DNA from: an uncultured delta proteobacterium | GTDB lineage: Bacteria; Desulfobacterota; Binatia; UBA9968 | Assembly (NCBI GenBank): GCA_963771465.1 | Contig: CAVYTU010000014.1 | Coordinates: 128,001 to 192,000 of the forward strand | Length of the DNA stretch: 64,000 nt | Direction of reading: 5' to 3' | In this document: positions 1-64,000 of the stretch, piece after piece | Layout: each line of letters begins with the position of its first letter | How positions within the stretch are numbered: the first letter of the stretch is position 1 | The notes under the pieces: model-generated | What the model was told of the DNA's origin: nothing | The model's database searches: none | The model's input: the letters and a program-made list of their open reading frames with translations, nothing else | Translations under genes and position numbers: made by a program

Positions 1-326
1 GGCGAACGCTGCACGTCGGAGCCGGGGTTTTGAAAATGTTTGGCCGATTCCGGCAGCAGACCTTCGACAACTTTGATGCCGTCGAACCGACTCAAGAAGT
101 CGGCGTGCCACAGCGTGCGGCGAAATTCGCCATCGGTAATGCCTTGCATCCCGACGTCTTCCTGCATCTTCACCGCGTCGCGAATGCTGTGATTTTCAAC
201 ATCGCGCAGTTGCGCGACGGTTATTTCGCCCTTCTGATGTTTCTCTCTAGCCTGGTGCAACTCAGGCGGACGCAACAAACTGCCGACATGATTGGCGCGA
301 AACGGCGCTTTTTTTTCTTGTGTCAT
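1..326 (-). CDS. Cobalamin-independent methionine synthase II family protein (MetE C-terminal-domain-only type), N-terminal part; runs off the window edge
   Basis: Manual translation of the minus strand from ATG at 326 gives MTQEKKAPFRANHVGSLLRPPELHQAR...QEDVGMQGITDGEFRRTLWHADFL. HVGSLLRP and TDGEFRR are family hallmarks. Absent from the ORF track because it has no stop in the window. Confidence 0.85.
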   Translation of the reverse strand, partial: MTQEKKAPFRANHVGSLLRPPELHQAREKHQKGEITVAQLRDVENHSIRDAVKMQEDVGMQGITDGEFRRTLWHADFLSRFDGIKVVEGLLPESAKHFQNPGSDVQRS

Positions 327-413
327 AAATTTTTCTCGCTTTCATGCGGGTCTGTGAATTTGCCGCTGATTTAGCGATACCTTGAGTCATTCAGATTCTT
401 CAAGGAGCGATTC

Positions 414-1118
414 ATGCGCACCGAGTTTATCAGAATCGAAACTCCGACGCATCCCCTCGACGGCTACGAGTATCTCGCCTTCAACCGGCGCGGCCACGAT
501 TCCGTCAGCACCTATGACAGCCGCGAGTGCGTCGGCGGCGCCTATCAGACTGTCGCTGAAGGCGTCGAGGATAACGCGTTGGCCGCGAAATATTTGCATG
601 ACAAAGGCTTCACGAATCCAATCGTCATCGGCCACTGCAACGGCGGCGTCCTCGCCAGCGAACATGTGGCGAACCATCCCGAGACAAAAGCATTGATCTT
701 GCTCTCGGCGCACGCCGGCGGGAACCGGATGACGAGTCCAAGCGCAGCGCGCAATTTCTCGCTAGCAGGCGATACGGATACGCTACGAAAAGAAGCCGAG
801 GGTTTCATCGCCGCGGGCAAGCCGAGACAGCTGATGCTTATCCCCGCTTGGTGGTGGGCGATCTCGGCGCGCACTTACTTGGACCGTCTCAGCAACGCCC
901 CTGATCTCGTGGCTAATGCCACCAAAATCAAATGTCCCGTCCTGTTCATCCGCGGTGACCAAGAGCCGATAAAAAACTATCCAGCCGAACGCTTCAAAGA
1001 AAACTGCGCCGGCCCCTGCGATGTCGTGATCGTGCCGGACTGCGACCACTTTTATGTCGGTGCGGAAGATCGAGTTTCGAAGATCGTTTCGGAATGGTTA
1101 GAGAATACGGTTGAATAA
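414..1118 (+). CDS. Alpha/beta-hydrolase fold protein, possibly internally deleted
   Basis: SD AAGGAG before ATG; AFNRRGHD, nucleophile elbow GHCNGG, VLFIRGDQE acid region, DCDHFY catalytic His. Confidence 0.75.
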   Translation: MRTEFIRIETPTHPLDGYEYLAFNRRGHDSVSTYDSRECVGGAYQTVAEGVEDNALAAKYLHDKGFTNPIVIGHCNGGVLASEHVANHPETKALILLSAHAGGNRMTSPSAARNFSLAGDTDTLRKEAEGFIAAGKPRQLMLIPAWWWAISARTYLDRLSNAPDLVANATKIKCPVLFIRGDQEPIKNYPAERFKENCAGPCDVVIVPDCDHFYVGAEDRVSKIVSEWLENTVE

Positions 1119-1224
1119 CGACGGATAAATTTTTCCGAAGAAAGAATCGTCGATCGCGATGCTCGGAAGTAGTCAGCCCCAGCTAGAAACAAATATACGT
1201 ATGGCCAACAAATTTGTCTTGTAG

Positions 1225-1287
1225 TCGTAACGCAGGGCTAAGCAGCGAGCGCCACAGGCGCGAGTCCGCTTGAGCACCGGGTTCGGC
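1225..1287 (-). mobile_element. Integron attC recombination site (solitary)
   Basis: Minus strand reads GCCGAAC(R'')-CCGGT-GCTCAAGC(L'', extra C)-GGACTCGCGCCTGTGGCGCTCGCT-GCTTAGC(L')-CCTGC-GTTACGA(R'). It is 63 bp long and starts 3 nt after a stop codon. Confidence 0.75.
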
Positions 1288-1290
1288 GTC

Positions 1291-1482
1291 TCACCATGTG
1301 CCACCAGAAACCTGCACTTCAAACGTTGCTTCGCTAGGCTGAACGAATGTGTTGTTTTGCATGCGGATGTTGGAACCACGGGTGATCCGGATACCTCGGC
1401 CCCGTGAACCAACAAGACCGCGGAAGTAGCGCTCAACGATTTTCTGGAAGGCCTGATGATACGACGGACGCCGAATCCACCA
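1291..1482 (-). pseudogene. 5'-truncated gene-cassette ORF remnant (hypothetical protein C-terminus)
   Basis: Open frame with no plausible start at its 5' end, ...YHQAFQKIVERYFRGLVGSRGRGIRITRGSNIRMQNNTFVQPSEATFEVQVSGGTW*, ending just before attC R''. Confidence 0.55.
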
Positions 1483-1520
1483 CTAATCCAAAGGGTTTGA
1501 ACGAATTCGACGCTACTCTT

Positions 1521-2243
1521 TTATTCTTTCAAAGCCTGCCATTCTCTCAGCAATCTGCCAAAGCCAGCCATCGGATATTTCAGACCGAGCTTCGATAGCA
1601 CGTACCAAAACATCGCCGGATTGCTCGCGATGACGGTGGCATTCAGCTCAGACTCTATACGCTCCAGGCACTTGATCGGATCGAGCACCGCACCTTGAAA
1701 ATAGATTGCGTCGATCTTGCCCACTGCGGCGAGATTCTTTTTTGTTAATTCGAAGACTTCGTCCGGCGTCATACGCTTCGGGACAGCCAACTCATCGAAA
1801 GAGTTCGGCGAGATTGCCGTCACTCCCGCCTTGGCGAGATGGGCGACGATCAAGTCGTTCAAACGCGCATCGAACGGCGTGAGCAAGAGCACTCGCGGCG
1901 CCGAATAGACTCGGAGCGCCGCGACGCAAGCATTGAGCGCGGTGGTGAAGGGAATCGAGACGGCCGCTTTCAATTCATCGAACAATCCAGGATTGAGCAC
2001 TTCGGTCGGCGCAGCAGTAAGAATGAGTCCATCCCATTTCCGTTCGGCGATGAACTCTTTTACCCGCCGCAGAATAATTTCCTTCTTGTCCGCGATCTCG
2101 TACAGCGATTTTCCGTAGAGCTGTAATCCCTGGAAGTCGACCTCGACCTCTTTCGGAACGATCGGCAGAAAACTATTGTAGTGCGGCATCGAGCTCGTGC
2201 CACCACTTACGAAGCCAATTTTTGCTTTAACGCCATCAGCCAT
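1521..2243 (-). CDS. Maleate cis-trans isomerase / arylmalonate decarboxylase (Asp/Glu racemase superfamily)-like protein
   Basis: KIGFVS, RVLLLTPF, IDAIYFQ and VIASNPAMFW...GFGRLL family pattern; SD GGAGG upstream. Confidence 0.7.
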   Translation of the reverse strand: MADGVKAKIGFVSGGTSSMPHYNSFLPIVPKEVEVDFQGLQLYGKSLYEIADKKEIILRRVKEFIAERKWDGLILTAAPTEVLNPGLFDELKAAVSIPFTTALNACVAALRVYSAPRVLLLTPFDARLNDLIVAHLAKAGVTAISPNSFDELAVPKRMTPDEVFELTKKNLAAVGKIDAIYFQGAVLDPIKCLERIESELNATVIASNPAMFWYVLSKLGLKYPMAGFGRLLREWQALKE

Positions 2244-2315
2244 TGTACACCTCCGATCGATCCTCCATCCTCAATTTTCCATTCTCGACGAGTATTCTGA
2301 CAGTCCCCGACCCAG

Positions 2316-2783
2316 TTATCTCTTCTTCGCCTTATACCCGTCAATCGCCTTCTTGAGATCTTCGAACTCCTCGCACGTGCCGAAGAATGGACAGGCTTTT
2401 TTCAACGCTGCAAGTTGTTTCTCGGCGTTGTCGGGTTGATTCAAGTCGAGATAAAGCTCGCCGAGATATTCGTGAGCGCCACGGTTGTTGGAGTCGAGCT
2501 TGAGCGCGCGCTGATAGTGCTCCATCGATTTATCGAAGGTGCCGACTTTGCGGTAACTGTAGCCGAGCAAGTTGTGCGCATCAGAGTCGTTGGGCAACTC
2601 CTGCACCGCTTTAGAGAAATGTCCCACCGCCGTTTTGTAATCCTTGGCGTCCATCGCTTTGCGGCCGGCCACGATGTTGGGATTTTCCGGGCGCGACTTT
2701 GGTTCGGGTGCGTCCGCCAGAGCAAACGACTGCGCGATGGCTAACCCCAACACTACAAGCATGATTCGAACGAGATATTTCAT
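2316..2783 (-). CDS. Exported tetratricopeptide repeat protein
   Basis: Signal peptide (ALA-DA); TPR motifs AHNLLGYSYRK and AHEYLGELYL. Confidence 0.85.
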   Translation of the reverse strand: MKYLVRIMLVVLGLAIAQSFALADAPEPKSRPENPNIVAGRKAMDAKDYKTAVGHFSKAVQELPNDSDAHNLLGYSYRKVGTFDKSMEHYQRALKLDSNNRGAHEYLGELYLDLNQPDNAEKQLAALKKACPFFGTCEEFEDLKKAIDGYKAKKR

Positions 2784-2872
2784 ACAACCTCCATTGACCC
2801 GGTAAGAATGATCGAATCTTACTCATCGGTGCCGGCCGGCGCAATACTCCCCAGTTTCACAATCTCGAAGAT

Positions 2873-3829
2873 TTATTTCTTTCTCAGCTCGGATTTGACC
2901 TCGCGAAGAACCGAGAGATCGAACAAACGATCGAGCGCAATCTCGCCGGTGAAACCCGACTCTTGGCGGATCTTATCGACGATCGATTTCAGCACCGGCT
3001 CTTCGATATCGCCATCGGTATTGATGACCTGCCGAAGAATGCTGTAAGTGTCCACCGCGATCTTCGGCTCCAAGGAAAAATCTCGTTGCAAATACGCGAC
3101 AACGTCAGCCTCGTTCCGAACAATGGCATCCATGCTCCGCAGCGTGCCGCGAATCATTGCTCGTACTTGCTCATGGCGATCCTTGATGTGACCAAGCCGC
3201 GCGACGAGGCCGCCCTGCAAATCGCGCACGTCGTAAGTGTTTGCCAAATCCGGATAGCCGGCGAGCGTCGCCATCGAAGTGTAAGGCGGACTCAAGATCA
3301 CAGCGTCGGTCGCTTTGGCCAGCAGTGCGGAATAACTATTCGCCGTCGTATTGGTCGACACATAGGCGACCTTTTCGTTGCCAAGCCGCTTCATCACCGT
3401 CTGCGCAGCGTAATGCGCCAGCGAACCAATGCCGCTCACCGAAACAGTTTTGATCCGCGCCGGCGTCATACCGGGCTGGCCGATCAGACTGAAACTCAAA
3501 CGCGTCTGGATGAAAGCGACGGTGCGTAGCGGCACGCCTTTCATCGCGGCGCGCACCGACAAACCGCCCGCCGCCGAGTAGTCGAGCTCGCCGGCAGCCA
3601 GCGCGGTCACGCCGAGCGGCGGCCGCATCACGATAATCTCAAGCTCAATCCCCTCGCGCGCATAGAACCCCTGCGCCTTGCCGAAATAAAACGGAATAAA
3701 AGTCAGTGACTTCGCCGGCACCGTTAGCCGCACGCGCTCAAGCGCTTTGCCTTGCTGCGCCAAAGCCGTCGATTGCAAGGCAAGCAGAAGCGGCAGTAGC
3801 GCGACTAGCCATATGAATATTTTTTTCAT
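2873..3829 (-). CDS. ABC transporter substrate-binding protein, NMT1/THI5/SsuA-like
   Basis: Signal peptide; GFYAREGIELE and ALAAGELD motifs. Confidence 0.85.
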   Translation of the reverse strand: MKKIFIWLVALLPLLLALQSTALAQQGKALERVRLTVPAKSLTFIPFYFGKAQGFYAREGIELEIIVMRPPLGVTALAAGELDYSAAGGLSVRAAMKGVPLRTVAFIQTRLSFSLIGQPGMTPARIKTVSVSGIGSLAHYAAQTVMKRLGNEKVAYVSTNTTANSYSALLAKATDAVILSPPYTSMATLAGYPDLANTYDVRDLQGGLVARLGHIKDRHEQVRAMIRGTLRSMDAIVRNEADVVAYLQRDFSLEPKIAVDTYSILRQVINTDGDIEEPVLKSIVDKIRQESGFTGEIALDRLFDLSVLREVKSELRKK

Positions 3830-3863
3830 CAGACTTTTTTGCGACTTTTGCGTTCTCTGCGGC

Positions 3864-5291
3864 TTACTCTGATTTATTTTTACCCGCCAGACTCGCGCCG
3901 AATTTCAGCTTCACTTTTTCTTTCAGCGCCGCGCTTGCGCCCGACACTTTGGGAAACTCATTGATCCACTCGTAAGGCCGGCACGCGTCAATGATGCAGC
4001 GCGACTGAAAGCCGCGCTCGCTCGGCGGGATGATCGGATCGATGGGATTACTCCAGCAGCGTTGCAATATATCGATATCCTTGGCCGGATCAGTGCGCGT
4101 GCACAGCGCCCAGAGCAGTTCGTTGCTGTCCCAGATGTCGATATCGTCGTCGACGACCATCACATAGCGCGTGAGTAATGCCGCCGCGCGGCACTGGGAC
4201 GCGATCAGGGCCGCCTGGCGCGCGTGGCCGGGATAGCGCTGCTTGATCGACAGCGCAACCAACAGTCGGGTTTGATGATAGGCGACGCCGCGCACGTCGG
4301 GCACCCCGGCTTTGTCGAGGTAATTCCAAATGTATGCAGCGCGAATTAAATTATTTTCCGCCCCCGGCGCCGGCTTGAACGGCGGCGCGCCGGTGAGGAT
4401 CGGATCGTTGCGATACATGAGCCGTTTCACTTTGAGCATCGGCTCGGAGCGCAGACCGCCGGCGTAATAACCGGTGAATTCGCCGAAGGGCCCCTCGGGA
4501 ATGTTCGTGCCGGGAATCACTTCGCCTTCGATGACGATCTCCGAATAGGCCGGAATCGGCAATCCGGTGTGTTTGCCGAGAATCACTTCGTAACCTTCCC
4601 CACGCACGCCGCCGGCGTAATCGTATTCCGACTCCCCGGCTGGGATTTCCATCTGGCCGAAAAACCACAGCAGTGGATCGGGACCGAAGCTGATGGCCAC
4701 GGGGAACGGCTGGCCCTTGTCGAAATACTTTTGCCGATGGATGTTGCCGTGGTGGCCCGGCGAAATGTAAAGCGCCAAGGTGTCGCGGTCGTGCACCATG
4801 ACGCGGTAACAACCGACATTAATCCAACCGTCGTCTAAATCGCGCGTGATCGTCGCGTTGAGCGAGCCAATATATCGCCCGCCGTCGCCTTCGTGCCAAT
4901 GGGGCGAGGGCAGCGAGAGCAAGTCGATATCCTTGCCTTCAAAAACATTTTCCAGGACCGGTCCAGACTCGACCACGCGCGGCGGAATCAGCGCGGGCTT
5001 GTCGAGGCGCTTTTTCCACGCCTCGATGAACTGATCGCGCGTGTAGTCGAGCGGCAGATGATTGGTCAAACATTGACGCTTGAGTGTGGGATTGTGGATG
5101 CCCGTGAGTACGCGCCGGCCCGCCGGATAATCTTTGATCTTGTCGAACAATACCGCCGGTGATGGATTGGACTGCGCCGCGACTTCCGCCACCGCGCCGA
5201 TCTCCTGATTCCAATCGGCGCCCTCGACGATCCGTAATTCGCCAAACGAATCGACGCCCGCCAACCAGCCGCGCAAATCTCGGTAGTGCAT
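3864..5291 (-). CDS. UbiD-family (prFMN-dependent) decarboxylase
   Basis: MHYRDLRGWL start (ATG 5291); GCYRVMVH, EGPFGEFTGYY, VVDDDIDI, WALCTR and IIDACRP motifs. Confidence 0.92.
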   Translation of the reverse strand: MHYRDLRGWLAGVDSFGELRIVEGADWNQEIGAVAEVAAQSNPSPAVLFDKIKDYPAGRRVLTGIHNPTLKRQCLTNHLPLDYTRDQFIEAWKKRLDKPALIPPRVVESGPVLENVFEGKDIDLLSLPSPHWHEGDGGRYIGSLNATITRDLDDGWINVGCYRVMVHDRDTLALYISPGHHGNIHRQKYFDKGQPFPVAISFGPDPLLWFFGQMEIPAGESEYDYAGGVRGEGYEVILGKHTGLPIPAYSEIVIEGEVIPGTNIPEGPFGEFTGYYAGGLRSEPMLKVKRLMYRNDPILTGAPPFKPAPGAENNLIRAAYIWNYLDKAGVPDVRGVAYHQTRLLVALSIKQRYPGHARQAALIASQCRAAALLTRYVMVVDDDIDIWDSNELLWALCTRTDPAKDIDILQRCWSNPIDPIIPPSERGFQSRCIIDACRPYEWINEFPKVSGASAALKEKVKLKFGASLAGKNKSE

Positions 5292-5382
5292 CCCTTCGCC
5301 TCCAGTCGCGCCGATCTTAGAACGGAGCACGGACTCGCACAACTACCGTATGATCTGATTTCGCTAGGCGAGAAATTGCGCT

Positions 5383-6654
5383 ATGTTTTTGATCATGAAT
5401 TACTTCCATCCGAACTTTGCGCCCTTTGCGTTCTTTGTGGCCTCCCTCATTCCGATGTCTTTCTCCCTATGCGTTGCAGCCGACTCCAGTCGCGTCATCG
5501 AAACCGGCCCCGCGGAAAAACTCGTCTTGCCGCCGCCTTATGCGACCCGCGGTGTCGCCAATCCGTCTCGCGTTGTTGGTTGGCCCAAAGGGAAAATGCC
5601 GACGGCGCCGGCGGGTTTCGAAGTGAATCTATTCGCCGAAGATCTCGACAATCCGCGCACGATCCACGTCTTGCCGAATGGCGACGTGCTGGTGATGGAA
5701 TCCCGGCGCCGCCAAGGGCCGAGCCGCATCATACTTTTTCGCGACGACAACAAAGACGGCAAACCCGAGCGCCGCGGGGTATTTATCGACAACCTCAACG
5801 GCGCGTTCGGCATGGCTCTGCACGGCAATCGTTTCTATGTCGGCAACACCGACGCCGTAGTCGTCTTTCCTTATCAGAGCGGCGACACCAGGATCACGCG
5901 CCAGGGAGAAAAGATTCTTGATCTCCCCAGCGGCGGACATTACTCACGCACCGTCATCATCGATCCCGACGGCAAGAAACTCTATATCAGCGTCGGCTCA
6001 GCGACCAACGTCGATGAGGAAATGATCGACGCCAAAGATTCGCGCCGCGCCACCGTCTTGCAAGCAAACCTCGACGGCAGCGCCATGCGCGTGTTTGCCA
6101 GCGGTCTAAGAAATGCTGTCGGCTTGGACTGGGAGCCGAAGAGCAAACAATTGTGGGCAGTGGTCAATGAACGCGACATGCTCGGCGACGAATTGGTGCC
6201 GGATTATCTGACGAGCGTAAAGGAAAATGCTTTCTATGGCTGGCCGTATGCTTACTTCGGTCCGAACGAAGACCCGCGCAAAAAAAACCAGCGCCCCGAG
6301 CTCGTTGCCAAAACGATCAAACCCGACTACGCGCTCGGCTCCCACGTCGCGCCGCTGGGATTGGCATTTTACACCGGTAAGTCATTTACGGCTCGCTACC
6401 AGGGCGGCGCATTCGTCGGCATGCACGGTTCATGGAACAGATCGAATCTGGTCGGCTACAAAGTCGCCTTCGTGCCGTTTCAAAACGGCAAACCGAGCGG
6501 CACCATGGAAGATTTCCTGACGGGTTTCCTCTCGAATCCCAAATCCAACGAAGTCTATGGCCGCCCCGTTGGCGTCACCGTAGCAAACGACGGCTCACTG
6601 CTCGTCGCCGACGACGGCGCCAACAAAGTCTGGCGCGTGAGTATAAAGAAATAG
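5383..6654 (+). CDS. PQQ-dependent glucose/sorbosone dehydrogenase family protein (start uncertain)
   Basis: LYISVGSATN, FASGLRNAVGL, VNERDMLGDELVPDYLT, GSHVAPLG, HGSWNRS and GRPVGV motifs. Confidence 0.9.
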   Translation: MFLIMNYFHPNFAPFAFFVASLIPMSFSLCVAADSSRVIETGPAEKLVLPPPYATRGVANPSRVVGWPKGKMPTAPAGFEVNLFAEDLDNPRTIHVLPNGDVLVMESRRRQGPSRIILFRDDNKDGKPERRGVFIDNLNGAFGMALHGNRFYVGNTDAVVVFPYQSGDTRITRQGEKILDLPSGGHYSRTVIIDPDGKKLYISVGSATNVDEEMIDAKDSRRATVLQANLDGSAMRVFASGLRNAVGLDWEPKSKQLWAVVNERDMLGDELVPDYLTSVKENAFYGWPYAYFGPNEDPRKKNQRPELVAKTIKPDYALGSHVAPLGLAFYTGKSFTARYQGGAFVGMHGSWNRSNLVGYKVAFVPFQNGKPSGTMEDFLTGFLSNPKSNEVYGRPVGVTVANDGSLLVADDGANKVWRVSIKK

Positions 6655-6829
6655 GAATCGAATTATTGCCGCAAAGAACGCACGGGACACAAAAGAGAAT
6701 CAGCGATTAGGTCACTGCCAATGAGACATTCACTGGCGTGCCAATCGCCCGATCAGAGTTTTGCCAATTTTTCGTTCTTAAGAAACCATTTTGACGGTCG
6801 CTTTCGTATAGTCATTTGATCGCTAAACA

Positions 6830-8521
6830 TCACGCGTGCCCGTTGCGAGGATAGCGCGCATTGCGTAATACCGTCCCTGAAGTCGCACCGGTAGGCTTTT
6901 CGTGATCGAGCACTACCTCCCCGTTGACAACGGTGTAATGGATACCATCGGCCAGTACACGCATCCTCCATCCATTGTGCGGAAAGTCATGGACAACTTC
7001 TTGTCGTCTCGGCTGCACCGTGTTGGGATCGAACACAACCAAGTCTGCCGCCAATCCCGGCCGCAACAACCCTCGATCATAAATTCCATAAGCCGATGCG
7101 GAATCGAACGTGAGGCGCCGAACGGCTTGCTCGAGCGACATAACTCCTTGTTCTCGCACCCAGTAACCCAGTAGTCTTGTGCTATAGCCAACTTCGGAAT
7201 GATACTGGACATGCGCGCCGCCGTCCGACAAACCTACTACCGTATAAGGACTGTTTAAAATTTCGCCGACGGAATTGCGATCGGTATTTCTGTGGCAAAA
7301 ACCAAAGACGGTATCGAGTTTTTCCTGCACCGCCAAATCAAGAAACGCGTCTAACGGCTCCTTGCTCTGCATTGCGGCAATCTCACTAACCCGCTTTCCT
7401 CTCAGTTGCTGGTTTTGAGGTAAGGCAGTGTCATCGACCATGAGTATATCCCAACGCTTATCGAAGCCGTTGTCCGGAAGATCGAGATCGGCGCGTAGTT
7501 TCTCGCGCATCGCCGGATCATTGTACATGCGCAACTTCTCGTCGTCTGAGACCTGCATGATGGCCAGCCAGTTAGGCATTTGGCGGAAGAACTGGGAATT
7601 TTTCAAATTGAAGAGAATCACCGCGCTGTTTGGAGTGCAAAGCGGCACGGCTCGTGTCCCTTCTTTATAGCGCTCTTCGACAAGGTTGAGATGCTCTCGC
7701 CAGCGGCGCGGCGCGTGCAGGCTATGGGTAATGCTGTTGTACATCAAGGGGCGGCCCGAGACCCCGGATAGCCGGCTCATTAAGCCCTGCTTGAGTTCAG
7801 GAGCGGCGCCACCACCGCATTGCATGACCCCCGTGCCAACTTCTTGCAGCACTTGCGCCAGCGCCAGCATCTCCGCCTCCGGAGCAAACGCGGCAGGGAT
7901 CAGCTTCCCCCGTACGTCCAAATGACTCATGTTGCGCGAGACCGACAACCCAAGAGCCCCGGCCTCCAGCGCCTCGCGCACGACTCGCCGCATGACGTCG
8001 AGCTCACCCTCTGTCGCCGCGCGTTCCTGACTCGCTTCCCCCATCGCAAAAAGTCGCACTGCCGAGTGGCCAACCAACGTGCCCACGTTGATGGACAGAC
8101 GTTTGCCAATGGCGTCCATGTACTCGGGAAAAGTCTCCCAGTTCCACGGCACGGCTTCCCGCAAAATATCCATGGGAATGGCTTCCACTTCGGAAAGCAT
8201 GCCTGCCAATGTTTCATGGTCGTTAGGCCTGACCGGCGCGAGTGTCAGCGAGCAGTTACCGATGATGACGCTGGTGGCGCCGTGATAGCAGGAGTACGTG
8301 CAGAGCGGATCCCAAGTGACCTGCGCGTCATAGTGACAATGATTGTCGATAAAGCCGGGAGCGATGACGTTGCCCTCGGCGTCGATAACGCGCTTGGCCG
8401 GTCCGTCTAAACGGCCGAGCTCGACGATTTTGCCACCGCTGATCGCGACATCACCATGAAACGCCGGCATACCCGAGCCATCGATGATTCGGCCATTTTT
8501 TACGAGCAAGTCATAGACCAT
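6830..8521 (-). CDS. N-acyl-D-amino-acid deacylase-like amidohydrolase
   Basis: YDLLVKNGRIIDGSG, PGFIDNHCHYD, SDGGAH and GLLRPGLAADLVVFDP motifs; SD GGAGG before ATG 8521. Confidence 0.9.
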   Translation of the reverse strand: MVYDLLVKNGRIIDGSGMPAFHGDVAISGGKIVELGRLDGPAKRVIDAEGNVIAPGFIDNHCHYDAQVTWDPLCTYSCYHGATSVIIGNCSLTLAPVRPNDHETLAGMLSEVEAIPMDILREAVPWNWETFPEYMDAIGKRLSINVGTLVGHSAVRLFAMGEASQERAATEGELDVMRRVVREALEAGALGLSVSRNMSHLDVRGKLIPAAFAPEAEMLALAQVLQEVGTGVMQCGGGAAPELKQGLMSRLSGVSGRPLMYNSITHSLHAPRRWREHLNLVEERYKEGTRAVPLCTPNSAVILFNLKNSQFFRQMPNWLAIMQVSDDEKLRMYNDPAMREKLRADLDLPDNGFDKRWDILMVDDTALPQNQQLRGKRVSEIAAMQSKEPLDAFLDLAVQEKLDTVFGFCHRNTDRNSVGEILNSPYTVVGLSDGGAHVQYHSEVGYSTRLLGYWVREQGVMSLEQAVRRLTFDSASAYGIYDRGLLRPGLAADLVVFDPNTVQPRRQEVVHDFPHNGWRMRVLADGIHYTVVNGEVVLDHEKPTGATSGTVLRNARYPRNGHA

Positions 8522-8674
8522 GATTCTTCCTCCGTAGTCTAGAAGCCAACTATTAGGTTTCTGAGCGATACCACAGCCCATGAAAAACTGTCAACGGCCT
8601 ATAGTTGACACGATCTGCGGAGTCGAGATATTTGTCGTCACCTAGAATCAAGCTGCATTGTCGGAGCACGCGTC

Positions 8675-9805
8675 ATGCCAAAACGTTTGCCTGCAAAGAT
8701 TTCGTTTCTCTCGTTTCTCATCTGGGCCTTCGTTCTCACATCCGTTGCCTTTGGAGCGGCGCCCAATGATGTCCTGTTGAAGGCTAAGCAAGAAGCTGAG
8801 TCCAGCGGTTACATCTTCGTCACCAGCCGTGACGAGATAATCGCCAAGGCCAAGAAGGAGGGACGACTTCGTGCGGTGAGCGGCCTCAGCGGGCCGGCGA
8901 TAAAACCGATGGTCGAGGCATTCAGGAAAAAGTATCCGTTCATCGACTGTGAGGTTGTGGAAATCGAGGGCACCGTGGCTTATCAACGGTTTCTCCTTGA
9001 ACTGAAAGCGGGGACATCCAAAAAATGGGATTCTACCTACCTCCCTTACGACAACTACAAGGCATTCCTTGCACATCAGATGAAATTCGACATTTTGGGG
9101 ATGGTTAAGGCGGGAATATTGGACATTCACCCAAGAATGGTAGACCCAGTCAACCGCAACACGGTCTCCGCCAACACGATCGCGAGCGTAGCGGTCTACA
9201 ATCGTAAGCTCATCGCGGAAGAGAAGGTCCCGTCCAAATGGGAGGACTTTCTCAAGCCCGAGTTTAAAGGAAAAAAATTTGCGGCGGATATTCGGCCGAG
9301 TTCGGTAGCTGCTCTGGTGCCGGCATGGGGATTGGAAGCGACGTTGGAATTCGCGCGCAAGCTGGCGGCGCAGGAACCGGTATGGGTCACGAGCGGAACC
9401 AGGGCGATTATCGTGGCGCAGTCGGGAGAGGCCGCCTTGGGTCTCGCGGTTCAGCAGAGCAGCATTAAACGGGTTCAAGCGAAGGATCCCACCAGTGTCG
9501 TAGGTTACAAGCTCGTGGAACCGGTACCTATCCGGGTGGTTTCGAGAATCGACGGTGTTTTGCAGATGGCTGAGAACCCGCACGCCGCTTTACTGTGGTT
9601 GGAGTTCGCCGCCTCTCCCGAAGGGCAAAAAGTGCTCGAGGATTACGGCCCGTCTCAGGCTTCCGTCTTTAAACCAGGCTCGGGAACCGAAAAGGAATTA
9701 CGAGGCAAGAAACTTTCAGAGGTCGACTGGGATCAATTCGGGAAACTGGACGAACATGAGGCTAAAATAATCGAGGCGTATGGATTTCCGAGGGCGGCGA
9801 AGTGA
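8675..9805 (+). CDS. ABC transporter substrate-binding protein (Fe3+/thiamine/polyamine-type cluster)
   Basis: Signal peptide; AKKEGRL, PSKWEDFLKPEFKGK and PHAALLWLEF...EGQK motifs. Confidence 0.85.
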   Translation: MPKRLPAKISFLSFLIWAFVLTSVAFGAAPNDVLLKAKQEAESSGYIFVTSRDEIIAKAKKEGRLRAVSGLSGPAIKPMVEAFRKKYPFIDCEVVEIEGTVAYQRFLLELKAGTSKKWDSTYLPYDNYKAFLAHQMKFDILGMVKAGILDIHPRMVDPVNRNTVSANTIASVAVYNRKLIAEEKVPSKWEDFLKPEFKGKKFAADIRPSSVAALVPAWGLEATLEFARKLAAQEPVWVTSGTRAIIVAQSGEAALGLAVQQSSIKRVQAKDPTSVVGYKLVEPVPIRVVSRIDGVLQMAENPHAALLWLEFAASPEGQKVLEDYGPSQASVFKPGSGTEKELRGKKLSEVDWDQFGKLDEHEAKIIEAYGFPRAAK

Positions 9806-9917
9806 AATGATCCAATGAAATTTTTCGCCGTTATGGGAGACACATCACGGCACGTAGCGTCGGTCCCGGGCAAACTTCAGGCAGCGACGACTCTAAGTTA
9901 AGTAGGGAGGGAAACCT

Positions 9918-11033
9918 ATGATATCAGAAACGCACGGACAGCGGTCGCGATTATTACTTTTATTTATCCTCTTACTTCTTGCGCCAACGTTGTTTGGCGA
10001 CGCTTTAGCTGCAACTCTGCCGGCCAATCTGGCTAATGATCCAGTCACCAAAGCTCTTGGGGCCGAAGTCATGAGTGCCGCAATAAAAGAAGGACGCGTG
10101 GTTTGGTATGCGGGCGACAATACCGGAGAATTTTTCCAAGCCGGCGGCAAAGAGGCTTTTGAAAAACGCTTCGGGATCAAAATGGAACCTGTGACTGGCC
10201 GCCTGCGCGAGCAGACCGACCGCCTGCGCGCGGAACATGCCGCCCGTAGAATAACCGCCGACCTATTTGACGGCGTTGACCAGTATCATATGGAGCTTTA
10301 CCGCGCCGGTGTGCTCGAAAAGTATACTCCCCCGGCGCCGACCCTCGCCGCTTACGACAAAACGGTTTTTACCAAGGACCCGGTCGGTTTCTGGACGCCG
10401 CTTTTTATCAGCGCTCAAGCGTTGATCGTCAATACCAACATGCTCAAGAAAGAGGAATATCCGAAATCCTATCAAGATATTCTTAATCCCAAATGGAAGG
10501 GACGTGTCGCCACGCGCGACCCCCGCAGCGCGGGGGGAGGTGGCTGGCAGTTCCTGCAGATGTACGACAACCCCAAGCTGGGCATTGAATACATTCGCAA
10601 GCTCAAGGAGATCGTCGACCCATTCATCGTTCCCGGTGGCAGTCGGGATATGCGCGACGCAGTTTTGACCGGACGCTTTCCGCTCGGCTTCAGTGGCCGG
10701 CCTGAATTTCTTACCGACGTGCCCAAAGGCTCCCCACTGGCCTACCTCGTGCCCAAGGAGGGAGTTACCTGGCTACCGCACTCCACGGCGTTGATAAAGA
10801 ACGCGCCGCATACTAATGCGGCCAAAGTCGCGCTGACCTGGTTTTATGAGATTCCCAACCTTCAGCTTTTGGCTAAGGAAGGCGGGCGCATGATCCCGCA
10901 TCCAAAAATCAAGATGCCCATTCCCGAAATGGAACTGTCAAACAACATCATGATGGAAGGTATTCCGTCGGAACATTTGGCCGATCCGGGCTTCTTTTTC
11001 AAAGAAATGGAGAAAGTCTTCGGAAGACGCTGA
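9918..11033 (+). CDS. ABC transporter substrate-binding protein (Fe3+/thiamine-type cluster)
   Basis: Signal peptide; KEGRVVWY, PKSYQDILNPKWKG and APHTNAAK motifs. Confidence 0.85.
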   Translation: MISETHGQRSRLLLLFILLLLAPTLFGDALAATLPANLANDPVTKALGAEVMSAAIKEGRVVWYAGDNTGEFFQAGGKEAFEKRFGIKMEPVTGRLREQTDRLRAEHAARRITADLFDGVDQYHMELYRAGVLEKYTPPAPTLAAYDKTVFTKDPVGFWTPLFISAQALIVNTNMLKKEEYPKSYQDILNPKWKGRVATRDPRSAGGGGWQFLQMYDNPKLGIEYIRKLKEIVDPFIVPGGSRDMRDAVLTGRFPLGFSGRPEFLTDVPKGSPLAYLVPKEGVTWLPHSTALIKNAPHTNAAKVALTWFYEIPNLQLLAKEGGRMIPHPKIKMPIPEMELSNNIMMEGIPSEHLADPGFFFKEMEKVFGRR

Positions 11034-11047
11034 TCGCTCGCAGGAAA

Positions 11048-11142
11048 ATGGAACGAATGATGGAGTGGTGGAATTTTGGATTGACATCATAGCGGTTTAT
11101 CCGACACTGCCAGCTTCTATGCTTCCATCATTCCATTTTTCA
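11048..11142. repeat. Intergenic imperfect palindrome built from 8-nt units
   Basis: AATGATGG-AGTGGTGG-AATTTTGG arm and complementary CCATCATT-CCATTTTT arm. Confidence 0.5.
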
Positions 11143-11201
11143 GTGATTTCATCCCGTCACTTTTTAGTACTTTCCTGACGGTGTTGATTTCTTAACCGTC
11201 A

Positions 11202-12908
11202 ATGCTCTCCAAGTTAACTCTCGCTCTGCGCTCCTATTCGCAGGTCACTATTTTTTACTATCTCCTGTTTTTTGTCCTGATCTTCCTTGTCCTGTACCCA
11301 ATTTTGATGCTGCTCACCGCGAGCTTTTTCACCGGCCAACCGGGGGCATGGGGGCAATTTACCTTGGCGGGCTACCGAGAACTTTATGAAACAGAGGGAA
11401 TTGCGGAAATATTTTTTAACAGTTTGATTTACGCTTCGGCGCGCACAGGCATCAGTCTCCTATTGGCTTTGATCTTCGCGTGGGCGGTTGCCCGCAGCCA
11501 AATTCCCTATCGGGGTCTCATGGAGGTTTTGCTCCCGATACCCTTTTTTATACCTGACCTGCTTACAGCAATTTCATGGGTCATGATCGCCAACCCGCAA
11601 AATGGTCTCATCAATCAGTTTTTTTTCTCGTATTTTGGCGTGCGCGAACCCGTGGTGAACATTTACGGGTGGGGCGGGCTCATTTTTCACTCCGTTTTAA
11701 GCACGACGGCTTTTCTTTACCTGCTGCTGGTTGGATTTTTCTACAATATGGACCCGTCCTACGAGGAAGCCTCGACGGCCTGCGGCGCTAGTCAATTCTT
11801 AACCACCTTCAAGATCACGCTGCCGATGCTTTTGCCAGCCATACTGGGCGTTTCGATTCTTTCATTCATTCGCGGGCTAGAATCTTTTGAAGATCCCTAC
11901 CTCTTTGGCACGCCGGGCGGCGTTTACGTATTCGCCAATGAAATTTACCGCGTCCTGAGGCACCGCCATCCGCCCCAGTACAACGCCGCCACCGGGCTCG
12001 CCGTTATCCTCATGATCGTCACCTTCATTTTGGTCGCAACGCAGTGGAAGATCTTGGGCAACCGGCAATTCACGACGATCAGCGCCAAAGGTTACCAGCC
12101 ACGGCGCATCAAACCTCATCCATTAATCGGCTGGTCCATTTTTGCTTTATTCATTGTTTATTTCACACTGGCGATTCTCATTCCCTTGACACAAATCTTC
12201 GTTAGTTCGTTCTTCAAGGTGTTCGGTCTCTACAACCCGGAGCACTTCACCTTCGACAATTGGCTTAAGGTGCTCCGTGATCCACGCACCATGGGAGGCT
12301 TGCGCAATACGATTATCTTTTCCACCCTCGCCGCCGCCGGGGTGATCACTCTCGGCGGCTTTATCGGTTACATTCGGATTCGAACAAAACACTGGCTCGG
12401 ACCGACGATGGAACTCACGGCCTGGTTGCCCTGGACTCTACCTGGCATCGTGTTGGGATTGGCTCTGCTATGGGCCTGGATATCCCTGCCCCAACCCTTC
12501 AATCTCTACGGGACTTCAGCAATTGTCATCCTCGGCTTTATCGTCAACGGGCTTCCCCTGGGAACTCGCACCATGCAATCCGCGATCATGCAGGTAAGCA
12601 AGGACTTGGAGGAATGTTCCATGGTCCACGGCGCGTCTTGGCTCCAGACCATGGCGTACATCGTGTTGCCGTTGTTACGCATCGGAATTGCTGGTGCCTT
12701 CGTGATTGTCTTTGCGCTATCCGCGCGCAGCCTGACGATTCCACTGCTCCTATACTCTTACGGGACGGAGACTTTGACGATATCTCTGCTCTATTACTAT
12801 GAAGAAGGCTATCGCAATATTACGGCTGTCATTGCCGTGATCCAACTTGCACTGGTGATGGGACTGCTACTGCTTGAGAAGTTGACAAGGCCGCGCAGCA
12901 CAGATTGA
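11202..12908 (+). CDS. ABC transporter permease, FbpB/ThiP-like fused double domain
   Basis: Multiple TM helices; two EAA-type loops (YEEASTACGA, LEECSMVHGA). Confidence 0.9.
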   Translation: MLSKLTLALRSYSQVTIFYYLLFFVLIFLVLYPILMLLTASFFTGQPGAWGQFTLAGYRELYETEGIAEIFFNSLIYASARTGISLLLALIFAWAVARSQIPYRGLMEVLLPIPFFIPDLLTAISWVMIANPQNGLINQFFFSYFGVREPVVNIYGWGGLIFHSVLSTTAFLYLLLVGFFYNMDPSYEEASTACGASQFLTTFKITLPMLLPAILGVSILSFIRGLESFEDPYLFGTPGGVYVFANEIYRVLRHRHPPQYNAATGLAVILMIVTFILVATQWKILGNRQFTTISAKGYQPRRIKPHPLIGWSIFALFIVYFTLAILIPLTQIFVSSFFKVFGLYNPEHFTFDNWLKVLRDPRTMGGLRNTIIFSTLAAAGVITLGGFIGYIRIRTKHWLGPTMELTAWLPWTLPGIVLGLALLWAWISLPQPFNLYGTSAIVILGFIVNGLPLGTRTMQSAIMQVSKDLEECSMVHGASWLQTMAYIVLPLLRIGIAGAFVIVFALSARSLTIPLLLYSYGTETLTISLLYYYEEGYRNITAVIAVIQLALVMGLLLLEKLTRPRSTD

Positions 12909-13147
12909 CCTGGATACCGTTGTTAAACCGCCGGGCCTGCGTGAGCGAGAGCAGAACATCGTATGCCGCCTCCCGTGGTTAGAGTTTACTTTCAGAGGTA
13001 GACCGACAGCACCTCGCTAAACTGGATGAGGCAATATCCAACAGTCTGCAAAATAGGGCGTCTATTTGACCACCCCTTGACGATCACCCACCATTCGCTG
13101 TTAGATAAGGAAAATGACATCGCCAACGAGGAGGTTCGCGGGCAACA

Positions 13148-13549
13148 ATGGCTATCCCTGGTGAAAAAGCGATACAAATGGTGCGCAGCGCGCACGCTCA
13201 AGCGGCAAAGTTAGACATAGCGGTAACTGCTGTGGTGGTCGATCCAAGCGGGCGCATGATCGCCCTCGGGCGTATGGATAGGGCGCGGCCGATCACGGTG
13301 GAGATCGCCATGAACAAGGCTTACACGGCGGCAAGCTTTCAGCAGCCGACCAAAGATTTGGCCGGCGTGGCAAATCAAGCTTGGTTTCAAAGTCTGGTGG
13401 TATCGAGCAACGGCAAGGTCATGCCGGGCGGCGGCGCGGTGCCGATTAACGAAGGCGGTAACATTGTCGGCGCCATCGCGGTCTCGGGCGGCACTGACGA
13501 TCAGGATCAGCAATGCGCCGAGGTAGCGCTGGCAAACTATCAAGGGTAA
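13148..13549 (+). CDS. GlcG/HbpS family heme-binding protein
   Basis: AVVVDPSG, IAMNKAYTAA, GGGAVPI and GAIAVSGGTDDQD motifs. Confidence 0.9.
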   Translation: MAIPGEKAIQMVRSAHAQAAKLDIAVTAVVVDPSGRMIALGRMDRARPITVEIAMNKAYTAASFQQPTKDLAGVANQAWFQSLVVSSNGKVMPGGGAVPINEGGNIVGAIAVSGGTDDQDQQCAEVALANYQG

Positions 13550-13634
13550 GATAGACACAGAGAATAGAGACACCTCGCTTTCCCTTCTCGGTCTCTAGCT
13601 CGTGTCTCTACCTGATTTAACCGGAGGACCTAAA

Positions 13635-14951
13635 ATGTCAAAGGCTGAAAAGCTGGAGCCATCGCCTAAAAACAACGGCAGCGCCGAATTCCCCACTCCC
13701 TATCTCGGTCGCAGCGTGCGTATCGTCGACAAGTTCGTCAACGTCGATATGAATCAGTCGCCGCATCCGAAGAATCAGCGCGGCGAGTTGGGTAAGCCGC
13801 TCTTCAACTGGTACCACAACACGGTGTCGAAAGACCCGCTCACACGGGTTTCTGCGCCGAATCATTTCGCCGACCGGCGCCATTTTCTGAGCACGGTGGT
13901 CAACCAAGCGGCCAAAGGCAAAGTCAATCCAAAGAAAGTTCCAGTAAGCGATCCCGCCGCAATGGCGCGCCATATCAAAGCGGTGGCGCGCTACATGGGC
14001 GCCGACATCGTGCAGATCGCCAAATCCCATCCGACTTATCTTTACGCCGTCGGCGGCGGCCGCTATGTGCAGGACGGCACGGCCAAGGACGAGCACGGCG
14101 CTGCCACGCCGGAAGACTTGGCGCGCAAGTTTCCCTACATCATCATGTCGACCACGGCGTGGGACTACGACAAACTGCAAGCGCACCGCCACCTGATCGG
14201 CGACTCCGCGTATCATATCTCGCAGATCAAGGGCAACATGATTCTGAAAGCGCTCGAAGGTTACATCAAAGAACTCGGCTACACGGCGCTGCGCGGCGTG
14301 GCGGTGCCGCAAGCCGTGGGCATCGCCTCGGGAGTTGGCGAACTGGGACGCAACGGGCTGGTGATCAACAAAAAGTATGGCGCCCGCGTGCATATGCCCG
14401 ATCCGATCATGACCGACCTGCCACTCGTCGCCGACGAGCCGGTCGACATCGGCGTCGAGGATTTTTGTAAGATCTGCCGCAAGTGCGCCAACACCTGTCC
14501 GACCAATAGCATCCCCTTCGGCGATAAAGTCGTCCACAACGGCGTCGAGAAATACAAAATCAATTGGCTCACCTGCTATAAGCTTCGCCCTTACGTCCAC
14601 GACCAATGGGGCAGCTGCCTCACCTGCGCCGCGGTTTGTCCGTACACCAAGCCGCAGGCCTGGTGGCACAATCTCGCGACTTGGTCGTTGCACAGTTGTC
14701 CGTTCGCCCTGCGGCCGATTCTCGTCCGGTTTCTAAAATGGATCGACGACACGTTCTGGGGCGTGGTGCGTAATGGCCGCGTGCAGTGGCTCGGCTACGA
14801 CTCGGGCGTGAAACCCGGCGAGCATGCTTGCACGGTCTCCGGATGCACCGCGTCGCACGAAAAAGCTGGAACGACCGCCGTCACCGGCAACGTCGGCTAC
14901 TACGCGCCGCTCAAGGAGAATACCAACCGGTTCGTCAAGCGAGACGCATAG
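13635..14951 (+). CDS. Reductive dehalogenase-family cobamide/2x[4Fe-4S] protein, no TAT signal
   Basis: HIKAVARYMGADIV, GVGELGRNG, TDLPLVAD, FCKICRKCANTCP and C...GSCLTCAAVCPY motifs; SD GGAGG before ATG 13635. Confidence 0.88.
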   Translation: MSKAEKLEPSPKNNGSAEFPTPYLGRSVRIVDKFVNVDMNQSPHPKNQRGELGKPLFNWYHNTVSKDPLTRVSAPNHFADRRHFLSTVVNQAAKGKVNPKKVPVSDPAAMARHIKAVARYMGADIVQIAKSHPTYLYAVGGGRYVQDGTAKDEHGAATPEDLARKFPYIIMSTTAWDYDKLQAHRHLIGDSAYHISQIKGNMILKALEGYIKELGYTALRGVAVPQAVGIASGVGELGRNGLVINKKYGARVHMPDPIMTDLPLVADEPVDIGVEDFCKICRKCANTCPTNSIPFGDKVVHNGVEKYKINWLTCYKLRPYVHDQWGSCLTCAAVCPYTKPQAWWHNLATWSLHSCPFALRPILVRFLKWIDDTFWGVVRNGRVQWLGYDSGVKPGEHACTVSGCTASHEKAGTTAVTGNVGYYAPLKENTNRFVKRDA

Positions 14952-15520
14952 TGGCGTTTAAAATTCCCTGGTCGGGCAAAGATTCGCACCGCGACGATCC
15001 CTACTGGGATTTTTTCATTAACACGGCGCCGGCCGATCTCACCAACACGGTGACCGAGCTGATACGCAAGGCGCCGGCGGGAAATATTTTTCCAACCAAG
15101 GCAGAGCTGCACTCGCCGGAGATCACATCGAGCCACGTCAAGGGCATGGCGCAATACTTCGGCACGGAGTTGATCGGCATCACCAAGCTTGATGCCAACG
15201 ACACTGGCAATACTGACAATCTTCCATTTGCTGTCATCTGCGCCGTCCATGCCGATTACGATCCGCGCCGCTCGCCCGGTATCGGCGGACAAATGCCGGT
15301 GCAAAACGGCTTGTTCATCACCTTCGTCCTGAGTGCCTGGATTAGAGAACTCGGCTATCGCGCCATCGTCGTCCGCGACGCCGACACCGACGCGCTCGCG
15401 GCACGAGCCGGATTAGGGACCTTGAATGGCCAAGGCCGACTGGTGACCCGCGAATTCGCCGCCGACGTCTACGTCGCCGACGCCATTTATACCGACTTGC
15501 CGCTCGCCGCGGACGGCTAG
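14951..15520 (+). CDS. Short reductive-dehalogenase-fold paralogue lacking the Fe-S domain (~189 aa)
   Basis: GTG start overlaps the upstream TAG by one base. HVKGMAQYFGTELIG, WIRELGYRA, AGLGTLNGQG and YTDLPLAADG* mirror the upstream protein, and it ends where the ferredoxin domain would begin. Confidence 0.8.
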   Translation: MAFKIPWSGKDSHRDDPYWDFFINTAPADLTNTVTELIRKAPAGNIFPTKAELHSPEITSSHVKGMAQYFGTELIGITKLDANDTGNTDNLPFAVICAVHADYDPRRSPGIGGQMPVQNGLFITFVLSAWIRELGYRAIVVRDADTDALAARAGLGTLNGQGRLVTREFAADVYVADAIYTDLPLAADG

Positions 15521-15675
15521 GCCCGGCCATTGCAGATTCGATATTTCAGATTCCAAATTCCAGAAATCGATCGTCGACTTTTCACGTGATCGAACATCGC
15601 GCGAAATTCGAGCGGCCGTGCGTTCTCGCCTGAACCCGCGTTGAATCTGCATTTGGCTCGTGTACATTGTTCCAA

Positions 15676-17079
15676 ATGCGCCGCACCAAAATCGTCTGCA
15701 CCATCGGTCCCGCCAGTTCGTCGGATAGAATGCTCGAACGCTTGATCCGCGCCGGCATGAACGTCGCGCGGCTAAACTTCAGTCACGGCGATTATGCGTC
15801 GCACCGCCGAGTGATTCGCAAGCTGCGCCAGCTCGAGCGCAAACTCCACAAGCCGGTGGCGATTCTTCAAGACCTGCCCGGCCCGAAAATTCGCATCGGC
15901 GCGATCGCCGGCGACCGCGTGCGTTTGCAAACGCGCCATCTTTACACCCTCACCAGCAGAAAAATTCTTGGCACGGAGCTGGCCGTTTCGGTAAACTTTC
16001 CGGGCCTGACCCGCGCTGTGAAAAAAGGCGATCCGATTCTGCTCGGCGACGGTGAGATCGAGCTCGAAGCACTGCAAGTCAGCAAGGATGAGGTCAAATG
16101 CCGCATCATCGTCGGCGGCATCTTGGGCTCGCACAAGGGCATTCATTTTCCGCGTAGCAGTTTGAATATTCGCGCCCTCACCCGTGACGACAAGAAAGAC
16201 CTGGCCTTCGGCATCGCCAACAAAGTCGACATGATCGCGCTGTCCTTCGTGCGCAACAGCCAGGACATTCTGTACGCCCGGCGCGAGATGCATCAGCGCG
16301 GCGCTAATATCCCGTTGATCGCCAAGATCGAAAAGCACGAAGCGTTGGACGAGCTCGAAGGCATTCTCGAAAACGTCGACGGCATCATGGTCGCGCGCGG
16401 TGACTTGGGATTGGAAATCGCCCAGCAGCGCATCCCCGCCATGCAAAAAATGATGATCCGCCAAGCCAATCACCTCGGCAAACCGGTGATCACCGCGACC
16501 CAGATGCTGCGCTCGATGGTATGGAATCCGCGGCCGACGCGCGCCGAAGTCGCGGACATTGCCAATGCGATCCTAGACGGCACCGATGCGCTGATGTTGT
16601 CCGAGGAAACCGCCGCCGGCGAATATCCCCTGGAAGCGGTCAAGATCATGGCGCAAGTGGCCGAGGAAACCGAAATATTGCTCGAACCGCGCGAGCGCTT
16701 CGCTGGCCTGGCTAAGACCGTGCCCGAGGCGATCAGCGTGAGCGCGATCTCACTGGCCCGCGATCTGCAAGTCAAAGCGTTTCTGATACCGACCACTTCA
16801 GGCAGTACGGCGCGGCTGATCGCGCGTTATCGGCCGCGCCAACCGATCATCGCCGTCAGTCCCGATCCTCAGACGGTAAAAATGCTTTGCTTGGTTTGGG
16901 GCGTTTATCCGCAACCGACGCGCGGCTTTAAGAACACCGACGAGATGATCCGCGTGCTCCAGCAAAAGGCGCTCGAATCCGGCATCGTCAAACGCGGCGA
17001 CCTAGTCGCCATCACCGCAGGCCTGCCGCTGCACCAATCCGGCACCACCAATATGATCACTGCTAAAGTGATTGAGTAA
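15676..17079 (+). CDS. pyk: Pyruvate kinase
   Basis: RRTKIVCTIGPAS, ARLNFSHG, IAKIEK, MVARGDLG, TATQML and PTRAEVAD motifs. Confidence 0.97.
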   Translation: MRRTKIVCTIGPASSSDRMLERLIRAGMNVARLNFSHGDYASHRRVIRKLRQLERKLHKPVAILQDLPGPKIRIGAIAGDRVRLQTRHLYTLTSRKILGTELAVSVNFPGLTRAVKKGDPILLGDGEIELEALQVSKDEVKCRIIVGGILGSHKGIHFPRSSLNIRALTRDDKKDLAFGIANKVDMIALSFVRNSQDILYARREMHQRGANIPLIAKIEKHEALDELEGILENVDGIMVARGDLGLEIAQQRIPAMQKMMIRQANHLGKPVITATQMLRSMVWNPRPTRAEVADIANAILDGTDALMLSEETAAGEYPLEAVKIMAQVAEETEILLEPRERFAGLAKTVPEAISVSAISLARDLQVKAFLIPTTSGSTARLIARYRPRQPIIAVSPDPQTVKMLCLVWGVYPQPTRGFKNTDEMIRVLQQKALESGIVKRGDLVAITAGLPLHQSGTTNMITAKVIE

Positions 17080-17249
17080 CAATTCATAATCACAAAGCGT
17101 AGCCTTAGTCAGGAGACTATCCATAGAGTCGCGGAACGATCCCTATCCGTACGACGTCCTTAACGTCAGCGAGGCGCTGCCTGCTTCCGCCTTGCATCAC
17201 TAGCTCACTTTGGGCTAGATAAGGCCACGTATACCGTCGGAGGTGTTCC

Positions 17250-18263
17250 ATGTCCGAAGCGCTCAAAGCGTTCGAAGAAGAACTCCAAGCAAAAAGTTTC
17301 AAAGGCTATTGGCAGAACCAGCAGGGCGATTTCAAGCGCGAACCGGTAGCGTCGTTCGATTCCTGTATGTGGAAAGGGAAAGATCTTTTCGCCGCCATGG
17401 AAAAGGCAGGCGACGTGGTCGGCCTCGACGTGTCGTTTCGCCGCGTCATTCAGATGTGGAATCCAGCGCTCAAAAACGGCACCACGCGGACCCTCGTGCT
17501 CAATCTCCAGATGCTCAAGCCCGGCGAAGACGCGCTGTCACACCGCCACATGGCCGGTGCGATTCGTTTCATCTTGAAAGGCCACGGCACGCGCTTGATC
17601 GTCGAGGGCGAGTCGTTTGAGATTGGCGAAGGCGATTTCGTCACCACGCCCAGTTGGACGTGGCATGATCACGAAAACCGCGGCGAGACGATGATGTGGC
17701 TCGACGGCCTGGACGCGCCGCTGGTGCGTTTGCTCGAAACCGATTTTCACGAGCCCGACCCGCGCCGCAAGCAAACCGTGACGAAGCCCGAAGGCTACAC
17801 GCTGGCCACGGTCGGCGCGCTGCGTCCGGCGTGGCTGAAGCAAGACTCAGTTCAACCGCCGGCATTTTGTTACAAGTGGGCGGACACGGAGCGAGCGCTG
17901 AGCAAAGTCGGCGAGCAGCCCGGCGATCCCTATGACGGCATCGTGCTCGATTATGCCAATCCGTTGACCGGCGGACCGACCTTGCCGACGATGGCCTGTC
18001 AGATTCACATGCTGCGCGGCGGTGAAAAAACCAAGAGCCACCGCCACACGGCTTCGGTCATTTACCATGTCTGGCGCGGCAGCGGTGTGAGCTACGTCGG
18101 CGACAAGCGCTTCGAATGGGAACAAGGCGACTCCTTCGTCGTGCCGCTATGGCAGAATCATCGCCATGAGAATACGTCCAAAGATCCCGCGATCTTTTTC
18201 GTCATGTCCGACAAACCGTTGATGGACGCCATCGGCCACTACCGCGAAGAAGCCGCGGCGTAA
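17250..18263 (+). CDS. Gentisate 1,2-dioxygenase-like bicupin ring-cleavage enzyme
   Basis: HRHMAGAIRF...TPSWTWHDH, WLDGLDAPL, YANPLTGGPTLPTM and HRHTAS motifs. Confidence 0.88.
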   Translation: MSEALKAFEEELQAKSFKGYWQNQQGDFKREPVASFDSCMWKGKDLFAAMEKAGDVVGLDVSFRRVIQMWNPALKNGTTRTLVLNLQMLKPGEDALSHRHMAGAIRFILKGHGTRLIVEGESFEIGEGDFVTTPSWTWHDHENRGETMMWLDGLDAPLVRLLETDFHEPDPRRKQTVTKPEGYTLATVGALRPAWLKQDSVQPPAFCYKWADTERALSKVGEQPGDPYDGIVLDYANPLTGGPTLPTMACQIHMLRGGEKTKSHRHTASVIYHVWRGSGVSYVGDKRFEWEQGDSFVVPLWQNHRHENTSKDPAIFFVMSDKPLMDAIGHYREEAAA

Positions 18264-18311
18264 CGCCGTTTCGCAATACTCGTAAGGCCACGGCGAAGAG
18301 GAATTCCGTTC

Positions 18312-19085
18312 ATGTTCACGCTCTCGCAAAAATTAAATCCCGATGAATTCATCAAGACCTTCTTCGAAGCCAACCGGCAGGATCATCAGCGGCCGGCCCA
18401 TCCGTGGGACGAGATTTTTCGTAACGGCAAGTGCAGCCGAGAGCAGCTGCAAGGTTGGGGCAAGGAACGCTACTACTTCACCAAGCAGGTGCCGATCAAA
18501 GAGTACTCGATACTCTATAATTGCCCGCACACCGACGTGCGCCGCAGGTGGCTGCCCAAAGCGATCGAGGAGGAGGGCGAAGATTTGATCGGCAAGTCGG
18601 GCAAACCCCATCCCGAATACTGGCTCGATGTCTGCGTCGGCATGGGCATGGAGCGCGACTTCGTCAAGCATTCAGAACCGCTCTACGGCGTCAAATTTGC
18701 CGTCGACAGTTTCGCCAACGCGGCATTCAAAACCTCTTGGCTGCTCGGCGTCGCCGTTTCCGAAGGCGACGATACGGCGAAAGCGATGTCCCGCGACTTG
18801 GATATTTTCCGCAAGCACTATCCATGGGTGCCCGACGACGCCTTAACTTTCTACAAACTGCACGCCGATGTTGACGTGGAGCATGGCCTGATCCGCAAAG
18901 AGATTTTGCAAAAATACGCCGATACCAAAGAACTGCAAGAAGCCTGCATCAACGCCCAGCTGATGAAAAATAATATGCGCCGGGTGATGGCCGACTGCAT
19001 CTACATGACCTACGTGGTGCAAGGCATGAAGGTGAACGAGAACGGCGCCGCCAGCGTCGGTGAAAGCGTAGTTCCGATCAATTGA
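18312..19085 (+). CDS. Heme-oxygenase-like diiron oxidase (PqqC/TenA/CADD-like)
   Basis: HPW..IF..G...REQLQGW...RYY, IEEEG...HPEYW, SEG and HADVDVEH diiron-type ligands. Confidence 0.82.
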   Translation: MFTLSQKLNPDEFIKTFFEANRQDHQRPAHPWDEIFRNGKCSREQLQGWGKERYYFTKQVPIKEYSILYNCPHTDVRRRWLPKAIEEEGEDLIGKSGKPHPEYWLDVCVGMGMERDFVKHSEPLYGVKFAVDSFANAAFKTSWLLGVAVSEGDDTAKAMSRDLDIFRKHYPWVPDDALTFYKLHADVDVEHGLIRKEILQKYADTKELQEACINAQLMKNNMRRVMADCIYMTYVVQGMKVNENGAASVGESVVPIN

Positions 19086-19178
19086 TAGACTCGCCGACTC
19101 TATCATCCTAAGCGCGAGCGAAGGATCGCTTGATCGAAAGCGGACCTTTTCAACGAATCGCATCGAACCAACATTCCG

Positions 19179-20150
19179 ATGAGATGCCGCATAAATTTTA
19201 TCCTCGCGCTAATTCTTCTGCTGACGGTGAATCATCCGGCCCACGCCGCCCCCGTGCGTATCGCCTACAGTTCCATCAGCGCCGCGATGCTGCCGCTGTT
19301 CGTCGCCAAGGACAAAAAGCTTTTCGATAAATATGGCGTCGACGTCGAACTCACCTACATTCGCGGCGTCGCCATCGAAGCTTTGATCGCCGGCGAAGTG
19401 CAGTTCGTGCGCGCCTCGCCGCCATCCGTCGTTCGCTCCACCCTGCGCGGCGCCGATCTCGCCGTCATCGCCAACACCATCAACGTCCCGGTCTTCTCTC
19501 TCATGACCCGCGCCGACTTGAGACGGCCCGAAGACCTCAAAGGCAGAAAGATTGGCGTGACCGGTCTCGGCGACTCACCCGATTTCGTTCTGAGCATGAT
19601 TCTTGAAAAGTTAGGCTTTCAGCGGAGCAGCGATGTCACAGTCCTGGCGATCCGCGGCGGCATGCCCGACTTGATGATCGCCGTGAGCAAAGGCTTCGTC
19701 GACGGCGGCATGATTTCTGCGCCGAGCAATCTGCGCGGCATCAAGCTCGGTTTGCGCGAATTGATCGACTCCGCCGATCTCGGCGTGCCGTATTTAAACT
19801 CACCGATGAGCACTCGACGCGCCTACATCAAAAGCAACCGAGACACCGTGCTCAGAGTTCTCCGCGCTTATTACCAAGGCGTGCAAGAAACCCACAATGA
19901 CCGCGAAGGCAGCATGAAAATCCTCGCCAAATACACCCGCGTCACCGAGCCGGAAATCCTCGCCGAATCCTACCGCATCTATGGCCAGAGACATTTGCAG
20001 AAGTCGATCAACGTAGATTTGGACGGCGTCCGGCAACTGCTGAAGCACATCGGCAAAGACGCTGCCGGCGCAAACGCGGCAAGCTTTGTGGATGCTTCGC
20101 TCGTGCAGGAATTGGAGAAAGACGGGTTCTTTCAGCAGAAGGCACGGTGA
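19179..20150 (+). CDS. ABC transporter substrate-binding protein, NMT1/SsuA-like
   Basis: Signal peptide; LFDKYGVDVEL and DLKGRKIGV motifs. Confidence 0.88.
   Translation: MRCRINFILALILLLTVNHPAHAAPVRIAYSSISAAMLPLFVAKDKKLFDKYGVDVELTYIRGVAIEALIAGEVQFVRASPPSVVRSTLRGADLAVIANTINVPVFSLMTRADLRRPEDLKGRKIGVTGLGDSPDFVLSMILEKLGFQRSSDVTVLAIRGGMPDLMIAVSKGFVDGGMISAPSNLRGIKLGLRELIDSADLGVPYLNSPMSTRRAYIKSNRDTVLRVLRAYYQGVQETHNDREGSMKILAKYTRVTEPEILAESYRIYGQRHLQKSINVDLDGVRQLLKHIGKDAAGANAASFVDASLVQELEKDGFFQQKAR
19941..20150 (+). repeat. Copy 1 (intact, in-gene) of a ~200-bp SBP 3'-end repeat
   Basis: Aligns by eye with 26949-27154 and 33264-33461. Confidence 0.85.
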
Positions 20151-20311
20151 CTCAAGCATTCATCCCGTGCCACTGTTGAAGCTACGCTAACGGTTGAGTG
20201 CTGGGCGAGCTTGGAGTGGCCGCTTTCCGGCATGCCGAAGATAAGGTTGACAGCTGTGCCTGCGGTTGATAGCAGTGCAGTCAACCCAGCGATTCATTCC
20301 TTAATGCGACT

Positions 20312-21088
20312 ATGGAAAGCGTCGACGATAAATTTATTCTTTTCACCCAGCCCGGTTGAAGCAGTTGCCTAAGAACGAAAGAGTTTCTTTCGAAAAAAGG
20401 CATCGACTTCATCGCGCTCGATATCTTGAACGATCCAACGGCACTAGAGCGGCTGGGCAAATTCGGCGTGCGCACCGTACCGGTTTTGGCGAAAGGCGAT
20501 CAGTATATCTTTTGCCAGAACCTGGAAGATGTCGCCGAGTTCGTCGGCTTGCAAGGCAGTGGGCATACGCCGCTCCCGCCCACGGCATTGATGACGAAAT
20601 GGATCACAGTGCTACGCGCGGCCCAGCGCTACATTCGTCAAATCCCCAGCGACCGGCTGGCCGAGCGCGCGATCGATAATCGCGCTCGCTCGCTTCGACT
20701 CTTGAGCCACCACATCTTTCGCATCGGCGAAGCTTTTCTCGAAACCGCCATTGACGGCGTCGAATACCGGACCAACAATGCCAACGTCCCGCCGCCCGAG
20801 GACGGAACCTGTGCCGCCGCAGAGGAAATCGCCGCCTACGGTGACGCCGTTGTTGAGCGTCTTGAAAACTGGTGGAGCCAACTCGAGGACAAATCCTGCC
20901 AGCAACCGGTGAAAACATTCTATGGCACGCCGCCGATGCACCAGCTTTTCGAGCGCTCCACCTGGCACTCCGCGCAGCATACGCGCCAGTTGATGGCCGT
21001 GCTCGAGCGCTTCGGTATCGAGCCGCAGGGGCGACTCACGGCCGAAGATCTCGCCGGTCTGCCGTTGCCGCAAGGCCTGTGGGAATGA
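20312..21088 (+). CDS. Probable selenoprotein: glutaredoxin-like (U-S-S-C) domain fused to a DinB-superfamily domain
   Basis: ATG 20312 gives MESVDDKFILFTQPG-TGA(20357-9)-SSCLRTKEFLSKKGIDF, in frame with ORF 20426..21088. Grx cis-Pro motif RTVPV; DinB His motifs LSHHIF and WHSAQH; hairpin downstream of the UGA. Confidence 0.8.
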
Positions 21089-21319
21089 CCAAGAGATAAA
21101 CGCCTGGCCGAAAAATGTTTCGTATAGACACCAAGATTAGAATCCTGCCTTTCGATTTTCTCTAAGCAATTAATCAGCTCGTAAAATTCTCGCCAAAGTC
21201 GGCACTCTGCAAACGATCTCTGCCATTGCTTGCCGAGATTTCCTCTTGAACTCGATCGTAAGCCTGTGCCATGTTGCGCCAAAGCCGTACGGCGGCTGCT
21301 ATTCGGAAGGGACGGTCGG

Positions 21320-22786
21320 ATGGGACTGACGCAAGAAGTTGCCCACTTTGTCGCGCGGACACGCTACCGGGATATTCCCAAAGAGGTCGTCCAACTGGCG
21401 CGAGGATTCATCCTGGATGGACTCGGCGTCGCCTTGGCCGGTTCGACCGATGAGTGCTCGCGCATCGTTCAAGCACAAATCCGGCAAATGAACGGCAAGG
21501 GCGAGTCGTCGATTGTCGGCACCGCGCTCTCAGCGCCGGCAGCCAAAGCGGCTCTGGCCAACGGCGTGGCCGGCCATGCGATGGATTACGACGACACCCA
21601 ACTGTCAACTTCCAAGGAAGCCGTTTACGGTCTTTTGACGCATCCGACGACGCCTGTGCTCGCCGCCGTGTTGGCGATCGGTGAGAAAGAAAAAATCAGC
21701 GGCGAGGAATTTGTTTTGGCCTATCTCTTAGGCGTCGAAGTCGAGTGCCGTATCGCCGATGCGATCAACCCACGCCACTATCAGTCTGGTTTTCATTCCA
21801 CCGCGACCATGGGCGGCATCGGCGCCGCCATGGCGGTGGGGAAAATCCTTCGTCTCAACGAGGCGAAGTTGATGCAAACGTTGGGCATTGCCGCCAGCAT
21901 GGCGTCGGGCTTGCGCGAAAATTTCGGCACCATGACCAAGCCGCTGCACGCGGGACGCGCTGCGGAGAACGGCGTGAGCGCCGCCTTGTTGGCGCGCGAC
22001 GGCTTCACGGCGGCGGCGAATATTCTCGAAGCCCGCCGCGGCTTTTTCAACGCCATGGCCGGCGGTTGCGACGAGAGCAAGATTACCGGGCGCCTCGGTT
22101 CGCCTTACTTTATGATGGAGCCGGGAATTTCCATCAAGCCGTATCCATCCGGCTCACTCTCCCACCCGGCGCAAGATTTGATTCTCGACCTGGTCAAACA
22201 GCATGATCTTGGCGTGGACGACATCGATCACGTCGAGGTCGGCACCAATTCCAACGTGCCCAACGCGCTGATCTATCCGATGCCCAAGACCGCGCTGGAA
22301 GGTAAATTCAGCATTCCATTCTGCATGGCGATCGCTATCCTCGAGCGCAAGGCCGGCATCGCCGAGTTTCAAGACCGCAAGGTGCGCGACAAGAAGGTCG
22401 TCGAATTGATGAAGCGAGTGACGCTCTCTGTCGACGATGAACTGGAAAAGCTCGGCTACGATCAGGTGCGTTCACGGATTCGCATCGGACTGAAAAATGG
22501 CCGGGTGATCGAAGGGCGCTACGATGTCGCGCGTGGACACCCGGAGAAACCGATGAGCTGGACCGAGTTGGGCGATAAATTTCGCGACTGCGCCGGGCTC
22601 GTGCTGGCGGATAAGGACGCCGAGACGGCGATCCAATTGGTCGCCCGCATCGAAGCACTGAAAAGCTTAAGACCCCTGTTCCGCGCTCTGACCAGCGGCG
22701 GGGTGAACGCAGCCAAAAAGTCTAAAACCACAAAACGCGGCAGTCAAAAGCGCCGCGTTGAATCGGTAAGGAGGAAAAGATCATGA
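21320..22786 (+). CDS. MmgE/PrpD family protein
   Basis: ANGVAGHAMDYDD, THPT, GFHSTAT, GTMTKPLHAG and IKPYPSG motifs. Confidence 0.92.
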   Translation: MGLTQEVAHFVARTRYRDIPKEVVQLARGFILDGLGVALAGSTDECSRIVQAQIRQMNGKGESSIVGTALSAPAAKAALANGVAGHAMDYDDTQLSTSKEAVYGLLTHPTTPVLAAVLAIGEKEKISGEEFVLAYLLGVEVECRIADAINPRHYQSGFHSTATMGGIGAAMAVGKILRLNEAKLMQTLGIAASMASGLRENFGTMTKPLHAGRAAENGVSAALLARDGFTAAANILEARRGFFNAMAGGCDESKITGRLGSPYFMMEPGISIKPYPSGSLSHPAQDLILDLVKQHDLGVDDIDHVEVGTNSNVPNALIYPMPKTALEGKFSIPFCMAIAILERKAGIAEFQDRKVRDKKVVELMKRVTLSVDDELEKLGYDQVRSRIRIGLKNGRVIEGRYDVARGHPEKPMSWTELGDKFRDCAGLVLADKDAETAIQLVARIEALKSLRPLFRALTSGGVNAAKKSKTTKRGSQKRRVESVRRKRS

Positions 22787-23799
22787 GAACAAAAATTTTT
22801 CTGACACTGATCGCCTTAGGCTGCTGGCTTTCCCGTGCTGCGGCGCAAGATGCCGCGCTGGTTCAGGCGGCCAAAAAAGAAGGATTGGTGGTTTGGTACA
22901 CTTCTGTGGCGCTTCCGACCGCCACGGCAATCGCCCATGGCTTCAAGGAGAAATATACGGGAATCGACGTCGAGGTCCATCGCACGGGATCGGAGCGGGT
23001 ACTGCAAAGATTTATGCAGGAAGCGGCGGCGGGAATAAAGAACGCCGATATCATTGACACCTCCGATGCCGGTCACTTCGAGCTTCTTAAGGGCAAAGGG
23101 ATGCTGCTCAAATTCACGCCCCAGGGGGTCGCTGGTTTTTCCGACGGCTTTAAGGACAAGGCCGGCTTTTACTACGGCATGCGGTCGACACTTTCGGTCA
23201 TCGCTCACAATCCCAAGATCCTGCCCGAAAAGGACGCGCCAAAAACCTGGAAGGATCTTTTAGATCCCAGATGGAGCGGTAAGCTGGTCACTGCCCATCC
23301 GGGCTACAGCGGCATAATCGTGACTCATGTGCTGGCGCTGGTGAATCTCTACGGGTGGGACTACTTTCGCGACCTGGCGAAAAACAAATTGCATATCGTT
23401 CAGTCGGCCCTTGATCCGGCCGGTATCGTCGCATCGGGGGAGCGGCCGGTGGGGGTCAACGGCGCGGAATATTTCTATTACAGAACCCAAAAACGAGGCA
23501 ATCCGATCAAGATCATCTATCCCAAAGAGGGCGTTCCGCTCATCGTCTCGCCAGTGGCGATTGTCAAGGACGCGCCCCACCCCAACGTCGCGAAGCTATT
23601 CACCGAGTATATTTTCGCCAAACAGTCGCAGCAGTTGTTGGCGGATAAAGAAGGCCTTTATACCGGTCATCCGGACGTCACGTATCCAGCGGACAAGCCT
23701 AAGCTCAAAGATTTAAAACTTCTGCCGCCGGACGCGGCCGAGCTGGAAAAGCGCAATGCCGAAATAAAAAAACGCTTCGTTGAAATTTTCGGCGCCTAG
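22783..23799 (+). CDS. ABC transporter substrate-binding protein (Fe3+-type cluster)
   Basis: Signal peptide; AAKKEGLVVWYTS, PKTWKDLLDPRW and APHPNVAKLF motifs. Confidence 0.9.
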   Translation: MRTKIFLTLIALGCWLSRAAAQDAALVQAAKKEGLVVWYTSVALPTATAIAHGFKEKYTGIDVEVHRTGSERVLQRFMQEAAAGIKNADIIDTSDAGHFELLKGKGMLLKFTPQGVAGFSDGFKDKAGFYYGMRSTLSVIAHNPKILPEKDAPKTWKDLLDPRWSGKLVTAHPGYSGIIVTHVLALVNLYGWDYFRDLAKNKLHIVQSALDPAGIVASGERPVGVNGAEYFYYRTQKRGNPIKIIYPKEGVPLIVSPVAIVKDAPHPNVAKLFTEYIFAKQSQQLLADKEGLYTGHPDVTYPADKPKLKDLKLLPPDAAELEKRNAEIKKRFVEIFGA

Positions 23800-23813
23800 C
23801 AACGAAAACATTT

Positions 23814-25541
23814 ATGCCCGCTTCTCAAACCGGGACCCTCGATCGAGTCGGCCACGCGGGCTGGTCCGCGCTGCGATTCAAGGATCCGACCTTGCCCGTG
23901 TGGATCGGCGCGGCGCTGCTTCTAATCTTTTTGATGCTCTTGCCGCTGGGCGCAATTTTTCGCTCCAGCGTCTGGGGTGATACTGGGTTCACGTTCAGCA
24001 GATATCTTGAAGTCTTTACCAACCAACAATTTCTCAAGGCGATCTGGAACACCTTGATCATTTCCACCTGGGTGGGAGTGATCGCGGTGATCATCGGCGC
24101 TCTGCTCGCCTGGTTGGTGACGCGCACCGATTTGCCCTGGAAAAAACCGATCCGCGCGCTGGTGATGGCGTCGTTCGTGACGCCGCCGTTCCTGGGAGCG
24201 TTTGCCTGGACGTTGCTCGCCGGACCCAACGCCGGTTCGCTGAACAAACTCTACCGCGCCGTGACCGGTTCCGAAGAAGCGCTGTTCAATATATTCACCA
24301 TGCCGGGGCTGATTTTTGTCATGGCGCTCTACAGCTTCCCATTCGTTTTTTCCATGATCGCCAACGTCTGCGAGCTGATCTCGTCGGATCTTGAAGACGC
24401 CGCGGAGATATTGGGCGCGAACAAATGGCGCACGGCTTGGACCGTCACCCTGCCCTTGGCGCTGCCGGCGCTGATCAGCGGTTTCATCCTGGCTTTTCTC
24501 CAATCGCTGTCGCTCTTCGGCGCGCCGGCGATACTCGGCCTGCCCGCGGGCTTGCACACGATCACGACGCAGATCTGGACGCTGTTTCAATATCCGCCGC
24601 GCCTGGATATGGCTGCCGCTTTTTCCGTGCCGCTGCTGCTGGCGACGATGCTGTTGCTTGCCGTGCAAAAAAAAATCCTCGGGCGAAAAGGCTACAGCAC
24701 GGTGGGCGGTAAAGGCGGACAGAAACGTTTAATCCGGCTGGGCTGGGGCCGAATTCCAGTGCTGCTTCTCGTTTTTGGAATTCTTTCGCTCTCAGTCTTC
24801 TTGCCTTATTGGATTCTGCTTAAAGCGGCGCTCTCCAAAGCCTGGGCGCTGCCGTTAACCTGGGATAATTTTACGCTGCACAACGTTTACTTTAGTTTTT
24901 TCGAGTACGGCGATACTCAACTGGCGATCTACAATACGTTTAAATTGGGACTGATCACGGCGACCGTCGGCACGCTGTTGGCGACGCTCATCGCTTACAT
25001 CACCAATCGCAATCTGTTTCGCGGCGCGCGCTATCTGAGTTTTTTCGCGCTGGCGCCGCTGGTGATTCCCGGTATTGTTTTGGCCGTCGGTCTGTTCATC
25101 GTCTACACTCGGCCACCGCTGGTGCTCTACGGCACCCTATGGATTCTTTTCGTGGCTTTTTTAACTAAAGAAATGCCGATTGGATTTTCCCAGGCAGAGT
25201 CCACCTTCAAGAGCATTCACCCGGAGCTCGAAGATGCCAGCCGGATTATCGGCGCCAACCGGCTCATGTCCCTCAAAGATGTAACCGCGCCGCTGGCGCG
25301 CTCCGGACTGATCGCCGGGTGGTCTTTTATCTTCATCGGCGTCATCCGTGAGCTCAGCACCGCAATCCTGTTATTCGCGCCCAAGTCGAAAGTTGTTTCG
25401 GTGGTCATCTTCGATCTGAAAGAAGAAGGACAAGTGGGAGTTATCGCCGTTTTAGGAATTCTTTTGCTGGTGGTTTCCTTCGCGGTCATACTTGCGGTCC
25501 AGTGGTTCGGGGGACGGGACGTGATGGCGACGCGGGAATAG
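23814..25541 (+). CDS. ABC transporter permease, FbpB-like
   Basis: Two EAA-type loops (LEDAAEILGA, LEDASRIIGA); many TM helices. Confidence 0.92.
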   Translation: MPASQTGTLDRVGHAGWSALRFKDPTLPVWIGAALLLIFLMLLPLGAIFRSSVWGDTGFTFSRYLEVFTNQQFLKAIWNTLIISTWVGVIAVIIGALLAWLVTRTDLPWKKPIRALVMASFVTPPFLGAFAWTLLAGPNAGSLNKLYRAVTGSEEALFNIFTMPGLIFVMALYSFPFVFSMIANVCELISSDLEDAAEILGANKWRTAWTVTLPLALPALISGFILAFLQSLSLFGAPAILGLPAGLHTITTQIWTLFQYPPRLDMAAAFSVPLLLATMLLLAVQKKILGRKGYSTVGGKGGQKRLIRLGWGRIPVLLLVFGILSLSVFLPYWILLKAALSKAWALPLTWDNFTLHNVYFSFFEYGDTQLAIYNTFKLGLITATVGTLLATLIAYITNRNLFRGARYLSFFALAPLVIPGIVLAVGLFIVYTRPPLVLYGTLWILFVAFLTKEMPIGFSQAESTFKSIHPELEDASRIIGANRLMSLKDVTAPLARSGLIAGWSFIFIGVIRELSTAILLFAPKSKVVSVVIFDLKEEGQVGVIAVLGILLLVVSFAVILAVQWFGGRDVMATRE

Positions 25542-25544
25542 CTC

Positions 25545-26633
25545 ATGGCCATAGTTTCGATACGAGGGCTGACTAAAAAATTCGCCGACGCCGCCGCGGT
25601 CGACGATCTCCATTTGGACATCGGCGACGGCGAATTCGTGTCGCTGCTCGGTCCGTCCGGTTGCGGCAAGACCACGACGCTAAGATTGCTCGCCGGCTTC
25701 TTGCAGCCCGACGGCGGGGACATCCGCGTCGGGGGTGAAGTTGTTTCATCGCCGTCCATCCTGGTACCGCCGGAGCGGCGCAACATGTCGATGATCTTTC
25801 AAAGCTACGCCGTCTGGCCGCACATGACGGTGGCGCAAAACGTCGCCTATGGCCTCAAATTCAAAAAACTTACGAAACAAGAAATCTCGGCGAAAGTTGC
25901 CACGCTGCTTGGCGTCGTGCGCTTGGCGGAGTTGAAAGATCGCTATTCCGCGGAGCTGTCCGGTGGCCAGCAGCAGCGGGTAGCGTTGGCGCGGGCGTTG
26001 GTGGTCGAGCCGCAGATTCTTTTAATGGATGAGCCACTGAGCAACCTCGACGCCAATCTGCGCGAAGAGATGCGCTTCGAGATCCGCCGGCTGCATGAAG
26101 AATTCAAAATTACCACCATCTATGTCACCCACGATCAGTCGGAGGCGATGGCGACCTCGGACCGGATCGCCGTGCTCAATCGCGGCCGTCTAGTTCAGGT
26201 CGGACCGCCGGCGGAAATATTCGACCGGCCGAAAACCCGGTTCGTTGCGGAGTTTGTCGGCAAAGCGAATATCTTGAGTGGACGCCTCGACGGCGATGGC
26301 CGGTCAATTCTATCCGACGGCGTAAAAATTCGCCTGGCTGACGGCGGCGATGTCGCGCCGGCGAGCGAAGTGTCGGTGTGCTTGCGTCCGCATAATATCC
26401 AGCTGGTCGCCGGGCAAGAAGCAGCGCGGCAGCTGACCGATCAAGGTTACAATCTCTTCTCCGGTGTCATTCGCCGCTCGATCTATTTCGGTGACGCGGT
26501 CGATTATACGGTCGAACTCCCTTCGGGGAGAATTTTACACGTCATCGCGCCGCCGTCCCAACGATTCGAGCCCGGCCAATCGATATGCGCGGCAGCCGAT
26601 CCCGAAAATTGCGTCGTCGTGCGTGAAGATTGA
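25545..26633 (+). CDS. ABC transporter ATP-binding protein (FbpC/PotA-like, C-terminal TOBE)
   Basis: GPSGCGKT, LSGGQQQR, LLMDEPLSNLD and YVTHDQ motifs. Confidence 0.95.
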   Translation: MAIVSIRGLTKKFADAAAVDDLHLDIGDGEFVSLLGPSGCGKTTTLRLLAGFLQPDGGDIRVGGEVVSSPSILVPPERRNMSMIFQSYAVWPHMTVAQNVAYGLKFKKLTKQEISAKVATLLGVVRLAELKDRYSAELSGGQQQRVALARALVVEPQILLMDEPLSNLDANLREEMRFEIRRLHEEFKITTIYVTHDQSEAMATSDRIAVLNRGRLVQVGPPAEIFDRPKTRFVAEFVGKANILSGRLDGDGRSILSDGVKIRLADGGDVAPASEVSVCLRPHNIQLVAGQEAARQLTDQGYNLFSGVIRRSIYFGDAVDYTVELPSGRILHVIAPPSQRFEPGQSICAAADPENCVVVRED

Positions 26634-26639
26634 CGCGGC

Positions 26640-26795
26640 ACAGCCGCAATTGAAATTCGGATTATCTCGCGCGAAGCATGTCCTGAGCGAGGTCGAAGGG
26701 ACGCAAAGACCGCAAAGGTCATAACGGTAAAAAAATTCTCCAGACAATTCATCTCTTGCCTCCGAACCTGGCGTGATTTGCGCCTTGGCGGGAGT
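26640..26795. repeat. Composite REP-like intergenic element
   Basis: CGCAAAGACCGCAAAG arm and TTTGCGCCTTGGCG counter-arm, with a nested GTCCTGAGCGAGGTCGAAGG unit. Confidence 0.55.
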
Positions 26796-26948
26796 CAATT
26801 CCCCGTGCTCCAGTATTCCAGATCACTGGTAAATTTGCTCCTTTCCGCAGATGCCCGGCGGCCGGTTGTTGTAGGGGAAGGATTCGGGTAGAAATTGTCA
26901 GGCTTTGGTTTCGATTCATCGTCTCTGCCCAACTAGAATAAGCAATTC

Positions 26949-27154
26949 GTCAGCGAACCAGAAATCCTCGCCGAATCCTACCGCACGGCCAGAAACATCT
27001 GCAGAAATCGATCAACGTCGATTTGGAAAACGTCAGACAACTGCTAAAAACTCTCGGTAAAGAAGCCGCTGGCACAAACGCGAGCCAGTTTGTCGACCCG
27101 TCGTTGGCGCAGGAATTGGAACGCGAAGGCTTATTTCAGAGCAAAAATCGCTGA
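26949..27154 (+). pseudogene. Copy 2: orphan 3'-end fragment of an SBP allele related to 19179..20150
   Basis: Translates to VSEPEILAESYR-(5-nt deletion)-GQKHLQKSINVDLENVRQLLKTLGKEAAGTNASQFVDPSLAQELEREGLFQSKNR*. Confidence 0.85.
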
Positions 27155-27209
27155 TCTCGATTGACACCCAAACAAAGCGGTGCCGCTGGTTATCGAAGCT
27201 ACGATACAT

Positions 27210-27237
27210 TTGACCAAGGTAAGGCAATGCTGATAAT
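27210..27237 (+). promoter_or_regulatory. Putative sigma70 promoter of the Rieske/TTT operon
   Basis: TTGACC-16 nt-GATAAT, about 65 nt upstream of ATG 27301. Confidence 0.4.
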
Positions 27238-27300
27238 TTCCCTTTTGAATTCATTCTCATTGAAAGTATTTTATCGATCTTCAACTAACCCGAGTCGCAC

Positions 27301-28625
27301 ATGCTTTCACAGCAAGAAAATGAACTCCTCACTAGGGTGGGCCCCGGCACGGTGATGGGCGAATTCATGCGGCAATATTGGCTGCCCGCGCTCTTATCAA
27401 AGGAACTGCCCGAGCCGGACGGACAGACCGTGCGGGTTCGTCTCCTGGGAGAAAACTTGGTGGCGTTTCGCGATAGCCATGGCAATCCTGGCATGCTAGG
27501 CGCACACTGCCCGCACCGCGGCGCGCCGCTATTTATGGCCGTAATGAAGCGGGCGGCCTGAGATGCGTTTACCATGGCTGGAAATTTGACATCGGCGGGC
27601 AGTGCGTCGATATGCCCAACGAGCCGCCGGAAACGGTATTCAAGGATAAGATTCGCCACAAATCCTATCCCTGCCGCGAGTATGCCGGCGTCATTTGGGT
27701 TTACATGGGCACGCTCGCTACGCCGCCGCTCCCGGAACTGGAATGGACCTTGGTGCCGGATGAAAATCGTTATCTCGCTAAGCGGGTGCAAAATTGCAAC
27801 TTCGCGCAGGCGCTGGAGGGCGAAATCGATCAGAGCCACAATTCCTTCCTGCACGCCCCCGGTAGCCAGCTCAAACCCGAGGTTTTCGACGGCACCACTG
27901 ATGTCGAACTCTGGCGCAAACGGGATACCCACCCGCACTTTTCCGCCTTCGATACCAACTACGGCGTGTTGATCGGCGCGCGGCGCGACATCGATGAAGT
28001 GAATTGTTATTGGCGCCTGACCCAATTCCTGCTGCCCTTTTACGTCATGACCGGTCCCTACGGCGAGAATCCAACGCGCCACACGCGCATGTGGGTGCCG
28101 ATGGATGATGACACGACGATGTTGGTTGCGTGCAATTTTCATCCGCTGAGACCGCTCACCGAGCAGGAGATCGACCGGCTGCAGCGCGGTTCGGGCGCGG
28201 GATTTGTCGGCACGGATCATTTCCTCCCGACGGACAGCTCACCCGGCGGCGCTTGGCGGCCCAAGGCGAGCCGAGAGAATGATTTTTTCTTTGATCGCGA
28301 ACTACAACGCACGAAATTTTTCTCGGGCATTCGGAGTTCTGGGCGCAGGATGCGGCGGTGCAGGAAGGCATGGGGCCGATTTACGATCGCACCCAAGAGC
28401 ACCTGGGGACAACCGACATCGGCATCATCCATTTCCGCAAGCGTTTGATCGATAGCGCCACAGCCTTGCGCGAGAGCAAGACCGTGTCACCGAGCGCTGT
28501 TGATCCCTCAATGTATCGGGTGCGCGGCGCCGCGGCGCTCTTGGCCAAAAACGCTGACTGGATCGAAGCTACTGAAGAAATCCGCAAAGTCACCCGGCAC
28601 CAACCCCGCAGGACCGGGACGCTGA
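27301..28625 (+). CDS. Rieske non-heme iron oxygenase, phthalate 4,5-dioxygenase-like (three apparent frameshifts, ~27533, ~28332, ~28593)
   Basis: ENELLTRVGPGTVMG, Rieske CPHRG...CVYHGW, mononuclear Fe EGEIDQSHNSFLH, and QDAAVQEGMGPIYDRTQEHLG across the shifted frames. Confidence 0.88.
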
Positions 28626-28652
28626 GCGCGAAACAGTTAAAAGGAACCGTCT

Positions 28653-29736
28653 ATGAATCGTCGCCCGGATCGCAAAACAATCCTTGCTCGCGCCATTATA
28701 TTGGGCCAGCTAGTGTCGCTCTTGATCGTCGCGCCGTCTTGGTCCGCGGACGTTGGGCAATACTTCACCGGCAAGACACTCAAGATCGTCGTCGGCTACG
28801 CGCCCGGCGGCGGCTACGATACTATCGCGCGCTTGTTCGCCGTGCACTTTCACAAACACCTGCCGGGCCAACCGCTGATTCAAGTCGTCAACATGCCGGG
28901 CGCGGGATCTGAAATTGGCTTGCGCTACGTCATGAAGGCGAAAGCCGATGGCCTGACGATACTCAACATGCCGAAAGTTTTTATGATTCGCGAACTCCTC
29001 GGCGAAGATATCAAGGAGTTCGATTACCAGCGCGCTCTCTACCTCGGCCAGCCCGACGCTGTCGCGGACGCCGGCGTGCTGATGGCGCGAACCCAGATCG
29101 CGACTTCGTGGAAAGAGATCGCCAATCGCGGCAAACCAGCGACCAACGGCGAGACCGAAGTCGGCACCTCGGTGAGCATTCCAGCGGCCTGGCTCGAACT
29201 CATCGGCGCACCGATCAAAAACGTCTACGGTTACGGCGGCGGATCGGAAGTTCTAGGCGCGTTCAATCGCGGCGAACTCGATCTGACGACGCGAGCCAGC
29301 GAGATCGCGCTGATCAAGCGCAGCTTTCCCGAATGGCTCGAAAAAAAACCGGCGTATCTTACACCCATCGTGCGCTGGCGCGGCTTGCTCGGCAAGGACT
29401 TCCTGGAGGCTGGCAAGTGGCCGCAGCCTCCCGACATTTTTGAAGTCGCCAAAGGAACCGAAGCTCAACGGGCGGCGCTGGAAGCCTGGATGGAGGTTGG
29501 GGACCGGATCAAAAGTATTTACGCTGCCGCCCGGCGTCCCCGCCGATACTTATCAGGCACTTAAAAAATCTTTCGAGGCCACTGTCGCCGATCCCGCCTT
29601 CGTCAAAGACGCCACTGCGCGCGGCATCGACGTAACCCTCTTAAAAGCAGAAAATCTGATGACGTCGGTGAAGAAGGTTACGACTGCTTCTGACGAAGTG
29701 CGGCAAATTCTTCGAAAGCTCTACACCGGCAAATAG
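28653..29736 (+). CDS. tctC: Tripartite tricarboxylate transporter substrate-binding protein (TctC/Bug), frameshift ~29512
   Basis: VVGYAPGGGYD, NMPGAG and GYGGG motifs; the C-terminus LPPGVP...DPAF is in the shifted frame. Confidence 0.82.
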
Positions 29737-29848
29737 CTTAGCTTTGCCGCTAAAAGCGAGCTATCCGGACCGGTTTCACGCCGCGCAATTCCCAGACCAC
29801 TGCATTGTATCAGCGGTAAAATAGCCACCACACCGCGGGAGAATCAAT

Positions 29849-31975
29849 TTGATCGACGCCTACTTCGACGCCGCGGCTAAGCTCTTCACGCTCTGGCCGA
29901 TGTTCGCGCTCCTCCTCGGCGTCACCATCGGACTAGTCAACGGCGCCTTGCCGGCCGGCGGCAGCATCCCGCTGTTGATCATCTTGATGGGTTTTGCCTA
30001 CGGCATGGACCCCGCCGTCGCTATTCCATTGGTGATCGGCGCCATGGCGGTGAACGGCACCACGGATCCGATACCGTGCATCCTGCTGGGAATTCCCGGA
30101 TCGGCCTCAGCCCAAGCGACCGTCCTCGACGGCCACCCGTTGGCCCAGCAAGGGCGCGCGGGCTACGCATTGAGCGTGGCTTACACCAGCTCTCTGATCG
30201 GCGGTTTGATCGGCGCCGTCGCCTTAGCGTTGTTCGTGCCGGTGGCACGGAGTTTTCTAACCTTGTTCGGCTCGGTAGAGTTTTTTGCTTTAGCTCTGAT
30301 CGGAATCGCCATCGTCGGCGTGGTCAGCACCGGCGCGATGATCAAAGGACTTCTCGGCGCCGCCTTCGGTCTGGCCATCGCGTTGATCGGCGTCGACCCG
30401 ATTACCGGTACCGAGCGCTTGGTCGCGGTGGAATATCTTTGGGAAGGAATTCCGCTGGTGCCAGCGATTGTCGGCTTATTTGCCATCCCGGAGATTCTCG
30501 ATCTTGTGGTCAGCGATCGACCGATCGCGCGTAAAGCGCTGGATCTGGAAAAGGTGCAAGCCGACATTCGTAGCCAGCGCGGCGAGGGCATTCGCGAGAC
30601 CTTTCGCCACAAGTTTTTAGTATTGCGCGCCTCGCTGATCGGTCTGTTTGTCGGCATGATGCCTGGCGTCGGCGGTTCGGTGGCACATTGGCTCGCCTAC
30701 GCGCAGGCGCGCCAAACCGAGAAAGGCGCGTTCAAGACTTTCGGCACCGGCGACATCAGAGGCGTGATCGCGCCGGAAAGCGCGAACAATTCAATCGACG
30801 CCGGGGTCCTCATGCCGACGGTGGCTTTTGGCATCCCGGGCAGCGGCCAGATGTCGATCTTTCTTGGTTTTCTCATCCTGCTCGGATTGCAGCCCGGACC
30901 GGCGATGTTGAACCAGCATTTGCATCTGACTTTGCTGATGGCATGGTCGTTGGCGGTCGCCAACGTGATTGCCACGGTGGTAGCGCTCTACTACACGCCG
31001 CAACTGGCGCGCATCGCCGCGATGAATCCCAACGTGCTGGCGCCGATCGTTTTGGCAATGTTGTTTCTCTCGGGATTTCAGAGCAATCGCTCCATGGGCG
31101 ATCTCGTCTTGATGTGTCTGTTGTTCGCCGTCGGCTGGTTCATGAAGCGTTACGGTTGGCCCCGTGTGCCGATCATCCTCGGCTTGGTTCTCGCCGAGCC
31201 GCTGGAGAAATATATGTGGCTCTCGCTTAATACCTATGGTGTAACGATGCTCGCCCGACCCCAGGTTTGGATCATTTCCGCTCTCGCGCTGTCATCATTG
31301 TTGTTATCATTACGCGCCCAGCGCGCCACCCGAAGCATCGACATTGCTAGCTCGGTGACTTCAGAAAATGAGCGCTCAACCCCCGAGCCTCGTCAAGGAG
31401 ACAATAGTTACGATGCGCCGGCATCGGGCGTACTTCGCCGCGACGCTTTGAAAGCGAAAAGAATCTCGCTCACGACCACTCTCGAGTCGCTTTTCCTGGC
31501 AGCTAATTTTGCTCTGTTTATCTATTTCATCGTCGCAGCGCGAAACTGGCCGCTTTCGGCGGCGCTGCTGCCGCGCCTGGTTGGCGCCGCCGGCTTGGTT
31601 CTTCTCGCCTGCTTTCTCATCCAGAAAGCCGTAGGCACAGCGCGCGGCGTAACCGAAGGTGGCATCCTCGATATCGGCTTTCGGGATTCTGATCTCACCC
31701 ACGATGAAATCACTCGGCGAATTCTCCGCGTCGTGGGATCGATGGCTGCCCTGCTCGCCGGCGTTTGGCTAGTTGGGTTTCATATAACGATCCCGCTCTA
31801 TTTGTTGGTTTACTGCACGGTGTTCGGCGCCATGCAGTGGCGCAACGCATTTCTGATCGCAGCCGGTTTTGAAGTTTTCATCGTCGGCGTTTACGATATG
31901 CTGGTTCATGTAATTTGGAACGAACCACTCCTGTTGAAACTCGCCGCGGTTGTAGAGCTGCCGATGTTCCGTTAA
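29849..31975 (+). CDS. tctA: Tripartite tricarboxylate transporter permease TctA with fused C-terminal TctB-like domain
   Basis: GIPGSASAQATVLDGHPLAQQG, GVIAPESANN and AFGIPG motifs; about 200 extra aa with TM helices after a polar linker. Confidence 0.85.
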   Translation: MIDAYFDAAAKLFTLWPMFALLLGVTIGLVNGALPAGGSIPLLIILMGFAYGMDPAVAIPLVIGAMAVNGTTDPIPCILLGIPGSASAQATVLDGHPLAQQGRAGYALSVAYTSSLIGGLIGAVALALFVPVARSFLTLFGSVEFFALALIGIAIVGVVSTGAMIKGLLGAAFGLAIALIGVDPITGTERLVAVEYLWEGIPLVPAIVGLFAIPEILDLVVSDRPIARKALDLEKVQADIRSQRGEGIRETFRHKFLVLRASLIGLFVGMMPGVGGSVAHWLAYAQARQTEKGAFKTFGTGDIRGVIAPESANNSIDAGVLMPTVAFGIPGSGQMSIFLGFLILLGLQPGPAMLNQHLHLTLLMAWSLAVANVIATVVALYYTPQLARIAAMNPNVLAPIVLAMLFLSGFQSNRSMGDLVLMCLLFAVGWFMKRYGWPRVPIILGLVLAEPLEKYMWLSLNTYGVTMLARPQVWIISALALSSLLLSLRAQRATRSIDIASSVTSENERSTPEPRQGDNSYDAPASGVLRRDALKAKRISLTTTLESLFLAANFALFIYFIVAARNWPLSAALLPRLVGAAGLVLLACFLIQKAVGTARGVTEGGILDIGFRDSDLTHDEITRRILRVVGSMAALLAGVWLVGFHITIPLYLLVYCTVFGAMQWRNAFLIAAGFEVFIVGVYDMLVHVIWNEPLLLKLAAVVELPMFR

Positions 31976-31986
31976 TGGGAGAAACT

Positions 31987-33202
31987 ATGGCGACGACAAA
32001 TGACAGAATTCTTAATTTCGGCATCGTTGGTTTGGGGCGCGCGGCAACCTCTATGCTGCCGAGTCTGGTCAACCATCCGCAAGTTAAATTGATTGCCGCC
32101 GCCGATTTGCGCGCCGAGGCGCTGGAAAAGTTCCGCGGCGAATTTGACGCCGAGGTCTACCGCGACGCCGAGGAGCTTTTTCGCAATCAGAACATCGACG
32201 CCGTCTACATTGCCACACCGCACCAATGCCATGCCGAACATGTCATCATGGCGGCGACCTACGGCAAACACGCCATCGTCGAGAAGCCCATGGCGCTCAC
32301 GCTCGCAGACTGCGATAACATGATCGCGGCCGTCGACCGCGCCGGCATCCGGCTTGTGGTCGGCCATACTCACTCCTTCGATCCCCCGATATTAAAAATT
32401 CGCGAGATCGTCCGCAACGGCGAATTGGGCGGCTTCAAGATGATGCACACCTGGCGCTTTACCAACTTTCTCTACCGACCGCGCCGCCCCGAAGAGCTGG
32501 ACACTAGTCTCGGCGGCGGCATTTTGTTCAATCAGGTGCCGCACCAGATCGACATGATCCGTTGGATCGGCGGCGGTCGAGTGCGTAGCGTGCGCTCGAT
32601 GACCGGAGTTTGGGACTCATCGCGCCCAACCGAAGGCGCCCACGCAACTTTCTTGGAATTTGTCGACGGCGCCGCCGCGACCCTCGTTTATAATGCCTAC
32701 GATCACTTCGACAGCGATGAATTGACCGGTTGGATCGGCGAGGGCGGCGAGCGCAAGCGACCCGATCGACAAGGCGAAGCGCGCCGCACTGCTAAGGGAA
32801 GCAAAGAATTCCGCCGACGAAGCGAACCTCAAAGCCGCCACCGGATACGGTGGGCGCCAACAGCGCCGGGCCGCTGTTGGCGCTGTTGAACGCGAGCGTT
32901 ACCATCCTCATTTCGGCGTCACGCTAGTGAGCTGTGAACACGGCGACCTTCGCCCACAGCCCAACGGCGTGTTCATTTACGATGATCATGGCAAGAGAGA
33001 AATTCCGGTGCCCTTGGGTCGAGCCGTGCCGGACAAAGGGAAAGTCGTCGATGAATTGTACGACGCGGTCGTCAACGACCGTCCCGTCCGTCATAACGGC
33101 CGCTGGGGTAAGGCAACGCTAGAAGCTTGCCTGGCGATTCAACAATCGGCCCGCGAGCGAAGAGAAATCATACTATCGCACCAAGTGCCGACCGGGGATT
33201 GA
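31987..33202 (+). CDS. Gfo/Idh/MocA oxidoreductase, phthalate cis-dihydrodiol dehydrogenase-like (frameshift ~32785)
   Basis: GIVGLG, ATPHQCH, VEKPMA and FLYRPRRPEELDT..GGG...NQVPHQID motifs; C-terminus SCEHGDLRP...WGKATLEAC in the shifted frame. Confidence 0.85.
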
Positions 33203-33263
33203 GCGACGCGAATGGAATTGCTGCGCCAAGCGCCCGCGATGTTGTGACCATTGTGGATCGACT

Positions 33264-33461
33264 GAAAGCCTCGCTGAATTCTACCGCACCTACGGCCAGA
33301 AACATTTGCAGAAAACGATCACCGCCGACCTGGATGGCGTCCGGCAACTATTGCGAACTCTGGGGAAAGAAGCCGCCGGCGCAAATGCCAGTCAATTCGT
33401 CGATCCGTCGTTGGTGCAGGAATTGGAGAAGGAAGGTTTGTTTCAGAGAAGAACCCGCTGA
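33264..33461 (+). pseudogene. Copy 3: orphan 3'-end fragment of the same SBP family allele
   Basis: Translates in frame to ESLAEFYRTYGQKHLQKTITADLDGVRQLLRTLGKEAAGANASQFVDPSLVQELEKEGLFQRRTR*; the 5' part of the gene is missing. Confidence 0.85.
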
Positions 33462-33489
33462 CAATCAAGCTGGCGCGAGCGCGCCGACG

Positions 33490-33784
33490 TTATTCGCCAC
33501 CCTTTTTATTCTCAGGTTGGCTCGATTGAACTATCGAACCGCATTCGGGACATTGGAAACGGTCCTGGAGATATGCCTCAAAGCGAAGACCGGTATCCTG
33601 GCCAAAATATGGCGCGTGGCAGGTAATGAGTTGTCCGGTGAAGCTTATATCCTCAAGCAGTCCGCACTGTCGGCATTCAAGCAGTTCGCGATCATCCATG
33701 AACAATTCAAGATCTGACCGCCTTTGCCCGCAATGCGACAATGCGCGAGGCAATTTGGCGAATGTTGTACTGTATATGACTCAT
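33490..33784 (-). CDS. Small zinc-ribbon hypothetical protein (probable frameshift ~33718)
   Basis: MSHIQYNIRQIASRIVALRAKA joins, after removing one base, to DLELFMDDRELLECRQCG...FQCPECG (two CxxC). Confidence 0.5.
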
Positions 33785-33906
33785 TTCACGTTTGGCTATA
33801 GTGCGTTTGCAGCAGACGTTGCAAGAGATTCGGCTACTCACAACTAGTTTCTACCTTCCACGATATCGAGCAACCGTTTCTTGGACAGCATGCCGTTGAG
33901 CGACAC

Positions 33907-34455
33907 TTACGCATCTACTCGTCCCATTTCCTTTCCGTCGTTGCACTTCCACTCGGCGAAGTGTCCCAATAACTGGTGAACGATCGTAGCGGTCGAAAGC
34001 GTTGGGCCACAAATTTGATAGTCTCCTCCCTGCGCTTTGATCAAAGTATTCAGGGCCGGATTTCGTCCGGATTCCATTCCCGCCGAGATGAAGTTTGATG
34101 GCACCAAGTATAATCCACGCCACACCCGAGCGATGAGTCCCGCTTTGCCAGTCCGCTGAGTAGCTTCCGCTCCTGTATTGCAGATAACTGTAGCGGCTTG
34201 GTAAGTTGACCAGTTCGTACTGTATGCAAGCCCCGCGGCGAAGCCAGAACCATGAAAAAGATCCCAGCTCGTATTGCGAAGACTGTCTTCGGTTTTGCTG
34301 CTGGGGATCAAAGCGCAATAAAATCCTAGGCTGTGATCTTTTTCGCTCGAACTCGAATAGACAGTAAAAAATTCAGTTATGCTAAAATCTCTTCTGATTT
34401 CAGCAAGCACTTTCGTCTGTGATAGACGCTCCAGTTCGACCTTAATAGGACTAAT
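33907..34455 (-). pseudogene. Decayed AT-richer hypothetical gene fragment(s)
   Basis: The 167-aa frame 33907..34410 extends upstream without a start codon; composition differs from the flanks. Confidence 0.35.
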
Positions 34456-34595
34456 AGTGGAATTTCTCCGCTCATCAGCCTAGGCAAAAGCAAGTCACGC
34501 ACAGCGCGGAGTTTATCGTTTTGGGCGCCTAGGTTGTCTTTCTGTGCAAACAATGGACTCACAAACTCATCAAAAATTGAAATCAACTTCTTCAG
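34455..34595 (-). pseudogene. hsdS: Type I restriction-modification specificity subunit (HsdS) C-terminal remnant
   Basis: FDEFVSPLF...QNDKLRAVRDLLLPRLMSGEI is the characteristic HsdS C-terminal helix; the rest of the gene is missing. Confidence 0.75.
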
Positions 34596-34769
34596 GAAAC
34601 GAGAATCTCTAACCGATGTACTGCCTTTCGATCAAGGCTCGGAACTGACACGTCGCCATTGTACTGCTTAAGATCCATTTCGCTGAGTATTCGAGTGTTG
34701 GCTATTTAGCGCGGATCTTACGCGATGGCACGGCAAGCTGACAAGAGCGAGACTACAAGCACAACAAAC

Positions 34770-34803
34770 AAAAAACGGGGCGCGATGAATCGCGCCCCGT
34801 TTT
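34770..34803. terminator. Intrinsic terminator after etfA (possibly bidirectional)
   Basis: AAAAAACGGGGCGCGAT-GA-ATCGCGCCCCGTTTT perfect hairpin flanked by A/T tracts. Confidence 0.85.
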
Positions 34804-34837
34804 ACTTTGAGTCTTTTACTACAGTTGAATGCCGAAC

Positions 34838-35806
34838 CTATGCGCCTTTGCGCTTCTTCAATTCTTCGATCAACTGCGGCACGACTTTGAAGAGGTCGCC
34901 GACCACGCCGAAGTCGGAGTATTGAAAGATCGGGGCTTCGGCGTCTTTGTTGATGGTGATGATGTATTTGGAAGTCTTCATGCCGGAGAGATGTTGCACG
35001 GCGCCGGAGATGCCGACGGCGAAATAAATATCCGGTTTTACGGTTTTGCCGGTCTGGCCGACCTGCATGGCGTAGGGCACCCAACCGGCATCGACCGCGG
35101 CGCGACTGGCGCCGACGGCGCCGCTGAGCACATCGGCGAGCTCTTTGAGCATGTTGAATTGCTCTTCGCCCTTGAGGCCGCGGCCGCCGGAGACGACGAT
35201 TTTGGCACCTTCGAGCGATGGCCCTTCGCGTTTGACGACGACGCGCTCTTTCAGGTGCACTTTGCGCAGGCCGTTGTCTGGCGGTGCGGCAACTTCTTCA
35301 AGCGCCAGCGGCTGTTCGTTGAGCTTGGGGTCGAAAGATTTCGGCCGCACGACGAGAAGCTTGGTTCCAGCATGGAGCAGCGTGCTGGTGTTTTGATAAC
35401 TCGCACCGAGCGCAGGAATGGTCGCTTCGACGCTGCCGTCTTTCAATTGGAAATCGCCGACGTCGGTGATCGCGCCGCAGTCGAGCCGCGCGCTCAAATT
35501 GGCGACCAGGTCGCGGCCCGAGTAACTCGACGCAAACAGCATCACCGCCGGTTGGTGTTTCTCAATCAAGCCGGCAACCGTTTCGGCAGCTGGTAAAGTG
35601 AGAAAATCTTTGTACGCCGCATCGGCCGAGCGGTAGATTTTGCTCGCGCCATGGTTGGCAAGCATCTGCGCCGCATCGTCCGGCGCGGGACCGAGCAAAA
35701 TGGCTTCGGCTTTGCCGACTTCCGCCGCCTTGGTGAGCATCTCCAAGCTGGTGGCGGTAATCCGATCGTCGTTAACTTCTGCGTATACCCAGATAGTGTC
35801 CGCCAC
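34838..35806 (-). CDS. etfA: Electron transfer flavoprotein alpha subunit
   Basis: [25 protein letters not shown] and [12 protein letters not shown] motifs. Confidence 0.96.
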
Positions 35807-36586
35807 TTAGATCACCTTGATTTCAGCAAGAAAGTCCGCGATCTGCTTGCCGCCTTCCCCTTCGTCGGTCACTACCTTGCCGGCTTCGCGCTTGGCCGGC
35901 CGGCCGATGGTCAAAACTTTCTCGCGTGCGCCCTTTTCACCGACTTGATCCGGCGCGAAACCGAGATCCGCCGCGGTATAAACTTTGATCTCTTTTTTCT
36001 TCGCGCCCATGATGCCTTTGAGTTGCGGGTAGCGCGGCTCATTGATGCCGCTACTGCACGCCACCAGCGCCGGCAGTGTGGACTCGACGACATCGTAACC
36101 GGTTTCACTTTGTCGCTTGATGGCGACTTTATCGCCGTCGACGGTAATTTCTTTGGCAAACGTCAGTGGCGGGATACCCAACAGCTGGGCGATTTGACCG
36201 TGGACAATGCCGGAATAGCTGTCGCCGCTTTCGGTGGCGCATAACACGATATCGAATGGCTGCTTCTTGATCGCCGCGGCCAATAGCTTCGCGGTAGCCA
36301 GGGTATCGGAACCGGCGACGGCATCGTCGAAAATGTGTACCGCCGAGGTCGCGCCCATGGCCAGCGCGTTACGAATTCCTATAGTCGCGTCGCTGGTGCC
36401 CATCGTGATGAGCGTGAGCGTGCCGCCGTTTTTCTCCACGAGCCGCAGCCCTTCTTCCACGGCGCTCGCCGCCATGGGATCGAGCTCATGGGGCACACCC
36501 TTGCGCACCATGCGTTTGCTGTTGGCGTCGATCTCGATAATGACCGTGCTGGCGGGAATGACTTTGCCGCATACGACAACGTTCAA
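35807..36586 (-). CDS. etfB: Electron transfer flavoprotein beta subunit
   Basis: VVCGKVIP, ALAMGA, GSDTLATA and NEPRYP motifs; directly upstream of etfA. Confidence 0.95.
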   Translation of the reverse strand: MNVVVCGKVIPASTVIIEIDANSKRMVRKGVPHELDPMAASAVEEGLRLVEKNGGTLTLITMGTSDATIGIRNALAMGATSAVHIFDDAVAGSDTLATAKLLAAAIKKQPFDIVLCATESGDSYSGIVHGQIAQLLGIPPLTFAKEITVDGDKVAIKRQSETGYDVVESTLPALVACSSGINEPRYPQLKGIMGAKKKEIKVYTAADLGFAPDQVGEKGAREKVLTIGRPAKREAGKVVTDEGEGGKQIADFLAEIKVI

Positions 36587-36704
36587 GGTTTCACTCTCCC
36601 GTGCATGAAATTACCTGTTATCAATACGACAAAGGCGCCCTTGGGACAAGGCGCCTCTGGTCGCGAGACTGATTTGATTCGGTTAAATTTTGCTAATCAG
36701 CGGC

Positions 36705-36896
36705 TCAGGAAAGCCACTGCTTCACATCGCCTTCCATAACCACGTCGAGGATTTCCTTGCAGTCGGCGATCGCTTGGTCGACGATTTTCGGATCGTCCTT
36801 CAAATGCGGTATGCCGGCGCCCACCGCTTTCTTCAAGCCCTGAATGAATTCTTTGAACTGCTGATCCAATGCTTCGGTATTCGGTGCTGGTTCCAT
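36705..36896 (-). CDS. Small hypothetical helical protein (63 aa)
   Basis: SD AAGGAG before ATG 36896; MEPAPNTEALDQQFKEFIQGLKKAV...; followed by a GC hairpin at 36633-36657. Confidence 0.6.
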   Translation of the reverse strand: MEPAPNTEALDQQFKEFIQGLKKAVGAGIPHLKDDPKIVDQAIADCKEILDVVMEGDVKQWLS

Positions 36897-36958
36897 GGCA
36901 CTCCTTGCGCATCGTGGTTTCGCTTCTTGAAATACGGGCGAAACCAAAAACGGATTGG

Positions 36959-37681
36959 TTATGTGTAAAGCCGTCCCTTGTTGGGATCGGGGAGCGTGAG
37001 CCCCATCTTCAAGATCAAGGCATCGATTTCGTCTTTGTACTGTTGGCGCGCTTCTGAATTTGACCGCCGTTTGAGACCCCAATGCATGTAGCGCTCGGAA
37101 CGGTACGACTTGCTATTGCCGAACATGTCGAGTCCCTTAACGTACCAATAATTCACCGCTCTTTGCACTCTTTCCTTGAACTCCCCGCCTTTGGCGGCAA
37201 AATCAGCCGACGCGTTGGTGCCGAAGTCGAGGTGACCTTCTTCTTCACGGATGATGTCAGGGTCTTCGACCACGCGGGCAAGGGGCACATAGGTACAGTC
37301 GAGAAACTCCTCGAGTTGGAACCGGCCGACGCGATCGATCAAGAAACCGAAGACAGCGTAATCTTCCCAAGTTTTAATCTCGCCGCGAAACGCTTCCACG
37401 TAGCGTTCCTGGTTGGGCCGGCTGAGCGTGTAGGAAACATCGACGCCAACATCACCGGCCAAACGGGCCATTTTACGGAAATGATCCATCTCTTCAGCCG
37501 CCGTGCGGGCGACGATTAACTGATCCAACTTGGTGGGCGCCGACGGTAGGATATGCTTTACATAAAGATTCGGGCCGCCGATCTCACAATCCGCCTGGAT
37601 CGCCAACACCCGGCGAATCAAATCTTGGTATTCCGGATCCTGCTTTTCAAAATCTTTAAGTTCGACCTTGTCGGTAAACAT
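36959..37681 (-). CDS. PaaA/PaaC/BoxB-like ferritin-fold diiron protein
   Basis: QADCE, AEEMDH, LIDRVG, REEEGH, VNYWY..GLDMFG and WGLKRRSN motifs. Confidence 0.82.
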   Translation of the reverse strand: MFTDKVELKDFEKQDPEYQDLIRRVLAIQADCEIGGPNLYVKHILPSAPTKLDQLIVARTAAEEMDHFRKMARLAGDVGVDVSYTLSRPNQERYVEAFRGEIKTWEDYAVFGFLIDRVGRFQLEEFLDCTYVPLARVVEDPDIIREEEGHLDFGTNASADFAAKGGEFKERVQRAVNYWYVKGLDMFGNSKSYRSERYMHWGLKRRSNSEARQQYKDEIDALILKMGLTLPDPNKGRLYT

Positions 37682-37835
37682 CGATGCCCTCCTGTTTGAT
37701 CCCTGATTAAGGCTAATGACTAATGAAAATTCTTAACAAAACCGCCCTGATAAATCAACCTGCGCGACTGCTGTAACCGGCTCGGTTAGCTTTCCGCTTG
37801 TCACTTGCGCGCCAGTCATTTAGCATCCGAGACCT

Positions 37836-39182
37836 ATGGCAAAAGTGGAAAACCTAACCCTGCTCACCGATCTCTACCAACTCACCATGGCACAAGCGTA
37901 CTTCCGCGAGCTGCGCATGGAACCGGCGACTTTCAGCCTGTTCATCCGCTCCTATCCCCCCAATCGCGGATATTTTGTCGCTGCCGGACTCAAGGACGTG
38001 CTCGACTACCTGCAAACCTTATCCTTCGATACCGACGCCCTCGAATACCTGGCGTCCCAAAACCTCTTCAGCGACGACTTCCTGAATTATCTCGGCGATC
38101 TCAAATTCACCGGCGATGTCTGGGCGATCCCGGAAGGCCGGATTTTTTTCGCCGACGAGCCAGTGCTGGAAATCACCGCGCCGATCATCGAAGCGCAATT
38201 GGTGGAGACTTTCGTCATCAATCAAATCCACCTGCAATCGCTGATCGCCACCAAGGCATCGCGCTGCGTCCACAGCGCGGCCGGACGGCCGGTGGTCGAC
38301 TTCGCGCTGCGGCGCACTCACGGCACCGATGCCGGCATGAAAGTCGCGCGCGCGAGCTATCTCGCCGGCTTTGCCGGAACCAGCAATGTCAAAGCCGGCC
38401 AGCAGTACGGCATTCCGCTGGTCGGCACCATGGCGCATTCTTTCGTCATGAGTTTCGAGCGCGAGATCGATGCCTTTCGCGCCTACGTTGCCAGCTTTCC
38501 GGAGCATGCGATCCTGCTCATCGATACCTACGAGACGCTCAGCGGCGCGAAGAATGCGGTTCAAGTCGCCAATGAAATGATCGCGCGCGGGCAAAACCTT
38601 ATCGCCGTGCGCATCGATAGCGGCGATCTTGCCGCGCAAGCGCGCGCCGTGCGCGCGATCTTCGACCAAGCCGATCTGCGAGAAGTAAAAATCATCGGCA
38701 GCGGCGGCTTGGACGAATTCGATTTAGCAGAATTCAGCGCAGCCAACGTGCCGTTCGACAGCTACGGCGTCGGCACCAAGATGGGCATGTCCGCGGACGC
38801 GCCGTGGACGGATATGTCGTACAAGCTGGTCGAATATCATGACCGTCCAGTGCTCAAGCGCAGCACCGGCAAGATTTCCTGGCCGGGGAGAAAACAGCTG
38901 TTTCGCTGGCATGACGGCACCGGACAGTTCGTCCGCGACGTGATCGCTCAGCGCGACGAGAAATTAAGCGGGGAAGCATTATTGAAGGAGGTCATGCAAG
39001 CGGGCAAACTTCGCGGCGACTCGCCATCGTTGATCGAGAGCAGAAAAGTCTTTGCGGAAGACTTCGCCGCACTACCCGTGAACCTAAAATTGATTCGCGA
39101 CCCAGCTCGCTACCCTGTCGAGTTCAGCGCCAAACTAAATGCGCTGCGCGAAGCCGTAATGCGAATGCTTGAGGGAAGTTGA
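37836..39182 (+). CDS. pncB: Nicotinate phosphoribosyltransferase
   Basis: LLTDLYQLTM, DFALRRTHG, GTMAHSF, LIDTY and VRIDSGD motifs. Confidence 0.95.
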   Translation: MAKVENLTLLTDLYQLTMAQAYFRELRMEPATFSLFIRSYPPNRGYFVAAGLKDVLDYLQTLSFDTDALEYLASQNLFSDDFLNYLGDLKFTGDVWAIPEGRIFFADEPVLEITAPIIEAQLVETFVINQIHLQSLIATKASRCVHSAAGRPVVDFALRRTHGTDAGMKVARASYLAGFAGTSNVKAGQQYGIPLVGTMAHSFVMSFEREIDAFRAYVASFPEHAILLIDTYETLSGAKNAVQVANEMIARGQNLIAVRIDSGDLAAQARAVRAIFDQADLREVKIIGSGGLDEFDLAEFSAANVPFDSYGVGTKMGMSADAPWTDMSYKLVEYHDRPVLKRSTGKISWPGRKQLFRWHDGTGQFVRDVIAQRDEKLSGEALLKEVMQAGKLRGDSPSLIESRKVFAEDFAALPVNLKLIRDPARYPVEFSAKLNALREAVMRMLEGS

Positions 39183-39197
39183 ATCGAAACTGCCCGG

Positions 39198-40190
39198 CTA
39201 GAACTTCACCACCGCGGCGCCCCAGGCGAAACCGGCGCCGAAAGCATTCAACAGTACGATATCGCCCGGTTTGATCCGGCCTTGGCGTTTGGCTTCGTCC
39301 AACGCAACCGGAATCGAAGCGGCCGACGTATTGCCGTACTTGTCGACATTGACCATCACGCGATCCATCGACACGCCGAGACGTTCGGCGAGCGCGACGA
39401 TGATGCGTTTGTTAGCCTGATGCGGAATCACCAATGCCACTTGATCGACGCTGACCCCCCCTTCGTCCAGGGCTTGGCGGCTGATCTCTTCCATCGAACG
39501 GACCGCGATCTTGAAAACCTCTTTACCGTTCATGGTGATGGTGTGTTCGTTATTGCGCACGGTTTCCGCTCGCGCCGGTTTGAGCGAACCGCCCGCCGGA
39601 ACATAGAGCTGCTTGACGTAAGAACCGTCGGTGCGAAGCTTCGTGCTTAAAATGCCCGAGCCGTTGTTCGACGCGCCGAGCACCACGGCGCCGGCGCCGT
39701 CGCCGAAGAGAATACAAGTGCCGCGATCCTGCCAATTGAGCATACGGCTCAACGCATCCGAGCCGACCACCAGGGCGTTGTTGACCTTGCCGCTGCGGAC
39801 ATACAAATCAGCCACCGATAACGCGTTGAGAAATCCCGCGCATGCCGCGCCGACATCGAACGAGAAAGCATGGCGCGCACCGAGCAGATCTTCCAACACG
39901 CACGCGGAGCTGGGAAAAGGATAGTCCGCGCTCACCGTTCCCATGATAATCGCTTCGAGATCTTTCGCCTCCATGCCGGCGTCCTTGAGCGCCCGCTTGG
40001 CGGCTTGATACGCCATATCGGCATTGCCTTTGCCCTCTTCCAATACGCGCCGTTCTTTGATGCCGGTGCGCACCGTGATCCATTCATCGCTGGTGTCGAC
40101 CATTTTCTCCAAGTCGCGATTGGTCACGACTTTGGACGGCAGCTCTGAACCCGTGCCGAGAATAACGCTTCGGCGCACGTGACCGCTCAT
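39198..40190 (-). CDS. fabH: 3-oxoacyl-ACP synthase III
   Basis: AACAGF, FGDGAGA, PHQAN, GNTSAAS and FGAGF motifs. Confidence 0.96.
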
Positions 40191-41431
40191 TCAGCCCTCC
40201 GGAAAATCACGCAGCCGTTGGTGCCGCCGAAACCGAAGGAGTTGGAGAGCGCAACATTTATGTCAGCCTTGCGTGCTTTATTGGGAACATAATCGAGATC
40301 GCACGCGGGATCGGCATTTTCGTAGTTGATCGTCGGCGGCAACACGCCGTGATACAGCGCCAGCGCCGAGTAAACCCCTTCCACCGCGCCGGCCGCGCCG
40401 AGCAGATGACCGGTCATAGACTTGGTCGAGCTGACCGCCAACTTTGCCGCTTGCTCGCCAAATACCGCTTTGATCGCCGTGGTTTCGTTGGCGTCGTTGT
40501 ACTCAGTCGACGTGCCATGGGCGTTAATGTAATCGACCTCGCTGGGCGCGATACCCGCGTCTTTCAATGCCAATCGCATGCACCGTGCGGCCCCTTCTCC
40601 TTCCGGCGCCGGCGCCGTCATGTGGTACGCGTCGCCATTGGCCGCATAGCCGATCACTTCAGCATAAATTTTCACGCCCCGTTTGAGCGCGTGTTCGCGT
40701 TCTTCAAGGATGAGTATGCCGGAACCTTCGCCGATGACGAAGCCGTCGCGCTCCTTGTCAAAGGGCCGGCTCGCTCGCAACGGCTCATCGTTGCGCGTCG
40801 ACAACGCTTTCATCGCGGCGAAGCCGCCCACGGCGAGAGGCGTGATCGTCGATTCGGCGCCGCCGGCGATCACCGCATCTTGCAAACCGCTGCGAATCAT
40901 ATGAAACGATTCACCGATCGCATGGGTTCCCGAAGCGCACGCCGACGTCGGCGTGAAGTTTACGCCCTTGGCGCCGTAGCGAATCGCGACCTGGCCCGGC
41001 GCCAAATTGGAGATCAACTTTGGAATGAAGAACGGCGATATCTTGCGCGGTCCACCGGCCAGTAAGGCTTCCTTGGTCGTTTCTATGGTATCGATGCCGC
41101 ATAACCCCACGCCGATGATCACGCCCACCGACTCGGCGAATTCGTCTTCGATCTTAAGCCCGCTATCGGCCATCGCCATGGCAGCTGCGCCCATGGCGTA
41201 TTGGATGAAGAGATCCATTTTTTTGATTTCTTTGGGCTCGATAAAATCTTCCGGATTAAAGTCCGGCACCTCGCCGGCGATGCGCGAGGCGAAACTTTCA
41301 GCGGCGAATCGAGTAATGGCGCGGATACCTGAACGGCCGTCCATCAATGCTTGCCAGTTTTTCTCGACGCCGGTACCCAACGGTGAGACCGCACCCAGTC
41401 CCGTGACCACAACTCTGCGTTGCTCATTCAT
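40187..41431 (-). CDS. fabF: 3-oxoacyl-ACP synthase II
   Basis: [34 protein letters not shown] and NSFGFGG motifs. Confidence 0.97.
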
Positions 41432-41506
41432 ATGCGCGTTTCGTAACCAACTTGTAGTGTATTAGTAATCTAAGATAATTGAGTCGTTGGAGAGGGTCAA
41501 TAGGAT

Positions 41507-42541
41507 TTAGGATAGTTGATACTTTTCATGCACTTGGTGGATGCGGCGGAGCAGCGCTTCAATGCGGCTCGCGGAAATATTCAATCTCTCATCGGCGCTC
41601 GTGACCGAGTTTTGCATGGCGTTTAGCACCGTGGCGACGGAATTTCTCAGCGCCATCAGATCGTAACCGCCTTCGAGCAAGAAAGCGATTCGCGCGCCGG
41701 CAAATTTGTCGGCGAGTCCGAGCAAGCGTTTCGCCATCGCGCCAAAGCCCTTTTCGGTGACGTCCATCCCGCCGAGAGGATCGCGCCGGTGCGGATCGAA
41801 ACCGGCGGAAACGAGTATCCAATCGGGGGCGAAGCGCGCGGCGGCCGGCACGACGACTTCTTGAAAAACTTCGAGATACTCAGCGTCCGCGCACCCCGCG
41901 GGGAGCGGGATATTGATGGTAAACCCTTCGCCGGCGTCGGCGCCGGTTTCAGTGATTGCGCCGCTGCCGGGATAATAAGGATATTGATGCGTCGAGATGA
42001 ATAGCACTGACGGATCGTCATAGAACGCATCCTGCGTGCCGTTGCCGTGGTGCACATCCCAGTCCATGATCATGATTTTTTTGGCGCCGTGGACTCGTTT
42101 TAGATATTCGGCACCGATCGCCATGGTGTTGAACAGACAAAAACCCATCGCCCGATGGCGCAGCGCGTGATGGCCCGGCGGCCGCACCAAGGCAAAGCCG
42201 TTGGCGATTTCCTTGGCGGCAATGGCGTCGATTAAATTGAGAAACCCGCCGACGGCTAAGACGCTAACCGCGAAGGAGTCGCGGCAAGTAATCGTGTCGC
42301 CGTCGAGCGCGTAGCCGTTGTGCGCCGCAGTCGCGGCGATCAATCGGACGTATTCTTTTCCGTGGGTCGCTTCGATGTCGGCACGGTTCGCCGGCTTGGG
42401 GGCGAGCAGTTGGAACTGACCGCGGTCGAGTTCGTCGGCTAGATCGAGCAGCACTTTCACCCGCTCCGGACGCTCCGGATGCGATTCACCGGGCTGGTGT
42501 TTGAGAAATTCTTTGTCGACCACCACAGCGGTTTTGGCCAT
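41507..42541 (-). CDS. Histone deacetylase family (class II-like) amidohydrolase
   Basis: HPERPER, RPPGHHA, GFCLFN, DWDVHHGNGTQ, SAGFD and LEGGY motifs. Confidence 0.93.
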   Translation of the reverse strand: MAKTAVVVDKEFLKHQPGESHPERPERVKVLLDLADELDRGQFQLLAPKPANRADIEATHGKEYVRLIAATAAHNGYALDGDTITCRDSFAVSVLAVGGFLNLIDAIAAKEIANGFALVRPPGHHALRHRAMGFCLFNTMAIGAEYLKRVHGAKKIMIMDWDVHHGNGTQDAFYDDPSVLFISTHQYPYYPGSGAITETGADAGEGFTINIPLPAGCADAEYLEVFQEVVVPAAARFAPDWILVSAGFDPHRRDPLGGMDVTEKGFGAMAKRLLGLADKFAGARIAFLLEGGYDLMALRNSVATVLNAMQNSVTSADERLNISASRIEALLRRIHQVHEKYQLS

Positions 42542-42626
42542 GCGGAAAACCTAACATCTAAGCGGCGGCCCTGCAAAGCGATCGTGGAAACTTGCCAAGG
42601 CCGGTGAAATCGCCTAATTTGTTTTC

Positions 42627-42899
42627 ATGTTTGGCATCGGCATGCCGGAATTGCTGCTGATCTTGGGACTTGCGCTGATCGTCCTGGGGCCGAAGAAATT
42701 ACCGGAACTCGCTAAAGCTTTAGGCAAAGGCTTGTCGGAGTTTCGCCGCGCCACCGACGAACTCAAAGATGAGTTTCGTAAGATGGAGAATGAGGTCGAG
42801 GACGCTAAAACAAAAGCCATGGTCAGCGACGACCCGCCACTGGAAAAGCCGGCTGAATCGGACAGCGCCAATCCTGAACCTGCCCCAGAAAAAAAGTGA
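42627..42899 (+). CDS. tatB: Twin-arginine translocase TatA/TatB-family subunit
   Basis: [27 protein letters not shown]; directly upstream of tatC. TatA versus TatB not resolved. Confidence 0.8.
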
Positions 42900-43669
42900 A
42901 TAACGATCAAGGTAGCGGGCAATCGGCCGATGTCCAGATGCCCTTTACCTCCCATCTGGCCGAGCTGCGCAACCGCCTGGTTAAAAGCGTTCTCGCCGTC
43001 GCCGTGGCTTTCTTTGCATGCTATGCGTTCGTCGACACGATCTTTGAGCTCTTGGCGGCGCCGCTGCGCCGGCTCAGTATTCGCGGACTCACGTTAATCG
43101 GCACGGCGGTCACCGAGGCATTTTTTACCAAGATGAAGATTGCTTTCATCGCCGCGGTGATCGTCGCCGCGCCGGTGTTACTTTGGCAGGCCTGGCAATT
43201 CGTCGCGCCAGGACTATACGAACATGAAAAACGCTACAGCCGGAGCTTCGTGTTTTTCGGATCGTTCTTTTTCATTGGCGGCGTAGTCTTCTGCTATGAG
43301 GTCGTTATTCAACACGGACTCCATTTCTTGCTGCAACGTTACCAAGCCATCGACATTCAGCCGATGCTGCAGGTGGGCGATTACCTGTCGCTTGTGTCGC
43401 GCATGACCTTAGCCTTCGGCGTCATGTTCGAGTTGCCGGTGCTGAGTTTCTTTCTCGCGCGAGTCGGCTTGATCGACCACCGCTTTCTCTTGCGTCATTA
43501 CCGTTACGCGATTATCGTCATCGCTCTGCTCGCCGCGGTTTTGACTCCGCCGGATTTCATCTCGCAGATTTTGTTTATGATCCCGCTCAGCTTGCTCTAC
43601 GTGATCAGCATCGCGGTCGCCTACGCGGCACGCTTTAGAATGAATCGGCTGGAAAAGGCAGCGGAATAG
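42896..43669 (+). CDS. tatC: Twin-arginine translocase subunit TatC
   Basis: [26 protein letters not shown] and LTPPD motifs. Confidence 0.96.
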
Positions 43670-43790
43670 TCCGGATCCCGAAGTTAGAGCAACTCTGATG
43701 TCGGTTGCTGGCTCAGCGGCAGAGACCCATGGCCCTTACAACGGAGGATCGCGCGCACGCTCTGAATCAATTTCAACTACGGAACGGAAT

Positions 43791-43828
43791 AAAAAAAAGC
43801 CGGCCCGTTTGTGACCCAACGGCCGGCT
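43791..43828 (-). terminator. Intrinsic terminator after the arginine decarboxylase gene
   Basis: Minus strand AGCCGGCCGTT...AACGGGCCGGC followed by T8. Confidence 0.8.
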
Positions 43829-43848
43829 CTGATGAGGCAATCGCTAAT

Positions 43849-44409
43849 CTACTTCACTTCGCTGTCTTCATTGATAAACGCGCAGGCGGCAAAAACTGTG
43901 GTCCACAGCCCGTCTTTATTGCCAATGGCCGATTGGGTGATGTTCGAAGTGCGGACGATTTTCTCGGACATTTTGAAAAGCTGCTCGCGCTCGTCCCAGG
44001 CGGTGTCGGGATTGAACTCGATACCGAGAGTCGTCGCCAGCATGCTGGCGGCGAGATCCTCGGCATAGTCGCCGGCCTTTTCGTCGGTCTCGCCAAAGGA
44101 GTGATGCTCCGACAGATAGCCGTATTGGCTCTCATCGGAAGGAATCGCCACACCCACCGATGCCGCCACCAAACGATTGGGCTCATTGGTGCTTTCGCGG
44201 TCGTAGACGCAAAAAACGATCTCGCCGGGTCGCAGCAGCTTGACGCCTTCTTCCTTGGAGAGCCGCTTGCAGTAGGGCGGGTAGATACTCGACACCAACA
44301 CCAGATTACAGTAAGCCAAACCCGCCTGGCGCAACGCCAATTCGAAAGACGCCAACTTTTCCTTGTGGACGCCCACCCCTTTGGTAAAAAAAACTTTCTT
44401 CGGAATCAT
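43849..44409 (-). CDS. pdaD: Pyruvoyl-dependent arginine decarboxylase
   Basis: SFELALR.AG...NLV.VSSI.PP (Ser-Ser self-cleavage site), YGYLSEHH and AEDLAASML motifs. Confidence 0.92.
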
Positions 44410-44479
44410 GACGCGCTGCTATAACATGAATGAATGATACAGACAAGAATTCGCCGCTAAAAAAATGCTCTGGCCGAAT

Positions 44480-44983
44480 CTATTCGACGATCACCAGCAC
44501 CGCGCCGCCTTCCACCGTCTCGCCGGTTTTGACTTTGATCTCCTTGATCTCACCGGCGATCGGGCTATGCACCTCGTTTTCCATCTTCATCGCTTCGACG
44601 ATCACCAGACCTTGGCCTTTTTCCACTTGGTCGCCCTCGGCGACGAGCACGGCGATTACCTTGCCCGGCATCGGCACGGAAACTCTTTGCCGCCCTTGCA
44701 ACTCCGTCGCCGCCTGGTTGCCGCCCACCCGTATGCGCCGCTCGTCGACCAAATTAACATGATAACTGCGTCCGTCGACCAGTACGCGATATTCATCGTC
44801 GGTGTTGTCCACTTCGATCTCGAAGGAACGGTTGTCGACGATCAGGGAGTAATTGGTGCGGCCGGTCTTTTTGCCGTCGACGATGAACTCATTGCCGTCC
44901 ACCGACACGCGATAGACCGACTTGCCGGTCTCTTCGATCTCGACTTTGTAGCTCTGCTCGCCCAACCTGCCGATGAAAGCCAT
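44480..44983 (-). CDS. Biotin carboxyl carrier protein of an acyl-CoA carboxylase
   Basis: PMPGKV and EAMKMENE biotinylation motifs. Confidence 0.93.
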   Translation of the reverse strand: MAFIGRLGEQSYKVEIEETGKSVYRVSVDGNEFIVDGKKTGRTNYSLIVDNRSFEIEVDNTDDEYRVLVDGRSYHVNLVDERRIRVGGNQAATELQGRQRVSVPMPGKVIAVLVAEGDQVEKGQGLVIVEAMKMENEVHSPIAGEIKEIKVKTGETVEGGAVLVIVE

Positions 44984-45001
44984 GTCTAGTCTCGAGCCAA
45001 T

Positions 45002-46534
45002 TTATGTCCGGCGCCAGCCGCCGGCGCCGCCGCGCCGCAGGCCGCTGCGCTTACCCTGCTCGCGCCACTTGGACGGTTCCGCCGCCCCCTTTGCCAACAG
45101 ACCCAACGTTAGCTCATGCTCGCTCAGCAACGCGGCGATCGCCGCCGACGCCAAGGCGATCTCTTTGTGCGGCAACACATCTTCGCTGTTGGAGCCGCGG
45201 TACTCTTCATCGATGAAGCCGGTATTGACGTTGCCGGACATGAAGCGCGGATGACGCAGTATCCATTGGTGAAAGGAGATATTGGTTTTGATGCCGCGCA
45301 CCTGATACTCGCGCAGTGCTCGGCGCATACGCAAGATCGCCTCGATACGGTTTTCGCCCCAAGTGATCAGCTTGGCGATCATCGGATCGTAGTAAATCGG
45401 CACCTCGGCGCCTTCGTAAACGCCGTTGTCATTGCGCAGGCCCAACCCTTCCGGCAAACGCAAGCCCTCAATCTTACCAGGGCAAGGCATGAAATCGCGC
45501 TCCGGGTCCTCGGCGTAAATGCGACACTCGATGGCGTGTCCGGTTTGCGTGATATGACGCTGGCGCCAAGGCAGATAGCCGCCCGCGGCGATCTCGATCT
45601 GCGCTTTGACCAGATCGATACCGACCACGCGTTCGGTGACGGCATGCTCGACCTGCAATCGCGTATTCATTTCGAGGAAATAAAAATTCTGCTCCGAATC
45701 CAGCAAGAATTCCAAAGTTCCGGCGCCGACGTAACCGACCGCGCGCGCGCCCTGGATGGCGATCCGACCGAGACGCCGGCGTGTGCGGTCTTCCAATCCC
45801 GGCGCCGGCGATTCTTCGATCACTTTTTGGTGGCGCCGTTGGATCGAGCACTCGCGGTCATAGAGATGAATCACCCGGCCGTACTTGTCGGCGAGAATCT
45901 GCATTTCAACATGGCGCGGTTTGACGATGAATTTTTCGACGTAGAGCCGCGCGTCGCCGAACGATGATGACGCTTCGGAACCCACAGCGCGATAGGCTGA
46001 AGAAACTTCGCGCCGCGATCGCACCATGCGCAATCCCTTGCCGCCGCCGCCGGCGACCGCCTTGAGCATGCAGGGATAACCGATGGACTCCATGGTATCT
46101 ATGACTTCTTGTTCGGAAGTCAGAATACCGTCGGAGCCCGGTACCACCGGCACGCCGGCCGCTTTCATGATCTGGCGCGCTTTGACTTTATCGCCCATCT
46201 GATCGATGACTTCCGGCGATGGACCGATGAAAACGATGCCTTCGTCTTTACAGCGCTGCGCGAATGCGGCGTTTTCAGCGAGAAAGCCATAGCCGGGATG
46301 AACCGCTTCGGCGCCGCTCTTTTTGCAGACGTCGATAATTCTATCGATGACTAAATAACTTTGCGTCGACGGCCCCGGACCGATCAAATACGCGTAGTCG
46401 CAATATTTGACATGGAGAGATTCGCGGTCCGCCTCGGAATAAACCGCCACGGACTCGATATCGAGCTCGCGGCAGGCGCGCGCGATGCGCACGGCGATCT
46501 CGCCGCGATTGGCGATCAGAATTCGCTTAAACAT
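45002..46534 (-). CDS. accC: Biotin carboxylase subunit (AccC/PccA-type)
   Basis: ANRGEIA, HPGYGFLAEN, GGGGKG, RECSIQRRHQK, EMNTRLQVEH and YDPMIAK motifs. Confidence 0.93.
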   Translation of the reverse strand: MFKRILIANRGEIAVRIARACRELDIESVAVYSEADRESLHVKYCDYAYLIGPGPSTQSYLVIDRIIDVCKKSGAEAVHPGYGFLAENAAFAQRCKDEGIVFIGPSPEVIDQMGDKVKARQIMKAAGVPVVPGSDGILTSEQEVIDTMESIGYPCMLKAVAGGGGKGLRMVRSRREVSSAYRAVGSEASSSFGDARLYVEKFIVKPRHVEMQILADKYGRVIHLYDRECSIQRRHQKVIEESPAPGLEDRTRRRLGRIAIQGARAVGYVGAGTLEFLLDSEQNFYFLEMNTRLQVEHAVTERVVGIDLVKAQIEIAAGGYLPWRQRHITQTGHAIECRIYAEDPERDFMPCPGKIEGLRLPEGLGLRNDNGVYEGAEVPIYYDPMIAKLITWGENRIEAILRMRRALREYQVRGIKTNISFHQWILRHPRFMSGNVNTGFIDEEYRGSNSEDVLPHKEIALASAAIAALLSEHELTLGLLAKGAAEPSKWREQGKRSGLRRGGAGGWRRT

Positions 46535-46540
46535 GCGCGG

Positions 46541-46623
46541 CAAGGCAACAGACAGCAGGCACTAGGCAATAGACAAGCCCTCGGCAAATCCTACTGTTGC
46601 CTGTTGCCTCACGCCTGTTGCCT
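46541..46623. repeat. Intergenic palindrome built from 7-nt AGGCAAY-like units
   Basis: AGGCAAC-AGACAGC-AGGCACT-AGGCAAT arm and GTTGCCT-GTTGCCT-CACGCCT-GTTGCCT counter-arm. Confidence 0.7.
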
Positions 46624-46626
46624 TCT

Positions 46627-48174
46627 TTAGAGTGGAATATTGCCATGCTTCTTCGGTGGATTTTGATCTTGCTTGTTCTTGAGCATCTCCAAGGCGCGGA
46701 TCAAAGTCGGCCGGGTGTCCTCGGGATAAATCACGGCATCGATATAGCCCGACTCCGCCGCTTTGAACGGATTGGCGAAGGTTTCGCGATAATTGGTGAC
46801 CATCTCGTCGCGCGCCTTGGCCGGATCAGCGGCCTTTTGCAATGCGTCGCGAAAGACAATATTGATCGCGCCTTCCGGTCCCATGACCGCGATCTCAGCG
46901 GTGGGATAAGCCAAATTGATATCGCCGCGCAAATGTTTGCTCGACATGACAATATAGCCGCCACCGTAGGCCTTGCGGGTCACGATGGTCACCTTGGGAA
47001 CCGTCGCTTCCGCATAGGCGTAAAGCAATTTCGCACCGTGGCGAATGATGCCGTGATACTCTTGCTCGGTGCCGGGGAGAAATCCTGGCACATCGACAAA
47101 CGTGACGATCGGGATATTGAAGCAGTCGCAGAATCGAATGAAGCGGGCCGCTTTCACCGAGGCATTGATATCGAGACAACCGGCCAGGCTCGCCGGTTGG
47201 TTGGCGACGATGCCGATGGAGCGGCCGCCGAGACGCGCGAAGCCGACCAAGATGTTAAGGGCAAATTCATGCTGCACTTCGTAGAAGTATCCTTCATCGA
47301 CCACAGCGCCAATGAGTTCTTTCATATCGTAGGGCCGGTGCGGATTATCGGGAATCAAATCTTTCAAACGTTTGTCGCGCCGCAGCGGATCGTCGTTGGT
47401 CGGATGAAACGGCGGATCTTCTTGATTGTTGCTAGGTAGAAAACCGATCAGCTCACGAATCAACAGCAGACAGTCTTTTTCCGTGTTGGCGGTAAAATGC
47501 GACACGCCGCTCTTACCGCTATGAGTTTCCGCGCCGCCAAGCGCTTCCTTAGTCACATCTTCGTGGGTCACGGTCTTGATCACGTCGGGGCCGGTGATGA
47601 ACATGTAGCTGTTGGTCTTGATCATGAAGATAAAGTCGGTGATCGCCGGCGAATAAACCGCTCCGCCGGCGCAGGGCCCCATGATCGCCGTGATTTGCGG
47701 CACGACGCCCGATGCCATCACGTTGCGCTGAAATATATCGCCGTAGCCGGCCAAGCTATCGACGCCCTCTTGAATGCGCGCGCCGCCGGAATCGTTGATA
47801 CCGATCAACGGTGCGCCATTTTTCAGGGCCATGTCCATCACTTTACAGATTTTGTCCGCCACCACGCGGCTTAGGCTGCCGCCGAAGACGGTAAAATCCT
47901 GCGAGTAAACATAGACCAAACGGCCGTCGATGGCGCCGTAGCCGGTCACCACCGCATCGCCGAGAAATTTCTGTTTATCCAGTCCGAAATCCGTGCTGTG
48001 ATGCGTACGCAAGCGGTCGAGCTCGACGAAACTGCCGCTGTCGAGCAGGATGTCGAGGCGCTCGCGGGCGAGTAGTTTTCCTTGTTCGTGCTGCCGCCGG
48101 GCGCGCTCCGGGCCACCGCTGGCTTCCGCTTTTTGATTGAGCTCGCTCAGCTTGTCAAGATTGTCAGTCGTCAT
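46627..48174 (-). CDS. pccB: Acyl-CoA (propionyl-CoA-type) carboxylase carboxyltransferase beta subunit
   Basis: [46 protein letters not shown] and KKHGNIPL motifs. Confidence 0.93.
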
Positions 48175-48369
48175 GAAGAAAAATTCCTTGGAGACGAGAT
48201 CGCAGCCGAGCCGCGAGAAAGTGTCGGCATCATAACAAAAGGCGCTTCCCTGTCAACTGAGTTTGCCATGAACACAACGTTAATTACCTTGAAGTTCACC
48301 AGCGAAATTGTTAGCGTGAACGCTCGTCGAGATCGAAATTGATTTTTTCTTACGAGTGCAGTCTTGGTC

Positions 48370-49554
48370 ATGTTTGAAGCTAAACTAAATCGTCAAAAAA
48401 ATATCGAGCCGCGCGAACCCGACCTCAAGCCGACCCAAGCGATCCTGCTTTACGCCGCCAGCGAAGGCGACGCGAACATGCTCTACGCCGCCGGTTTCTT
48501 CGTGCCCGATCCATTTATTTATTTTCAGCACAAGAAACTCAGCTATGTCGTGATGAGCGATTTGGAAATCGACCGCGCCAAGAAACAGGCTAAAGCCGAT
48601 CGGGTGCTGTCGCTGTCGCTCTATCAGCGCAAACTGCGCAAGCTCGGCAAGACGCCGGCGAGCGCGATCGATATTTTGGATTTGCTATTTCGCGAACGCG
48701 GGATCCGCTCGCTGATCGTGCCGGCGAATTTTTCCGCTTTGCTGTCCGATCAGTTGCGCGCCAAAGGCTACAGCGTACAGATCAAGCGCGATCCATTTTG
48801 GCCGAGGCGCGAGACCAAAAACCCCACGGAAGTAAAACAAATCACCGAATCGTTACGCATCGCTCGCCTAGGACTCGAAGCCGGCATCCGCATGCTCAAG
48901 CGCACGACAACCAAACGCGACGGCTATCTCTATCTCAACGGCTCGCGCTTAACTTCGGAGCTACTCAAAACCGCGGTGAACACGACGATCATGGCGCAAG
49001 GCTGGTTACCAAGCCACACGATTATTTCCTCAGGCAATCAGTGCGTCGATCCGCATCACGAGGGTAGCGGGCCGATCAAAGCTAATAGCTCGATCATCTT
49101 CGATATCTTTCCGCGCTCGCAGCATAACGGCTACTTCGGTGACTTGAGCCGCACGGTCGTGCGCGGCCGTGCTTCGGATAAAATCAAAGCGATTTACGCC
49201 ACCGTGCAAGCGGGACAAAAAATCGGCTACGAGCAAATCCGCGACGGCGTCAACGGCAAAGAAGTTCATCAAAATATTCTCGATATGTTCGCCGCGCGCG
49301 GTTTTCCTACCGGGAAAATCAACGGCCGCATGCAAGGTTTCTTTCACGGCACCGGCCATGGCCTTGGGTTGGACATACACGAGCCGCCGCGCATCGCGCC
49401 CATCGACGCGATCCTGCGCACCGGTCACGTTGTCACGGTGGAACCGGGACTTTATTATCTCGGCGTCGGCGGCGTCCGGCTCGAAGACGTCGTGGTCGTC
49501 ACCGCCAAGGGCAATCGCAATTTAACCAACTGCCCGCAGTTTCTGGAGATTTGA
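48370..49554 (+). CDS. Xaa-Pro aminopeptidase / M24B metallopeptidase
   Basis: DIFP...GYFGDLSRT, HGTGHGLGLDIHE, TVEPGLY and GVRLED motifs. Confidence 0.93.
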   Translation: MFEAKLNRQKNIEPREPDLKPTQAILLYAASEGDANMLYAAGFFVPDPFIYFQHKKLSYVVMSDLEIDRAKKQAKADRVLSLSLYQRKLRKLGKTPASAIDILDLLFRERGIRSLIVPANFSALLSDQLRAKGYSVQIKRDPFWPRRETKNPTEVKQITESLRIARLGLEAGIRMLKRTTTKRDGYLYLNGSRLTSELLKTAVNTTIMAQGWLPSHTIISSGNQCVDPHHEGSGPIKANSSIIFDIFPRSQHNGYFGDLSRTVVRGRASDKIKAIYATVQAGQKIGYEQIRDGVNGKEVHQNILDMFAARGFPTGKINGRMQGFFHGTGHGLGLDIHEPPRIAPIDAILRTGHVVTVEPGLYYLGVGGVRLEDVVVVTAKGNRNLTNCPQFLEI

Positions 49555-49609
49555 TTCACATTTTAACTTGCCTCGATCCTTCCCATCGGGAGAACACGAA
49601 GCTACGTAT

Positions 49610-49785
49610 CGATCGAGGTGTGACTCTGGAGGAACGAAGGCATCAGCGCGAATATTTCAGTTCGTGTTCGGCGCTTGGCACAATGGTCGATCTTTGCACC
49701 AATAGTCTAAGCGGCAACTCGCCCCGCTCGCGGCTTCAAGGCAGAAAGGCTTTGCCTTCGTTCCGGAAGAGTTGCACCTCGATCG
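49610..49785 (+). ncRNA. Long rod-like structured RNA, 6S RNA candidate
   Basis: The 5' arm CGATCGAGGTGTGACTCTGGAGGAACGAAGGCA pairs with the 3' arm TGCCTTCGTTCCGGAAGAGTTGCACCTCGATCG (about 30 bp, two G-U pairs valid on + only, 3x3 GGA loop). An inner stem CGCTTGG/CTAAGCG is present; length 176 nt. Confidence 0.5.
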
Positions 49786-49815
49786 CGGCCGCACCGTGAA
49801 GAATTTGTTCTAGCG

Positions 49816-50550
49816 ATGGAAACCGACCGGCTTACCGCGCTCATTGCCGACTTAGATCATCCCGACAAACCCACCATTCGCGCCGCTGTCGACCAACTGA
49901 TCGGACTTGCCAGAGAGTCCGTCCAGGTGAGGACTGCTCTTGAGCAAAGACTCGTTGAGCTCGGGCATCGAGACTATTGGCCGGTCGCGTACGTTTTAGG
50001 CCATCTGCCCCAGCCATCCGGCGCGACGATTCGAAACTTACTCGACACCTTGGATCATCGCGAGCCGGATATTCGCTGGGCCATCGTTCTCTTGCTAGTT
50101 CGTATCGCCAAGACTGAGAGCTCCATCATCAATCTGCTGATCGAGCTGTGCGAAAATGGGACGACCAATCAGAAACGCATGGCGATCTACGGCCTGCGCG
50201 ACTTGGTCTTGAATGATGTGGTGAGCCTGCAGGCACTTCTAAGCTCACTGTCGGACCCTGACCCAACGGTAAGAGTCGCGGCGGCGACCAGCTTGAAGAA
50301 TCGAACCGACGACGCTGAGCGCGTGCGCGCTGCATTATTACAAAGCTATTTGCTTGATGTGGATATCAAAGTTCGCAGCGCCGCCGCCGTCACCTTGGCG
50401 AATATCGGATTGCCGTCGGAAGAGTTTTTGCGCGCGTTGAAGGAAGCGAGCGAAAGCGACAACAGCCAATCCAAAAAGGCCGCCACCGTCGCTCTCGCTT
50501 TGCTTGAAAAAAGAGAGCCCGCCTCAATCGCCGGCATGCGCCAACGTTGA
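49816..50550 (+). CDS. HEAT-repeat protein
   Basis: Repeated LxDxDxxVRxxAA-like units (DHPDKPTIRAA, DPDPTVRVAAA, DVDIKVRSAAA). Confidence 0.82.
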   Translation: METDRLTALIADLDHPDKPTIRAAVDQLIGLARESVQVRTALEQRLVELGHRDYWPVAYVLGHLPQPSGATIRNLLDTLDHREPDIRWAIVLLLVRIAKTESSIINLLIELCENGTTNQKRMAIYGLRDLVLNDVVSLQALLSSLSDPDPTVRVAAATSLKNRTDDAERVRAALLQSYLLDVDIKVRSAAAVTLANIGLPSEEFLRALKEASESDNSQSKKAATVALALLEKREPASIAGMRQR

Positions 50551-50559
50551 AGCGGGCCC
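50507..50559 (-). terminator. Intrinsic terminator of the small minus-strand transcript (overlaps the HEAT gene 3' end)
   Basis: Minus strand GGGCCCGCTTCAACGTTGGC-GCAT-GCCGGCGATTGAGGCGGGCTC then TCTTTTTT. Confidence 0.8.
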
Positions 50560-50625
50560 GCTAGGTGGTCTGAGGGGGTTTACCAGGCTCTAGGCCCGAA
50601 CCCCTTCAAGAAGTCCGCCTAGAGC

Positions 50626-50667
50626 CTAAGTCTCAGCCACCTCACAGTCAGTACATTTATCAATCAT
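50626..50667 (-). CDS. 13-aa micro-peptide MIDKCTDCEVAET
   Basis: ATG at 50667 preceded by AAAGGAGGTGGTCCAGAC; TAG at 50626-50628. Confidence 0.6.
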   Translation of the reverse strand: MIDKCTDCEVAET

Positions 50668-50699
50668 GTCTGGACCACCTCCTTTCCCTGCTGAAAATT

Positions 50700-50728
50700 A
50701 GTTTACGAAAGTGAATTCGCGCTGTCAA
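50700..50728 (-). promoter_or_regulatory. Sigma70-type promoter of the small transcript
   Basis: TTGACA-17 nt-TAAACT on the minus strand, with the -10 box ending about 15 nt upstream of the SD. Confidence 0.7.
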
Positions 50729-51252
50729 CGGGAAAATTGCTAAGGCAAAATTTCCGCACAGCAAGTGCTGCTAGGATCGACAGATAAAAAGAAGTTGCTG
50801 AAGAAATAAAAATGCCACGTAGCAAGGTCGCCGACTCTGGCCCGCTACCGCGCGCGACGATTGATCTGTACTGATGATTATGTTTGGCACGAATTCATTG
50901 GCGGGAGCGATGGCGATGGGAAACCGAAAAGCGGCGTGCAGTATGAGGAGAAATAACGCCCAATCTTGAACCGTGCTGACTTGCAAACAGGCGGCAACTT
51001 AAACGGCGAACCACTGGGACTCTATCGCGAAGGCGTTAATCGAGTTGTGCGCGGTGCATAAATGGCGATCGGAATCTGCATTTGGCCGTTGACCTGGCGA
51101 TGGTCAACGAGCCGCTCTTCTTGCTGGTGACAGACCGCGTCCATCCCAACGACGCCGGCTGAATCGCATTGCCGAAGGCGTCGCGCGTTAAAAACGATCC
51201 TGACACCGCGCTGAGCTCGTGTGAGAATTACAAGCCGGGCGGAACGGCAAAG

Positions 51253-51597
51253 CTAGTTTGCAACCGAGGCCGGGGCGATTTCAACCCGAAGTGAGAATAT
51301 TCTTTTTTCGGCGCGTGGAATCGCGCCCACCCCGACACTCTGGCGCGAGATAAGTTTACCGCTCTCATCGCGCACTTCCATCAAGACGAAATATTCCAAC
51401 ACTTCATTTTCACTGGAATTCTTGAGCGCGCCTTCCACCAGAAGCGCGCAGCGCTTTGGCTGAGCGCTTGGCGCCGCGCCGATGGAAACAAAACGCAGGT
51501 TATGACGGCAGAGCGGACAGGACGCCGCGCTTTTGAGAATCGTCGCCTGGCAGTGCGGACAGCTCCGTGATTCGCCCGCTACCGATACGGCTTTCAT
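51253..51597 (-). CDS. Hypothetical protein with N-terminal double zinc ribbon
   Basis: CPHC...CPLC; ATGA overlap with the upstream bactofilin stop. Confidence 0.7.
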   Translation of the reverse strand: MKAVSVAGESRSCPHCQATILKSAASCPLCRHNLRFVSIGAAPSAQPKRCALLVEGALKNSSENEVLEYFVLMEVRDESGKLISRQSVGVGAIPRAEKRIFSLRVEIAPASVAN

Positions 51598-52130
51598 CCC
51601 GCAGCTCCAGCTTTGTCTTTCGGCTGGGCTTGGCCATTGAACTTGGTGGCCTCGGTTGGGCTCCAGCCAAACTCGACATTGCCGCGCATCCGCGATCCCG
51701 CCGCCACGGTCAGCGTCGCGGCCTTGAGATCGCCGATCAGTTGGCCGCCTTCTAGGAGCTTTACCTGCGCACTGGCCACGATGTTGCCATCGACTTCGCC
51801 ACCGATGGTTACGTTGGCAGCGTCAATTTTGGCCGCGACGTGAGCGCCCTTCTCAACGCTAAAGTCGCCTTTGATATGAATGTCGCCTTTGAATTTGCCG
51901 GCGACATGCACGTCGGCGTCACCTTCAATTTTACCCTCGATGGTCACTCCCGGACCGAACACCGAGTTGCGCCGATCCCTCGCTACGTTTTCCTTGGGCG
52001 ACGCGATCGGAGTAACCGGCGTAACCGATGTAACCGGGGTAGAAATTACTGGCGCGGCACTCGATATCGGCTGCGAGGGTTGCGCTTTGTCGTTGCTTCC
52101 CTCTTGCGCGGGCTGGTTCCACAATGCCAT
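51594..52130 (-). CDS. Bactofilin (polymer-forming cytoskeletal protein)
   Basis: SVFGPGVTIEGKIEG...GKFKGDI...GEVDGNI...LIGDL beta-helix pattern; SD AGGAGG. Confidence 0.9.
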   Translation of the reverse strand: MALWNQPAQEGSNDKAQPSQPISSAAPVISTPVTSVTPVTPIASPKENVARDRRNSVFGPGVTIEGKIEGDADVHVAGKFKGDIHIKGDFSVEKGAHVAAKIDAANVTIGGEVDGNIVASAQVKLLEGGQLIGDLKAATLTVAAGSRMRGNVEFGWSPTEATKFNGQAQPKDKAGAAG

Positions 52131-52205
52131 TGGTAAATTCCTCCTGTCTAAGTTTTGCGGAGTTCTTGACGGTGATAAGCTTCCGAGTCAAATAGAGAAA
52201 AAAGC

Positions 52206-52222
52206 AGCAAGGGCAATGCCAG
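52206..52222 (-). promoter_or_regulatory. Putative sigma54 (-24/-12) promoter of the bactofilin operon
   Basis: Minus strand CTGGCATTGCCCTTGCT, i.e. GG-N10-GC with TGGCA/TTGCT consensus, 76 nt upstream of the ATG. Confidence 0.65.
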
Positions 52223-52472
52223 AATCAACTCGGAAGAAATAAATCTTCGTTAAATGCGATCAATTCTTCGCTTGTGCGATATTTGTCAACGAACACAGGC
52301 TCGTGTCCTAACCCAAGCCAATCAATTTCGCTGATTCGAATCGCCAACTACTCCGTTCCGTGTTGGAATCACCTTCACTGTCAGTGAAAAACTGCACCCA
52401 GACCGAAGGTGATTGCAGACAGAGTGCCATTGAAGCGATGCGGCCGATCCAATTCGTGGGCGATCAAGACAA

Positions 52473-53420
52473 CTATTTCTGCCCCATTTCCGCCATCGCT
52501 TCGTTGGCGAAGCGCAGGTCCATGTATTCGGAAGGCTTGCGCTTCGGCTTGATGTTCAGCGCGATCGCTTGCCACTGCGCCATCAACTCCACGCCTTTTT
52601 CCGTCGGCACTGGCACCAGCGCTTCGCGGATCATTTGATAGGCGTCGTGGGCCGCATCGCGGTCTAGGCCGAGACGCTTCATCGCGATTTGCATCGCATC
52701 CTCCGGATTGTCGCGGGTGTGCAGCACCGAGCGCACGATGGCGCGCACCATCCGTCTGACCATCTGCGGATTCTCCTTGATCGTGCGGCTATGCGCCGCC
52801 AGACCCGTGAACGCCGTATCCTTGAAAACATCGGCGAGACTGACGAGCCGTTTCAATCCCGCTTTCATCGCCAGATAGTCCGCCGGCGGTGCCAGCAAAG
52901 CGCCGGAGATGATTCCCTGTTTCATCGCCGCGATCTTCGGTTCGTTGCCCGGCAGACTTATATACTCAACGTCCTTGTCGGGATTGATCTTGTTGAGTTC
53001 TAGCAACGCTTTGGTTCCCGCCGCCGTCGAGCCGCCGAAGGTTACGCCGAGTTTCTTACCCTTGAGATCGGCGATCTTTTGAATGTCCGGGGTCACCACC
53101 AGGGAAAACGTCGGCCGGCCAACTTGCTGCGCCAGAATCATGATGTCGTTGCCTTCCCACACTGCCGGCATTTGCGGTCCGATGGAAAAAATAAAATGGA
53201 TCTGATTGGCGATCAGCGCCTGCACCGCGGTGGCGGCTCCGCGGACGAAGATCAACTCCAAGTCCAGCCCCTCTCGCTTATAGAACCCGCGCTCCGCCGC
53301 CACCATCATGGGAAGGATTTGAATGCTCGGCGAAGGGAACGCGCCGCGCACCGCCTGGCCTTGAGCCCTATCGAAGTTAAGGAAAAGAACAACTAGTGAA
53401 ACAATTGTCATTCGCCACAT
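52473..53420 (-). CDS. ABC transporter substrate-binding protein, NMT1/SsuA-like
   Basis: Signal peptide; GFYKREGLDLE and DLKGKKLGV motifs. Confidence 0.88.
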   Translation of the reverse strand: MWRMTIVSLVVLFLNFDRAQGQAVRGAFPSPSIQILPMMVAAERGFYKREGLDLELIFVRGAATAVQALIANQIHFIFSIGPQMPAVWEGNDIMILAQQVGRPTFSLVVTPDIQKIADLKGKKLGVTFGGSTAAGTKALLELNKINPDKDVEYISLPGNEPKIAAMKQGIISGALLAPPADYLAMKAGLKRLVSLADVFKDTAFTGLAAHSRTIKENPQMVRRMVRAIVRSVLHTRDNPEDAMQIAMKRLGLDRDAAHDAYQMIREALVPVPTEKGVELMAQWQAIALNIKPKRKPSEYMDLRFANEAMAEMGQK

Positions 53421-53621
53421 AAGTTCACTTCTCGCACCTAGGTCTCAATAAAGCGATTACGGACCGGCGTCAAGAATAATCTCGCCGAGCTTGGATAATT
53501 TCTCATCAGCAACTTTGCGCCTTGGCATCTTTGCTCCATATCATCCGATCTTTGGCCTGGAACGAATTGACTTGCGGCTGCCAACCGCGCTAACTGTCAG
53601 GCCATTCTTAGGAGGTGCAAT

Positions 53622-54710
53622 CTGAAGATAACCAATGTCAAAGCATCGCTTCATCGCGTGCCGGTCGAAGTGCCGCTGCTCAAAGAACCCATTGTCACGT
53701 CGGTCCTGTTCGTCGCAGTCGAAACCGATACCGGCATCACCGGCTACGGCCTCACGCGCGGCTCGCAGCGGTTTGCCATGAAGGAATTTATCAACCGCGA
53801 GGCCGGGCCATTCTTAAAAGATAAGAGTCCTCTGGAGACCGAGCGCGTTTGGAACCAGTTGCTCAAACAATTCAACGCGCGCGTCCAGACCGGCATGTGG
53901 AGCTCGGCGGTGAGCGCCATCGACATCGCGCTCTGGGATATCAAGGGCAAACATTACAAAGAGCCGGTCTGGCGTCTGCTCGGCGGCGCGCAGAATCCGG
54001 TGCAAGCCTACGTCACCTTCGGACTTAGGCACTACACCAAAGAGCAGTTGATCGAAGTCGCCAAGCAATTGGTCAAGCAGGGCGAGACGCGCTTGAAGAT
54101 GGTCGTCGCCGTCGATCCGGAGAATCCTCGCATCGACGCCGAACGGGTCAAAGCCGTGCGCAAAGCGGTCGGCGATGAAGTCGAGCTGATGATCGACGCC
54201 AATTACATGTTCTCATTTAATCGCGCGCTCGAATTGTGCAAGCTGCTCGAACCCTATCACATCACCTGGTTCGAAGAGCCGGTTTATCAAAACGACGCTC
54301 TGCTGCTCGCCGACCTGCGCCGCCACACCAGCATTCCCATCGCCGCCGGACAAAACGAAGGCCACCGTTTTCGCCATAGAGAATTAATCGCCAACCATGC
54401 CGTCGACATCGCCCAGCCCAATGTCTGCTCCGTCGGCGGCTATACGGAAGCCGTAAAAGTCGCCGCGCTGGCACAGGCTTTTAATCTACCGATCGCCAAC
54501 GGCGGCGGCTGGCCGCATCACAACATGCATCTGCAAGCCGCGATGGCCAACGGCTGGCGCGTCGAGTTTCATTTTGAAATGTGGGGCGTCGGCGACAAGA
54601 TCTATAAAGAACCGCCCGCGCCGGTCAATGGCTGGGTAACGTTGCCCGACACCCCCGGCTTGGGTCTCGAACCCCGCTTCGATGCGCTCAAAGAGTTTGA
54701 AGAGAAGTGA
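53622..54710 (+). CDS. Mandelate racemase/muconate lactonizing enzyme (enolase superfamily) protein; probable CTG start
   Basis: SAIDIALWDIKGK, LMIDAN, WFEEP and AAGQN motifs. In-frame CTG-AAG-ATA-ACC (MKIT-like N-terminus) lies 6 nt after AGGAGG. Confidence 0.88.
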   Translation: MKITNVKASLHRVPVEVPLLKEPIVTSVLFVAVETDTGITGYGLTRGSQRFAMKEFINREAGPFLKDKSPLETERVWNQLLKQFNARVQTGMWSSAVSAIDIALWDIKGKHYKEPVWRLLGGAQNPVQAYVTFGLRHYTKEQLIEVAKQLVKQGETRLKMVVAVDPENPRIDAERVKAVRKAVGDEVELMIDANYMFSFNRALELCKLLEPYHITWFEEPVYQNDALLLADLRRHTSIPIAAGQNEGHRFRHRELIANHAVDIAQPNVCSVGGYTEAVKVAALAQAFNLPIANGGGWPHHNMHLQAAMANGWRVEFHFEMWGVGDKIYKEPPAPVNGWVTLPDTPGLGLEPRFDALKEFEEK

Positions 54711-54746
54711 AGCAGGCAATAGACAAGAGTAGAAAAGTAAAAGCCG

Positions 54747-55737
54747 ATGAGCAAAAAAATCTTTGCACTCGCTCTAAGCGCTATGTTCTTGGCTCTTAGC
54801 ATCCCCACTGCAGGCTCAGCAGCCGACGAAAGTCCCGCGGATAGGATACCTAGCTGCTTCCGCCCTTTCCGCTAACGCGAGCCGCTATGGAGGCATTCCG
54901 GCAAGGTCTGCGCGAGCTTGGCTACGTCGAGGGAAGGAACATTGTCATTGAGTGGCGATACACAGATGGAAAAAATGGATCGCCTGCCCGCGTTCGCGGC
55001 CGAGCTAGTGCGTCTCAAGGTCGACATCATCGTCATCGGGCGGTCCGATACCAACCCGTGCCGCTAAGGAAGCAACCTCCACGATTCCCATTGTTATGAC
55101 CCAGATAGCGATCCTGTTGCCAACGGGTTCGTCGCTAGCCTTGCGCGGCCTGGTGGAAATATCACTGGATTATCAACCCTCGCGCCGGAGCTAAGCGGCA
55201 AGCAACTCGAGCTTTTAAAGGAGATCGTTCCTAAGCTTTCCCGCGTGGCCTTCTTTGGGACTTCAACGTTCCCGGGCAACGCACAAATGTTACAAGAGAT
55301 GGAACTCGCCGCAGGGGCATTAGGAGTAAAGCTTCAATATGTAGACGTACTGGATCCCAAAGATATCGCGACCGCATTCCGAGCCGCGGGCAAGGGGCGG
55401 GCTGATGCAGTCCTTTTTTTGGTGGCCGGCGCTGTCGCTGGTTCGCATCGAACAGAGATATTACAACTCGCTGTAAAGAACCGGCTTCCGGCGATGTACT
55501 TCAGGCAGGAATATGTAGAAGAAGGCGGACTTATGACCTACGGTCGCGAGATACACCGATTTGGACCGGCGCGCCGCTACGTATGTGGACAAGATTCTAA
55601 AAGGCAGGACGCCCGCAGACCTTCCCGTCGAGCAGCCGATGAAGTTCGAGTTCATCATCAATCTGAAAGCCGCCAAGCAGATCGGCCTGACGATTCCGCC
55701 GAATGTTTTGGTGCGGGCGGATAAGGTGATCAGATAA
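54747..55737 (+). pseudogene. ABC_sub_bind-type substrate-binding protein with multiple frameshifts
   Basis: Fragments AFRQGLRELGYVEGRNIVIEWR, SLARPGGNITG, LELLKEIVP and [28 protein letters not shown] lie in several different frames. Confidence 0.8.
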
Positions 55738-55923
55738 GGCAACATGCAGAAAAAGTTACTCTGAGTTAGTCCGACGATACGATCGTTGAAGCAGTTCGTG
55801 ATATTCGTCCTTTTCGGCCTCGCCCTAGCATCGCCTTGACGGTTTGGCCTTACCGTATTAGTAACTATCAAGCTCGATTTGACCCGCAATTGTGCTCGCA
55901 ATCGGCGCCCAGGAGGAGAGCGA

Positions 55924-57012
55924 ATGAAAGCCGAACGGCAAACTGAAGTGTTACGCGAAGCGTTCCACGAACGCATGCACGCCAACCACATGTACGGCCT
56001 ATGGGAACTGGCCAGTCAGATGACGGCGCAGCCACAGCCGAAGATGATCGCGCATATGTGGCCGTGGTCGACGTTGGAGCCGATCATCACTCAATCCACC
56101 AGCGCGGTGCCGGTCGGCGACGAGCGGCGCGCATTGCAGTTGTTTAATCCCGGCCTCGGCGGCCGCTGGGCGACGACGAACAATCTGATCGCCGCGGTGC
56201 AAGTGCTCCTGCCCGGCGAAGTCGCCCGCGCGCACCGCCATACGCCGACGGCGATCCGCTTCATCATCGAAGGCACCGGCGCCTACACCGCCGTCGACGG
56301 CGAACGTGTTTACATGGCGCCCGGCGATTTGATTCTTACGCCGAGCTGGTCTTGGCACGATCACGGCAACGAAACTAAACAGCGCGTGGTCTGGATGGAT
56401 GGCTTGGACATCCCGCTGATCGCGTCGCTGGAGGCGATGTTTTTTCAGTTCTATTCTCAGCCGCAAGTAGCGGCGAGCCGCCCGGCCAATACGTCGAAGG
56501 CATTGTTCGGCGAAGGACAACTGAGTCCTACTTGGATCAAAGAAAATTCCAAGACTTCGCCGCTGCTACTTTATTCATGGGAACAAACCTCGGCCGCGCT
56601 CAATGCCTTGCGCAAACACGATGGCAGCCCGTTCGACGGCATCGCGCTGGAATACCGCCACCCGCAAACCGGCGGGTCGGTCATGCCGACGATGGCGTGC
56701 TGCGCGCAGATGCTCCGGCCCAACGAACAAACCAAGGCCCATCGCCACACCGGCAGCGCGGTCTACTACGTCGTCAAAGGCGAAGGCATGACGATCATCG
56801 ACGGTACAAAGTTCACTTGGCGCAAAGGCGACATTATCGCATTGCCGCCCTGGGCGGTGCATGAACACGCCAATAGCTCGGGGCTGGAAGACGCCGTCCT
56901 GTTTTCAATCCAAGACGCGCCGGTGCTGAACGCTCTCGGATTGTTTTATCAAGAAGAATACAGCGAAAACGGCGGACGGCAGAAAGTGACGTCGGCCTTT
57001 GAACCAAAGTAG
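55924..57012 (+). CDS. Gentisate 1,2-dioxygenase-like bicupin
   Basis: ERRALQLFNPGL, AHRHTPTAIRF, TPSWSWHDH, WMDGLDIPL and HRHTGS motifs; SD AGGAG. Confidence 0.9.
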   Translation: MKAERQTEVLREAFHERMHANHMYGLWELASQMTAQPQPKMIAHMWPWSTLEPIITQSTSAVPVGDERRALQLFNPGLGGRWATTNNLIAAVQVLLPGEVARAHRHTPTAIRFIIEGTGAYTAVDGERVYMAPGDLILTPSWSWHDHGNETKQRVVWMDGLDIPLIASLEAMFFQFYSQPQVAASRPANTSKALFGEGQLSPTWIKENSKTSPLLLYSWEQTSAALNALRKHDGSPFDGIALEYRHPQTGGSVMPTMACCAQMLRPNEQTKAHRHTGSAVYYVVKGEGMTIIDGTKFTWRKGDIIALPPWAVHEHANSSGLEDAVLFSIQDAPVLNALGLFYQEEYSENGGRQKVTSAFEPK

Positions 57013-57128
57013 TGGTGGCTGTTACCAGCGAAGCGCAGATAATGGCATCACCACGAAGAACACGAAGTTCGAAGTTTAATTATTTAAAACCGTCGTATCC
57101 TTTCGTGATCTTTGCGGGGAATAGATCA

Positions 57129-58037
57129 TCACAAATTCCGCGCTTGCTTCACTTCTTCCAACTCCTCCAAACTCCGCGGCCAGTCGGCTTTGAGCAATCG
57201 CGATAGTGAGCGATCCGCGAGCAGCTTGCCGCCGGTCTGGCATTTGGCGCAATAGTTGGTCTCGTTTTCCGCATAAACGATGCGCTGCACCGGCGCGCCG
57301 CACACCGGACATGGCTTGCGGTACTTGCCGTGCACCGCCATATCATCGCGAAACGCCGTGACGCGCTCGGGAAAGTTTTTGCCGGCTTCTTTGCGCAGAC
57401 GCTCGATCCAATCGCGCAAACATTCCTCGGTGGCGCGAAAAAGCGTTGCGATTTCAGCATCGCTCAACAGCTTGGACTGTTTCACCGGCGACAATTTCGC
57501 GCGATGCAGAATCTCATCCGAGTAAGCGTTGCCGATGCCGCTAAACACATGGGGATCGGTCAGGATACGCTTGAGGGTGTGGTTCTCCCGCGTCAGCGCG
57601 GCGCGAAAAGCTTTCAAGTCGGCGGCGAATATTTCTAATCCGCGCGGATCGTGCTCCATCAAACTCTCCCGGCCCTTAACCAGATGGAGCGACGCCCGCT
57701 TTTTGGTTCCCATCTCAGTAAGCAGCAACGTCCCGGTCGGAAAATCGAACGCCGCATGACCGTATTTGCGCGGCACGGCGATGCCGCGTTTCTTCCAGTG
57801 AAAACGGCCCGTGATCATCAAGTGGAAAACCAGAAAGAGATCGTCTTCAAGGTCAAAGACGATGCGCTTGCCGATGCGCTGGAAGCCGCGAATTGTTTTC
57901 CTCTCCGCCGAAAGAATCGGCGGCTCGAAAGAACGCAGCAAGAATGGACTGGCGAGCCGAATTTTCTCCAGCGGCTGATTGAGTAAGCGCGCTTCCAGCG
58001 CTTCGATGTAGATCGTGATATCCGGTAGCTCGGGCAT
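57129..58037 (-). CDS. Fpg/Nei family DNA glycosylase/AP lyase
   Basis: N-terminal MPELPD, HLMITG, H2TH GIGNAYSDEIL and zinc finger CPVC...YCAKCQ. Confidence 0.93.
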   Translation of the reverse strand: MPELPDITIYIEALEARLLNQPLEKIRLASPFLLRSFEPPILSAERKTIRGFQRIGKRIVFDLEDDLFLVFHLMITGRFHWKKRGIAVPRKYGHAAFDFPTGTLLLTEMGTKKRASLHLVKGRESLMEHDPRGLEIFAADLKAFRAALTRENHTLKRILTDPHVFSGIGNAYSDEILHRAKLSPVKQSKLLSDAEIATLFRATEECLRDWIERLRKEAGKNFPERVTAFRDDMAVHGKYRKPCPVCGAPVQRIVYAENETNYCAKCQTGGKLLADRSLSRLLKADWPRSLEELEEVKQARNL

Positions 58038-58053
58038 GTGGGTGGGAATGGGT

Positions 58054-58131
58054 CGAGGATGGAGGATAGAAGATGGAGGATGGCAATTTCCCGATCCATC
58101 GATCCTCAATCATCCATCCTCGATCCTCGAT
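58054..58131. repeat. Intergenic palindrome built from 7-nt GGAGGAT/ATCCTCG-like units
   Basis: CGAGGAT-GGAGGAT-AGAAGAT-GGAGGAT arm and ATCCTCA-ATCATCC-ATCCTCG-ATCCTCG arm; a half copy occurs at 2260-2288. Confidence 0.7.
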
Positions 58132-58157
58132 CTTTTTGCGCCTTGCGTTCTTTGCGG

Positions 58158-59579
58158 CTAATTCCGAATCCCCTCTTCCCGCAGCGTCAGAAACTCCTTG
58201 GCCTGCATCGGGAACAACACGCCCAAGAGCAGATCTTCGTCGCACTTCGCCAGCGGCCCCAAGTCTTTAATCGCTTTCTCCCAATCGGCCGGATCGGCCA
58301 TCTCGCCGGAGCGCAACGAATAATCCGGCTCCTTATCTTTCATGATCTTTTTGACCAAATCCTTGTTCACCGTGCCCGGCGGCCGGCCGTATTTTCCCTT
58401 GACGTAATCGCTCGTCTCTTTCGTAACAATCTTGTAGCGCTCGCCGGCGAGAACGTTGAGCACCGCCTGCACGCCGACGATCTGGCTGGTCGGCGTCAGC
58501 AGCGGCGGGTGGCCGAGATCTTTTTCGACGCTGGGCGTTTCTTTTAGCGCGGCGTCCATCAGATCCATCCGCTTGGCTTCCTTCAGTTGCGCCACCATGT
58601 TGGAAATCATGCCGCCGGGAACTTTGTGGATGAACACGTCGGCGCTCACGCCGGTGTAGCCGGTCTCGTATTTTTCATACTTCTCCTTGATCTGCCGCGT
58701 GATCTGCGCCGGCTCTTCGAGAACTTTTAAATCGATCCCGGTGTCGAACGGCGTTCCCGCCAATGACGCTACCATGCTTTCGGTCGCCGGATGGGCCGAG
58801 CCGAAAGATAGCGGCGAAAGCACCGTGTCGATCATATCGACGCCGGCCAAGATCGCCATCAAGTGGCACATGCTCGAGGTGCCGCCCATGTCGTGACAGT
58901 GGAGCAGCACCGGCAGCTTCCCCTTGGCGCGGTCTTTGATTCCTTTGACGATGCGGTACGCGTTGAACGGCGTCATGATCCCGGTGGCGTCTTTGAGCGA
59001 CAACCAGTCGGCGCCGACTTCGATCAACTGCTCGGCATACTCCATCCATTTTTCTAATGTATGAACGGGACTCACCGTGTAGTTGACCTCAACGTGCGCT
59101 TCGCCGCCGAATTCTTTGACCGCCTTGGTCGCGGTTTCGATGTTGCGAAAGTCATTGGTCGCCTCGAAGACGCGAAACACGTTGATGCCGTTGGCCACGG
59201 CGCGCTCGACGAATTTGTAGACGATCTTATCAGTGTAGGGCCGGTACGCGAGAATATGTTGGCCGCGCAAAAGCATCTGCAATTTGGTCTTCGGCATGAC
59301 GGACTTGATCCGTCTGAGACGTTCCCAAGGGTCTTCATTCAAGTAGCGCATGCAGACATCGAAAGTCGCGCCACCCCAAACTTCGACGGCGTAAAAGCCG
59401 CAGTTGTCGATGGATGCGCACAGCGGCAACAGATCGTCGGTCGTCACCCGTGTCGCCAACTTACACTGCTGCCCGTCACGCGGCGTCAGGTCGGTGATCT
59501 GCACGCGCCGGCTGCCCACCGGCTCGGTAAGCAACTTGTTCATATCGGCGGCAAGCTGAGCCAAAATCTCTTCACTCAT
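58158..59579 (-). CDS. Pyruvate/oxaloacetate carboxyltransferase subunit (PycB/OadA-like) without biotinyl domain
   Basis: RDGQQC, EVWGGATFD, EDPWERLR, QMLLRGQ, HCH, PGGMISN and LLTPTSQIVG motifs. Confidence 0.9.
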   Translation of the reverse strand: MSEEILAQLAADMNKLLTEPVGSRRVQITDLTPRDGQQCKLATRVTTDDLLPLCASIDNCGFYAVEVWGGATFDVCMRYLNEDPWERLRRIKSVMPKTKLQMLLRGQHILAYRPYTDKIVYKFVERAVANGINVFRVFEATNDFRNIETATKAVKEFGGEAHVEVNYTVSPVHTLEKWMEYAEQLIEVGADWLSLKDATGIMTPFNAYRIVKGIKDRAKGKLPVLLHCHDMGGTSSMCHLMAILAGVDMIDTVLSPLSFGSAHPATESMVASLAGTPFDTGIDLKVLEEPAQITRQIKEKYEKYETGYTGVSADVFIHKVPGGMISNMVAQLKEAKRMDLMDAALKETPSVEKDLGHPPLLTPTSQIVGVQAVLNVLAGERYKIVTKETSDYVKGKYGRPPGTVNKDLVKKIMKDKEPDYSLRSGEMADPADWEKAIKDLGPLAKCDEDLLLGVLFPMQAKEFLTLREEGIRN

Positions 59580-59808
59580 GGAACTTCTCCCTATCCGAAA
59601 TTGTCACGACCGATAATTCGCTTGCACCGTTTATAGGCCATTTCCACCGCGCCAGTAAAGACTCGAAGCAGAGTTCACCGCGGCGGCGCAGCGGACGTCG
59701 AGGAGAGCAAGCAATATGCTCTGCACCTCTGCGGTGAATTCTATTTTCCGTTTGGTTCGTGGCTTTCCCGCCTTGCTTTTCCCAGGCGATTCTCCTACAA
59801 ACCGGCTG

Positions 59809-60156
59809 ATGAAGATCGTCAGACTTTACACCGGAGCCGACAACGAATCGCACTTCGAAGACGTCGAAGTTGAGCTACATCCGATCCGCGACATGGCGGC
59901 ATCGGTGCTGCAACCGACGCATGGGATCATGTTCCGTTTTGCCTCGCCGACTCATTTGAGCAACTATCATCCCGCACCCCGACGGCAATATGTGATCACG
60001 CTGTCGGGGCAAGTCGAGATCGAAACCGGCGACGGCACGATTCGCCGCTTCGGCGCAGGCGACGTAATGCTCGCCGAAGACACCACCGGCCGCGGCCACA
60101 TCACCCGAGTCGTCGGCGGCCAACCACGGCACTATCTTTTCATTCCGTTGAAATAG
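59809..60156 (+). CDS. Small cupin-fold protein
   Basis: RLYTGADNESHF, HPAPRRQYVITLSG and LAEDTTGRGH motifs. Confidence 0.85.
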   Translation: MKIVRLYTGADNESHFEDVEVELHPIRDMAASVLQPTHGIMFRFASPTHLSNYHPAPRRQYVITLSGQVEIETGDGTIRRFGAGDVMLAEDTTGRGHITRVVGGQPRHYLFIPLK

Positions 60157-60171
60157 GAATCTCCCCTAAGT

Positions 60172-61404
60172 GTGAATGTGGCCGAGCCAAATCCACCGGC
60201 GTCCACGCAACGGGATCGTCTGTCCGTTGTCATCATTCCCTGTGCCAACTTAATACCGTCGATGATGGTGGCGAGCTTGGGCATTGCCTTGCCGGAAATT
60301 CGCCAAAGCTTTGCATTGTCCGAAGTCGCCGCCGGCAGCCTGTTCTCGGTGATGATGATGATCGCCGCGATCACCAGCGCCGTCGCCGGCCGTTTGGCGG
60401 ACAAACTCGGCCGCAAGCGCGTGCTGATCACCGGCTTGAGTTTGCTCGCCGGCGGATTTGGATTCGCGGGCACAAGCAGTCATCCGATTTTATTCTTTAT
60501 GTTTCTCGCCGTGACGGGAATCGGCTACGGCTTCACGACGCCGTCGCTTTACGCCATTATGTCCGACCTGCTGCCGCGCCGGCGCGGCCTCGGCGCCAGT
60601 CTCGTGTCCGTAACCTATGGCATCGGCGGCGCCATCGGCGCCGTGCTTGCGAGCCGCGTTACGTTGGCATTGGGCTGGCGCGCGGCATTCATCACCGTCG
60701 GCGTCATCGCGGCGGTGGACATGCTGCTGCAACTATTCTGGATACGCGACGCGCACCCAAGCCGTGCCATCGTACGCTCCGGCTCGTTTCGCGACGCGTT
60801 ATCATTGTCCATTCTTATTCTCGCGCTCGCCGAATTTCTCGGCGGCTCGGTCTTCTGGGCGTCCGCGGCATGGACGCCAACGTTACTGCGCACGGCGAAA
60901 CGATTGAGCCTCGCTGACGCCGGCTGGATCATGAGCGTGCTCAGCGTCGCCAACATGTTCGGCTCATTTTGCCTGGGACACTTGTCCGATAAATACGGCC
61001 GCAAACGAGTCGTCGCACTTAGCGCCTTTCCCGCGGCGCTCGCCGCGTTCGTGTTTTTCTATTGGCTGCAATCAGCGCTGGCGCTGGCCATTGGCATTGC
61101 GATTTTTGGCGTCATCAAAGCATCCGTGCCAGCGTTAGTCGTCGCCCTCGCTCAAGAAGCCGCGCCGCCGGGCAACGCCGGCAGTGCCGCCGGCGTCATC
61201 ATGTCGCTCCACTATTTTGCCGGAGTCGTCGCTCCGCTGATCGCCGCCCAGATCATCGCCGCCACCGGCGATATCGTCTTGGCGATGATTTTTACAACGT
61301 CGGTGCCACTAATACTTTACGGTTGTCTAATCGGCGCCGTGCGCGAACGTCAGCCATTAGGACGACTCACCACGAAGATCACGACGGACACGAAGACGAT
61401 TTGA
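60172..61404 (+). CDS. MFS transporter
   Basis: Motif A twice (GRLADKLGRK, GHLSDKYGRK); about 12 TM helices. Confidence 0.92.
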   Translation: MNVAEPNPPASTQRDRLSVVIIPCANLIPSMMVASLGIALPEIRQSFALSEVAAGSLFSVMMMIAAITSAVAGRLADKLGRKRVLITGLSLLAGGFGFAGTSSHPILFFMFLAVTGIGYGFTTPSLYAIMSDLLPRRRGLGASLVSVTYGIGGAIGAVLASRVTLALGWRAAFITVGVIAAVDMLLQLFWIRDAHPSRAIVRSGSFRDALSLSILILALAEFLGGSVFWASAAWTPTLLRTAKRLSLADAGWIMSVLSVANMFGSFCLGHLSDKYGRKRVVALSAFPAALAAFVFFYWLQSALALAIGIAIFGVIKASVPALVVALAQEAAPPGNAGSAAGVIMSLHYFAGVVAPLIAAQIIAATGDIVLAMIFTTSVPLILYGCLIGAVRERQPLGRLTTKITTDTKTI

Positions 61405-61451
61405 ACAATTATGACTCCGAACTTCGTGATCTTCGTGTCCTTCGTGGTGAA
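61368..61451. repeat. REP-like palindrome built from 9-nt CACGAAGAW-like units
   Basis: CACCACGAAGATCACGACGGACACGAAG arm and CTTCGTGATCTTCGTGTCCTTCGTGGTG arm; related copies at 57048-57119 and 59673-59739. Confidence 0.75.
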
Positions 61452-61470
61452 ACCATTACTTCGCGGCGAA

Positions 61471-61791
61471 TCAACGCATCCAAGAGAATACTAACACTAG
61501 CACCGTCCCAGCCAACATACCCGTAACAGCGCTCTTAGTCTTGTACGCGATGGCGATCGTCAGCGCCAAAGCAACGCCGCGATACGGTGCTGCTTGCGTT
61601 TCGAAGCGCGCGCCGGACATGAACAGCGTGATCGAAATCAGGCCGCACAAAAGCGCATAGGACAAATAACGCAGCAACCGATCCCAAATCTCGGGAAAAC
61701 TTTTACCGACAAGAAACCATTGCGGCAGCGCGCGTAAGACCAGCGCCGAAAGCCCAAGGATGAGAATAAGTTCTATGCGCGAGAGAGCCAC
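61471..61791 (-). CDS. azlD: AzlD-like membrane protein
   Basis: GTG start overlapping the azlC end; LRALP...LLRYLSYALL pattern, small hydrophobic protein. Confidence 0.7.
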   Translation of the reverse strand: MALSRIELILILGLSALVLRALPQWFLVGKSFPEIWDRLLRYLSYALLCGLISITLFMSGARFETQAAPYRGVALALTIAIAYKTKSAVTGMLAGTVLVLVFSWMR

Positions 61792-62495
61792 TTTTCCAAA
61801 CCCCATCCAAGCATCGCAATGATCGCCGCCGTCGCTAACCAGCCCCAACCCGGATTGAACAAAGCGCCGGGTATCGCCGTGATGATGCTCGCCAAACAAA
61901 TCAGCGGCATCGTCCAACCTTTCATCTCCGCCACCAGCAAGCCGGCGAAATATCCCGGTAGAATAAATTTCAATGCCTCGTCGAAGCCCGGCGGAAAATT
62001 TAGCGCGACACCGTAGCCCACCGTCGTGCCGGCAACCCAAACAGTAAAACTCGTCGCGCCGACGCCGACGAAGAAACCGAGATTGCCATAACCGTCGGCG
62101 ACCGAACGGCCGGCGCTCGTCTCACGCTCTTTTTGAAATTGTAGATACGGAACAATGAAGCTGCTGGCGCTGACGACGTGAGACGCGATCAGCAACGGCA
62201 ATCGCTTGACACCGCGAAAAAACGGCGCCAACGCCGTGCTCATCGGCAGAAAACGCAGATTCATCAGCAAGCCGGCGATCAACACCGTCGCTGCTGACTT
62301 GCCTTCGGCGAGCGGAAACAGCACGGCAAACTGCGCCGGTCCGGAATAAACCCACGCCGACATGAGAACAATCTCGCCGAGCGAAAGCCCATGCGCCTGC
62401 GCGGCGATCCCCCAGGCGAGCGAAGACGGCACAAAAGCGATCCAGATCGGAATCGCCGCTTTCATCCCCTGACGAAAACGCGCAGCGAAAGACAT
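61773..62495 (-). CDS. azlC: AzlC family branched-chain amino acid exporter permease
   Basis: MSAWVYSGPAQF, MNLRF and WVAGT..G motifs. Confidence 0.85.
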   Translation of the reverse strand: MSFAARFRQGMKAAIPIWIAFVPSSLAWGIAAQAHGLSLGEIVLMSAWVYSGPAQFAVLFPLAEGKSAATVLIAGLLMNLRFLPMSTALAPFFRGVKRLPLLIASHVVSASSFIVPYLQFQKERETSAGRSVADGYGNLGFFVGVGATSFTVWVAGTTVGYGVALNFPPGFDEALKFILPGYFAGLLVAEMKGWTMPLICLASIITAIPGALFNPGWGWLATAAIIAMLGWGLEKWLSRA

Positions 62496-62639
62496 CACAC
62501 TCGCACCCTCACGCTTGCCTCTCCCGCAAGCGGGCGAGGGTAAAGAAGTTCGGCAACTGACAAGTTGAGAGGAGAAACAATTGGAACAAATGTTTTTGAG
62601 TACTATGCGTACTTTGCGGTAAATTCTCCGAATCTGAAT

Positions 62640-64000
62640 CTACGCCGACGACGCCACATGCTGCTGCTTGCGCGCGTAGATCCAGAAGGTCGTCACCAGA
62701 GGCGACATCACCGCGATCATCATGATCGCGATGGCAGCGGCGTCGCCGAGCCCGCCGCCATGCCACTGGCCCCAGATATAGGTCGACAACACCTGGCTCT
62801 TGGGCGAGGACAGAAAAACCGCCATCGTCAGCTCGCGATAGGCCGACAGCGAAGTCCATATCCAAGTGTAAACCAATCCCGGCTTGATCAGCGGCACGAT
62901 GACCTTGGCGAGAATTTTGAACGACGACACGCCGCCCACTTGCGCCGCCTCTTCCAGCTCGCGGTGCACTTGGATCATGCTGTTGTTGAGCACCCGGGTG
63001 CCGAAGCTGATCCAGCAGAGCACGTACACCGCAATGATGACAAAAAGAGTTCCGTAGAGCGGAATCACATTAGAAATCAGCAGCGCGAGATAGGCGATCG
63101 CCAAAGCGAACAGCAGATTGGGCACCGGATGGGGCAAAAACGCCACCGCGTCCAACGCCACGCGCCAGCGCAGCCGCGAGCGCGTCACGATCCACGAGAT
63201 CGCCGAGCAGAAAATGACGATCAACGTCGGCACGACGATCATCAGCAAGAGCGTATTGGCCGCTGCCTGCAAGATGCCGCTGTCGAAAGCCGACGGACGT
63301 GTAGCGTTCGAATGTAATCGCCGACAGCGCTTGCCACGATGGCGCTTGCACGTAAGGCAAAAGCGAAACCCAAAATATCGCCAGCAGAGGCAAGACAAAC
63401 GCCAGCACGAAGTAGAGTCCCAACAACCCCCACGCGCCGAGCCACCATCTGCCGAGCTCCACCGGACGCGACTGATAGGCTTTGCCGGAAATGATTTGAT
63501 ATTTGTGGCTTTGCTTGAGCGCGATGAAGTAAGGGATCATTAGGATCAACGACACGCGCGACCATGATCGTGCCGTAGGCGCCGGTCAAACCGTAGCGCG
63601 GCAAGCCTTCGTTGGGATTGATCATGAAGTAGATCGCCGTGCTGAAGGTAAAAATATTATTCGCCATGCCGATCACGCCTGGCACGTCGAAAGCCGCGAT
63701 CGCCACGGTGAACATCCAGATCACCGCCGAAAACAATGCCGGCCAGATGAGCGGCAGCTCGATCCGAACCAACGTGCGCCACTGGCTCACGCCGTGCACG
63801 CTCGCCGCCTCGACCAACGCCGGATTCATGCTTTTGAGCGCCGCCGAGATCATCACGTACGCCAACGGCGCGAGAGTCAACCCTTGCACGAAACCGATGC
63901 CCGACACGGTGGCGATATTCAGCGGCGCGTTGGTTAAGCCGAACAGCTGCATTAAAAAAATATTGATCATGCCGATGCGCGGATGGAGCAAAAAAACCCA
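62640..64000 (-). CDS. FbpB-like ABC permease, 5' part outside the window, frameshifts ~63292 and ~63557
   Basis: Three overlapping ORF pieces with EAA loops LVEAASVHGV and LEEAAQVGGV. Confidence 0.82.

Follow-up and report, generated by a model that had tools for sequence, protein, structure and literature searches.

Three copies of a binding-protein gene end bracket successive cargo blocks at a horizontal-transfer hotspot in an uncultured Binatia bacterium

In the rhs C-terminal displacement arrays described by Jackson et al. (2009, PMC2935791), homologous recombination of a circle shunts the old gene end downstream, and the arrays as presented in that paper consist of an intact gene followed by orphan 3' pieces on the same strand, with genes between them and no integrase. 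Integrative elements can leave comparable layouts. The CIME/IME tandem accretion reported in PMC5704250 places tandem cargo at the 3' end of a gene, with an integrase that may have been lost, and at prophage e14 the protein-coding target icd has a C-terminal pseudogene copy, icdC, where recombination between the copies yields chimeric alleles according to the account in PMC13626634. The integrase-free HGT hotspots of Oliveira et al. (2017, PMC5635113) are characterized by conserved flanks, high cargo turnover, a mosaic flanking gene and no mobility genes. Finally, the T6SS immunity arrays of Vibrio cholerae, as described by Kirchberger et al. (2017, PMC5361080), grow by sequential insertion from one anchored side, which pushes older material back and at times displaces a 3' end along with it, and no integrase features in that description.

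The locus analyzed here, in a window of 64 kb (the whole stretch of DNA under study), resembles each of these systems in the features just given. It is not an rhs array, the gene encoding an NMT1 binding protein, although it may work like one; rhs tip displacement (PMC2935791) has the same layout and the same model, which we counted for the capture of circles considered below. In contrast to the rhs arrays, all copies here have homologous tails and lack both a variable toxin tip and an immunity gene, and their identity is 77%, whereas the repeats of PMC2935791 are near-identical (91.6% at the amino acid level in its example). The cargo, metabolic or defence genes, spans 1 to 6 kb, and the stacked array is known from one genome, i.e., one of 14 loci. 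Unlike in CIME/IME and icd/e14, no integrase, common element end or base-exact start was found at the locus, and none of the related loci has an intact element. The toxin-immunity pairs of the T6SS arrays are described as being selected to retain old immunity genes, whereas no such selection is evident here.

The repeated gene end and its cargo

The left anchor of the locus is an intact gene for an NMT1/THI5-like ABC substrate-binding protein (SBP) (19179..20150, forward strand; 323 aa; PF09084, E 7e-22). This gene is itself a mosaic allele, since its segment trees differ, and it lies downstream of pyruvate kinase, cupin and TenA genes, a synteny kept in related loci. Two further NMT1-family genes are present in the window. 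An earlier note on this DNA had reported that the end of the gene recurs downstream, and the repeat proved to be real: copy 1, within the intact gene (19940..20150), has two orphan counterparts, copy 2 (26948..27154) and copy 3 (33264..33461), all on the forward strand and all ending with the stop codon. Self-blastn of the window gave three strong matches among the copies (197 to 211 nt, 77.2 to 77.8% identity; E values 6e-35, 8e-34 and 1e-38), and the only other matches were two weak ones between cupin paralogues (E 1e-5). For copy 2, the end given in the note was retained and the start was corrected from 26949. Copy 3 is in frame up to its stop, and the frame of copy 2 is broken by a 4-nt deletion after 26984, where there is no homopolymer; the note does not mention this deletion.

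Mapped on the intact gene, copy 2 starts at 19940 and copy 3 at 19951-19953. The two starts, which the note had placed within about 12 nt of the same point, are thus 11 to 13 nt apart and not base-exact. The chance of two independent starts lying 13 nt apart or less is 0.03 to 0.07, and third-position identity near the starts (0.70 to 0.74) falls within the range of the whole gene (0.48 to 0.82). The best 23-nt repeat pair of the gene is located here, an imperfect direct repeat (19918..19979, forward strand; 19/23 nt, period 36) whose first unit ends at the copy 2 start and whose second unit begins at the copy 3 start; in the 13 relatives, 10 to 18 of the 23 nt match. A 12-nt stretch at 20105..20116 (forward strand) is identical in copies 1 to 3, the sole run of at least 8 nt common to all three, and is a candidate crossover region. 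No common arm was found upstream of the two orphans, where 1249 of 2000 shuffles scored equally high, and an inverted repeat at 26876-26896 / 26962-26982 (76%) was at chance level by a hand estimate.

By the Nei-Gojobori method, dS among the three copies was 0.73 to 1.02, and dN/dS was 0.24 for copies 1 and 2, 0.17 for copies 1 and 3 and 0.11 for copies 2 and 3. Such ratios at about 77% pairwise identity indicate that the orphans derive from alleles that were once functional in other lineages, in line with the note's view of them as former functional alleles. Amino-acid decay has been slight, judging from private changes at conserved columns: one in copy 2 and two in copy 3, compared with none in 99 and at least one in 20 of 119 full-length alleles.

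Block A (20312..26633, forward strand) encodes a selenocysteine glutaredoxin-DinB fusion, MmgE/PrpD, and an ABC binding protein, permease and ATPase, all with intact frames, and the UGA of the glutaredoxin-DinB gene is kept in both relatives having that gene. At 26831..26874 (forward strand) we found a 3' remnant of an FMN-dependent hydroxy-acid dehydrogenase gene (42 nt, 88%, E 9e-9 to positions 19159-19200 of locus L013), a gene that in L013 lies behind block A. Block B (27301..33202, forward strand), with a promoter-like site ahead of it (27210-27237), encodes a LigXa-like Rieske oxygenase, a TctC-like protein, TctA and a Gfo/Idh/MocA dehydrogenase. The gene content of both blocks agreed with the note; the TctC-like protein had no Pfam match and was labelled from a motif and the adjoining TctA gene. 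Four frameshifts in block B (two in the Rieske oxygenase, one each in the TctC-like and dehydrogenase genes) coincide with short runs of a single nucleotide or a dinucleotide, no nonsense substitution was seen, and they may be sequencing errors. Block C (33493..34631, reverse strand) consists of a zinc-ribbon ORF, an ORF without family and a fragment from the C-terminus of a type I R-M specificity subunit (HsdS), the restriction-modification debris that had been noted behind copy 3. Twelve plasmid records match the HsdS piece, nine of the ten listed being annotated as subunit S (best E 7e-6), and the ORF at 33910-34410 had no Atlas match. G+C is lower at block C (0.48 at 34001-35000). Damage grows with distance from the intact gene: A is intact, B frameshifted and C debris. 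A terminator-like hairpin and the ETF alpha gene, etfA (34772..35806, reverse strand), form the right conserved flank. The hairpin is like those of L001 and L004 and unlike those of L012 and L013, and was not found at the end of block A or B. The window contains no N characters, and no tRNA, tmRNA or Rfam families were found in it.

The site in related loci

The comparison set comprised 13 related loci; nine distant ones (L014 to L022, 22 to 32% identity) were excluded from site comparisons. The site was empty in three relatives (gaps of 66, 208 and 333 nt), and the other ten loci had six other cargo types, block A (twice, in L012 and L013), a short unassigned ORF (once) and a different neighbour (once). 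Conserved flanks around variable content mark the stretch from the binding-protein gene to etfA as a horizontal-transfer hotspot, and the empty and alternatively filled states bear out the accretion hotspot claimed earlier. Block A is 85 to 94% identical at the nucleotide level to its counterparts at the same site in L012 and L013. Its dS against L012 (0.19 to 0.43) is below that of core genes (0.70 to 0.97), showing that it moved laterally, as the note had supposed for incoming cargo. Block B was not found beside the binding-protein gene in any of the 13 relatives. Defence cargo lies right behind the gene in the window, in L005 (YgjP-like) and in L011 (HsdR and an S_4TM effector), and after block A in L012 (MazF).

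An orphan or second copy of the gene end was found in 0/13 relatives, including both block-A carriers, by tblastn, blastn and nhmmer. None of the eight loci reaching conserved downstream genes had a displaced copy, and the other five are cut off by contig ends before the far side of the cargo. The gene end had no match in phages or plasmids. The note had set full-length SBP paralogues in relatives against its own account; none was found at the orphan positions.

Ancestry of the copies and the explanations weighed

In a tree of the repeat front (150 nt), copies 2 and 3 grouped with L002, L003, L012 and L013 (89/96), and copy 1 fell outside this group, as did the gene's 5' part. The front of copy 1 thus looks host-like, while the orphans group with block-A carriers. 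AU tests, on groups picked after a tree had been seen, rejected copy 1 with L012 and L013 over the front 150 nt (p-AU 0.022) and copies 2 and 3 with L001 (p 0.004), and did not reject the wider group of copy 1 with L002, L003, L012 and L013 (p 0.074). In the intact gene, residues 231-320 grouped with P0028 (97/96) and residues 25-230 with P0029, P0031 and P0032 (82/90), and the nearest relative was unchanged across the orphan start. P0028 agrees with copy 1 along its full length (63/65 aa).

Compared with L012, copies 1 and 2 have 38 and 26 mismatches over repeat nucleotides 1-150, and 8 and 16 over nucleotides 151-198; the DNA behind the copy 1 stop is common to the window and L012/L013. A switch from copy 2 to copy 1, in this single direction, was seen at 20063-20104 in 5/13 loci at p<0.05 (uncorrected, with L012 and L013 not independent), and was placed at 20102-20104 against L012/L013. 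Seven of the 39 nucleotide switch tests reached p<0.05 and none was left after correction; none between copies 1 and 3 was significant. Protein switch tests were near chance (29/374 at p<=0.05, six at p<=0.01). P0001 has a copy 2 front (36/39) and a copy 1 tail (23/24), P0023 a copy 1 front (36/39) and a copy 2 tail (19/24), and P0098 a copy 3 front (34/41) and a copy 2 tail (20/24); P0020 and P0023 are identical as far as the common 12-nt stretch and different beyond. The weak reciprocal front/tail signal puts the exchange beside this stretch. Near-full-length P0098, with its copy-2-like end, is just 82.5% identical to copy 2, and the best match of longer proteins to the whole of copy 3 was 80%. 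P0021 was rejected as an orphan, since by eye it reads as a frameshift product, as P0009 probably does too.

The relatives show variable cargo and block A a lateral origin; cargo at this site would normally be exchanged through recombination in the flanks. Double-crossover replacement leaves no duplicated gene ends, and so accounts for the 13 relatives and not for the stack. In this genome cargo was added, not replaced, at least twice, and it was probably ordinary homologous recombination, and not a dedicated integrase, that built the stack. As the best reading we tentatively take the sequential capture, by single crossover, of circles carrying a gene tail and cargo, which the note had raised and which we retain without its fixed-site, whole-C-terminus version. 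A circle from a related lineage would carry the last 200 nt or so of the gene and then the donor lineage's cargo, and might have closed near 19940-19953, where the internal direct repeat is a candidate. A single homologous crossover would join it to the resident gene, at a point within the common 200 nt and probably close to their far end (about 20065-20116). The gene would remain whole with its host front part and with new cargo directly behind, and the donor front with the old tail would be shoved downstream as an orphan ahead of older cargo, no integrase being required. The additions would have been C, then B, then A, and they came from the left, given that the right flank is host-type. In favour of this reading are the front/tail pattern against L012/L013, the mixed database proteins, which it predicts, the damage increasing from A to C and the lack of an integrase in every scan.

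Several observations count against circle capture. The chimera signal is weak, with no nucleotide test surviving correction, and P0028, with its match along all of copy 1, would suit a swap of the entire allele from a donor not in the sample. The model does not explain the starts lying within 13 nt, an orphan is present in 0/13 relatives, and the dehydrogenase remnant implies that deletions here leave 3' ends too. Moreover, sequences of 77% identity are a poor substrate for homologous recombination.

Rather unlikely, in our judgement, is a tandem of site-specific elements (an icd/e14-type target with CIME-type decay), an integrase cutting at the orphan start or the 12-nt stretch and every element restoring the gene, with the integrase genes later deleted or active in trans. 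The process is known (PMC5704250; PMC13626634), and copies 2 and 3 are indeed displaced target fragments at the far end of cargo. The nearly coinciding orphan starts, the identical 12-nt stretch and the defence cargo in the window, L005, L011 and L012 would fit, as would P0003 and P0010, which share a non-SBP leader of 14 aa (8/14 identical) joined at the same residue; searching the window and the loci for this leader gave nothing significant (best E 0.33). Since five loci stop short of the far side, an integrase could also lie beyond their contig ends. However, window ORFs and the relatives' scanned interval ORFs held no integrase or recombinase family, in keeping with the note's remark that none is visible. 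The DNA upstream of the orphans is unrelated and their starts are inexact, although later erosion could hide a common crossover, and third-position identity at the starts is unexceptional. None of the 56 significant protein breakpoints (1639 pairs tested, 58 proteins) fell at residues 240-279; 35 were in the 280-299 bin, with P0085 and P0090 (aberrant ends) as top rows. Congruence of the C-terminal segment with the rest of the protein was not lower than that of other segments (0.64 versus 0.49 to 0.73), ancestry did not change at the orphan start, and the eight loci that run through lack a displaced copy. The note's proposal of a fixed site with a swap of the whole C-terminus is not supported, in view of the inexact starts, the unrelated upstream DNA, the lack of breakpoints at residues 240-279, the nearest relative being unchanged across the orphan start, the rejected grouping of the copy 1 front with block-A carriers and the 0/13 relatives with a displaced copy. 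That the gene has the element's allele from the crossover onward is rejected for a donor like L012/L013 with the crossover at the orphan start; it may hold if the donor was of the P0028 type or if the crossover lay at 20105-20116.

We likewise doubt that linear donor DNA was anchored by homology upstream in the gene and joined illegitimately at its other end (homology-facilitated illegitimate recombination), or that larger tandem insertions were afterwards trimmed by deletion to their last 200 nt. In the linear-DNA version, copy 1 would have come whole from the donor, and copies 2 and 3 would be complete alleles of earlier residents. The mosaic intact gene and the matches of P0028 to all of copy 1 and of P0098 to copy 2 suit this explanation; the dehydrogenase remnant exemplifies deletion down to a 3' stub, and the internal repeat could bias junctions. 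Such insertion has been proposed for the T6SS immunity arrays in PMC5361080, which nevertheless describes it as rare. Against it, two junctions within 13 nt are required, the reciprocal front/tail pattern versus L012/L013 is not predicted, and the copy 1 front is rejected from the sole known block-A carriers.

Circle capture could be extended to an integrase-free cassette exchange across Binatia-like populations, with single crossovers at the conserved 12-nt stretch close to the stop codon, an extension that we regard as unlikely. Circles of the transporter gene's last 200 to 250 nt plus metabolic or defence cargo would loop out of arrays and pass between species, and the tail of a housekeeping-type gene would serve as a reusable attachment site, like rhs tips but for whole operons; P0003, P0010, P0020 and P0023 would then be orphans of other such arrays.

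An assembly chimera, in which alternative strain haplotypes of a variable locus were strung together, seems very improbable. The array occurs in one genome alone, relatives have either block A or different cargo at the site, and the block B frameshifts resemble what we would expect of poorly covered long-read sequence; however, each orphan already differs from copy 1 in its first 13 nt and so did not branch off a shared word of the assembly graph, the ETF-side hairpin is missing from the ends of both A and B, the 4-nt deletion of copy 2 is outside a homopolymer and there are no N gaps. Remnants of full-length paralogues or recent within-genome duplications, which the two other NMT1-family genes might suggest, are largely refuted and scarcely credible, as the orphans fall within the orthologous alleles of this single locus, dS near 1 excludes recent duplication and no relative has a second copy.

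Implications for integrase-free hotspots

Many transfer hotspots lack integrases, and double-crossover replacement explains their turnover, not their growth. The locus is a record of additive events at an integrase-free hotspot, in which a dated gene end marks every step. A decayed integrase array would add an unusual target gene and little else. If the circle model is true, tip displacement would extend from toxin genes to catabolic operons, and soil or sediment bacteria would have a testable route for stacking aromatic-degradation and defence modules without mobile-element genes.

Two orphan gene ends behind a binding-protein gene

Comparing the window with itself gave three strong internal matches (197 to 211 nt, 77 to 78% identity, E 6e-35 to 1e-38), all involving the 3′ end of an intact gene for an NMT1/THI5-like binding protein (19179-20150, + strand; its end is copy 1) and two orphan pieces downstream. 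A profile from 14 alleles delimited copy 2 as 26948-27154 and gave about 33262-33461 for copy 3; all three lie on the + strand and finish at a stop codon. By leftward log-odds, copy 2 begins at the equivalent of 19940 and copy 3 at that of 19951-19953. The recurring, co-oriented ends described in the earlier note were thus recovered; for the common start it had put within about 12 nt, the two junctions lie 11 to 13 nt apart (chance 0.03 to 0.07), a spacing unexplained under the mechanism favored below, and we found no relatedness between the DNA preceding copy 2 and that preceding copy 3. The borders of an internal repeat in the gene (19 of 23 nt) coincide with the two junctions, and third positions around the orphan starts showed no unusual conservation. 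Four nucleotides are missing from copy 2 after 26984; copy 3 keeps its frame. With dN/dS of 0.11 to 0.24 at dS of 0.73 to 1.02, these are alleles that diverged while functional, as the earlier note had supposed, to about the depth separating related species.

Behind copy 1, block A (20312-26633) is intact, with a glutaredoxin-DinB fusion, MmgE/PrpD, and an ABC transporter, followed by the final 42 nt of a gene for an FMN-dependent dehydrogenase; the related locus L013 has this gene complete. Block B (27301-33202), behind copy 2, encodes a LigXa-like Rieske oxygenase, a protein without a family match that we take to be TctC-like, TctA, and a Gfo/Idh/MocA protein; its four frameshifts, every one within a short homopolymer or dinucleotide run, could reflect decay or read errors left uncorrected. 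Another seemingly split gene, at about 63300, is an ABC permease (62643-64000, − strand) in two overlapping ORFs, possibly a frameshift outside block B. Block C, behind copy 3, consists of debris, the last of it a C-terminal piece of HsdS. No tRNA or Rfam match was found in the window.

The glutaredoxin-DinB fusion (20312-21088, + strand; about 11250-11980 in L012 and about 11080-11854 in L013) has an in-frame UGA within a U-x-x-C motif in all three genomes. Near-invariant DNA 3′ of the UGA adopts a hairpin fold (z −2.4, equalled by 5 of 200 shuffles), as a selenocysteine insertion signal would; no report of such a fusion turned up in the literature searched. Short repeats, presumably repetitive extragenic-type sequences, flank block A genes at 26634-26800 and in intergenic DNA of L002, L012, and L013, varying between genomes. 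Two overlapping ORFs at 13602-15520 (+ strand), with Fer4 the only domain matches, presumably encode reductive dehalogenase-like or epoxyqueuosine-reductase-like 4Fe-4S proteins.

A transfer hotspot and the lateral origin of block A

Species-representative genomes yielded 22 loci, 13 of them close (69 to 89% at the amino acid level; labeled Candidatus Binatia, uncultured deltaproteobacteria, and two others); nine distant ones were excluded, and five of the 13 stop short of the far flank. The empty sites and alternative cargo that the earlier note had proposed looking for were both present. Between the gene and etfA, the right conserved flank, lie 66 nt in L008, 208 nt in L001, 333 nt in L009, and, a short unassigned ORF included, 626 nt in L010, while the cargo elsewhere comprises a quinone oxidoreductase and more (L002/L003), luciferase-like (L004) or YgjP-like (L005) genes, a cupin and chromate transporter (L006), HsdR and S_4TM (L011), or block A accompanied by MazF or by the dehydrogenase (L012/L013); anthranilate synthase is the neighbor in L007. 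In L011 (10997-15552, − strand), the genes directly behind the binding-protein gene encode a type I HsdR and an S_4TM effector, joined by a fragment that weakly matches a CBASS cyclase (E 0.003); the contig stops there, and its organism label is unlike those of its tree neighbors.

Block A gave dS of 0.19 to 0.43 against L012, compared with 0.70 to 0.97 for five core segments; against L013, four of its five genes gave 0.28 to 0.55 and one 1.04 (core, 0.69 to 1.27). Together with the variable cargo, these values show that the site is a hotspot and that block A moved laterally. The etfA-side hairpin belongs to the L001/L004 type, which makes the right flank look native and points to additions from the left.

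Foreign ends and a mosaic anchor gene

In repeat trees, copies 2 and 3 clustered with L002, L003, L012, and L013 (82/95; first 150 nt, 89/96), and copy 1 fell outside, as did the 5′ part of the gene. AU tests on groups named after the tree was seen rejected copy 1 with L012 and L013 (p-AU 0.022) and copies 2 and 3 with L001 (p-AU 0.004); copy 1 with L012/L013 and L002/L003 escaped rejection (p-AU 0.074). Had an integrase cut at the orphan start, the intact gene would be expected to carry the donor's entire tail. The database protein P0028 was nearest on either side of that point (96%, 95%, 100%) and P0031/P0032 at residues 111-170 (97%), and a scan of 58 proteins placed no breakpoint at residues 240-279, which does not support the earlier proposal that each insertion swaps the C terminus at a fixed site. 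The orphans are of foreign functional origin and the anchor gene is a mosaic, with no visible integrase.

Against L012, copy 2 was closer over nt 1-150 (26 mismatches versus 38) and copy 1 over nt 151-198 (8 versus 16); against L001, copy 1 was closer in front (27 versus 34), with equal tails. L012 and L013 share the window's sequence after the copy-1 stop. In permutation tests, five of 13 loci switched from copy-2-like to copy-1-like at 20063-20104, in L012/L013 immediately before 20105-20116, the sole stretch identical in all copies. Nucleotide switch tests gave 7 of 39 at p<0.05 (none after correction), and protein tests 29 of 374 at p<=0.05; P0001, P0020, P0023, and P0098 mix fronts and tails of the three copy types. 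Such reciprocal switches and mixed proteins are predicted by one crossover inside a circle-borne repeat, and the pattern supports it weakly. P0028 matches the whole of copy 1 (63 of 65 residues), which suits replacement of the entire allele, unless P0028 is itself derived from a post-capture state.

Some database proteins have odd ends. Two short ones, P0003 and P0010, have in common a 14-aa leader, with no significant match in the window or the related loci, that is fused near residue 239 to different C-termini of the binding protein; they may be orphans from other genomes in which the junction is the same. P0020 and P0023 (63 aa each) begin at residue 261, and their front resembles copy 1; no difference separates them before the stretch common to the three copies, but beyond it they diverge. 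In-frame deletions joined at short repeated motifs remove 15 aa from P0098 and most of P0027.

Mechanism and known systems

We tentatively favor, at somewhat short of an even chance, capture of circles: cargo would enter via circular intermediates carrying a gene tail, a homology-driven crossover close to the repeat's far end would displace the old tail, and captures would be additive, in the order C, then B, then A. Decayed integrase elements are unlikely: the junctions are not base-exact, and, as the earlier note had remarked, no integrase family appeared in the window or in the relatives' intervals (44 of 107 listed ORFs scanned, the rest being alternative frames or genes covered by other scans). 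The same two points separate the array from the CIME tandems (PMC5704250) and icd/icdC (PMC13626634) that it resembles. Anchored illegitimate insertion, a type of recombination described in PMC5361080 and PMC2884548, or remnants left by deletion seem similarly doubtful. Misassembly is improbable, and paralogue remnants are hardly credible: none of the 13 close relatives has a second copy of the gene end, nor do they show the full-length paralogues at these positions that the earlier note had named as refuting its reading.

Among known systems, rhs tip displacement (PMC2935791) is nearest in working, although this locus is not an rhs array, and the integrase-free hotspot model (PMC5635113) fits the 13 relatives. 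No description of this locus turned up in the literature searched, the main texts of mostly non-subscription papers. The feature is real; its mechanism, not settled, leans towards homology-driven capture, and the array, seen in one genome, is a variant of known displacement or accretion arrays.

What the first reader, a model, noticed from the sequence alone, without database searches (positions are those of the whole stretch)
20312..21088. Hidden selenoprotein: UxxC glutaredoxin fused to a DinB-type thiol-transferase domain
Seen: the ORF track starts at 20426, but the frame continues upstream through a single TGA to ATG 20312, giving F-T-Q-P-G-[UGA]-S-S-C. The UGA sits exactly at the first Cys position of a Grx/NrdH CxxC motif, and the TVP cis-Pro motif follows. 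Just downstream is a hairpin, TGCCT-AAGAAC-GAAAGA-GTTTCTT...AGGCA, whose G-initiated apical loop begins 17 nt after the UGA, consistent with the bacterial SECIS model. A weak TTGACA-17-TAGCAG promoter lies at 20247-20275. Established: DinB-superfamily His-triad proteins include thiol S-transferases. Inference: a Sec-dependent redox/detoxification enzyme carried in an accessory block and likely mis-annotated as a truncated DinB.
Basis: partly seen in the sequence, partly recalled or inferred. Interest (0 to 1): 0.8.

Follow-up and report, generated by a model that had tools for sequence, protein, structure and literature searches.

The report
Unannotated selenocysteine glutaredoxin–DinB fusion enzyme
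This gene makes a two-domain redox enzyme whose active-site residue is selenocysteine encoded by a UGA "stop" codon, so gene finders cut it short; it is a real, widespread soil-bacterial selenoprotein of a domain architecture not listed among known selenoprotein families.

Summary
Frame 20312-21088 (+) reads through one TGA (20357-20359) to give a 258-aa protein: a glutaredoxin/NrdH-like domain with active site U16-S-S-C19 and cis-Pro P57, fused to a DinB_2 domain with His triad H134/H219/H223. The TGA is a Sec codon. It aligns with the first Cys of CxxC in 42 of 42 full-length homologues and is kept in 52 of 75 classifiable named loci (the other 23 have TGC/TGT). It is followed by a 7-bp stem with a GUU triloop that meets all four published bSECIS criteria. 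Among 49 amino-acid-invariant degenerate codon columns, only the TGA and the five stem-loop codons never change synonymously. 49 of 52 Sec forms and 0 of 23 Cys forms carry the exact 17-nt core. The genome has selA, selB, Sec-containing selD and tRNA-Sec, and its selD and a stand-alone Sec-Grx have the same GUU-capped hairpin. All 120 closest database proteins are truncated calls. Sec and Cys were exchanged several times (AU test rejects one Sec clade, p 0.002). In Betaproteobacteria MAGs the gene sits beside selA-selB. TrxB or glutathione reductase lies directly downstream in 10 loci. The substrate is unknown. "Accessory block" is not supported. This is a new variant of a known kind (Sec-Grx).

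The parts
20247..20275 (+). Promoter-like element: -35 TTGACA (20247-20252), 17-nt spacer, TG-extended -10 TAGCAG (20270-20275)
   Evidence: Sequence read. Not listed by the consensus scan. The pattern is conserved in 18 of 53 Sec-form loci at 19-41 nt before the ATG, against 10 of 2650 shuffles. Function is inferred, not shown.
20312..21088 (+). Full coding sequence of the selenoprotein (258 aa plus stop TGA 21086-21088)
   Evidence: Translation with TGA=U. Full-length homologues have 1 TGA at the same column. ATG and the N-terminal codons are conserved, with synonymous change at P14 and G15.
20357..20359 (+). Sec-UGA, codon 16, first position of the U-S-S-C redox motif
   Evidence: Aligned with Cys in 42 of 42 full-length homologues. 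TGA in 52 and TGC/TGT in 23 of 75 classifiable named loci. No variant letter reported in the laid runs, and X2 contig 20200-20409 bridges it.
20366..20402 (+). SECIS element: lower stem UGCCU/AGGCA, internal loops, upper stem and apical loop
   Evidence: RNA folds. The lower stem is not conserved in all orthologues, for example L033-L035.
20376..20392 (+). SECIS core: 7-bp upper stem CGAAAGA/UCUUUCG with GUU triloop (20383-20385), 23 nt after the UGA
   Evidence: Nucleotide-invariant in 17 of 17 sequences. Exact in 49 of 52 Sec forms and 0 of 23 Cys forms. Its five codons K23-S27 are, with the TGA, the only 6 of 49 invariant-aa columns without synonymous change. The same GUU-capped stems occur in this genome's selD and stand-alone Sec-Grx.
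20336..20509 (+). Glutaredoxin/NrdH-like thioredoxin-fold domain (residues 9-66), including C19 (20366-20368) and cis-Pro P57 (20480-20482)
   Evidence: Pfam PF00462 E 2.8e-12, 47.1 bits against cut-off 22.9. 43 of 43 family members match. The profile matches Grx 7c10 at E 3.8e-18, with the CxxC aligned.
20630..20992 (+). DinB_2 domain (residues 107-227) with His triad H134 (20711-20713), H219 (20966-20968) and H223 (20978-20980)
   Evidence: Pfam PF12867 26.7 bits against cut-off 24.8. 30 of 43 members match at E<=0.001. The three His are invariant in 33 of 33 DinB domains and align to His in PDB 3gor, E 0.007.

Best explanation
Window 20312-21088 (+) is an intact, expressed-type gene for a 258-residue selenoprotein. 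Its N-terminal glutaredoxin/NrdH-like domain carries the redox motif Sec16-Ser-Ser-Cys19 and is fused to a C-terminal DinB_2 (DinB/YfiT-type) metal-binding four-helix-bundle domain. UGA16 is recoded as selenocysteine by the organism's SelB/tRNA-Sec system, which recognises a bacterial SECIS inside the coding sequence. That SECIS is a 7-bp stem capped by a GUU triloop, 23 nt downstream of the UGA (shown by comparative evidence; Se incorporation itself is not shown). Inferred mechanism of the enzyme: the selenolate at the attacking position of the UxxC motif reacts with a disulfide, mixed disulfide or electrophile handled at the His3-metal site of the DinB domain. Cys19 resolves the intermediate into a selenenylsulfide. 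The motif is re-reduced by a flavoprotein disulfide reductase system, either thioredoxin reductase or glutathione plus glutathione reductase. The substrate is unknown. The Sec form is the counterpart of a widespread CxxC family, and the two states have interconverted several times.
For: Reading frame and domains. Cys/Sec pairing: 42 of 42 full-length homologues have C at 16 and 19. TGA conservation: 15 congeneric genomes at 72-92% identity (14 intact, 1 with a frameshift) plus one 31%-identical homologue in another family all have TGA at the same column. In a phylum sample, 3 of 401 genomes have the gene, and all 3 have the TGA. Among named loci, 52 have TGA, 23 have TGC/TGT and 1 is cut. RNA-level selection: of 49 aa-invariant degenerate columns in 16 sequences, only the TGA and K23-E24-F25-L26-S27 use a single codon, and the other 43 all vary. 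The exact 17-nt core is in 49 of 52 Sec forms. Two variants keep pairing through A-to-G (G.U) and one widens the loop. 0 of 23 Cys forms have it although they keep K-E-F-L. bSECIS criteria quoted from PMC13188914, section 5 and Fig. 2 legend (passages read), are all met: loop 3 nt, stem 7 bp, loop starts G-U, spacing 23 nt, MFE -13.5 kcal/mol for 46 nt. Same-genome controls: selD (KAAG-U-AAKL) and a 79-aa stand-alone Sec-Grx carry 8-bp stems with GUU triloops at +34 and +24. Machinery: selA 614 bits, selB 359 bits, selD 376 bits with 1 TGA, all on the window's contig 5-10 kb past its end, and tRNA-Sec 76.7 bits. selA is in 38 of 41 relatives and in 16 of the 17 genomes with the full-length TGA gene. 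Independent DNA and RNA-library contigs. Linkage: selA lies within the flank in 9 Betaproteobacteria-type Sec loci, with selB after it in 4. Redox partner: a gene directly downstream on the same strand in 10 loci is TrxB (374-385 bits against cut-off 343) in Cys loci and glutathione reductase (617 against 606) in a Sec locus, and a GST lies upstream in 9 loci. DinB His triad. Family properties come from PMC10950700 (passages read).
Against: No direct evidence of selenium incorporation or of the protein. Rfam has no match because it holds no family model for this element. The 17-nt core alone is only -5.2 kcal/mol, 12 of 200 shuffles fold as well, and the lower stem is not conserved in all orthologues. 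The invariant stem shows almost no covariation within the family, so support comes from suppressed synonymous change and paralogous SECIS elements, not compensatory pairs. No Shine-Dalgarno is evident before ATG 20312. selA was not found in G009, which carries the gene (93% complete, 670 contigs). Some copies are disrupted: G018/L036/L074 has a frameshift, G019 is split, and the L094 and L100 match lengths are not multiples of three. The window's own locus has no adjacent reductase; its TrxB homologue is on another contig. Neighbours vary widely, so no pathway is fixed. DinB_2 is barely above the Pfam cut-off, and 13 of 43 members miss it at E<=0.001. No structure could be predicted, so contact between the active site and the metal site is untested. 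RNA evidence is from assembled contigs of relatives in RNA libraries, where DNA carry-over cannot be excluded.
Confidence: 0.85

Rival explanations
1. The TGA is a true stop. The locus is a decaying or split gene in which a 15-codon remnant precedes a truncated DinB protein that starts at TTG 20426 or another internal start, as annotated in databases.
For: Table 11 gives ORF 20426-21088. All 120 closest database proteins are such calls. A few copies do carry frameshifts.
Against: An internal start would cut the Grx fold in half and remove its active site. The start positions used by gene callers differ (residue 20, 39 and others), and L39 is not a conserved start residue (one search shows L, I or M there). 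The 15 upstream codons stay open and conserved, with synonymous change at P14 and G15. The TGA column is Cys in 42 of 42 homologues. The TGA persists from 31% to 92% identity.
Confidence: 0.02
2. The UGA is read through, but mostly not as Sec. For example, near-cognate or Cys insertion on tRNA-Sec would give a CxxC-like or other protein, and the hairpin would only promote read-through.
For: No chemical evidence for Se here. Sec and Cys states interchange easily in this family, so Cys is functionally tolerated.
Against: The hairpin fits the SelB-type bSECIS model and matches the hairpins of this genome's selD and Sec-Grx. Complete Sec machinery is present. In Betaproteobacteria MAGs the gene adjoins selA-selB. 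If Cys were wanted, one base change would give it, yet TGA plus the SECIS is held across 52 loci.
Confidence: 0.04
3. The TGA is a sequencing or assembly error for TGC/TGT in this assembly.
For: None found beyond the single-base distance between the codons.
Against: The same TGA is in 15 other congeneric assemblies and 52 named loci from many projects. Metagenome contigs from other studies cover the site with no difference reported, and one bridges it with 2 mismatches elsewhere.
Confidence: 0.005
4. The protein is a pathway-specific, cofactor-independent isomerase or reductase of unsaturated di- or tricarboxylates (such as a maleylpyruvate-type isomerase), not a general redox or detoxification enzyme. 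The tethered selenol or thiol would replace the low-molecular-weight thiol used by DinB-type enzymes.
For: A gentisate/5-aminosalicylate 1,2-dioxygenase-like bicupin lies 2 kb upstream (full-length matches of 282 and 254 bits, below the equivalog cut-offs). An MmgE/PrpD-family gene is the downstream neighbour here and lies in the flank of 8 loci. One family member (P0059, 721 aa) is an MmgE/PrpD-Grx-DinB fusion. TctC tricarboxylate receptors lie in 19 loci and Amidohydro_2 in 11. That a mycothiol-dependent maleylpyruvate isomerase has a DinB-type domain is recalled and was not checked here: 'maleylpyruvate' had 0 occurrences in the review searched.
Against: Synteny with the dioxygenase holds only in the closest relatives (L044, L047; a 42%-identical bicupin in L061). 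TctC genes are very numerous in Burkholderiales, which is recalled, so their adjacency is weak evidence. The most position-specific neighbours are disulfide reductases. There is only one fusion cluster.
Confidence: 0.12

Closest known systems
Sec-containing glutaredoxin (Grx, PF00462, UxxC), listed as an experimentally verified prokaryotic selenoprotein family in Table 1 of PMC13188914 (passages read)
   Same: Same fold family, same UxxC motif with Sec at the first (attacking) position, and a bSECIS inside the coding region. This genome also has a stand-alone 79-aa example with the same 'TQPG-U' context and the same GUU loop position.
   Different: Here the Grx domain is only the first third of a 258-aa protein and is fused to a DinB_2 metal domain. 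NCBIfam Grx and NrdH models are all far below their cut-offs.
UXX-star / GUXX-star glutaredoxin-like selenoproteins (NF041212, NF041211, NF041114, NF047338, NF045501)
   Same: Distantly related Grx-like fold with Sec after a Gly (PG-U). Weak hits of 15-36 bits.
   Different: All are below cut-off (36 bits against 66 for NF041212). As recalled from the family names, those proteins end two residues after Sec ('star' meaning stop), whereas this one continues with xxC and 240 more residues.
DinB/YfiT (S-transferase-like) superfamily thiol transferases: BstA/YfiT (bacillithiol) and MST (mycothiol)
   Same: DinB_2 Pfam match, a His-x3-His plus distal His triad aligned to a solved DinB-fold protein, and a thiol-chemistry context (GST, TrxB and Gor neighbours). 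Family properties are from PMC10950700.
   Different: Known members are stand-alone proteins of about 150-180 aa that use a free low-molecular-weight thiol. None is reported fused to a redoxin or associated with Sec. 'DinB' has 0 occurrences in the two selenoproteome papers searched, and literature searches found nothing relevant.
CxxC Grx-DinB fusion proteins of Proteobacteria (such as the loci in Pseudomonas lini, Cupriavidus sp., Caballeronia catudaia and Mesorhizobium ciceri; uncharacterised)
   Same: True homologues over the full length (38-46% identity), with the same invariant residues and often a TrxB gene directly downstream.
   Different: They have Cys (TGC/TGT) instead of Sec, no SECIS core (0 of 23), and no constraint on Ser27 or on the KEFL codons.

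Membership tests
Bacterial selenoprotein gene (Sec-UGA plus bSECIS) | In-frame UGA aligned with a conserved (redox) Cys in homologues (Cys/Sec pair) | tested here: met
   C16 is present in 42 of 42 full-length homologues. Among named loci, 52 have TGA and 23 have TGC/TGT.
Bacterial selenoprotein gene (Sec-UGA plus bSECIS) | bSECIS model (PMC13188914, Fig. 2 legend): 3-9 nt apical loop, 4-16 bp upper stem, G in the first two loop positions (G then G or U), 16-37 nt from the UGA to the loop, MFE <= -7.5 kcal/mol | tested here: met
   The loop is GUU (3 nt), the stem is 7 bp and the spacing is 23 nt. MFE is -13.5 kcal/mol for the 46-nt element, though the 17-nt core alone is -5.2.
Bacterial selenoprotein gene (Sec-UGA plus bSECIS) | Conservation of the UGA and of coding potential on both sides in orthologues | tested here: met
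   17 of 17 sequences have the TGA at the same column. There is synonymous variation at P14 and G15 upstream and at C19, F33 and D37 downstream.
Bacterial selenoprotein gene (Sec-UGA plus bSECIS) | Sec machinery in the genome: selA, selB, selD, tRNA-Sec | tested here: met
   All four are above their curated cut-offs.
Bacterial selenoprotein gene (Sec-UGA plus bSECIS) | Selenium actually incorporated at the UGA | not testable with these tools
   This needs 75Se labelling or mass spectrometry.
Glutaredoxin (Pfam PF00462) | Profile match above the gathering score, a CxxC-type motif after strand 1, and a cis-Pro (TVP) | tested here: met
   47.1 bits against a cut-off of 22.9. U16-S-S-C19 and T55-V56-P57 are present, and 43 of 43 family members match.
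NrdH-redoxin (TIGR02194) / YruB family (TIGR02196) | Score above the curated cut-off | tested here: not met
   36.1 bits against 85.75, and 39.9 against 88.55. The domain works like a small NrdH/Grx redoxin but is not a member by these models.
UXX-star selenoproteins (NF041212 and relatives) | Score above the curated cut-off | tested here: not met
   36 bits against 66. The other models score 15-27 bits against cut-offs of 72-325.
DinB_2 / DinB-YfiT (STL) superfamily | Profile match above the gathering score | tested here: met
   26.7 bits against 24.8 for the window's protein. 30 of 43 members match DinB_2 and 3 of 43 match DinB at E<=0.001.
DinB_2 / DinB-YfiT (STL) superfamily | Three conserved metal-binding His | tested here: met
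   H134, H219 and H223 are invariant in 33 of 33 DinB domains and align with His residues of PDB 3gor (E 0.007). That those 3gor residues bind the metal was not checked.
DinB_2 / DinB-YfiT (STL) superfamily | Four-helix-bundle fold | not testable with these tools
   Structure prediction was not accepting jobs.
DinB_2 / DinB-YfiT (STL) superfamily | Metal-dependent thiol S-transferase activity | not testable with these tools
   This needs a biochemical assay.

The most novel reading that the evidence does not exclude
The Sec (or Cys) of the tethered redoxin domain replaces the free low-molecular-weight thiol that other DinB-type enzymes bind at their metal site. That would make this a self-contained selenol-metal catalyst, an intramolecular 'cofactor-on-a-domain' transferase or isomerase acting on electrophilic unsaturated acids, linked to gentisate-type ring cleavage and MmgE/PrpD enzymes. 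In Burkholderiales MAGs it would be the selenoprotein that travels with selA-selB and keeps the Sec trait alive. Its K-E-F-L codons would be pre-adapted to fold into a SECIS, which would explain repeated Cys-to-Sec and Sec-to-Cys switching.
Probability: 0.12. Interest if true: 0.8.

Novelty: new variant of a known kind. Interest (0 to 1): 0.62.

Why it matters
It adds a domain architecture (redoxin plus DinB metal domain) to the list of bacterial selenoproteins and links selenocysteine to the DinB/YfiT superfamily, whose physiological substrates are largely unknown. It is abundant in soil and rhizosphere lineages: Binatia-type and Burkholderiales MAGs, and runs from 15 studies hold at least part of it. 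Every database entry seen is miscalled as a truncated protein, so selenoproteome and redox-enzyme surveys of soils undercount it. The family offers a clean natural experiment. Closely interleaved Sec and Cys forms, an essentially invariant 17-nt SECIS and a reductase partner gene make Sec-versus-Cys catalytic advantage and SECIS evolution directly testable. The adjacency to selA-selB in Betaproteobacteria MAGs suggests a selenoprotein that co-transfers with the Sec machinery.

Tried and rejected
**Rfam:** an E-value scan of 20000-21300 gave only chance hits. Rfam has no model that caught this bacterial SECIS.

**'Accessory block':** GC is flat and the neighbours are ordinary metabolic and transport genes. 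Rejected.

**Conserved operon:** neighbours vary, and only the closest relatives are syntenic. Rejected as a fixed operon.

**P0272 (502 aa, 'TctC'):** considered as a fusion. It begins just after the UxxC, and its C-terminus departs from the family before running into a TctC sequence. I read it as a frameshift or gene-call artefact.

**PDB searches:** a single-sequence search with the DinB part gave noise only. The domain profile gave one weak but full-domain DinB-fold match.

**tRNA-Sec near the gene:** none found in 17 of 17 Betaproteobacteria-type loci scanned.

**Trees:** the careful tree of 117 rows never finished, so I used a 56-row subset chosen after seeing the quick tree. The AU group was therefore not named blind.

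**Covariation:** a within-family covariation test of the stem is not possible because the stem is invariant.

**Read laying:** all four runs were assembled contigs, so depth, transcript ends and expression level cannot be read from them. Parts without RNA cover mean nothing.

**Complex prediction:** not used. No binding claim here would have been changed by it.

Full report
**What is there.** The table-11 ORF list starts this gene at TTG 20426. The same frame is open upstream to ATG 20312, apart from one TGA at 20357-20359. Read with TGA=U, it gives 258 residues, MESVDDKFILFTQPG-U-SSCLRTKEFLSKKG..., ending at TGA 21086-21088. Pfam places Glutaredoxin on residues 9-66 (E 2.8e-12, 47.1 bits against cut-off 22.9) and DinB_2 on residues 107-227 (26.7 bits against 24.8). 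No NCBIfam model reaches its cut-off. The best are YruB/NrdH-type and the UXX-star selenoprotein models at 36-40 bits against cut-offs of 66-89. So this is a redoxin-DinB fusion whose first active-site position is a UGA.

**Is the UGA a Sec codon? Homologues.** A search of 41 related genomes with stops read through found full-length matches in 15 congeners (72-92% identity) and in one genome of another family (31%). Each has a TGA at the same column. Fourteen of the congeners are intact. One (G018) has an additional frameshift, one further genome (G019) has the gene split over two frames, and two have only contig-end fragments. Six congeners showed only weak Grx hits. One of the 15 (G005) is an unpublished genome.

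The all-against-all representative search found 1049 relatives at E<=0.001. I aligned 42 full-length relatives from its top 150, and all 42 have Cys at both position 16 and position 19, with consensus QPGCSSC. In the named genome collection, 76 of 78 loci had enough sequence to examine. Of these, 52 have TGA, 16 TGC and 7 TGT, and 1 is cut by the contig end. This set overlaps the G-handle set.

**Is the UGA a Sec codon? The RNA element.** Downstream of the UGA lies a 7-bp stem, CGAAAGA/UCUUUCG, with a GUU triloop (20376-20392). It is flanked by a lower stem, UGCCU/AGGCA. The review PMC13188914 (section 5 and the Fig. 2 legend, passages read) gives the bSECIS model. It requires a 3-9 nt loop, a 4-16 bp stem, a G in the first two loop positions followed by G or U, 16-37 nt between the UGA and the loop, and MFE <= -7.5 kcal/mol. 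This element has a 3-nt loop, a 7-bp stem, a loop starting G-U, a 23-nt spacing and an MFE of -13.5 kcal/mol.

The strongest evidence is at codon level. Among 16 Sec-form sequences there are 49 columns with an invariant, degenerate amino acid. 43 of them use two to five codons. The only six with a single codon are the TGA and the five consecutive codons K23-E24-F25-L26-S27, which form the stem-loop.

The Cys homologues act as a natural control. They keep K-E-F-L as amino acids but spell it freely (AAG GAA TTC CTG and so on) and vary residue 27. None of the 23 has the 17-nt core, while 49 of 52 Sec forms have it exactly. Two of the three variants replace an A-U pair with G.U, and one opens the closing pair of the loop.

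Two other selenoprotein genes in the same genome have the same apex. These are selD (KAAG-U-AAKL) and a stand-alone 79-aa Sec-Grx on contig 7 (YTQPG-U-GPC). Both have perfect 8-bp stems of different sequence capped by GUU, starting at +34 and +24 after their UGAs, compared with +24 here.

**Machinery and reads.** selA (614 bits), selB (359 bits) and selD (376 bits, itself with one TGA) lie together on the window's contig, 5-10 kb past the window's end. tRNA-Sec (76.7 bits) is on another contig. selA is present in 38 of 41 relatives, and in 16 of the 17 genomes with the full-length TGA gene. The exception is a fragmented genome that is 93% complete.

Twenty public runs from 15 studies hold part of the stretch, mostly soil and rhizosphere metagenomes. 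When two DNA and two RNA-library runs were laid on it, all as assembled contigs, no variant was reported at 20357-20359. One DNA contig from another study spans 20200-20409 with two mismatches elsewhere. Two RNA-library contigs of relatives run from N-terminal coding sequence across the UGA. This is weak evidence of expression because DNA carry-over cannot be excluded.

**Annotation state and literature.** The 120 closest database proteins (73-95% identity) are all 202-238 aa and cover at most 92% of the query. Where named, they are called 'hypothetical protein', 'glutaredoxin' or 'DinB superfamily'. They start at residue 20, 39 or elsewhere.

Full-text searches for selenoprotein+DinB+glutaredoxin, selenoprotein+DinB, DinB+selenocysteine and DinB+glutaredoxin+fusion+domain returned nothing on such a protein (listings only). 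'DinB' occurs 0 times in the 2026 review of the prokaryotic selenoproteome, whose Table 1 lists Grx (PF00462, UxxC) as a known family. It also occurs 0 times in the deep-Sep paper (passages read). Supplements were closed.

**The DinB domain.** Across 33 DinB domains cut from Sec and Cys loci, H134, G205, H219, A221, H223, R225, Q226 and P253 are invariant. The domain profile matches the DinB-fold entry 3gor over nearly its whole length (E 0.007). H134, H219, H223 and Q226 align with His, His, His and Gln in that chain. The full-length profile also touches 6iz2, a DinB/YfiT family protein (E 8e-4). The review PMC10950700 (passages read) describes the superfamily as four-helix bundles with a metal held by three conserved His, and its characterised members (BstA/YfiT, MST) as thiol S-transferases. 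No solved entry has the fusion.

**Context and partners.** In the window the neighbours are, upstream, pyruvate kinase, a gentisate/5-aminosalicylate-dioxygenase-like bicupin, a PqqC/TenA-like protein and an SsuA/NMT1-type binding protein. Downstream are an MmgE/PrpD-family protein and an ABC transporter. This order is kept only in the closest relatives. GC is flat, so I see no accessory island.

Across 74 loci the recurring neighbours are:

| Neighbour | Loci |
|---|---|
| TctC | 19 |
| SDR | 14 |
| NMT1-type binding protein | 13 |
| Amidohydro_2 | 11 |
| MnmA-like | 11 |
| Pyridine-nucleotide-disulphide oxidoreductase, directly downstream on the same strand | 10 |
| GST, upstream | 9 |
| MmgE/PrpD | 8 |
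| SelA | 8 |

The oxidoreductase is TrxB in the Cys-form loci tested (374-385 bits against cut-off 343) and glutathione reductase in a Sec-form Betaproteobacteria locus (617 against 606).

By tblastn, selA follows the gene in 9 Betaproteobacteria-type loci, with selB after it in 4. In L082, for example, the gene ends at 4756, selA runs 4954-6276 and selB runs 6411-8210. One family member (P0059) is an MmgE/PrpD-Grx(CSSC)-DinB fusion. The window's genome has its TrxB homologue elsewhere.

**Evolution.** A careful ML tree of 24 Sec and 32 Cys forms needs 6 changes of state. Well-supported branches force at least 4, and 0 of 200 bootstrap trees make Sec one clade. The AU test rejects a single Sec clade (delta lnL 80.7, p 0.002). 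The rows were chosen, and the group named, after a quick tree had been seen.

The Binatia-type sequences form one clade nested among Betaproteobacteria-type Sec forms. Record titles naming other phyla for a few MAG contigs may be mislabelled. Because all Sec forms share the same hairpin, I favour an old Sec form with repeated one-base Sec-to-Cys replacement and some lateral transfer. Convergence is not excluded, since K-E-F-L codons come close to the hairpin by themselves: one Cys locus, L113, carries 14 of the 17 core bases.

**Mechanism, with status.**
- **Shown by comparison:** a Sec-UGA, a SelB-type SECIS, an intact Grx active-site geometry (UxxC plus cis-Pro), an intact DinB His triad, and genomic association with disulfide reductases and with selAB.
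- **Inferred:** Sec16 is the attacking nucleophile and Cys19 the resolving residue. Re-reduction is by TrxR or GSH/GR. The DinB metal site binds the substrate or thiol conjugate on which the redoxin domain acts.
- **Unknown:** the substrate, the metal, and the geometry between the domains.

**Verdict.** This is a genuine, systematically mis-annotated selenoprotein. It is a new architectural variant (Grx-DinB) of the known Sec-glutaredoxin kind. The exceptions are the loop distance and the 'accessory block'.

Noticed in passing
G000 contig 14, 197319-201637 (5.3-9.6 kb beyond the window's end; loci L001, L003, L011): selA, selB and selD lie in a row on the + strand. selD itself has an in-frame TGA (KAAG-U-AAKL) followed by an 8-bp stem with a GUU triloop 33 nt downstream.
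   Followed up: partly
L124 (G000 contig 7, about 23987-24205): A stand-alone 79-aa glutaredoxin selenoprotein (MAKSVVVYTQPG-U-GPC...) has a SECIS, GAGGUAGA-GUU-UCUAUCUC, whose loop sits at the same +24 position as in the Grx-DinB gene. Similar small Grx-like hits with TGA occur in nearly all of the 41 relatives.
   Followed up: partly
L082:4001-8210, L077, L090, L116, L098 and others (Betaproteobacteria/Burkholderiales MAG contigs): The Sec-form Grx-DinB gene lies immediately upstream of selA-selB. It is often flanked by an MnmA-like tRNA thiolase gene, a divergent GST and glutathione reductase. This looks like a Sec-trait cluster carrying its own selenoprotein. No tRNA-Sec was found within the flanks.
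   Followed up: partly
window 17250-18263 (+): A bicupin matches gentisate 1,2-dioxygenase and 5-aminosalicylate 1,2-dioxygenase models over their full length (254 and 282 bits, below the equivalog cut-offs). It lies 2 kb upstream of the selenoprotein gene and next to a PqqC/TenA-like gene (18312-19085).
   Followed up: partly
window 21230-22786 (+) and protein P0059: An MmgE/PrpD-family gene follows the selenoprotein gene here and in the closest relatives. A 721-aa database protein fuses MmgE/PrpD to a Cys-form Grx-DinB, which hints at a functional link.
   Followed up: partly
L036/L074 (G018), L037 (G019), L094, L100: Some copies carry frame breaks. G018 has an extra base in the A-run just after the SECIS, G019 is split into two frames, and two named loci have match lengths that are not multiples of three. 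These may be assembly errors in homopolymers or decaying copies.
   Followed up: no
window 20328-20423, run X1: Summed contig depth over the UGA/SECIS stretch is 35-75, against about 6 for the rest of the gene. Many different relatives in that soil sample seem to share this stretch at the nucleotide level.
   Followed up: no
L007 (G000 contig 14, 13177-14205, - strand): A translation-GTPase-like match to the selB model (85.7 bits, below cut-off) contains one in-frame TGA. I did not examine it.
   Followed up: no

Follow-up and report, generated by a model that had tools for sequence, protein, structure and literature searches.

We found that a small gene on the minus strand of the 64-kb window (the whole stretch of DNA that was analyzed) belongs to the rre / Ms_IGR-5 kind of element, that is, to an already described class of ribosome-binding small mRNAs, and that it is an Ms_IGR-5 type well outside the groups in which the class was reported. 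The gene, at positions 50728-50507, is free-standing and single-copy and specifies a small RNA of ~185 nt; its promoter is followed by a Shine-Dalgarno (SD) complement of 16S rRNA, a 13-codon open reading frame (ORF), a structured 3′ domain, and a hairpin with a U-tract. We consider it probable that the transcript is a ribosome-docking micro-ORF mRNA, i.e., a translated regulatory RNA, and that selection has acted on translation itself and on the RNA fold, not on the peptide sequence. A sequence-only reading of the locus had proposed a small RNA gene that stands alone, is directed at the ribosome, and carries a micro-ORF that looks translated. This proposal is supported, and its idea of ribosome binding matches the 30S co-sedimentation and weak translation of rreB in the passages of PMC5711450 cited here; the description of the locus was confirmed as a whole, apart from the items identified below. 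In the interpretation, the ribosome-directed small RNA and the two SD-like sites stood, whereas the unnamed family, the CxxC sensor, and the equilibrium switch did not.

The small RNA gene and its complement to 16S rRNA

The gene opens with a predicted sigma-70-type promoter (50700..50728, minus strand) in which TTGACA (50728-50723) is separated by 17 nt from TAAACT (50705-50700). This promoter, already named in the sequence-only reading, matches the consensus at 10 of 12 positions, and a promoter scan of 49500-51700 returned three promoter-like sites versus 0.8 +/- 0.8 in shuffles. Loci of the same genus keep TTGACA together with CGTAAACT/AAGT, and those of a second genus have TTGACAA...TAGGAT/TAAGAT. 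Transcription is predicted to start near C50693. At the other end, the strong terminator that had been postulated was recovered by folding, which gives a long, G+C-rich hairpin followed by TCTCTTTTTT (predicted intrinsic-terminator-like hairpin and U-tract, 50507..50561, minus strand). Relatives retain a hairpin and T-run at this position with a different sequence, and two RNA-library contigs end nearby, at 50484 and 50498. The hairpin escaped a simple terminator scan, in which only loops of 3-8 are allowed.

The terminator overlaps the 3′ end of the next gene, a convergent HEAT-repeat (HEAT_2) gene on the plus strand (49816-50550), and no gene lies downstream on the minus strand, as had been claimed. 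Different lineages have different neighbors: type A has a HEAT_2 protein, Actinomycetota have a THAP4-like heme-binding protein and a class IV aminotransferase, and an ABC1 kinase, an HtrA-like protease, and TsaD occur elsewhere, in a survey that yielded many spurious overlapping ORF clusters at high-GC loci. A conserved neighbor gene was accordingly rejected as a functional clue across phyla. A blastn search with 50560-50700 against plasmids and phages gave no match, a result that is mute on more distant mobile copies. The lack of a same-strand downstream gene and the differing neighbors agree with the view that the element is not an ordinary leader attenuator; like leader-peptide attenuators, it places a short ORF within alternative RNA structures, but its peptide has no regulatory codon run. 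Type I toxin mRNAs likewise have a short ORF and, in some cases, a sequestered SD, but the peptide encoded here, MIDKCTDCEVAET, is hydrophilic, acidic, and polar, as expected if the element is not such a toxin, and there is no evident antisense RNA gene, the promoter scan having found no opposite-strand promoter within 50507-50728.

The sequence recurs in RNA libraries. Contigs of soil metatranscriptomes cover the element. Fourteen metatranscriptome runs hold at least 48% of the sampled words, and two contigs of 186 and 190 nt span 50498-50683 and 50484-50673 with 0 differences, although RNA-library contigs are not proof of transcription, strand, or ends and abundance cannot be read from them. 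One of the two came from a run of only 6.8 million letters. Separately, metatranscriptome cover was seen beyond the element, reaching 50787 on the promoter side (X1) and ~50380 on the terminator side (X1 and X2); this cover could represent read-through, mRNA of the convergent gene, or DNA.

In its 5′ portion, the RNA carries an extended Shine-Dalgarno sequence, SD1 (GGAAAGGAGGTGGTCCAG, 50670..50687, minus strand), complementary to the 3′ tail of the 16S rRNA of this genome over the entire free length of the tail. The 15-nt anti-16S stretch noted in the sequence-only reading, AAAGGAGGTGGTCCA, was found at 50685-50671. Because the genome's own 16S rRNA terminates in ...GCGGCTGGATCACCTCCTTTCT, the pairing comprises 16 contiguous pairs (50685-50670, one G-U) or 18 (50687-50670, two G-U), with a predicted duplex energy of -33.5 kcal/mol. 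The ATG lies 4 nt past the 15-nt complement (end 50671) and 3 nt past the 16-18-nt complement (end 50670). In a scan of the 6.9-Mb genome that covered both strands (~13.8 million positions), all 16 tail nucleotides were paired at only two positions, the rDNA antisense and SD1, and the next-best sites were three with runs of 14. SD1 is thus the longest complement of the 16S tail in the genome, the rDNA itself aside.

The micro-ORF and the RNA fold

The 13-aa ORF of the sequence-only reading was recovered intact, from ATG at 50667 to TAG at 50628-50626 (50626..50667, minus strand), and its reading frame is preserved across the family. Among 110 family sequences, an in-frame open start lies 2-8 nt past the SD element in 107 (ATG 60, TTG 33, GTG 14; the other two frames gave 2 and 49), and a stop lies exactly three codons past Glu-Val in 108 (TAG 97, TGA 7, TAA 4). 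The succession GAGGKG, 9 nt, stop was present in all 136 published loci. ORF lengths range from 11 to 16 aa and differ by whole codons. The family invariants are the extended SD, the start codon, in-frame GAGGUG (Glu-Val), exactly three further codons, and the stop. The Glu-Val codons constitute a second in-frame SD-like site, SD2 (GAGGTGG, 50637..50643, minus strand), which does not vary in alignments A2 and A3 and always precedes the stop by 9 nt. Both this site and a downstream anti-SD-like strand had been proposed, and both are present.

The whole transcript folds at -95.7 kcal/mol (z = -6.67), and none of 200 shuffles folds as well. Within it, a leader helix that we term P0 joins GCAG, directly 5′ of SD1 (50688..50691, minus strand), to CUGU (50644..50647, minus strand), which consists of the last base of the Asp codon and the Cys codon before Glu. 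P0 is 100% paired in 21 sequences, with a variable pair that is GC in 14 and GU in seven, and 99% paired in 26 type-A sequences. In other lineages, an equivalent helix shows seven Watson-Crick-compensated combinations of the codon (Cys, Arg, Leu, or Pro) with the leader. All four pairs form in 38 of 65 sequences versus a shuffled mean of 23.3 and maximum of 31 (2000 shuffles), although shuffle tests overstate significance because related sequences are not independent. Covariation with the 5′ leader shows that the Cys codon of "CEV" is set by the RNA helix; in Actinomycetota, the position preceding Glu-Val is occupied by C, R, L, or P.

The pairing of the downstream strand with the in-ORF SD copy, suggested by the sequence-only reading, corresponds to a helix P1 between GGTGGCTGAG (50632..50641, minus strand) and the anti-SD-like CTCAGACCACC (50564..50574, minus strand), with 97.6% of cells paired in 21 relatives. 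In an own-versus-foreign test, the own segment paired better with its own downstream region than did foreign family segments in 108 of 126 cases; the type-A set shows few compensatory changes in P1, six of its 10 pairs being invariant. Predicted ensembles of 19 relatives also favor P1 (mean 0.73) over the alternative pairing of the same strand with SD1 (mean 0.16, and above 0.3 in only four of 19). In this genome the predicted values are 0.63 and 0.37, and the predicted duplex energies are -20.8 and -15.1 kcal/mol. The 8-bp pairing with the real SD that had been described is confined to this genome and a few relatives, being down to 5-6 bp elsewhere.

The 11-bp stem proposed earlier (50627-50617 with 50595-50585) is real and co-varies. 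In our comparison, the 5′ strand of this helix, P2, starts at the final sense codon and the stop (TTAGGCTCTAGGC, 50617..50629, minus strand), and its 3′ strand is GCCTAGAGCCTGG (50583..50595, minus strand); compensatory pairs are 82:122 (GC 13, AU 8) and 78:125 (CG 16, UA 3, UG 2). The apical region of P2 (50598..50616, minus strand) holds a weak, G-U-rich local stem, P3, which is 92.5% paired, mostly by G-U. The 3′ arm of P3, GGGGTT (50604-50599), also enters a pseudoknot (PK) with AACCCC (50575..50580, minus strand), located between P2 and P1. This loop pairing had likewise been anticipated; it is 88.5% paired and shows a compensatory change at 112:138 (GC in 16 and AU in five of the 21). 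P1, P2, and P3 are jointly 96.4% paired, with compensatory changes present. Covariation, which had been put forward as a check on the structure, was observed in P2 and PK in the 21-sequence comparison and in P0 across lineages.

In the fold that these features support, SD1, the start codon, and most of the ORF lie within a loop that is closed by P0. The latter abuts P1, formed by GAGGUGG and the next codons paired to the downstream CCACC-containing strand; the stop codon opens hairpin P2, whose loop forms the pseudoknot, with the terminator next. In the working that we propose, a 30S subunit would dock very tightly on SD1. The translating ribosome would then have to unzip P0, P1, and the base of P2 and would reach the stop codon with GAGGUGG at an SD-like distance (5 nt) from the P site, so that its occupancy would remodel the RNA and probably set RNA stability and activity. 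The spacing from SD2 to the stop could come from P1/P2 geometry instead of ribosome geometry.

Relation to Ms_IGR-5, CC2171, and the rre genes

Although the sequence-only reading did not recognize it as a named family, the element aligns over the full length of an Rfam model, below threshold, and fits the published rre class. At gathering thresholds, Rfam gave no match in the whole 64-kb window, the family link appearing in E-value mode only. There, RF02471 (Ms_IGR-5, "Actinobacteria sRNA") aligned over model positions 1-184 of 184 with 35.3 bits (E 1.1e-6 to 5.5e-6), short of its 45-bit gathering threshold. The aligned blocks fall in order: SD, UGUGAGGUGGCUG, the stop-codon hairpin, CCCC..CAG..ACC, and terminator. 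The element's own genome has one RF02471 match, and matches at E <= 0.1 were found in 37 of 41 related genomes, nearly always single, including all 21 of good quality; only one of the 41 exceeded 45 bits. Other weak Rfam rows (mir-9201, mir-3940, mir-3072, IRES_Bip, and Ms1) were dismissed as chance, being eukaryotic families or far below their cut-offs.

A sequence model built on 102 sequences (R1) gave single matches in 56 of 121 Actinomycetota genomes and sporadic ones in three other phylum samples, with four of seven matches in one phylum search not counted because they were 17-bit partial alignments of the SD block only. This independent model and the shared invariants, among them the GAGGKG, 9 nt, stop succession, place the element in the same family as RF02471. 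Homologues with conserved architecture, whose collection had been advocated in the sequence-only reading, were recovered (110 family sequences checked). Two pattern matches, L035 (Halioglobus) and L086 (Opitutaceae), were judged to be chance, as they lie inside long open frames without a stop, and the L035 genome has no R1 match; both were left out of alignments A2 and A3, the P1 own-versus-foreign test, and the count of 136 published loci. L082, which lacks an ATG, GTG, or TTG start but retains the stop, was kept. Unpublished genomes contributed to some counts. G005 (locus L029) is in the 41-genome count, alignment A1, the ensembles of 19 relatives, the 110-sequence ORF count, the own-versus-foreign test, and the same-order comparison. 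G183, G285, and G233 (L166, L173, and L176) are in the 56-of-121 count, the reading of the residue before Glu-Val, and the own-versus-foreign test, and G166 and G213 are in the 56-of-121 Actinomycetota count. All unpublished genomes were left out of A2, A3, model R1, the 136-locus count, and the 65-sequence P0 test.

The likeness to RF02471 extends to GGAAGGAGGUGGUCC, a short frame ending in ..GAGGUG + 3 codons + UAG, a hairpin from the stop codon, a AAUUCCCC-like spacer, a CAGNCACC strand, and the terminator. Ribosome footprints have been reported on Ms_IGR-5 homologues of two mycobacteria, according to the passage of PMC4974804 cited here. The element differs in that its host lineage is not Actinobacteria and in that Rfam files the family as a non-coding sRNA. 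In addition, the structure that Rfam gives as consensus has the SD paired with GCUGCC and no partner for the CACC strand, whereas our comparison supports P0 and P1. Similarity to RF01867 (CC2171, a Caulobacter sRNA) is more distant, at 16.3 bits versus a 75-bit cut-off (E 0.19-0.6). Its consensus opens with GAAAGGAGGUGAUCCAGUG, followed by a short frame and terminator, and its matches in our Pseudomonadota sample resemble rre genes; in Methylorubrum, CC2171 was validated by Northern blot, as stated in the part of bioRxiv 10.1101/2022.01.24.477521 cited here. At 14-24 aa, however, RF01867 ORFs exceed that of the element, and they start with MS.. immediately past the complement; WEV occurs in only one subgroup, with two codons before the stop. 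RF02471 and RF01867 both match, below threshold, in the Caulobacter and Thermus control genomes.

The rreB and rreR genes of alpha-proteobacteria combine a 16-17-nt 16S complement with an sORF of 14 or 18 aa on a 165-nt transcript (Hahn et al., RNA Biol 2016/17; PMC5711450). In the passages of that study cited here, rreB co-sediments with 30S subunits, is found mostly in the ribosome fraction, and shows weak translation and start-codon-dependent stability. To judge from the same passages, the element and the rre genes share a free-standing transcript of ~165-185 nt that has a promoter and a terminator of its own, a complement that covers the whole free 16S tail and is followed by a tiny sORF (14 or 18 aa; here 13), a genomic context that is not conserved between lineages, and an SD partly held in intramolecular pairing. 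The element has the complementarity of at least 16 nt to its own 16S 3′ end that characterizes rre genes (16 pairs, one G-U; 18 with a second G-U) and a conserved sORF directly after the complement on a small free-standing transcript. By contrast, in rre genes the complement takes in the initial G of a GTG start, whereas the ATG here lies 3-4 nt beyond the complement, and the rre peptides given there are unrelated to that of the element. The "GAGGUG + 3 codons + stop" arrangement, P0, P1, and the pseudoknot are not described in the passages of PMC5711450 cited here. In those passages, 30S binding is shown for rreB, whereas for the element it is predicted from the duplex energy. The likeness to alpha-proteobacterial rre genes could be convergent, because RF01867 scores so low on the element. 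PMC11133741 concerns a different smORF. A literature search, with the original Ms_IGR-5 and CC2171 discovery papers outside its scope, found no described function or ORF for the family beyond the passages cited.

Alternative explanations and significance

It is unlikely, in our view, that the locus is principally a functional gene for a 13-aa micro-protein whose RNA structures only tune expression and stability. The preservation of proper starts and stops in 107-108 of 110 sequences is what such a gene would require, and the peptide is nearly identical among same-genus loci and similar between families (e.g., MID..CEVAET in two families), much as RreB and RreR are conserved within clades in the cited passages of PMC5711450. 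Family-wide, however, Glu-Val are the sole invariant residues and coincide with the SD-like GAGGUG, the residue before them is dictated by pairing with the leader, and the final three residues change in concert with the downstream strand of P1. The length is variable, as is, to a great extent, the N-terminus, even within Mycobacterium. Even within the order, the CxxC motif, through which the peptide had been suggested to sense metal or redox state, is not conserved: relatives carry one Cys, CxC, or CC in its place. Moreover, synthetic RreB and RreR were unstructured and their overproduction was without phenotype in those passages. A peptide function may exist, because the peptide is well conserved within lineages and RreB and RreR show clade-level conservation (Hahn et al.).

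A second possibility, which we consider improbable, is a 30S sponge or titrator, i.e., an abundant RNA that sequesters 16S 3′ tails and shifts translation, e.g., toward leaderless mRNAs. A pure sponge would have no need of a start codon, a fixed stop, SD2, or the P0/P1/P2/PK fold, even though complementarity to the full tail gives a very stable predicted duplex. The predominance of rreB in the ribosome fraction and its co-sedimentation with 30S would fit a sponge, but the same passages of PMC5711450 report that rreB, even when overexpressed, is far less numerous than ribosomes and that growth was unchanged on overexpression. Nor does the appearance of the element in very small metatranscriptome runs speak to abundance, which contigs do not reveal.

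We give little credence to a base-pairing, trans-acting sRNA whose ORF-like features would be by-products of SD-like or anti-SD-like sequences targeting mRNA or rRNA. Rfam does file Ms_IGR-5 and CC2171 as sRNAs, a transcript has been detected in Streptomyces, M. smegmatis, and Methylorubrum in the parts of the sources cited, and the strand with CCACC could occlude SDs on target mRNAs. But a by-product would not keep an in-frame start, length changes in whole codons, and a stop that mutates only to other stops, and the footprints reported on homologues (PMC4974804, passage cited) also argue against it. Least credible of all is an equilibrium, riboswitch-like device in which CCACC toggles between SD2 and SD1 and shuts its own RBS while CxxC senses metal or redox state: both pairings are predicted in this genome and two SD copies with one anti-SD strand recur across lineages, but the ensembles of relatives favor P1, the SD1 pairing is shortened in most of them, and CxxC is not conserved. 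The mutually exclusive switch claimed earlier is not supported as an equilibrium property; a kinetic, ribosome-driven switch may exist.

Beyond the ribosome-docking, translated regulatory RNA that we favor, we tentatively raise a wider proposal: the rre genes, Ms_IGR-5, and the element might be one ancient, cross-phylum, ribosome-gated RNA device, in which SD1 would capture the 16S tail whole and hand it to SD2 9 nt before the stop, and the ribosome would unzip coaxial P0/P1 and meet the pseudoknot at the stop, so as to report or control the state of 30S subunits and not to make a peptide. If true, the device could read free-subunit availability or the integrity or maturation of the 16S 3′ end, e.g., after the action of nucleases that remove the anti-SD.

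RNAs that pair with the whole free 16S tail first became known in 2013-2017 and have gone by different names, Ms_IGR-5 in Actinobacteria and CC2171 and rreB/rreR in alpha-proteobacteria. The window extends the Ms_IGR-5 type to a soil lineage of another phylum and, sporadically, to further phyla. Comparison of ~140 loci yielded a common rule set that we did not find in print, though the alignments in Fig. S1 of PMC5711450 may bear on it. By these rules, an extended SD is followed in order by a micro-ORF, in-frame GAGGUG, three codons, and a stop; the leader helix dictates the codon before Glu, SD2 pairs with a CCACC strand, and the stop opens a hairpin with a pseudoknot. The rules make this sRNA class testable by precise mutants in tractable hosts (Mycolicibacterium smegmatis, Streptomyces, Bradyrhizobium, and Thermus), and they argue that both labels, "non-coding sRNA" and "small protein," miss the point. 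Should the RNA sense or tune the state of 30S subunits, it would add a new level to the control of translation in major bacteria of soil and industry.

Layout of the element and its genomic setting

Re-reading the window sequence confirmed the element placed by the sequence-only reading on the minus strand at 50728-50507, together with all of its coordinates and pairings. Its promoter is TTGACA, 17 nt, TAAACT (score 10/12); a scan of 49500-51700 found three promoter-like sites against 0.8 expected. The leader CAGCAG separates this promoter from the 16S complement GGAAAGGAGGTGGTCCAG, an extended Shine-Dalgarno sequence (SD1, 50687-50670). A spacer of 3 nt (ACA, counting 50670 as the last paired base) or 4 nt (GACA, after a 15-nt complement ending at 50671) leads to the 13-codon micro-ORF ATG ATT GAT AAA TGT ACT GAC TGT GAG GTG GCT GAG ACT TAG, whose Glu-Val codons contain an in-frame GAGGTGG (SD2, 50643-50637). 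A long imperfect hairpin, CTCAGACCACC and a long, G+C-rich terminal hairpin followed by TCTCTTTTTT complete the element. The 194-nt RNA folds at -95.7 kcal/mol (z = -6.67), a stability reached in 0 of 200 shuffles.

We found the window genome's own 16S gene, whose 3′ end reads ...GCGGCTGGATCACCTCCTTTCT. The element matches this tail over 16 contiguous pairs, one of them G-U, or over 18 if another G-U is counted; this takes in all of the unpaired tail and the two final pairs of helix 45. When both strands of the 6.9-Mb assembly were scanned, the full 16-nt pairing occurred at only two positions, the rDNA antisense and the element, and the next-best complements were three sites with 14 nt.

Fourteen metatranscriptome runs from 10 studies (soil, rhizosphere, freshwater sediment) contained 48-67% of the sampled words, and four runs yielded contigs with 0-1 differences, spanning 50484-50673 (190 nt), 50498-50683 (186 nt, in a run totalling 6.8 million letters), 50383-50682 and 50380-50629. 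Although contigs cannot prove strand, ends or transcription, the two short ones match the predicted transcript, about 50693-50507.

The element's neighbours differ from phylum to phylum. A HEAT_2 repeat protein gene adjoins it in 35 loci of the window's own type (type A) in two different orientations (loci concerned: the window's, L001-L030, L047, L076, L096, L099, L100, L103, L110). The gene is convergent and downstream in the window's genus (49816-50550, plus strand, in the window) and in 'Binatia'-titled loci, and upstream on the same strand in a second genus; the linkage has therefore been kept through an inversion. A bactofilin gene (51594-52130) and a 114-aa ORF (51253-51597), overlapping by 4 nt on the minus strand, lie about 520 bp away from the element's promoter, and no gene is evident in between. 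The 114-aa ORF carries an N-terminal CxxC...CxxC zinc-ribbon-like motif and a weak, sub-cut-off UPF0547 match.

Homology, anatomy and distribution

At curated thresholds, Rfam gave no match anywhere in the window. In E-value mode, RF02471 (Ms_IGR-5, an actinobacterial sRNA) aligned with it over its full length (35.3 bits, E about 1e-6, under the 45-bit cut-off), and RF01867 (CC2171, from Caulobacter) aligned weakly (16.3 bits); both consensus sequences open with an identical extended Shine-Dalgarno sequence. What had been taken for an unnamed family is thus a sub-threshold Ms_IGR-5 homologue with the anatomy of the alpha-proteobacterial rre genes.

As described by Hahn et al. (PMC5711450), rreB of Bradyrhizobiaceae is an mRNA of 165 nt in which 17 nt are perfectly complementary to the 16S 3′ end and a sORF encodes 14 aa; the RNA is found chiefly in the ribosome fraction, co-sediments with 30S and gains stability on start-codon replacement. 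Their report places related genes, including the 18-aa rreR, in four alpha-proteobacterial orders, and terms the function of rreB "elusive", growth being unaffected by overexpression. In our Pseudomonadota sample, RF01867 matched 21 of 141 genomes at E <= 0.01, one of them over the cut-off, and the matches carry rre-type ORFs (MSHC.., MSY.. of 14 aa; MSR..GTAWEVxx, 18 aa). The RNA 3′ part of the rreR-like 18-aa subgroup (MSR..GTAWEVxx; loci L195, L197, L199, L190) holds CCCACCUCC(UU), a near-copy of the 16S 3′ tail that could pair with the extended Shine-Dalgarno sequence or with the in-ORF GGGAGGUG. Our literature search turned up neither subsequent studies of rre genes nor a paper tying them to Ms_IGR-5. 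According to published accounts, Ms_IGR-5 homologues bear ribosome footprints in two mycobacteria, M. abscessus and M. smegmatis (PMC4974804), appear among Streptomyces transcripts (PMC8079986, PMC8780764) and were detected in cold-stressed M. smegmatis (PMC10454040), and CC2171 was seen on a Northern blot in Methylorubrum (bioRxiv 10.1101/2022.01.24.477521).

RF02471 finds one copy in the window's own genome and matches at E <= 0.1, nearly always singly, in 37 of 41 same-order genomes (one, G005, unpublished) and in 21/21 of good quality, only 1 of the 41 passing the 45-bit cut-off. Scanning one genome per species for an exact pattern gave at least 119 stretches. The 80 loci among the matches listed come from several groups, with titles that include Actinomycetota (Mycobacterium, Mycolicibacterium, Streptomyces, Kitasatospora, Gordonia, Brachybacterium, Saccharopolyspora and others), 'Candidatus Binatia', 'Deltaproteobacteria', Syntrophobacter(ales), Rokubacteria/Methylomirabilota, Thermodesulfobacteriota, Nitrospiria, Solibacteraceae/Terriglobia, Ignavibacteriales and Leptospira weilii. 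One genome titled 'Candidatus Methylomirabilota' (G074, the same as G544) shares a phylum-level group with the window's genome, and type-A loci that are almost identical bear the titles Binatia, Deltaproteobacteria or Syntrophobacter, so the record titles of these MAGs do not indicate phylum reliably.

A sequence-only model built from 102 published sequences (R1) matched 56 of 121 Actinomycetota genomes (five of the 56 unpublished), singly and near full-length. Near full-length matches occurred in 3 of 121 genomes of the window's own phylum, all in its class, and four more matched the Shine-Dalgarno block only. R1 also matched 2 of 81 genomes from the phylum of G162, which is the same phylum, since one genome is common to both samples; 7 of 81 from that of the Solibacteraceae locus; and 1 of 81 from that of the Nitrospiria locus, the query genome itself. 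Nine of ten source genomes checked with R1 had a single match, the tenth being the chance match L035. Two matches, apparent paralogues, were seen in G334 and G430 (RF01867), G186 (R1) and G009 (RF02471), and one in nearly all other genomes. Among 14 control genomes, E. coli, B. subtilis, Corynebacterium glutamicum and Deinococcus radiodurans had no RF02471 or RF01867 match; Thermus thermophilus, a standard organism for ribosome structures, had sub-threshold matches to both. Plasmids and phages gave no match at blastn level.

The micro-ORF and its pairing with the leader

We examined the reading frame in 110 sequences, 30 obtained via the Rfam model and 80 being the pattern loci among the matches listed. 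An open ATG, GTG or TTG start lies 2-8 nt past the Shine-Dalgarno element in the Glu-Val frame of 107 sequences, compared with 2 and 49 for the other two frames. The stop falls exactly three codons past Val in 108 of the 110 (TAG 97, TGA 7, TAA 4), giving ORFs of 11-16 aa, and GAGGKG, 9 nt and a stop recur in 136/136 published loci examined. ORF length differs among relatives by whole codons. Changes in the stop codon, which going by record titles arose in six or more distinct groups, only ever give another stop codon, a pattern that is hard to explain without translation. Two loci, L035 and L086, lack the stop, lie inside long frames and were set aside as chance matches. L082, from an Ignavibacteriales-titled MAG, keeps the Shine-Dalgarno sequence, GAGGUG and stop, has no ATG, GTG or TTG at the usual place and would need an ATT or ATA start. 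A close relative's contig from a soil metatranscriptome (run X1) carries an in-frame 3-nt (one-codon) insertion at 50658 in the micro-ORF and three substitutions.

We compared the peptides of 28 published Actinomycetota loci matched by R1 and of two relatives from the same class. Glu-Val (GAGGUG) is their sole constant part: Cys, Arg, Leu or Pro precedes it, and the three C-terminal residues vary. The variable codon and the G that follows it (from GAG) form the reverse complement of the leader tetranucleotide immediately 5′ of the Shine-Dalgarno sequence, giving a leader helix, P0, in seven Watson-Crick combinations (CACA:UGUG, CGCG:CGCG, CGCA:UGCG, CACG:CGUG, CCAG:CUGG, CGAG:CUCG and CAGG:CCUG). 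All four pairs form in 38 of 65 non-type-A sequences, whereas 2000 shuffles averaged 23.3 ± 2.2 and never exceeded 31. A number of the misses reflect gaps in the alignment or a 'type B' subgroup whose partner sits a few bases upstream. Type-A P0 is GCAG:CUGY, with 99% of cells paired in 26 sequences. The second Cys of the CxxC motif is therefore set by P0, and the first is missing in many same-order relatives, which argues against the earlier idea of a metal or redox sensor. These comparisons offer evidence that the conserved codons are fixed by RNA pairing, not by amino acids, and the peptide itself is probably not what matters.

The 3′ domain and the ribosome

RNAalifold and pair counting on an alignment of 21 type-A sequences (one unpublished) revealed four helices, with 96.4% of cells in P1, P2 and P3 paired versus 31-53% when partners were slid. 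P1 joins GGUGGCUGAG to CUCAG(N)CCACC (97.6% paired). P2, which starts from the ORF's final sense codon and its stop, shows compensatory pairs (GC 13/AU 8 and CG 16/UA 3). P3 is an apical stem, weak and rich in G-U pairs, whose 3′ arm also pairs with the segment separating P2 from P1 and so makes a pseudoknot (88.5% paired). Because pair 112:138 of the pseudoknot changes from GC (16) to AU (5) and the P3 partner of the same base only wobbles, the pseudoknot and not P3 holds true compensatory change. Across the family, a member's downstream region pairs more stably with its own 'GGUG + 3 codons' than with the segments of other members (108/126; -18.3 versus -15.6 kcal/mol; for example GCUGC:GCAGC versus GCUAC:GUAGC), in a set that takes in four unpublished loci and with figures that are descriptive, the relatives not being independent.

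The sequence-only reading had proposed a switch in which the CCACC strand pairs alternatively with SD2 or SD1. Both pairings are predicted in the window's element (P1 0.63, SD1 with the CCACC strand 0.37), but in the 19 of 21 relatives with the strand located the means are 0.73 and 0.16, and the alternative exceeds 0.3 in only four; an equilibrium switch is thus no family trait. It is possible that the ribosome drives the exchange, unzipping P1 so that the freed strand would cover SD1. Read from the sequence, GAGGUGG ends 5 nt ahead of the P-site codon when the stop is in the A site, and at initiation the copy of this heptamer in SD1 ends 7 nt ahead of the AUG. With this spacing, a terminating ribosome could keep SD2 in an SD-like helix, for which -12.3 kcal/mol is predicted.

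The earlier ribosome-centred interpretation was broadly right. Homology places the element with Ms_IGR-5 and anatomy with the rre genes, as a new, sub-threshold member of a kind that is known but unexplained, to which our analysis adds a cross-phylum rule set: P0, SD2 followed by three codons and a stop, P1, P2 and the pseudoknot.
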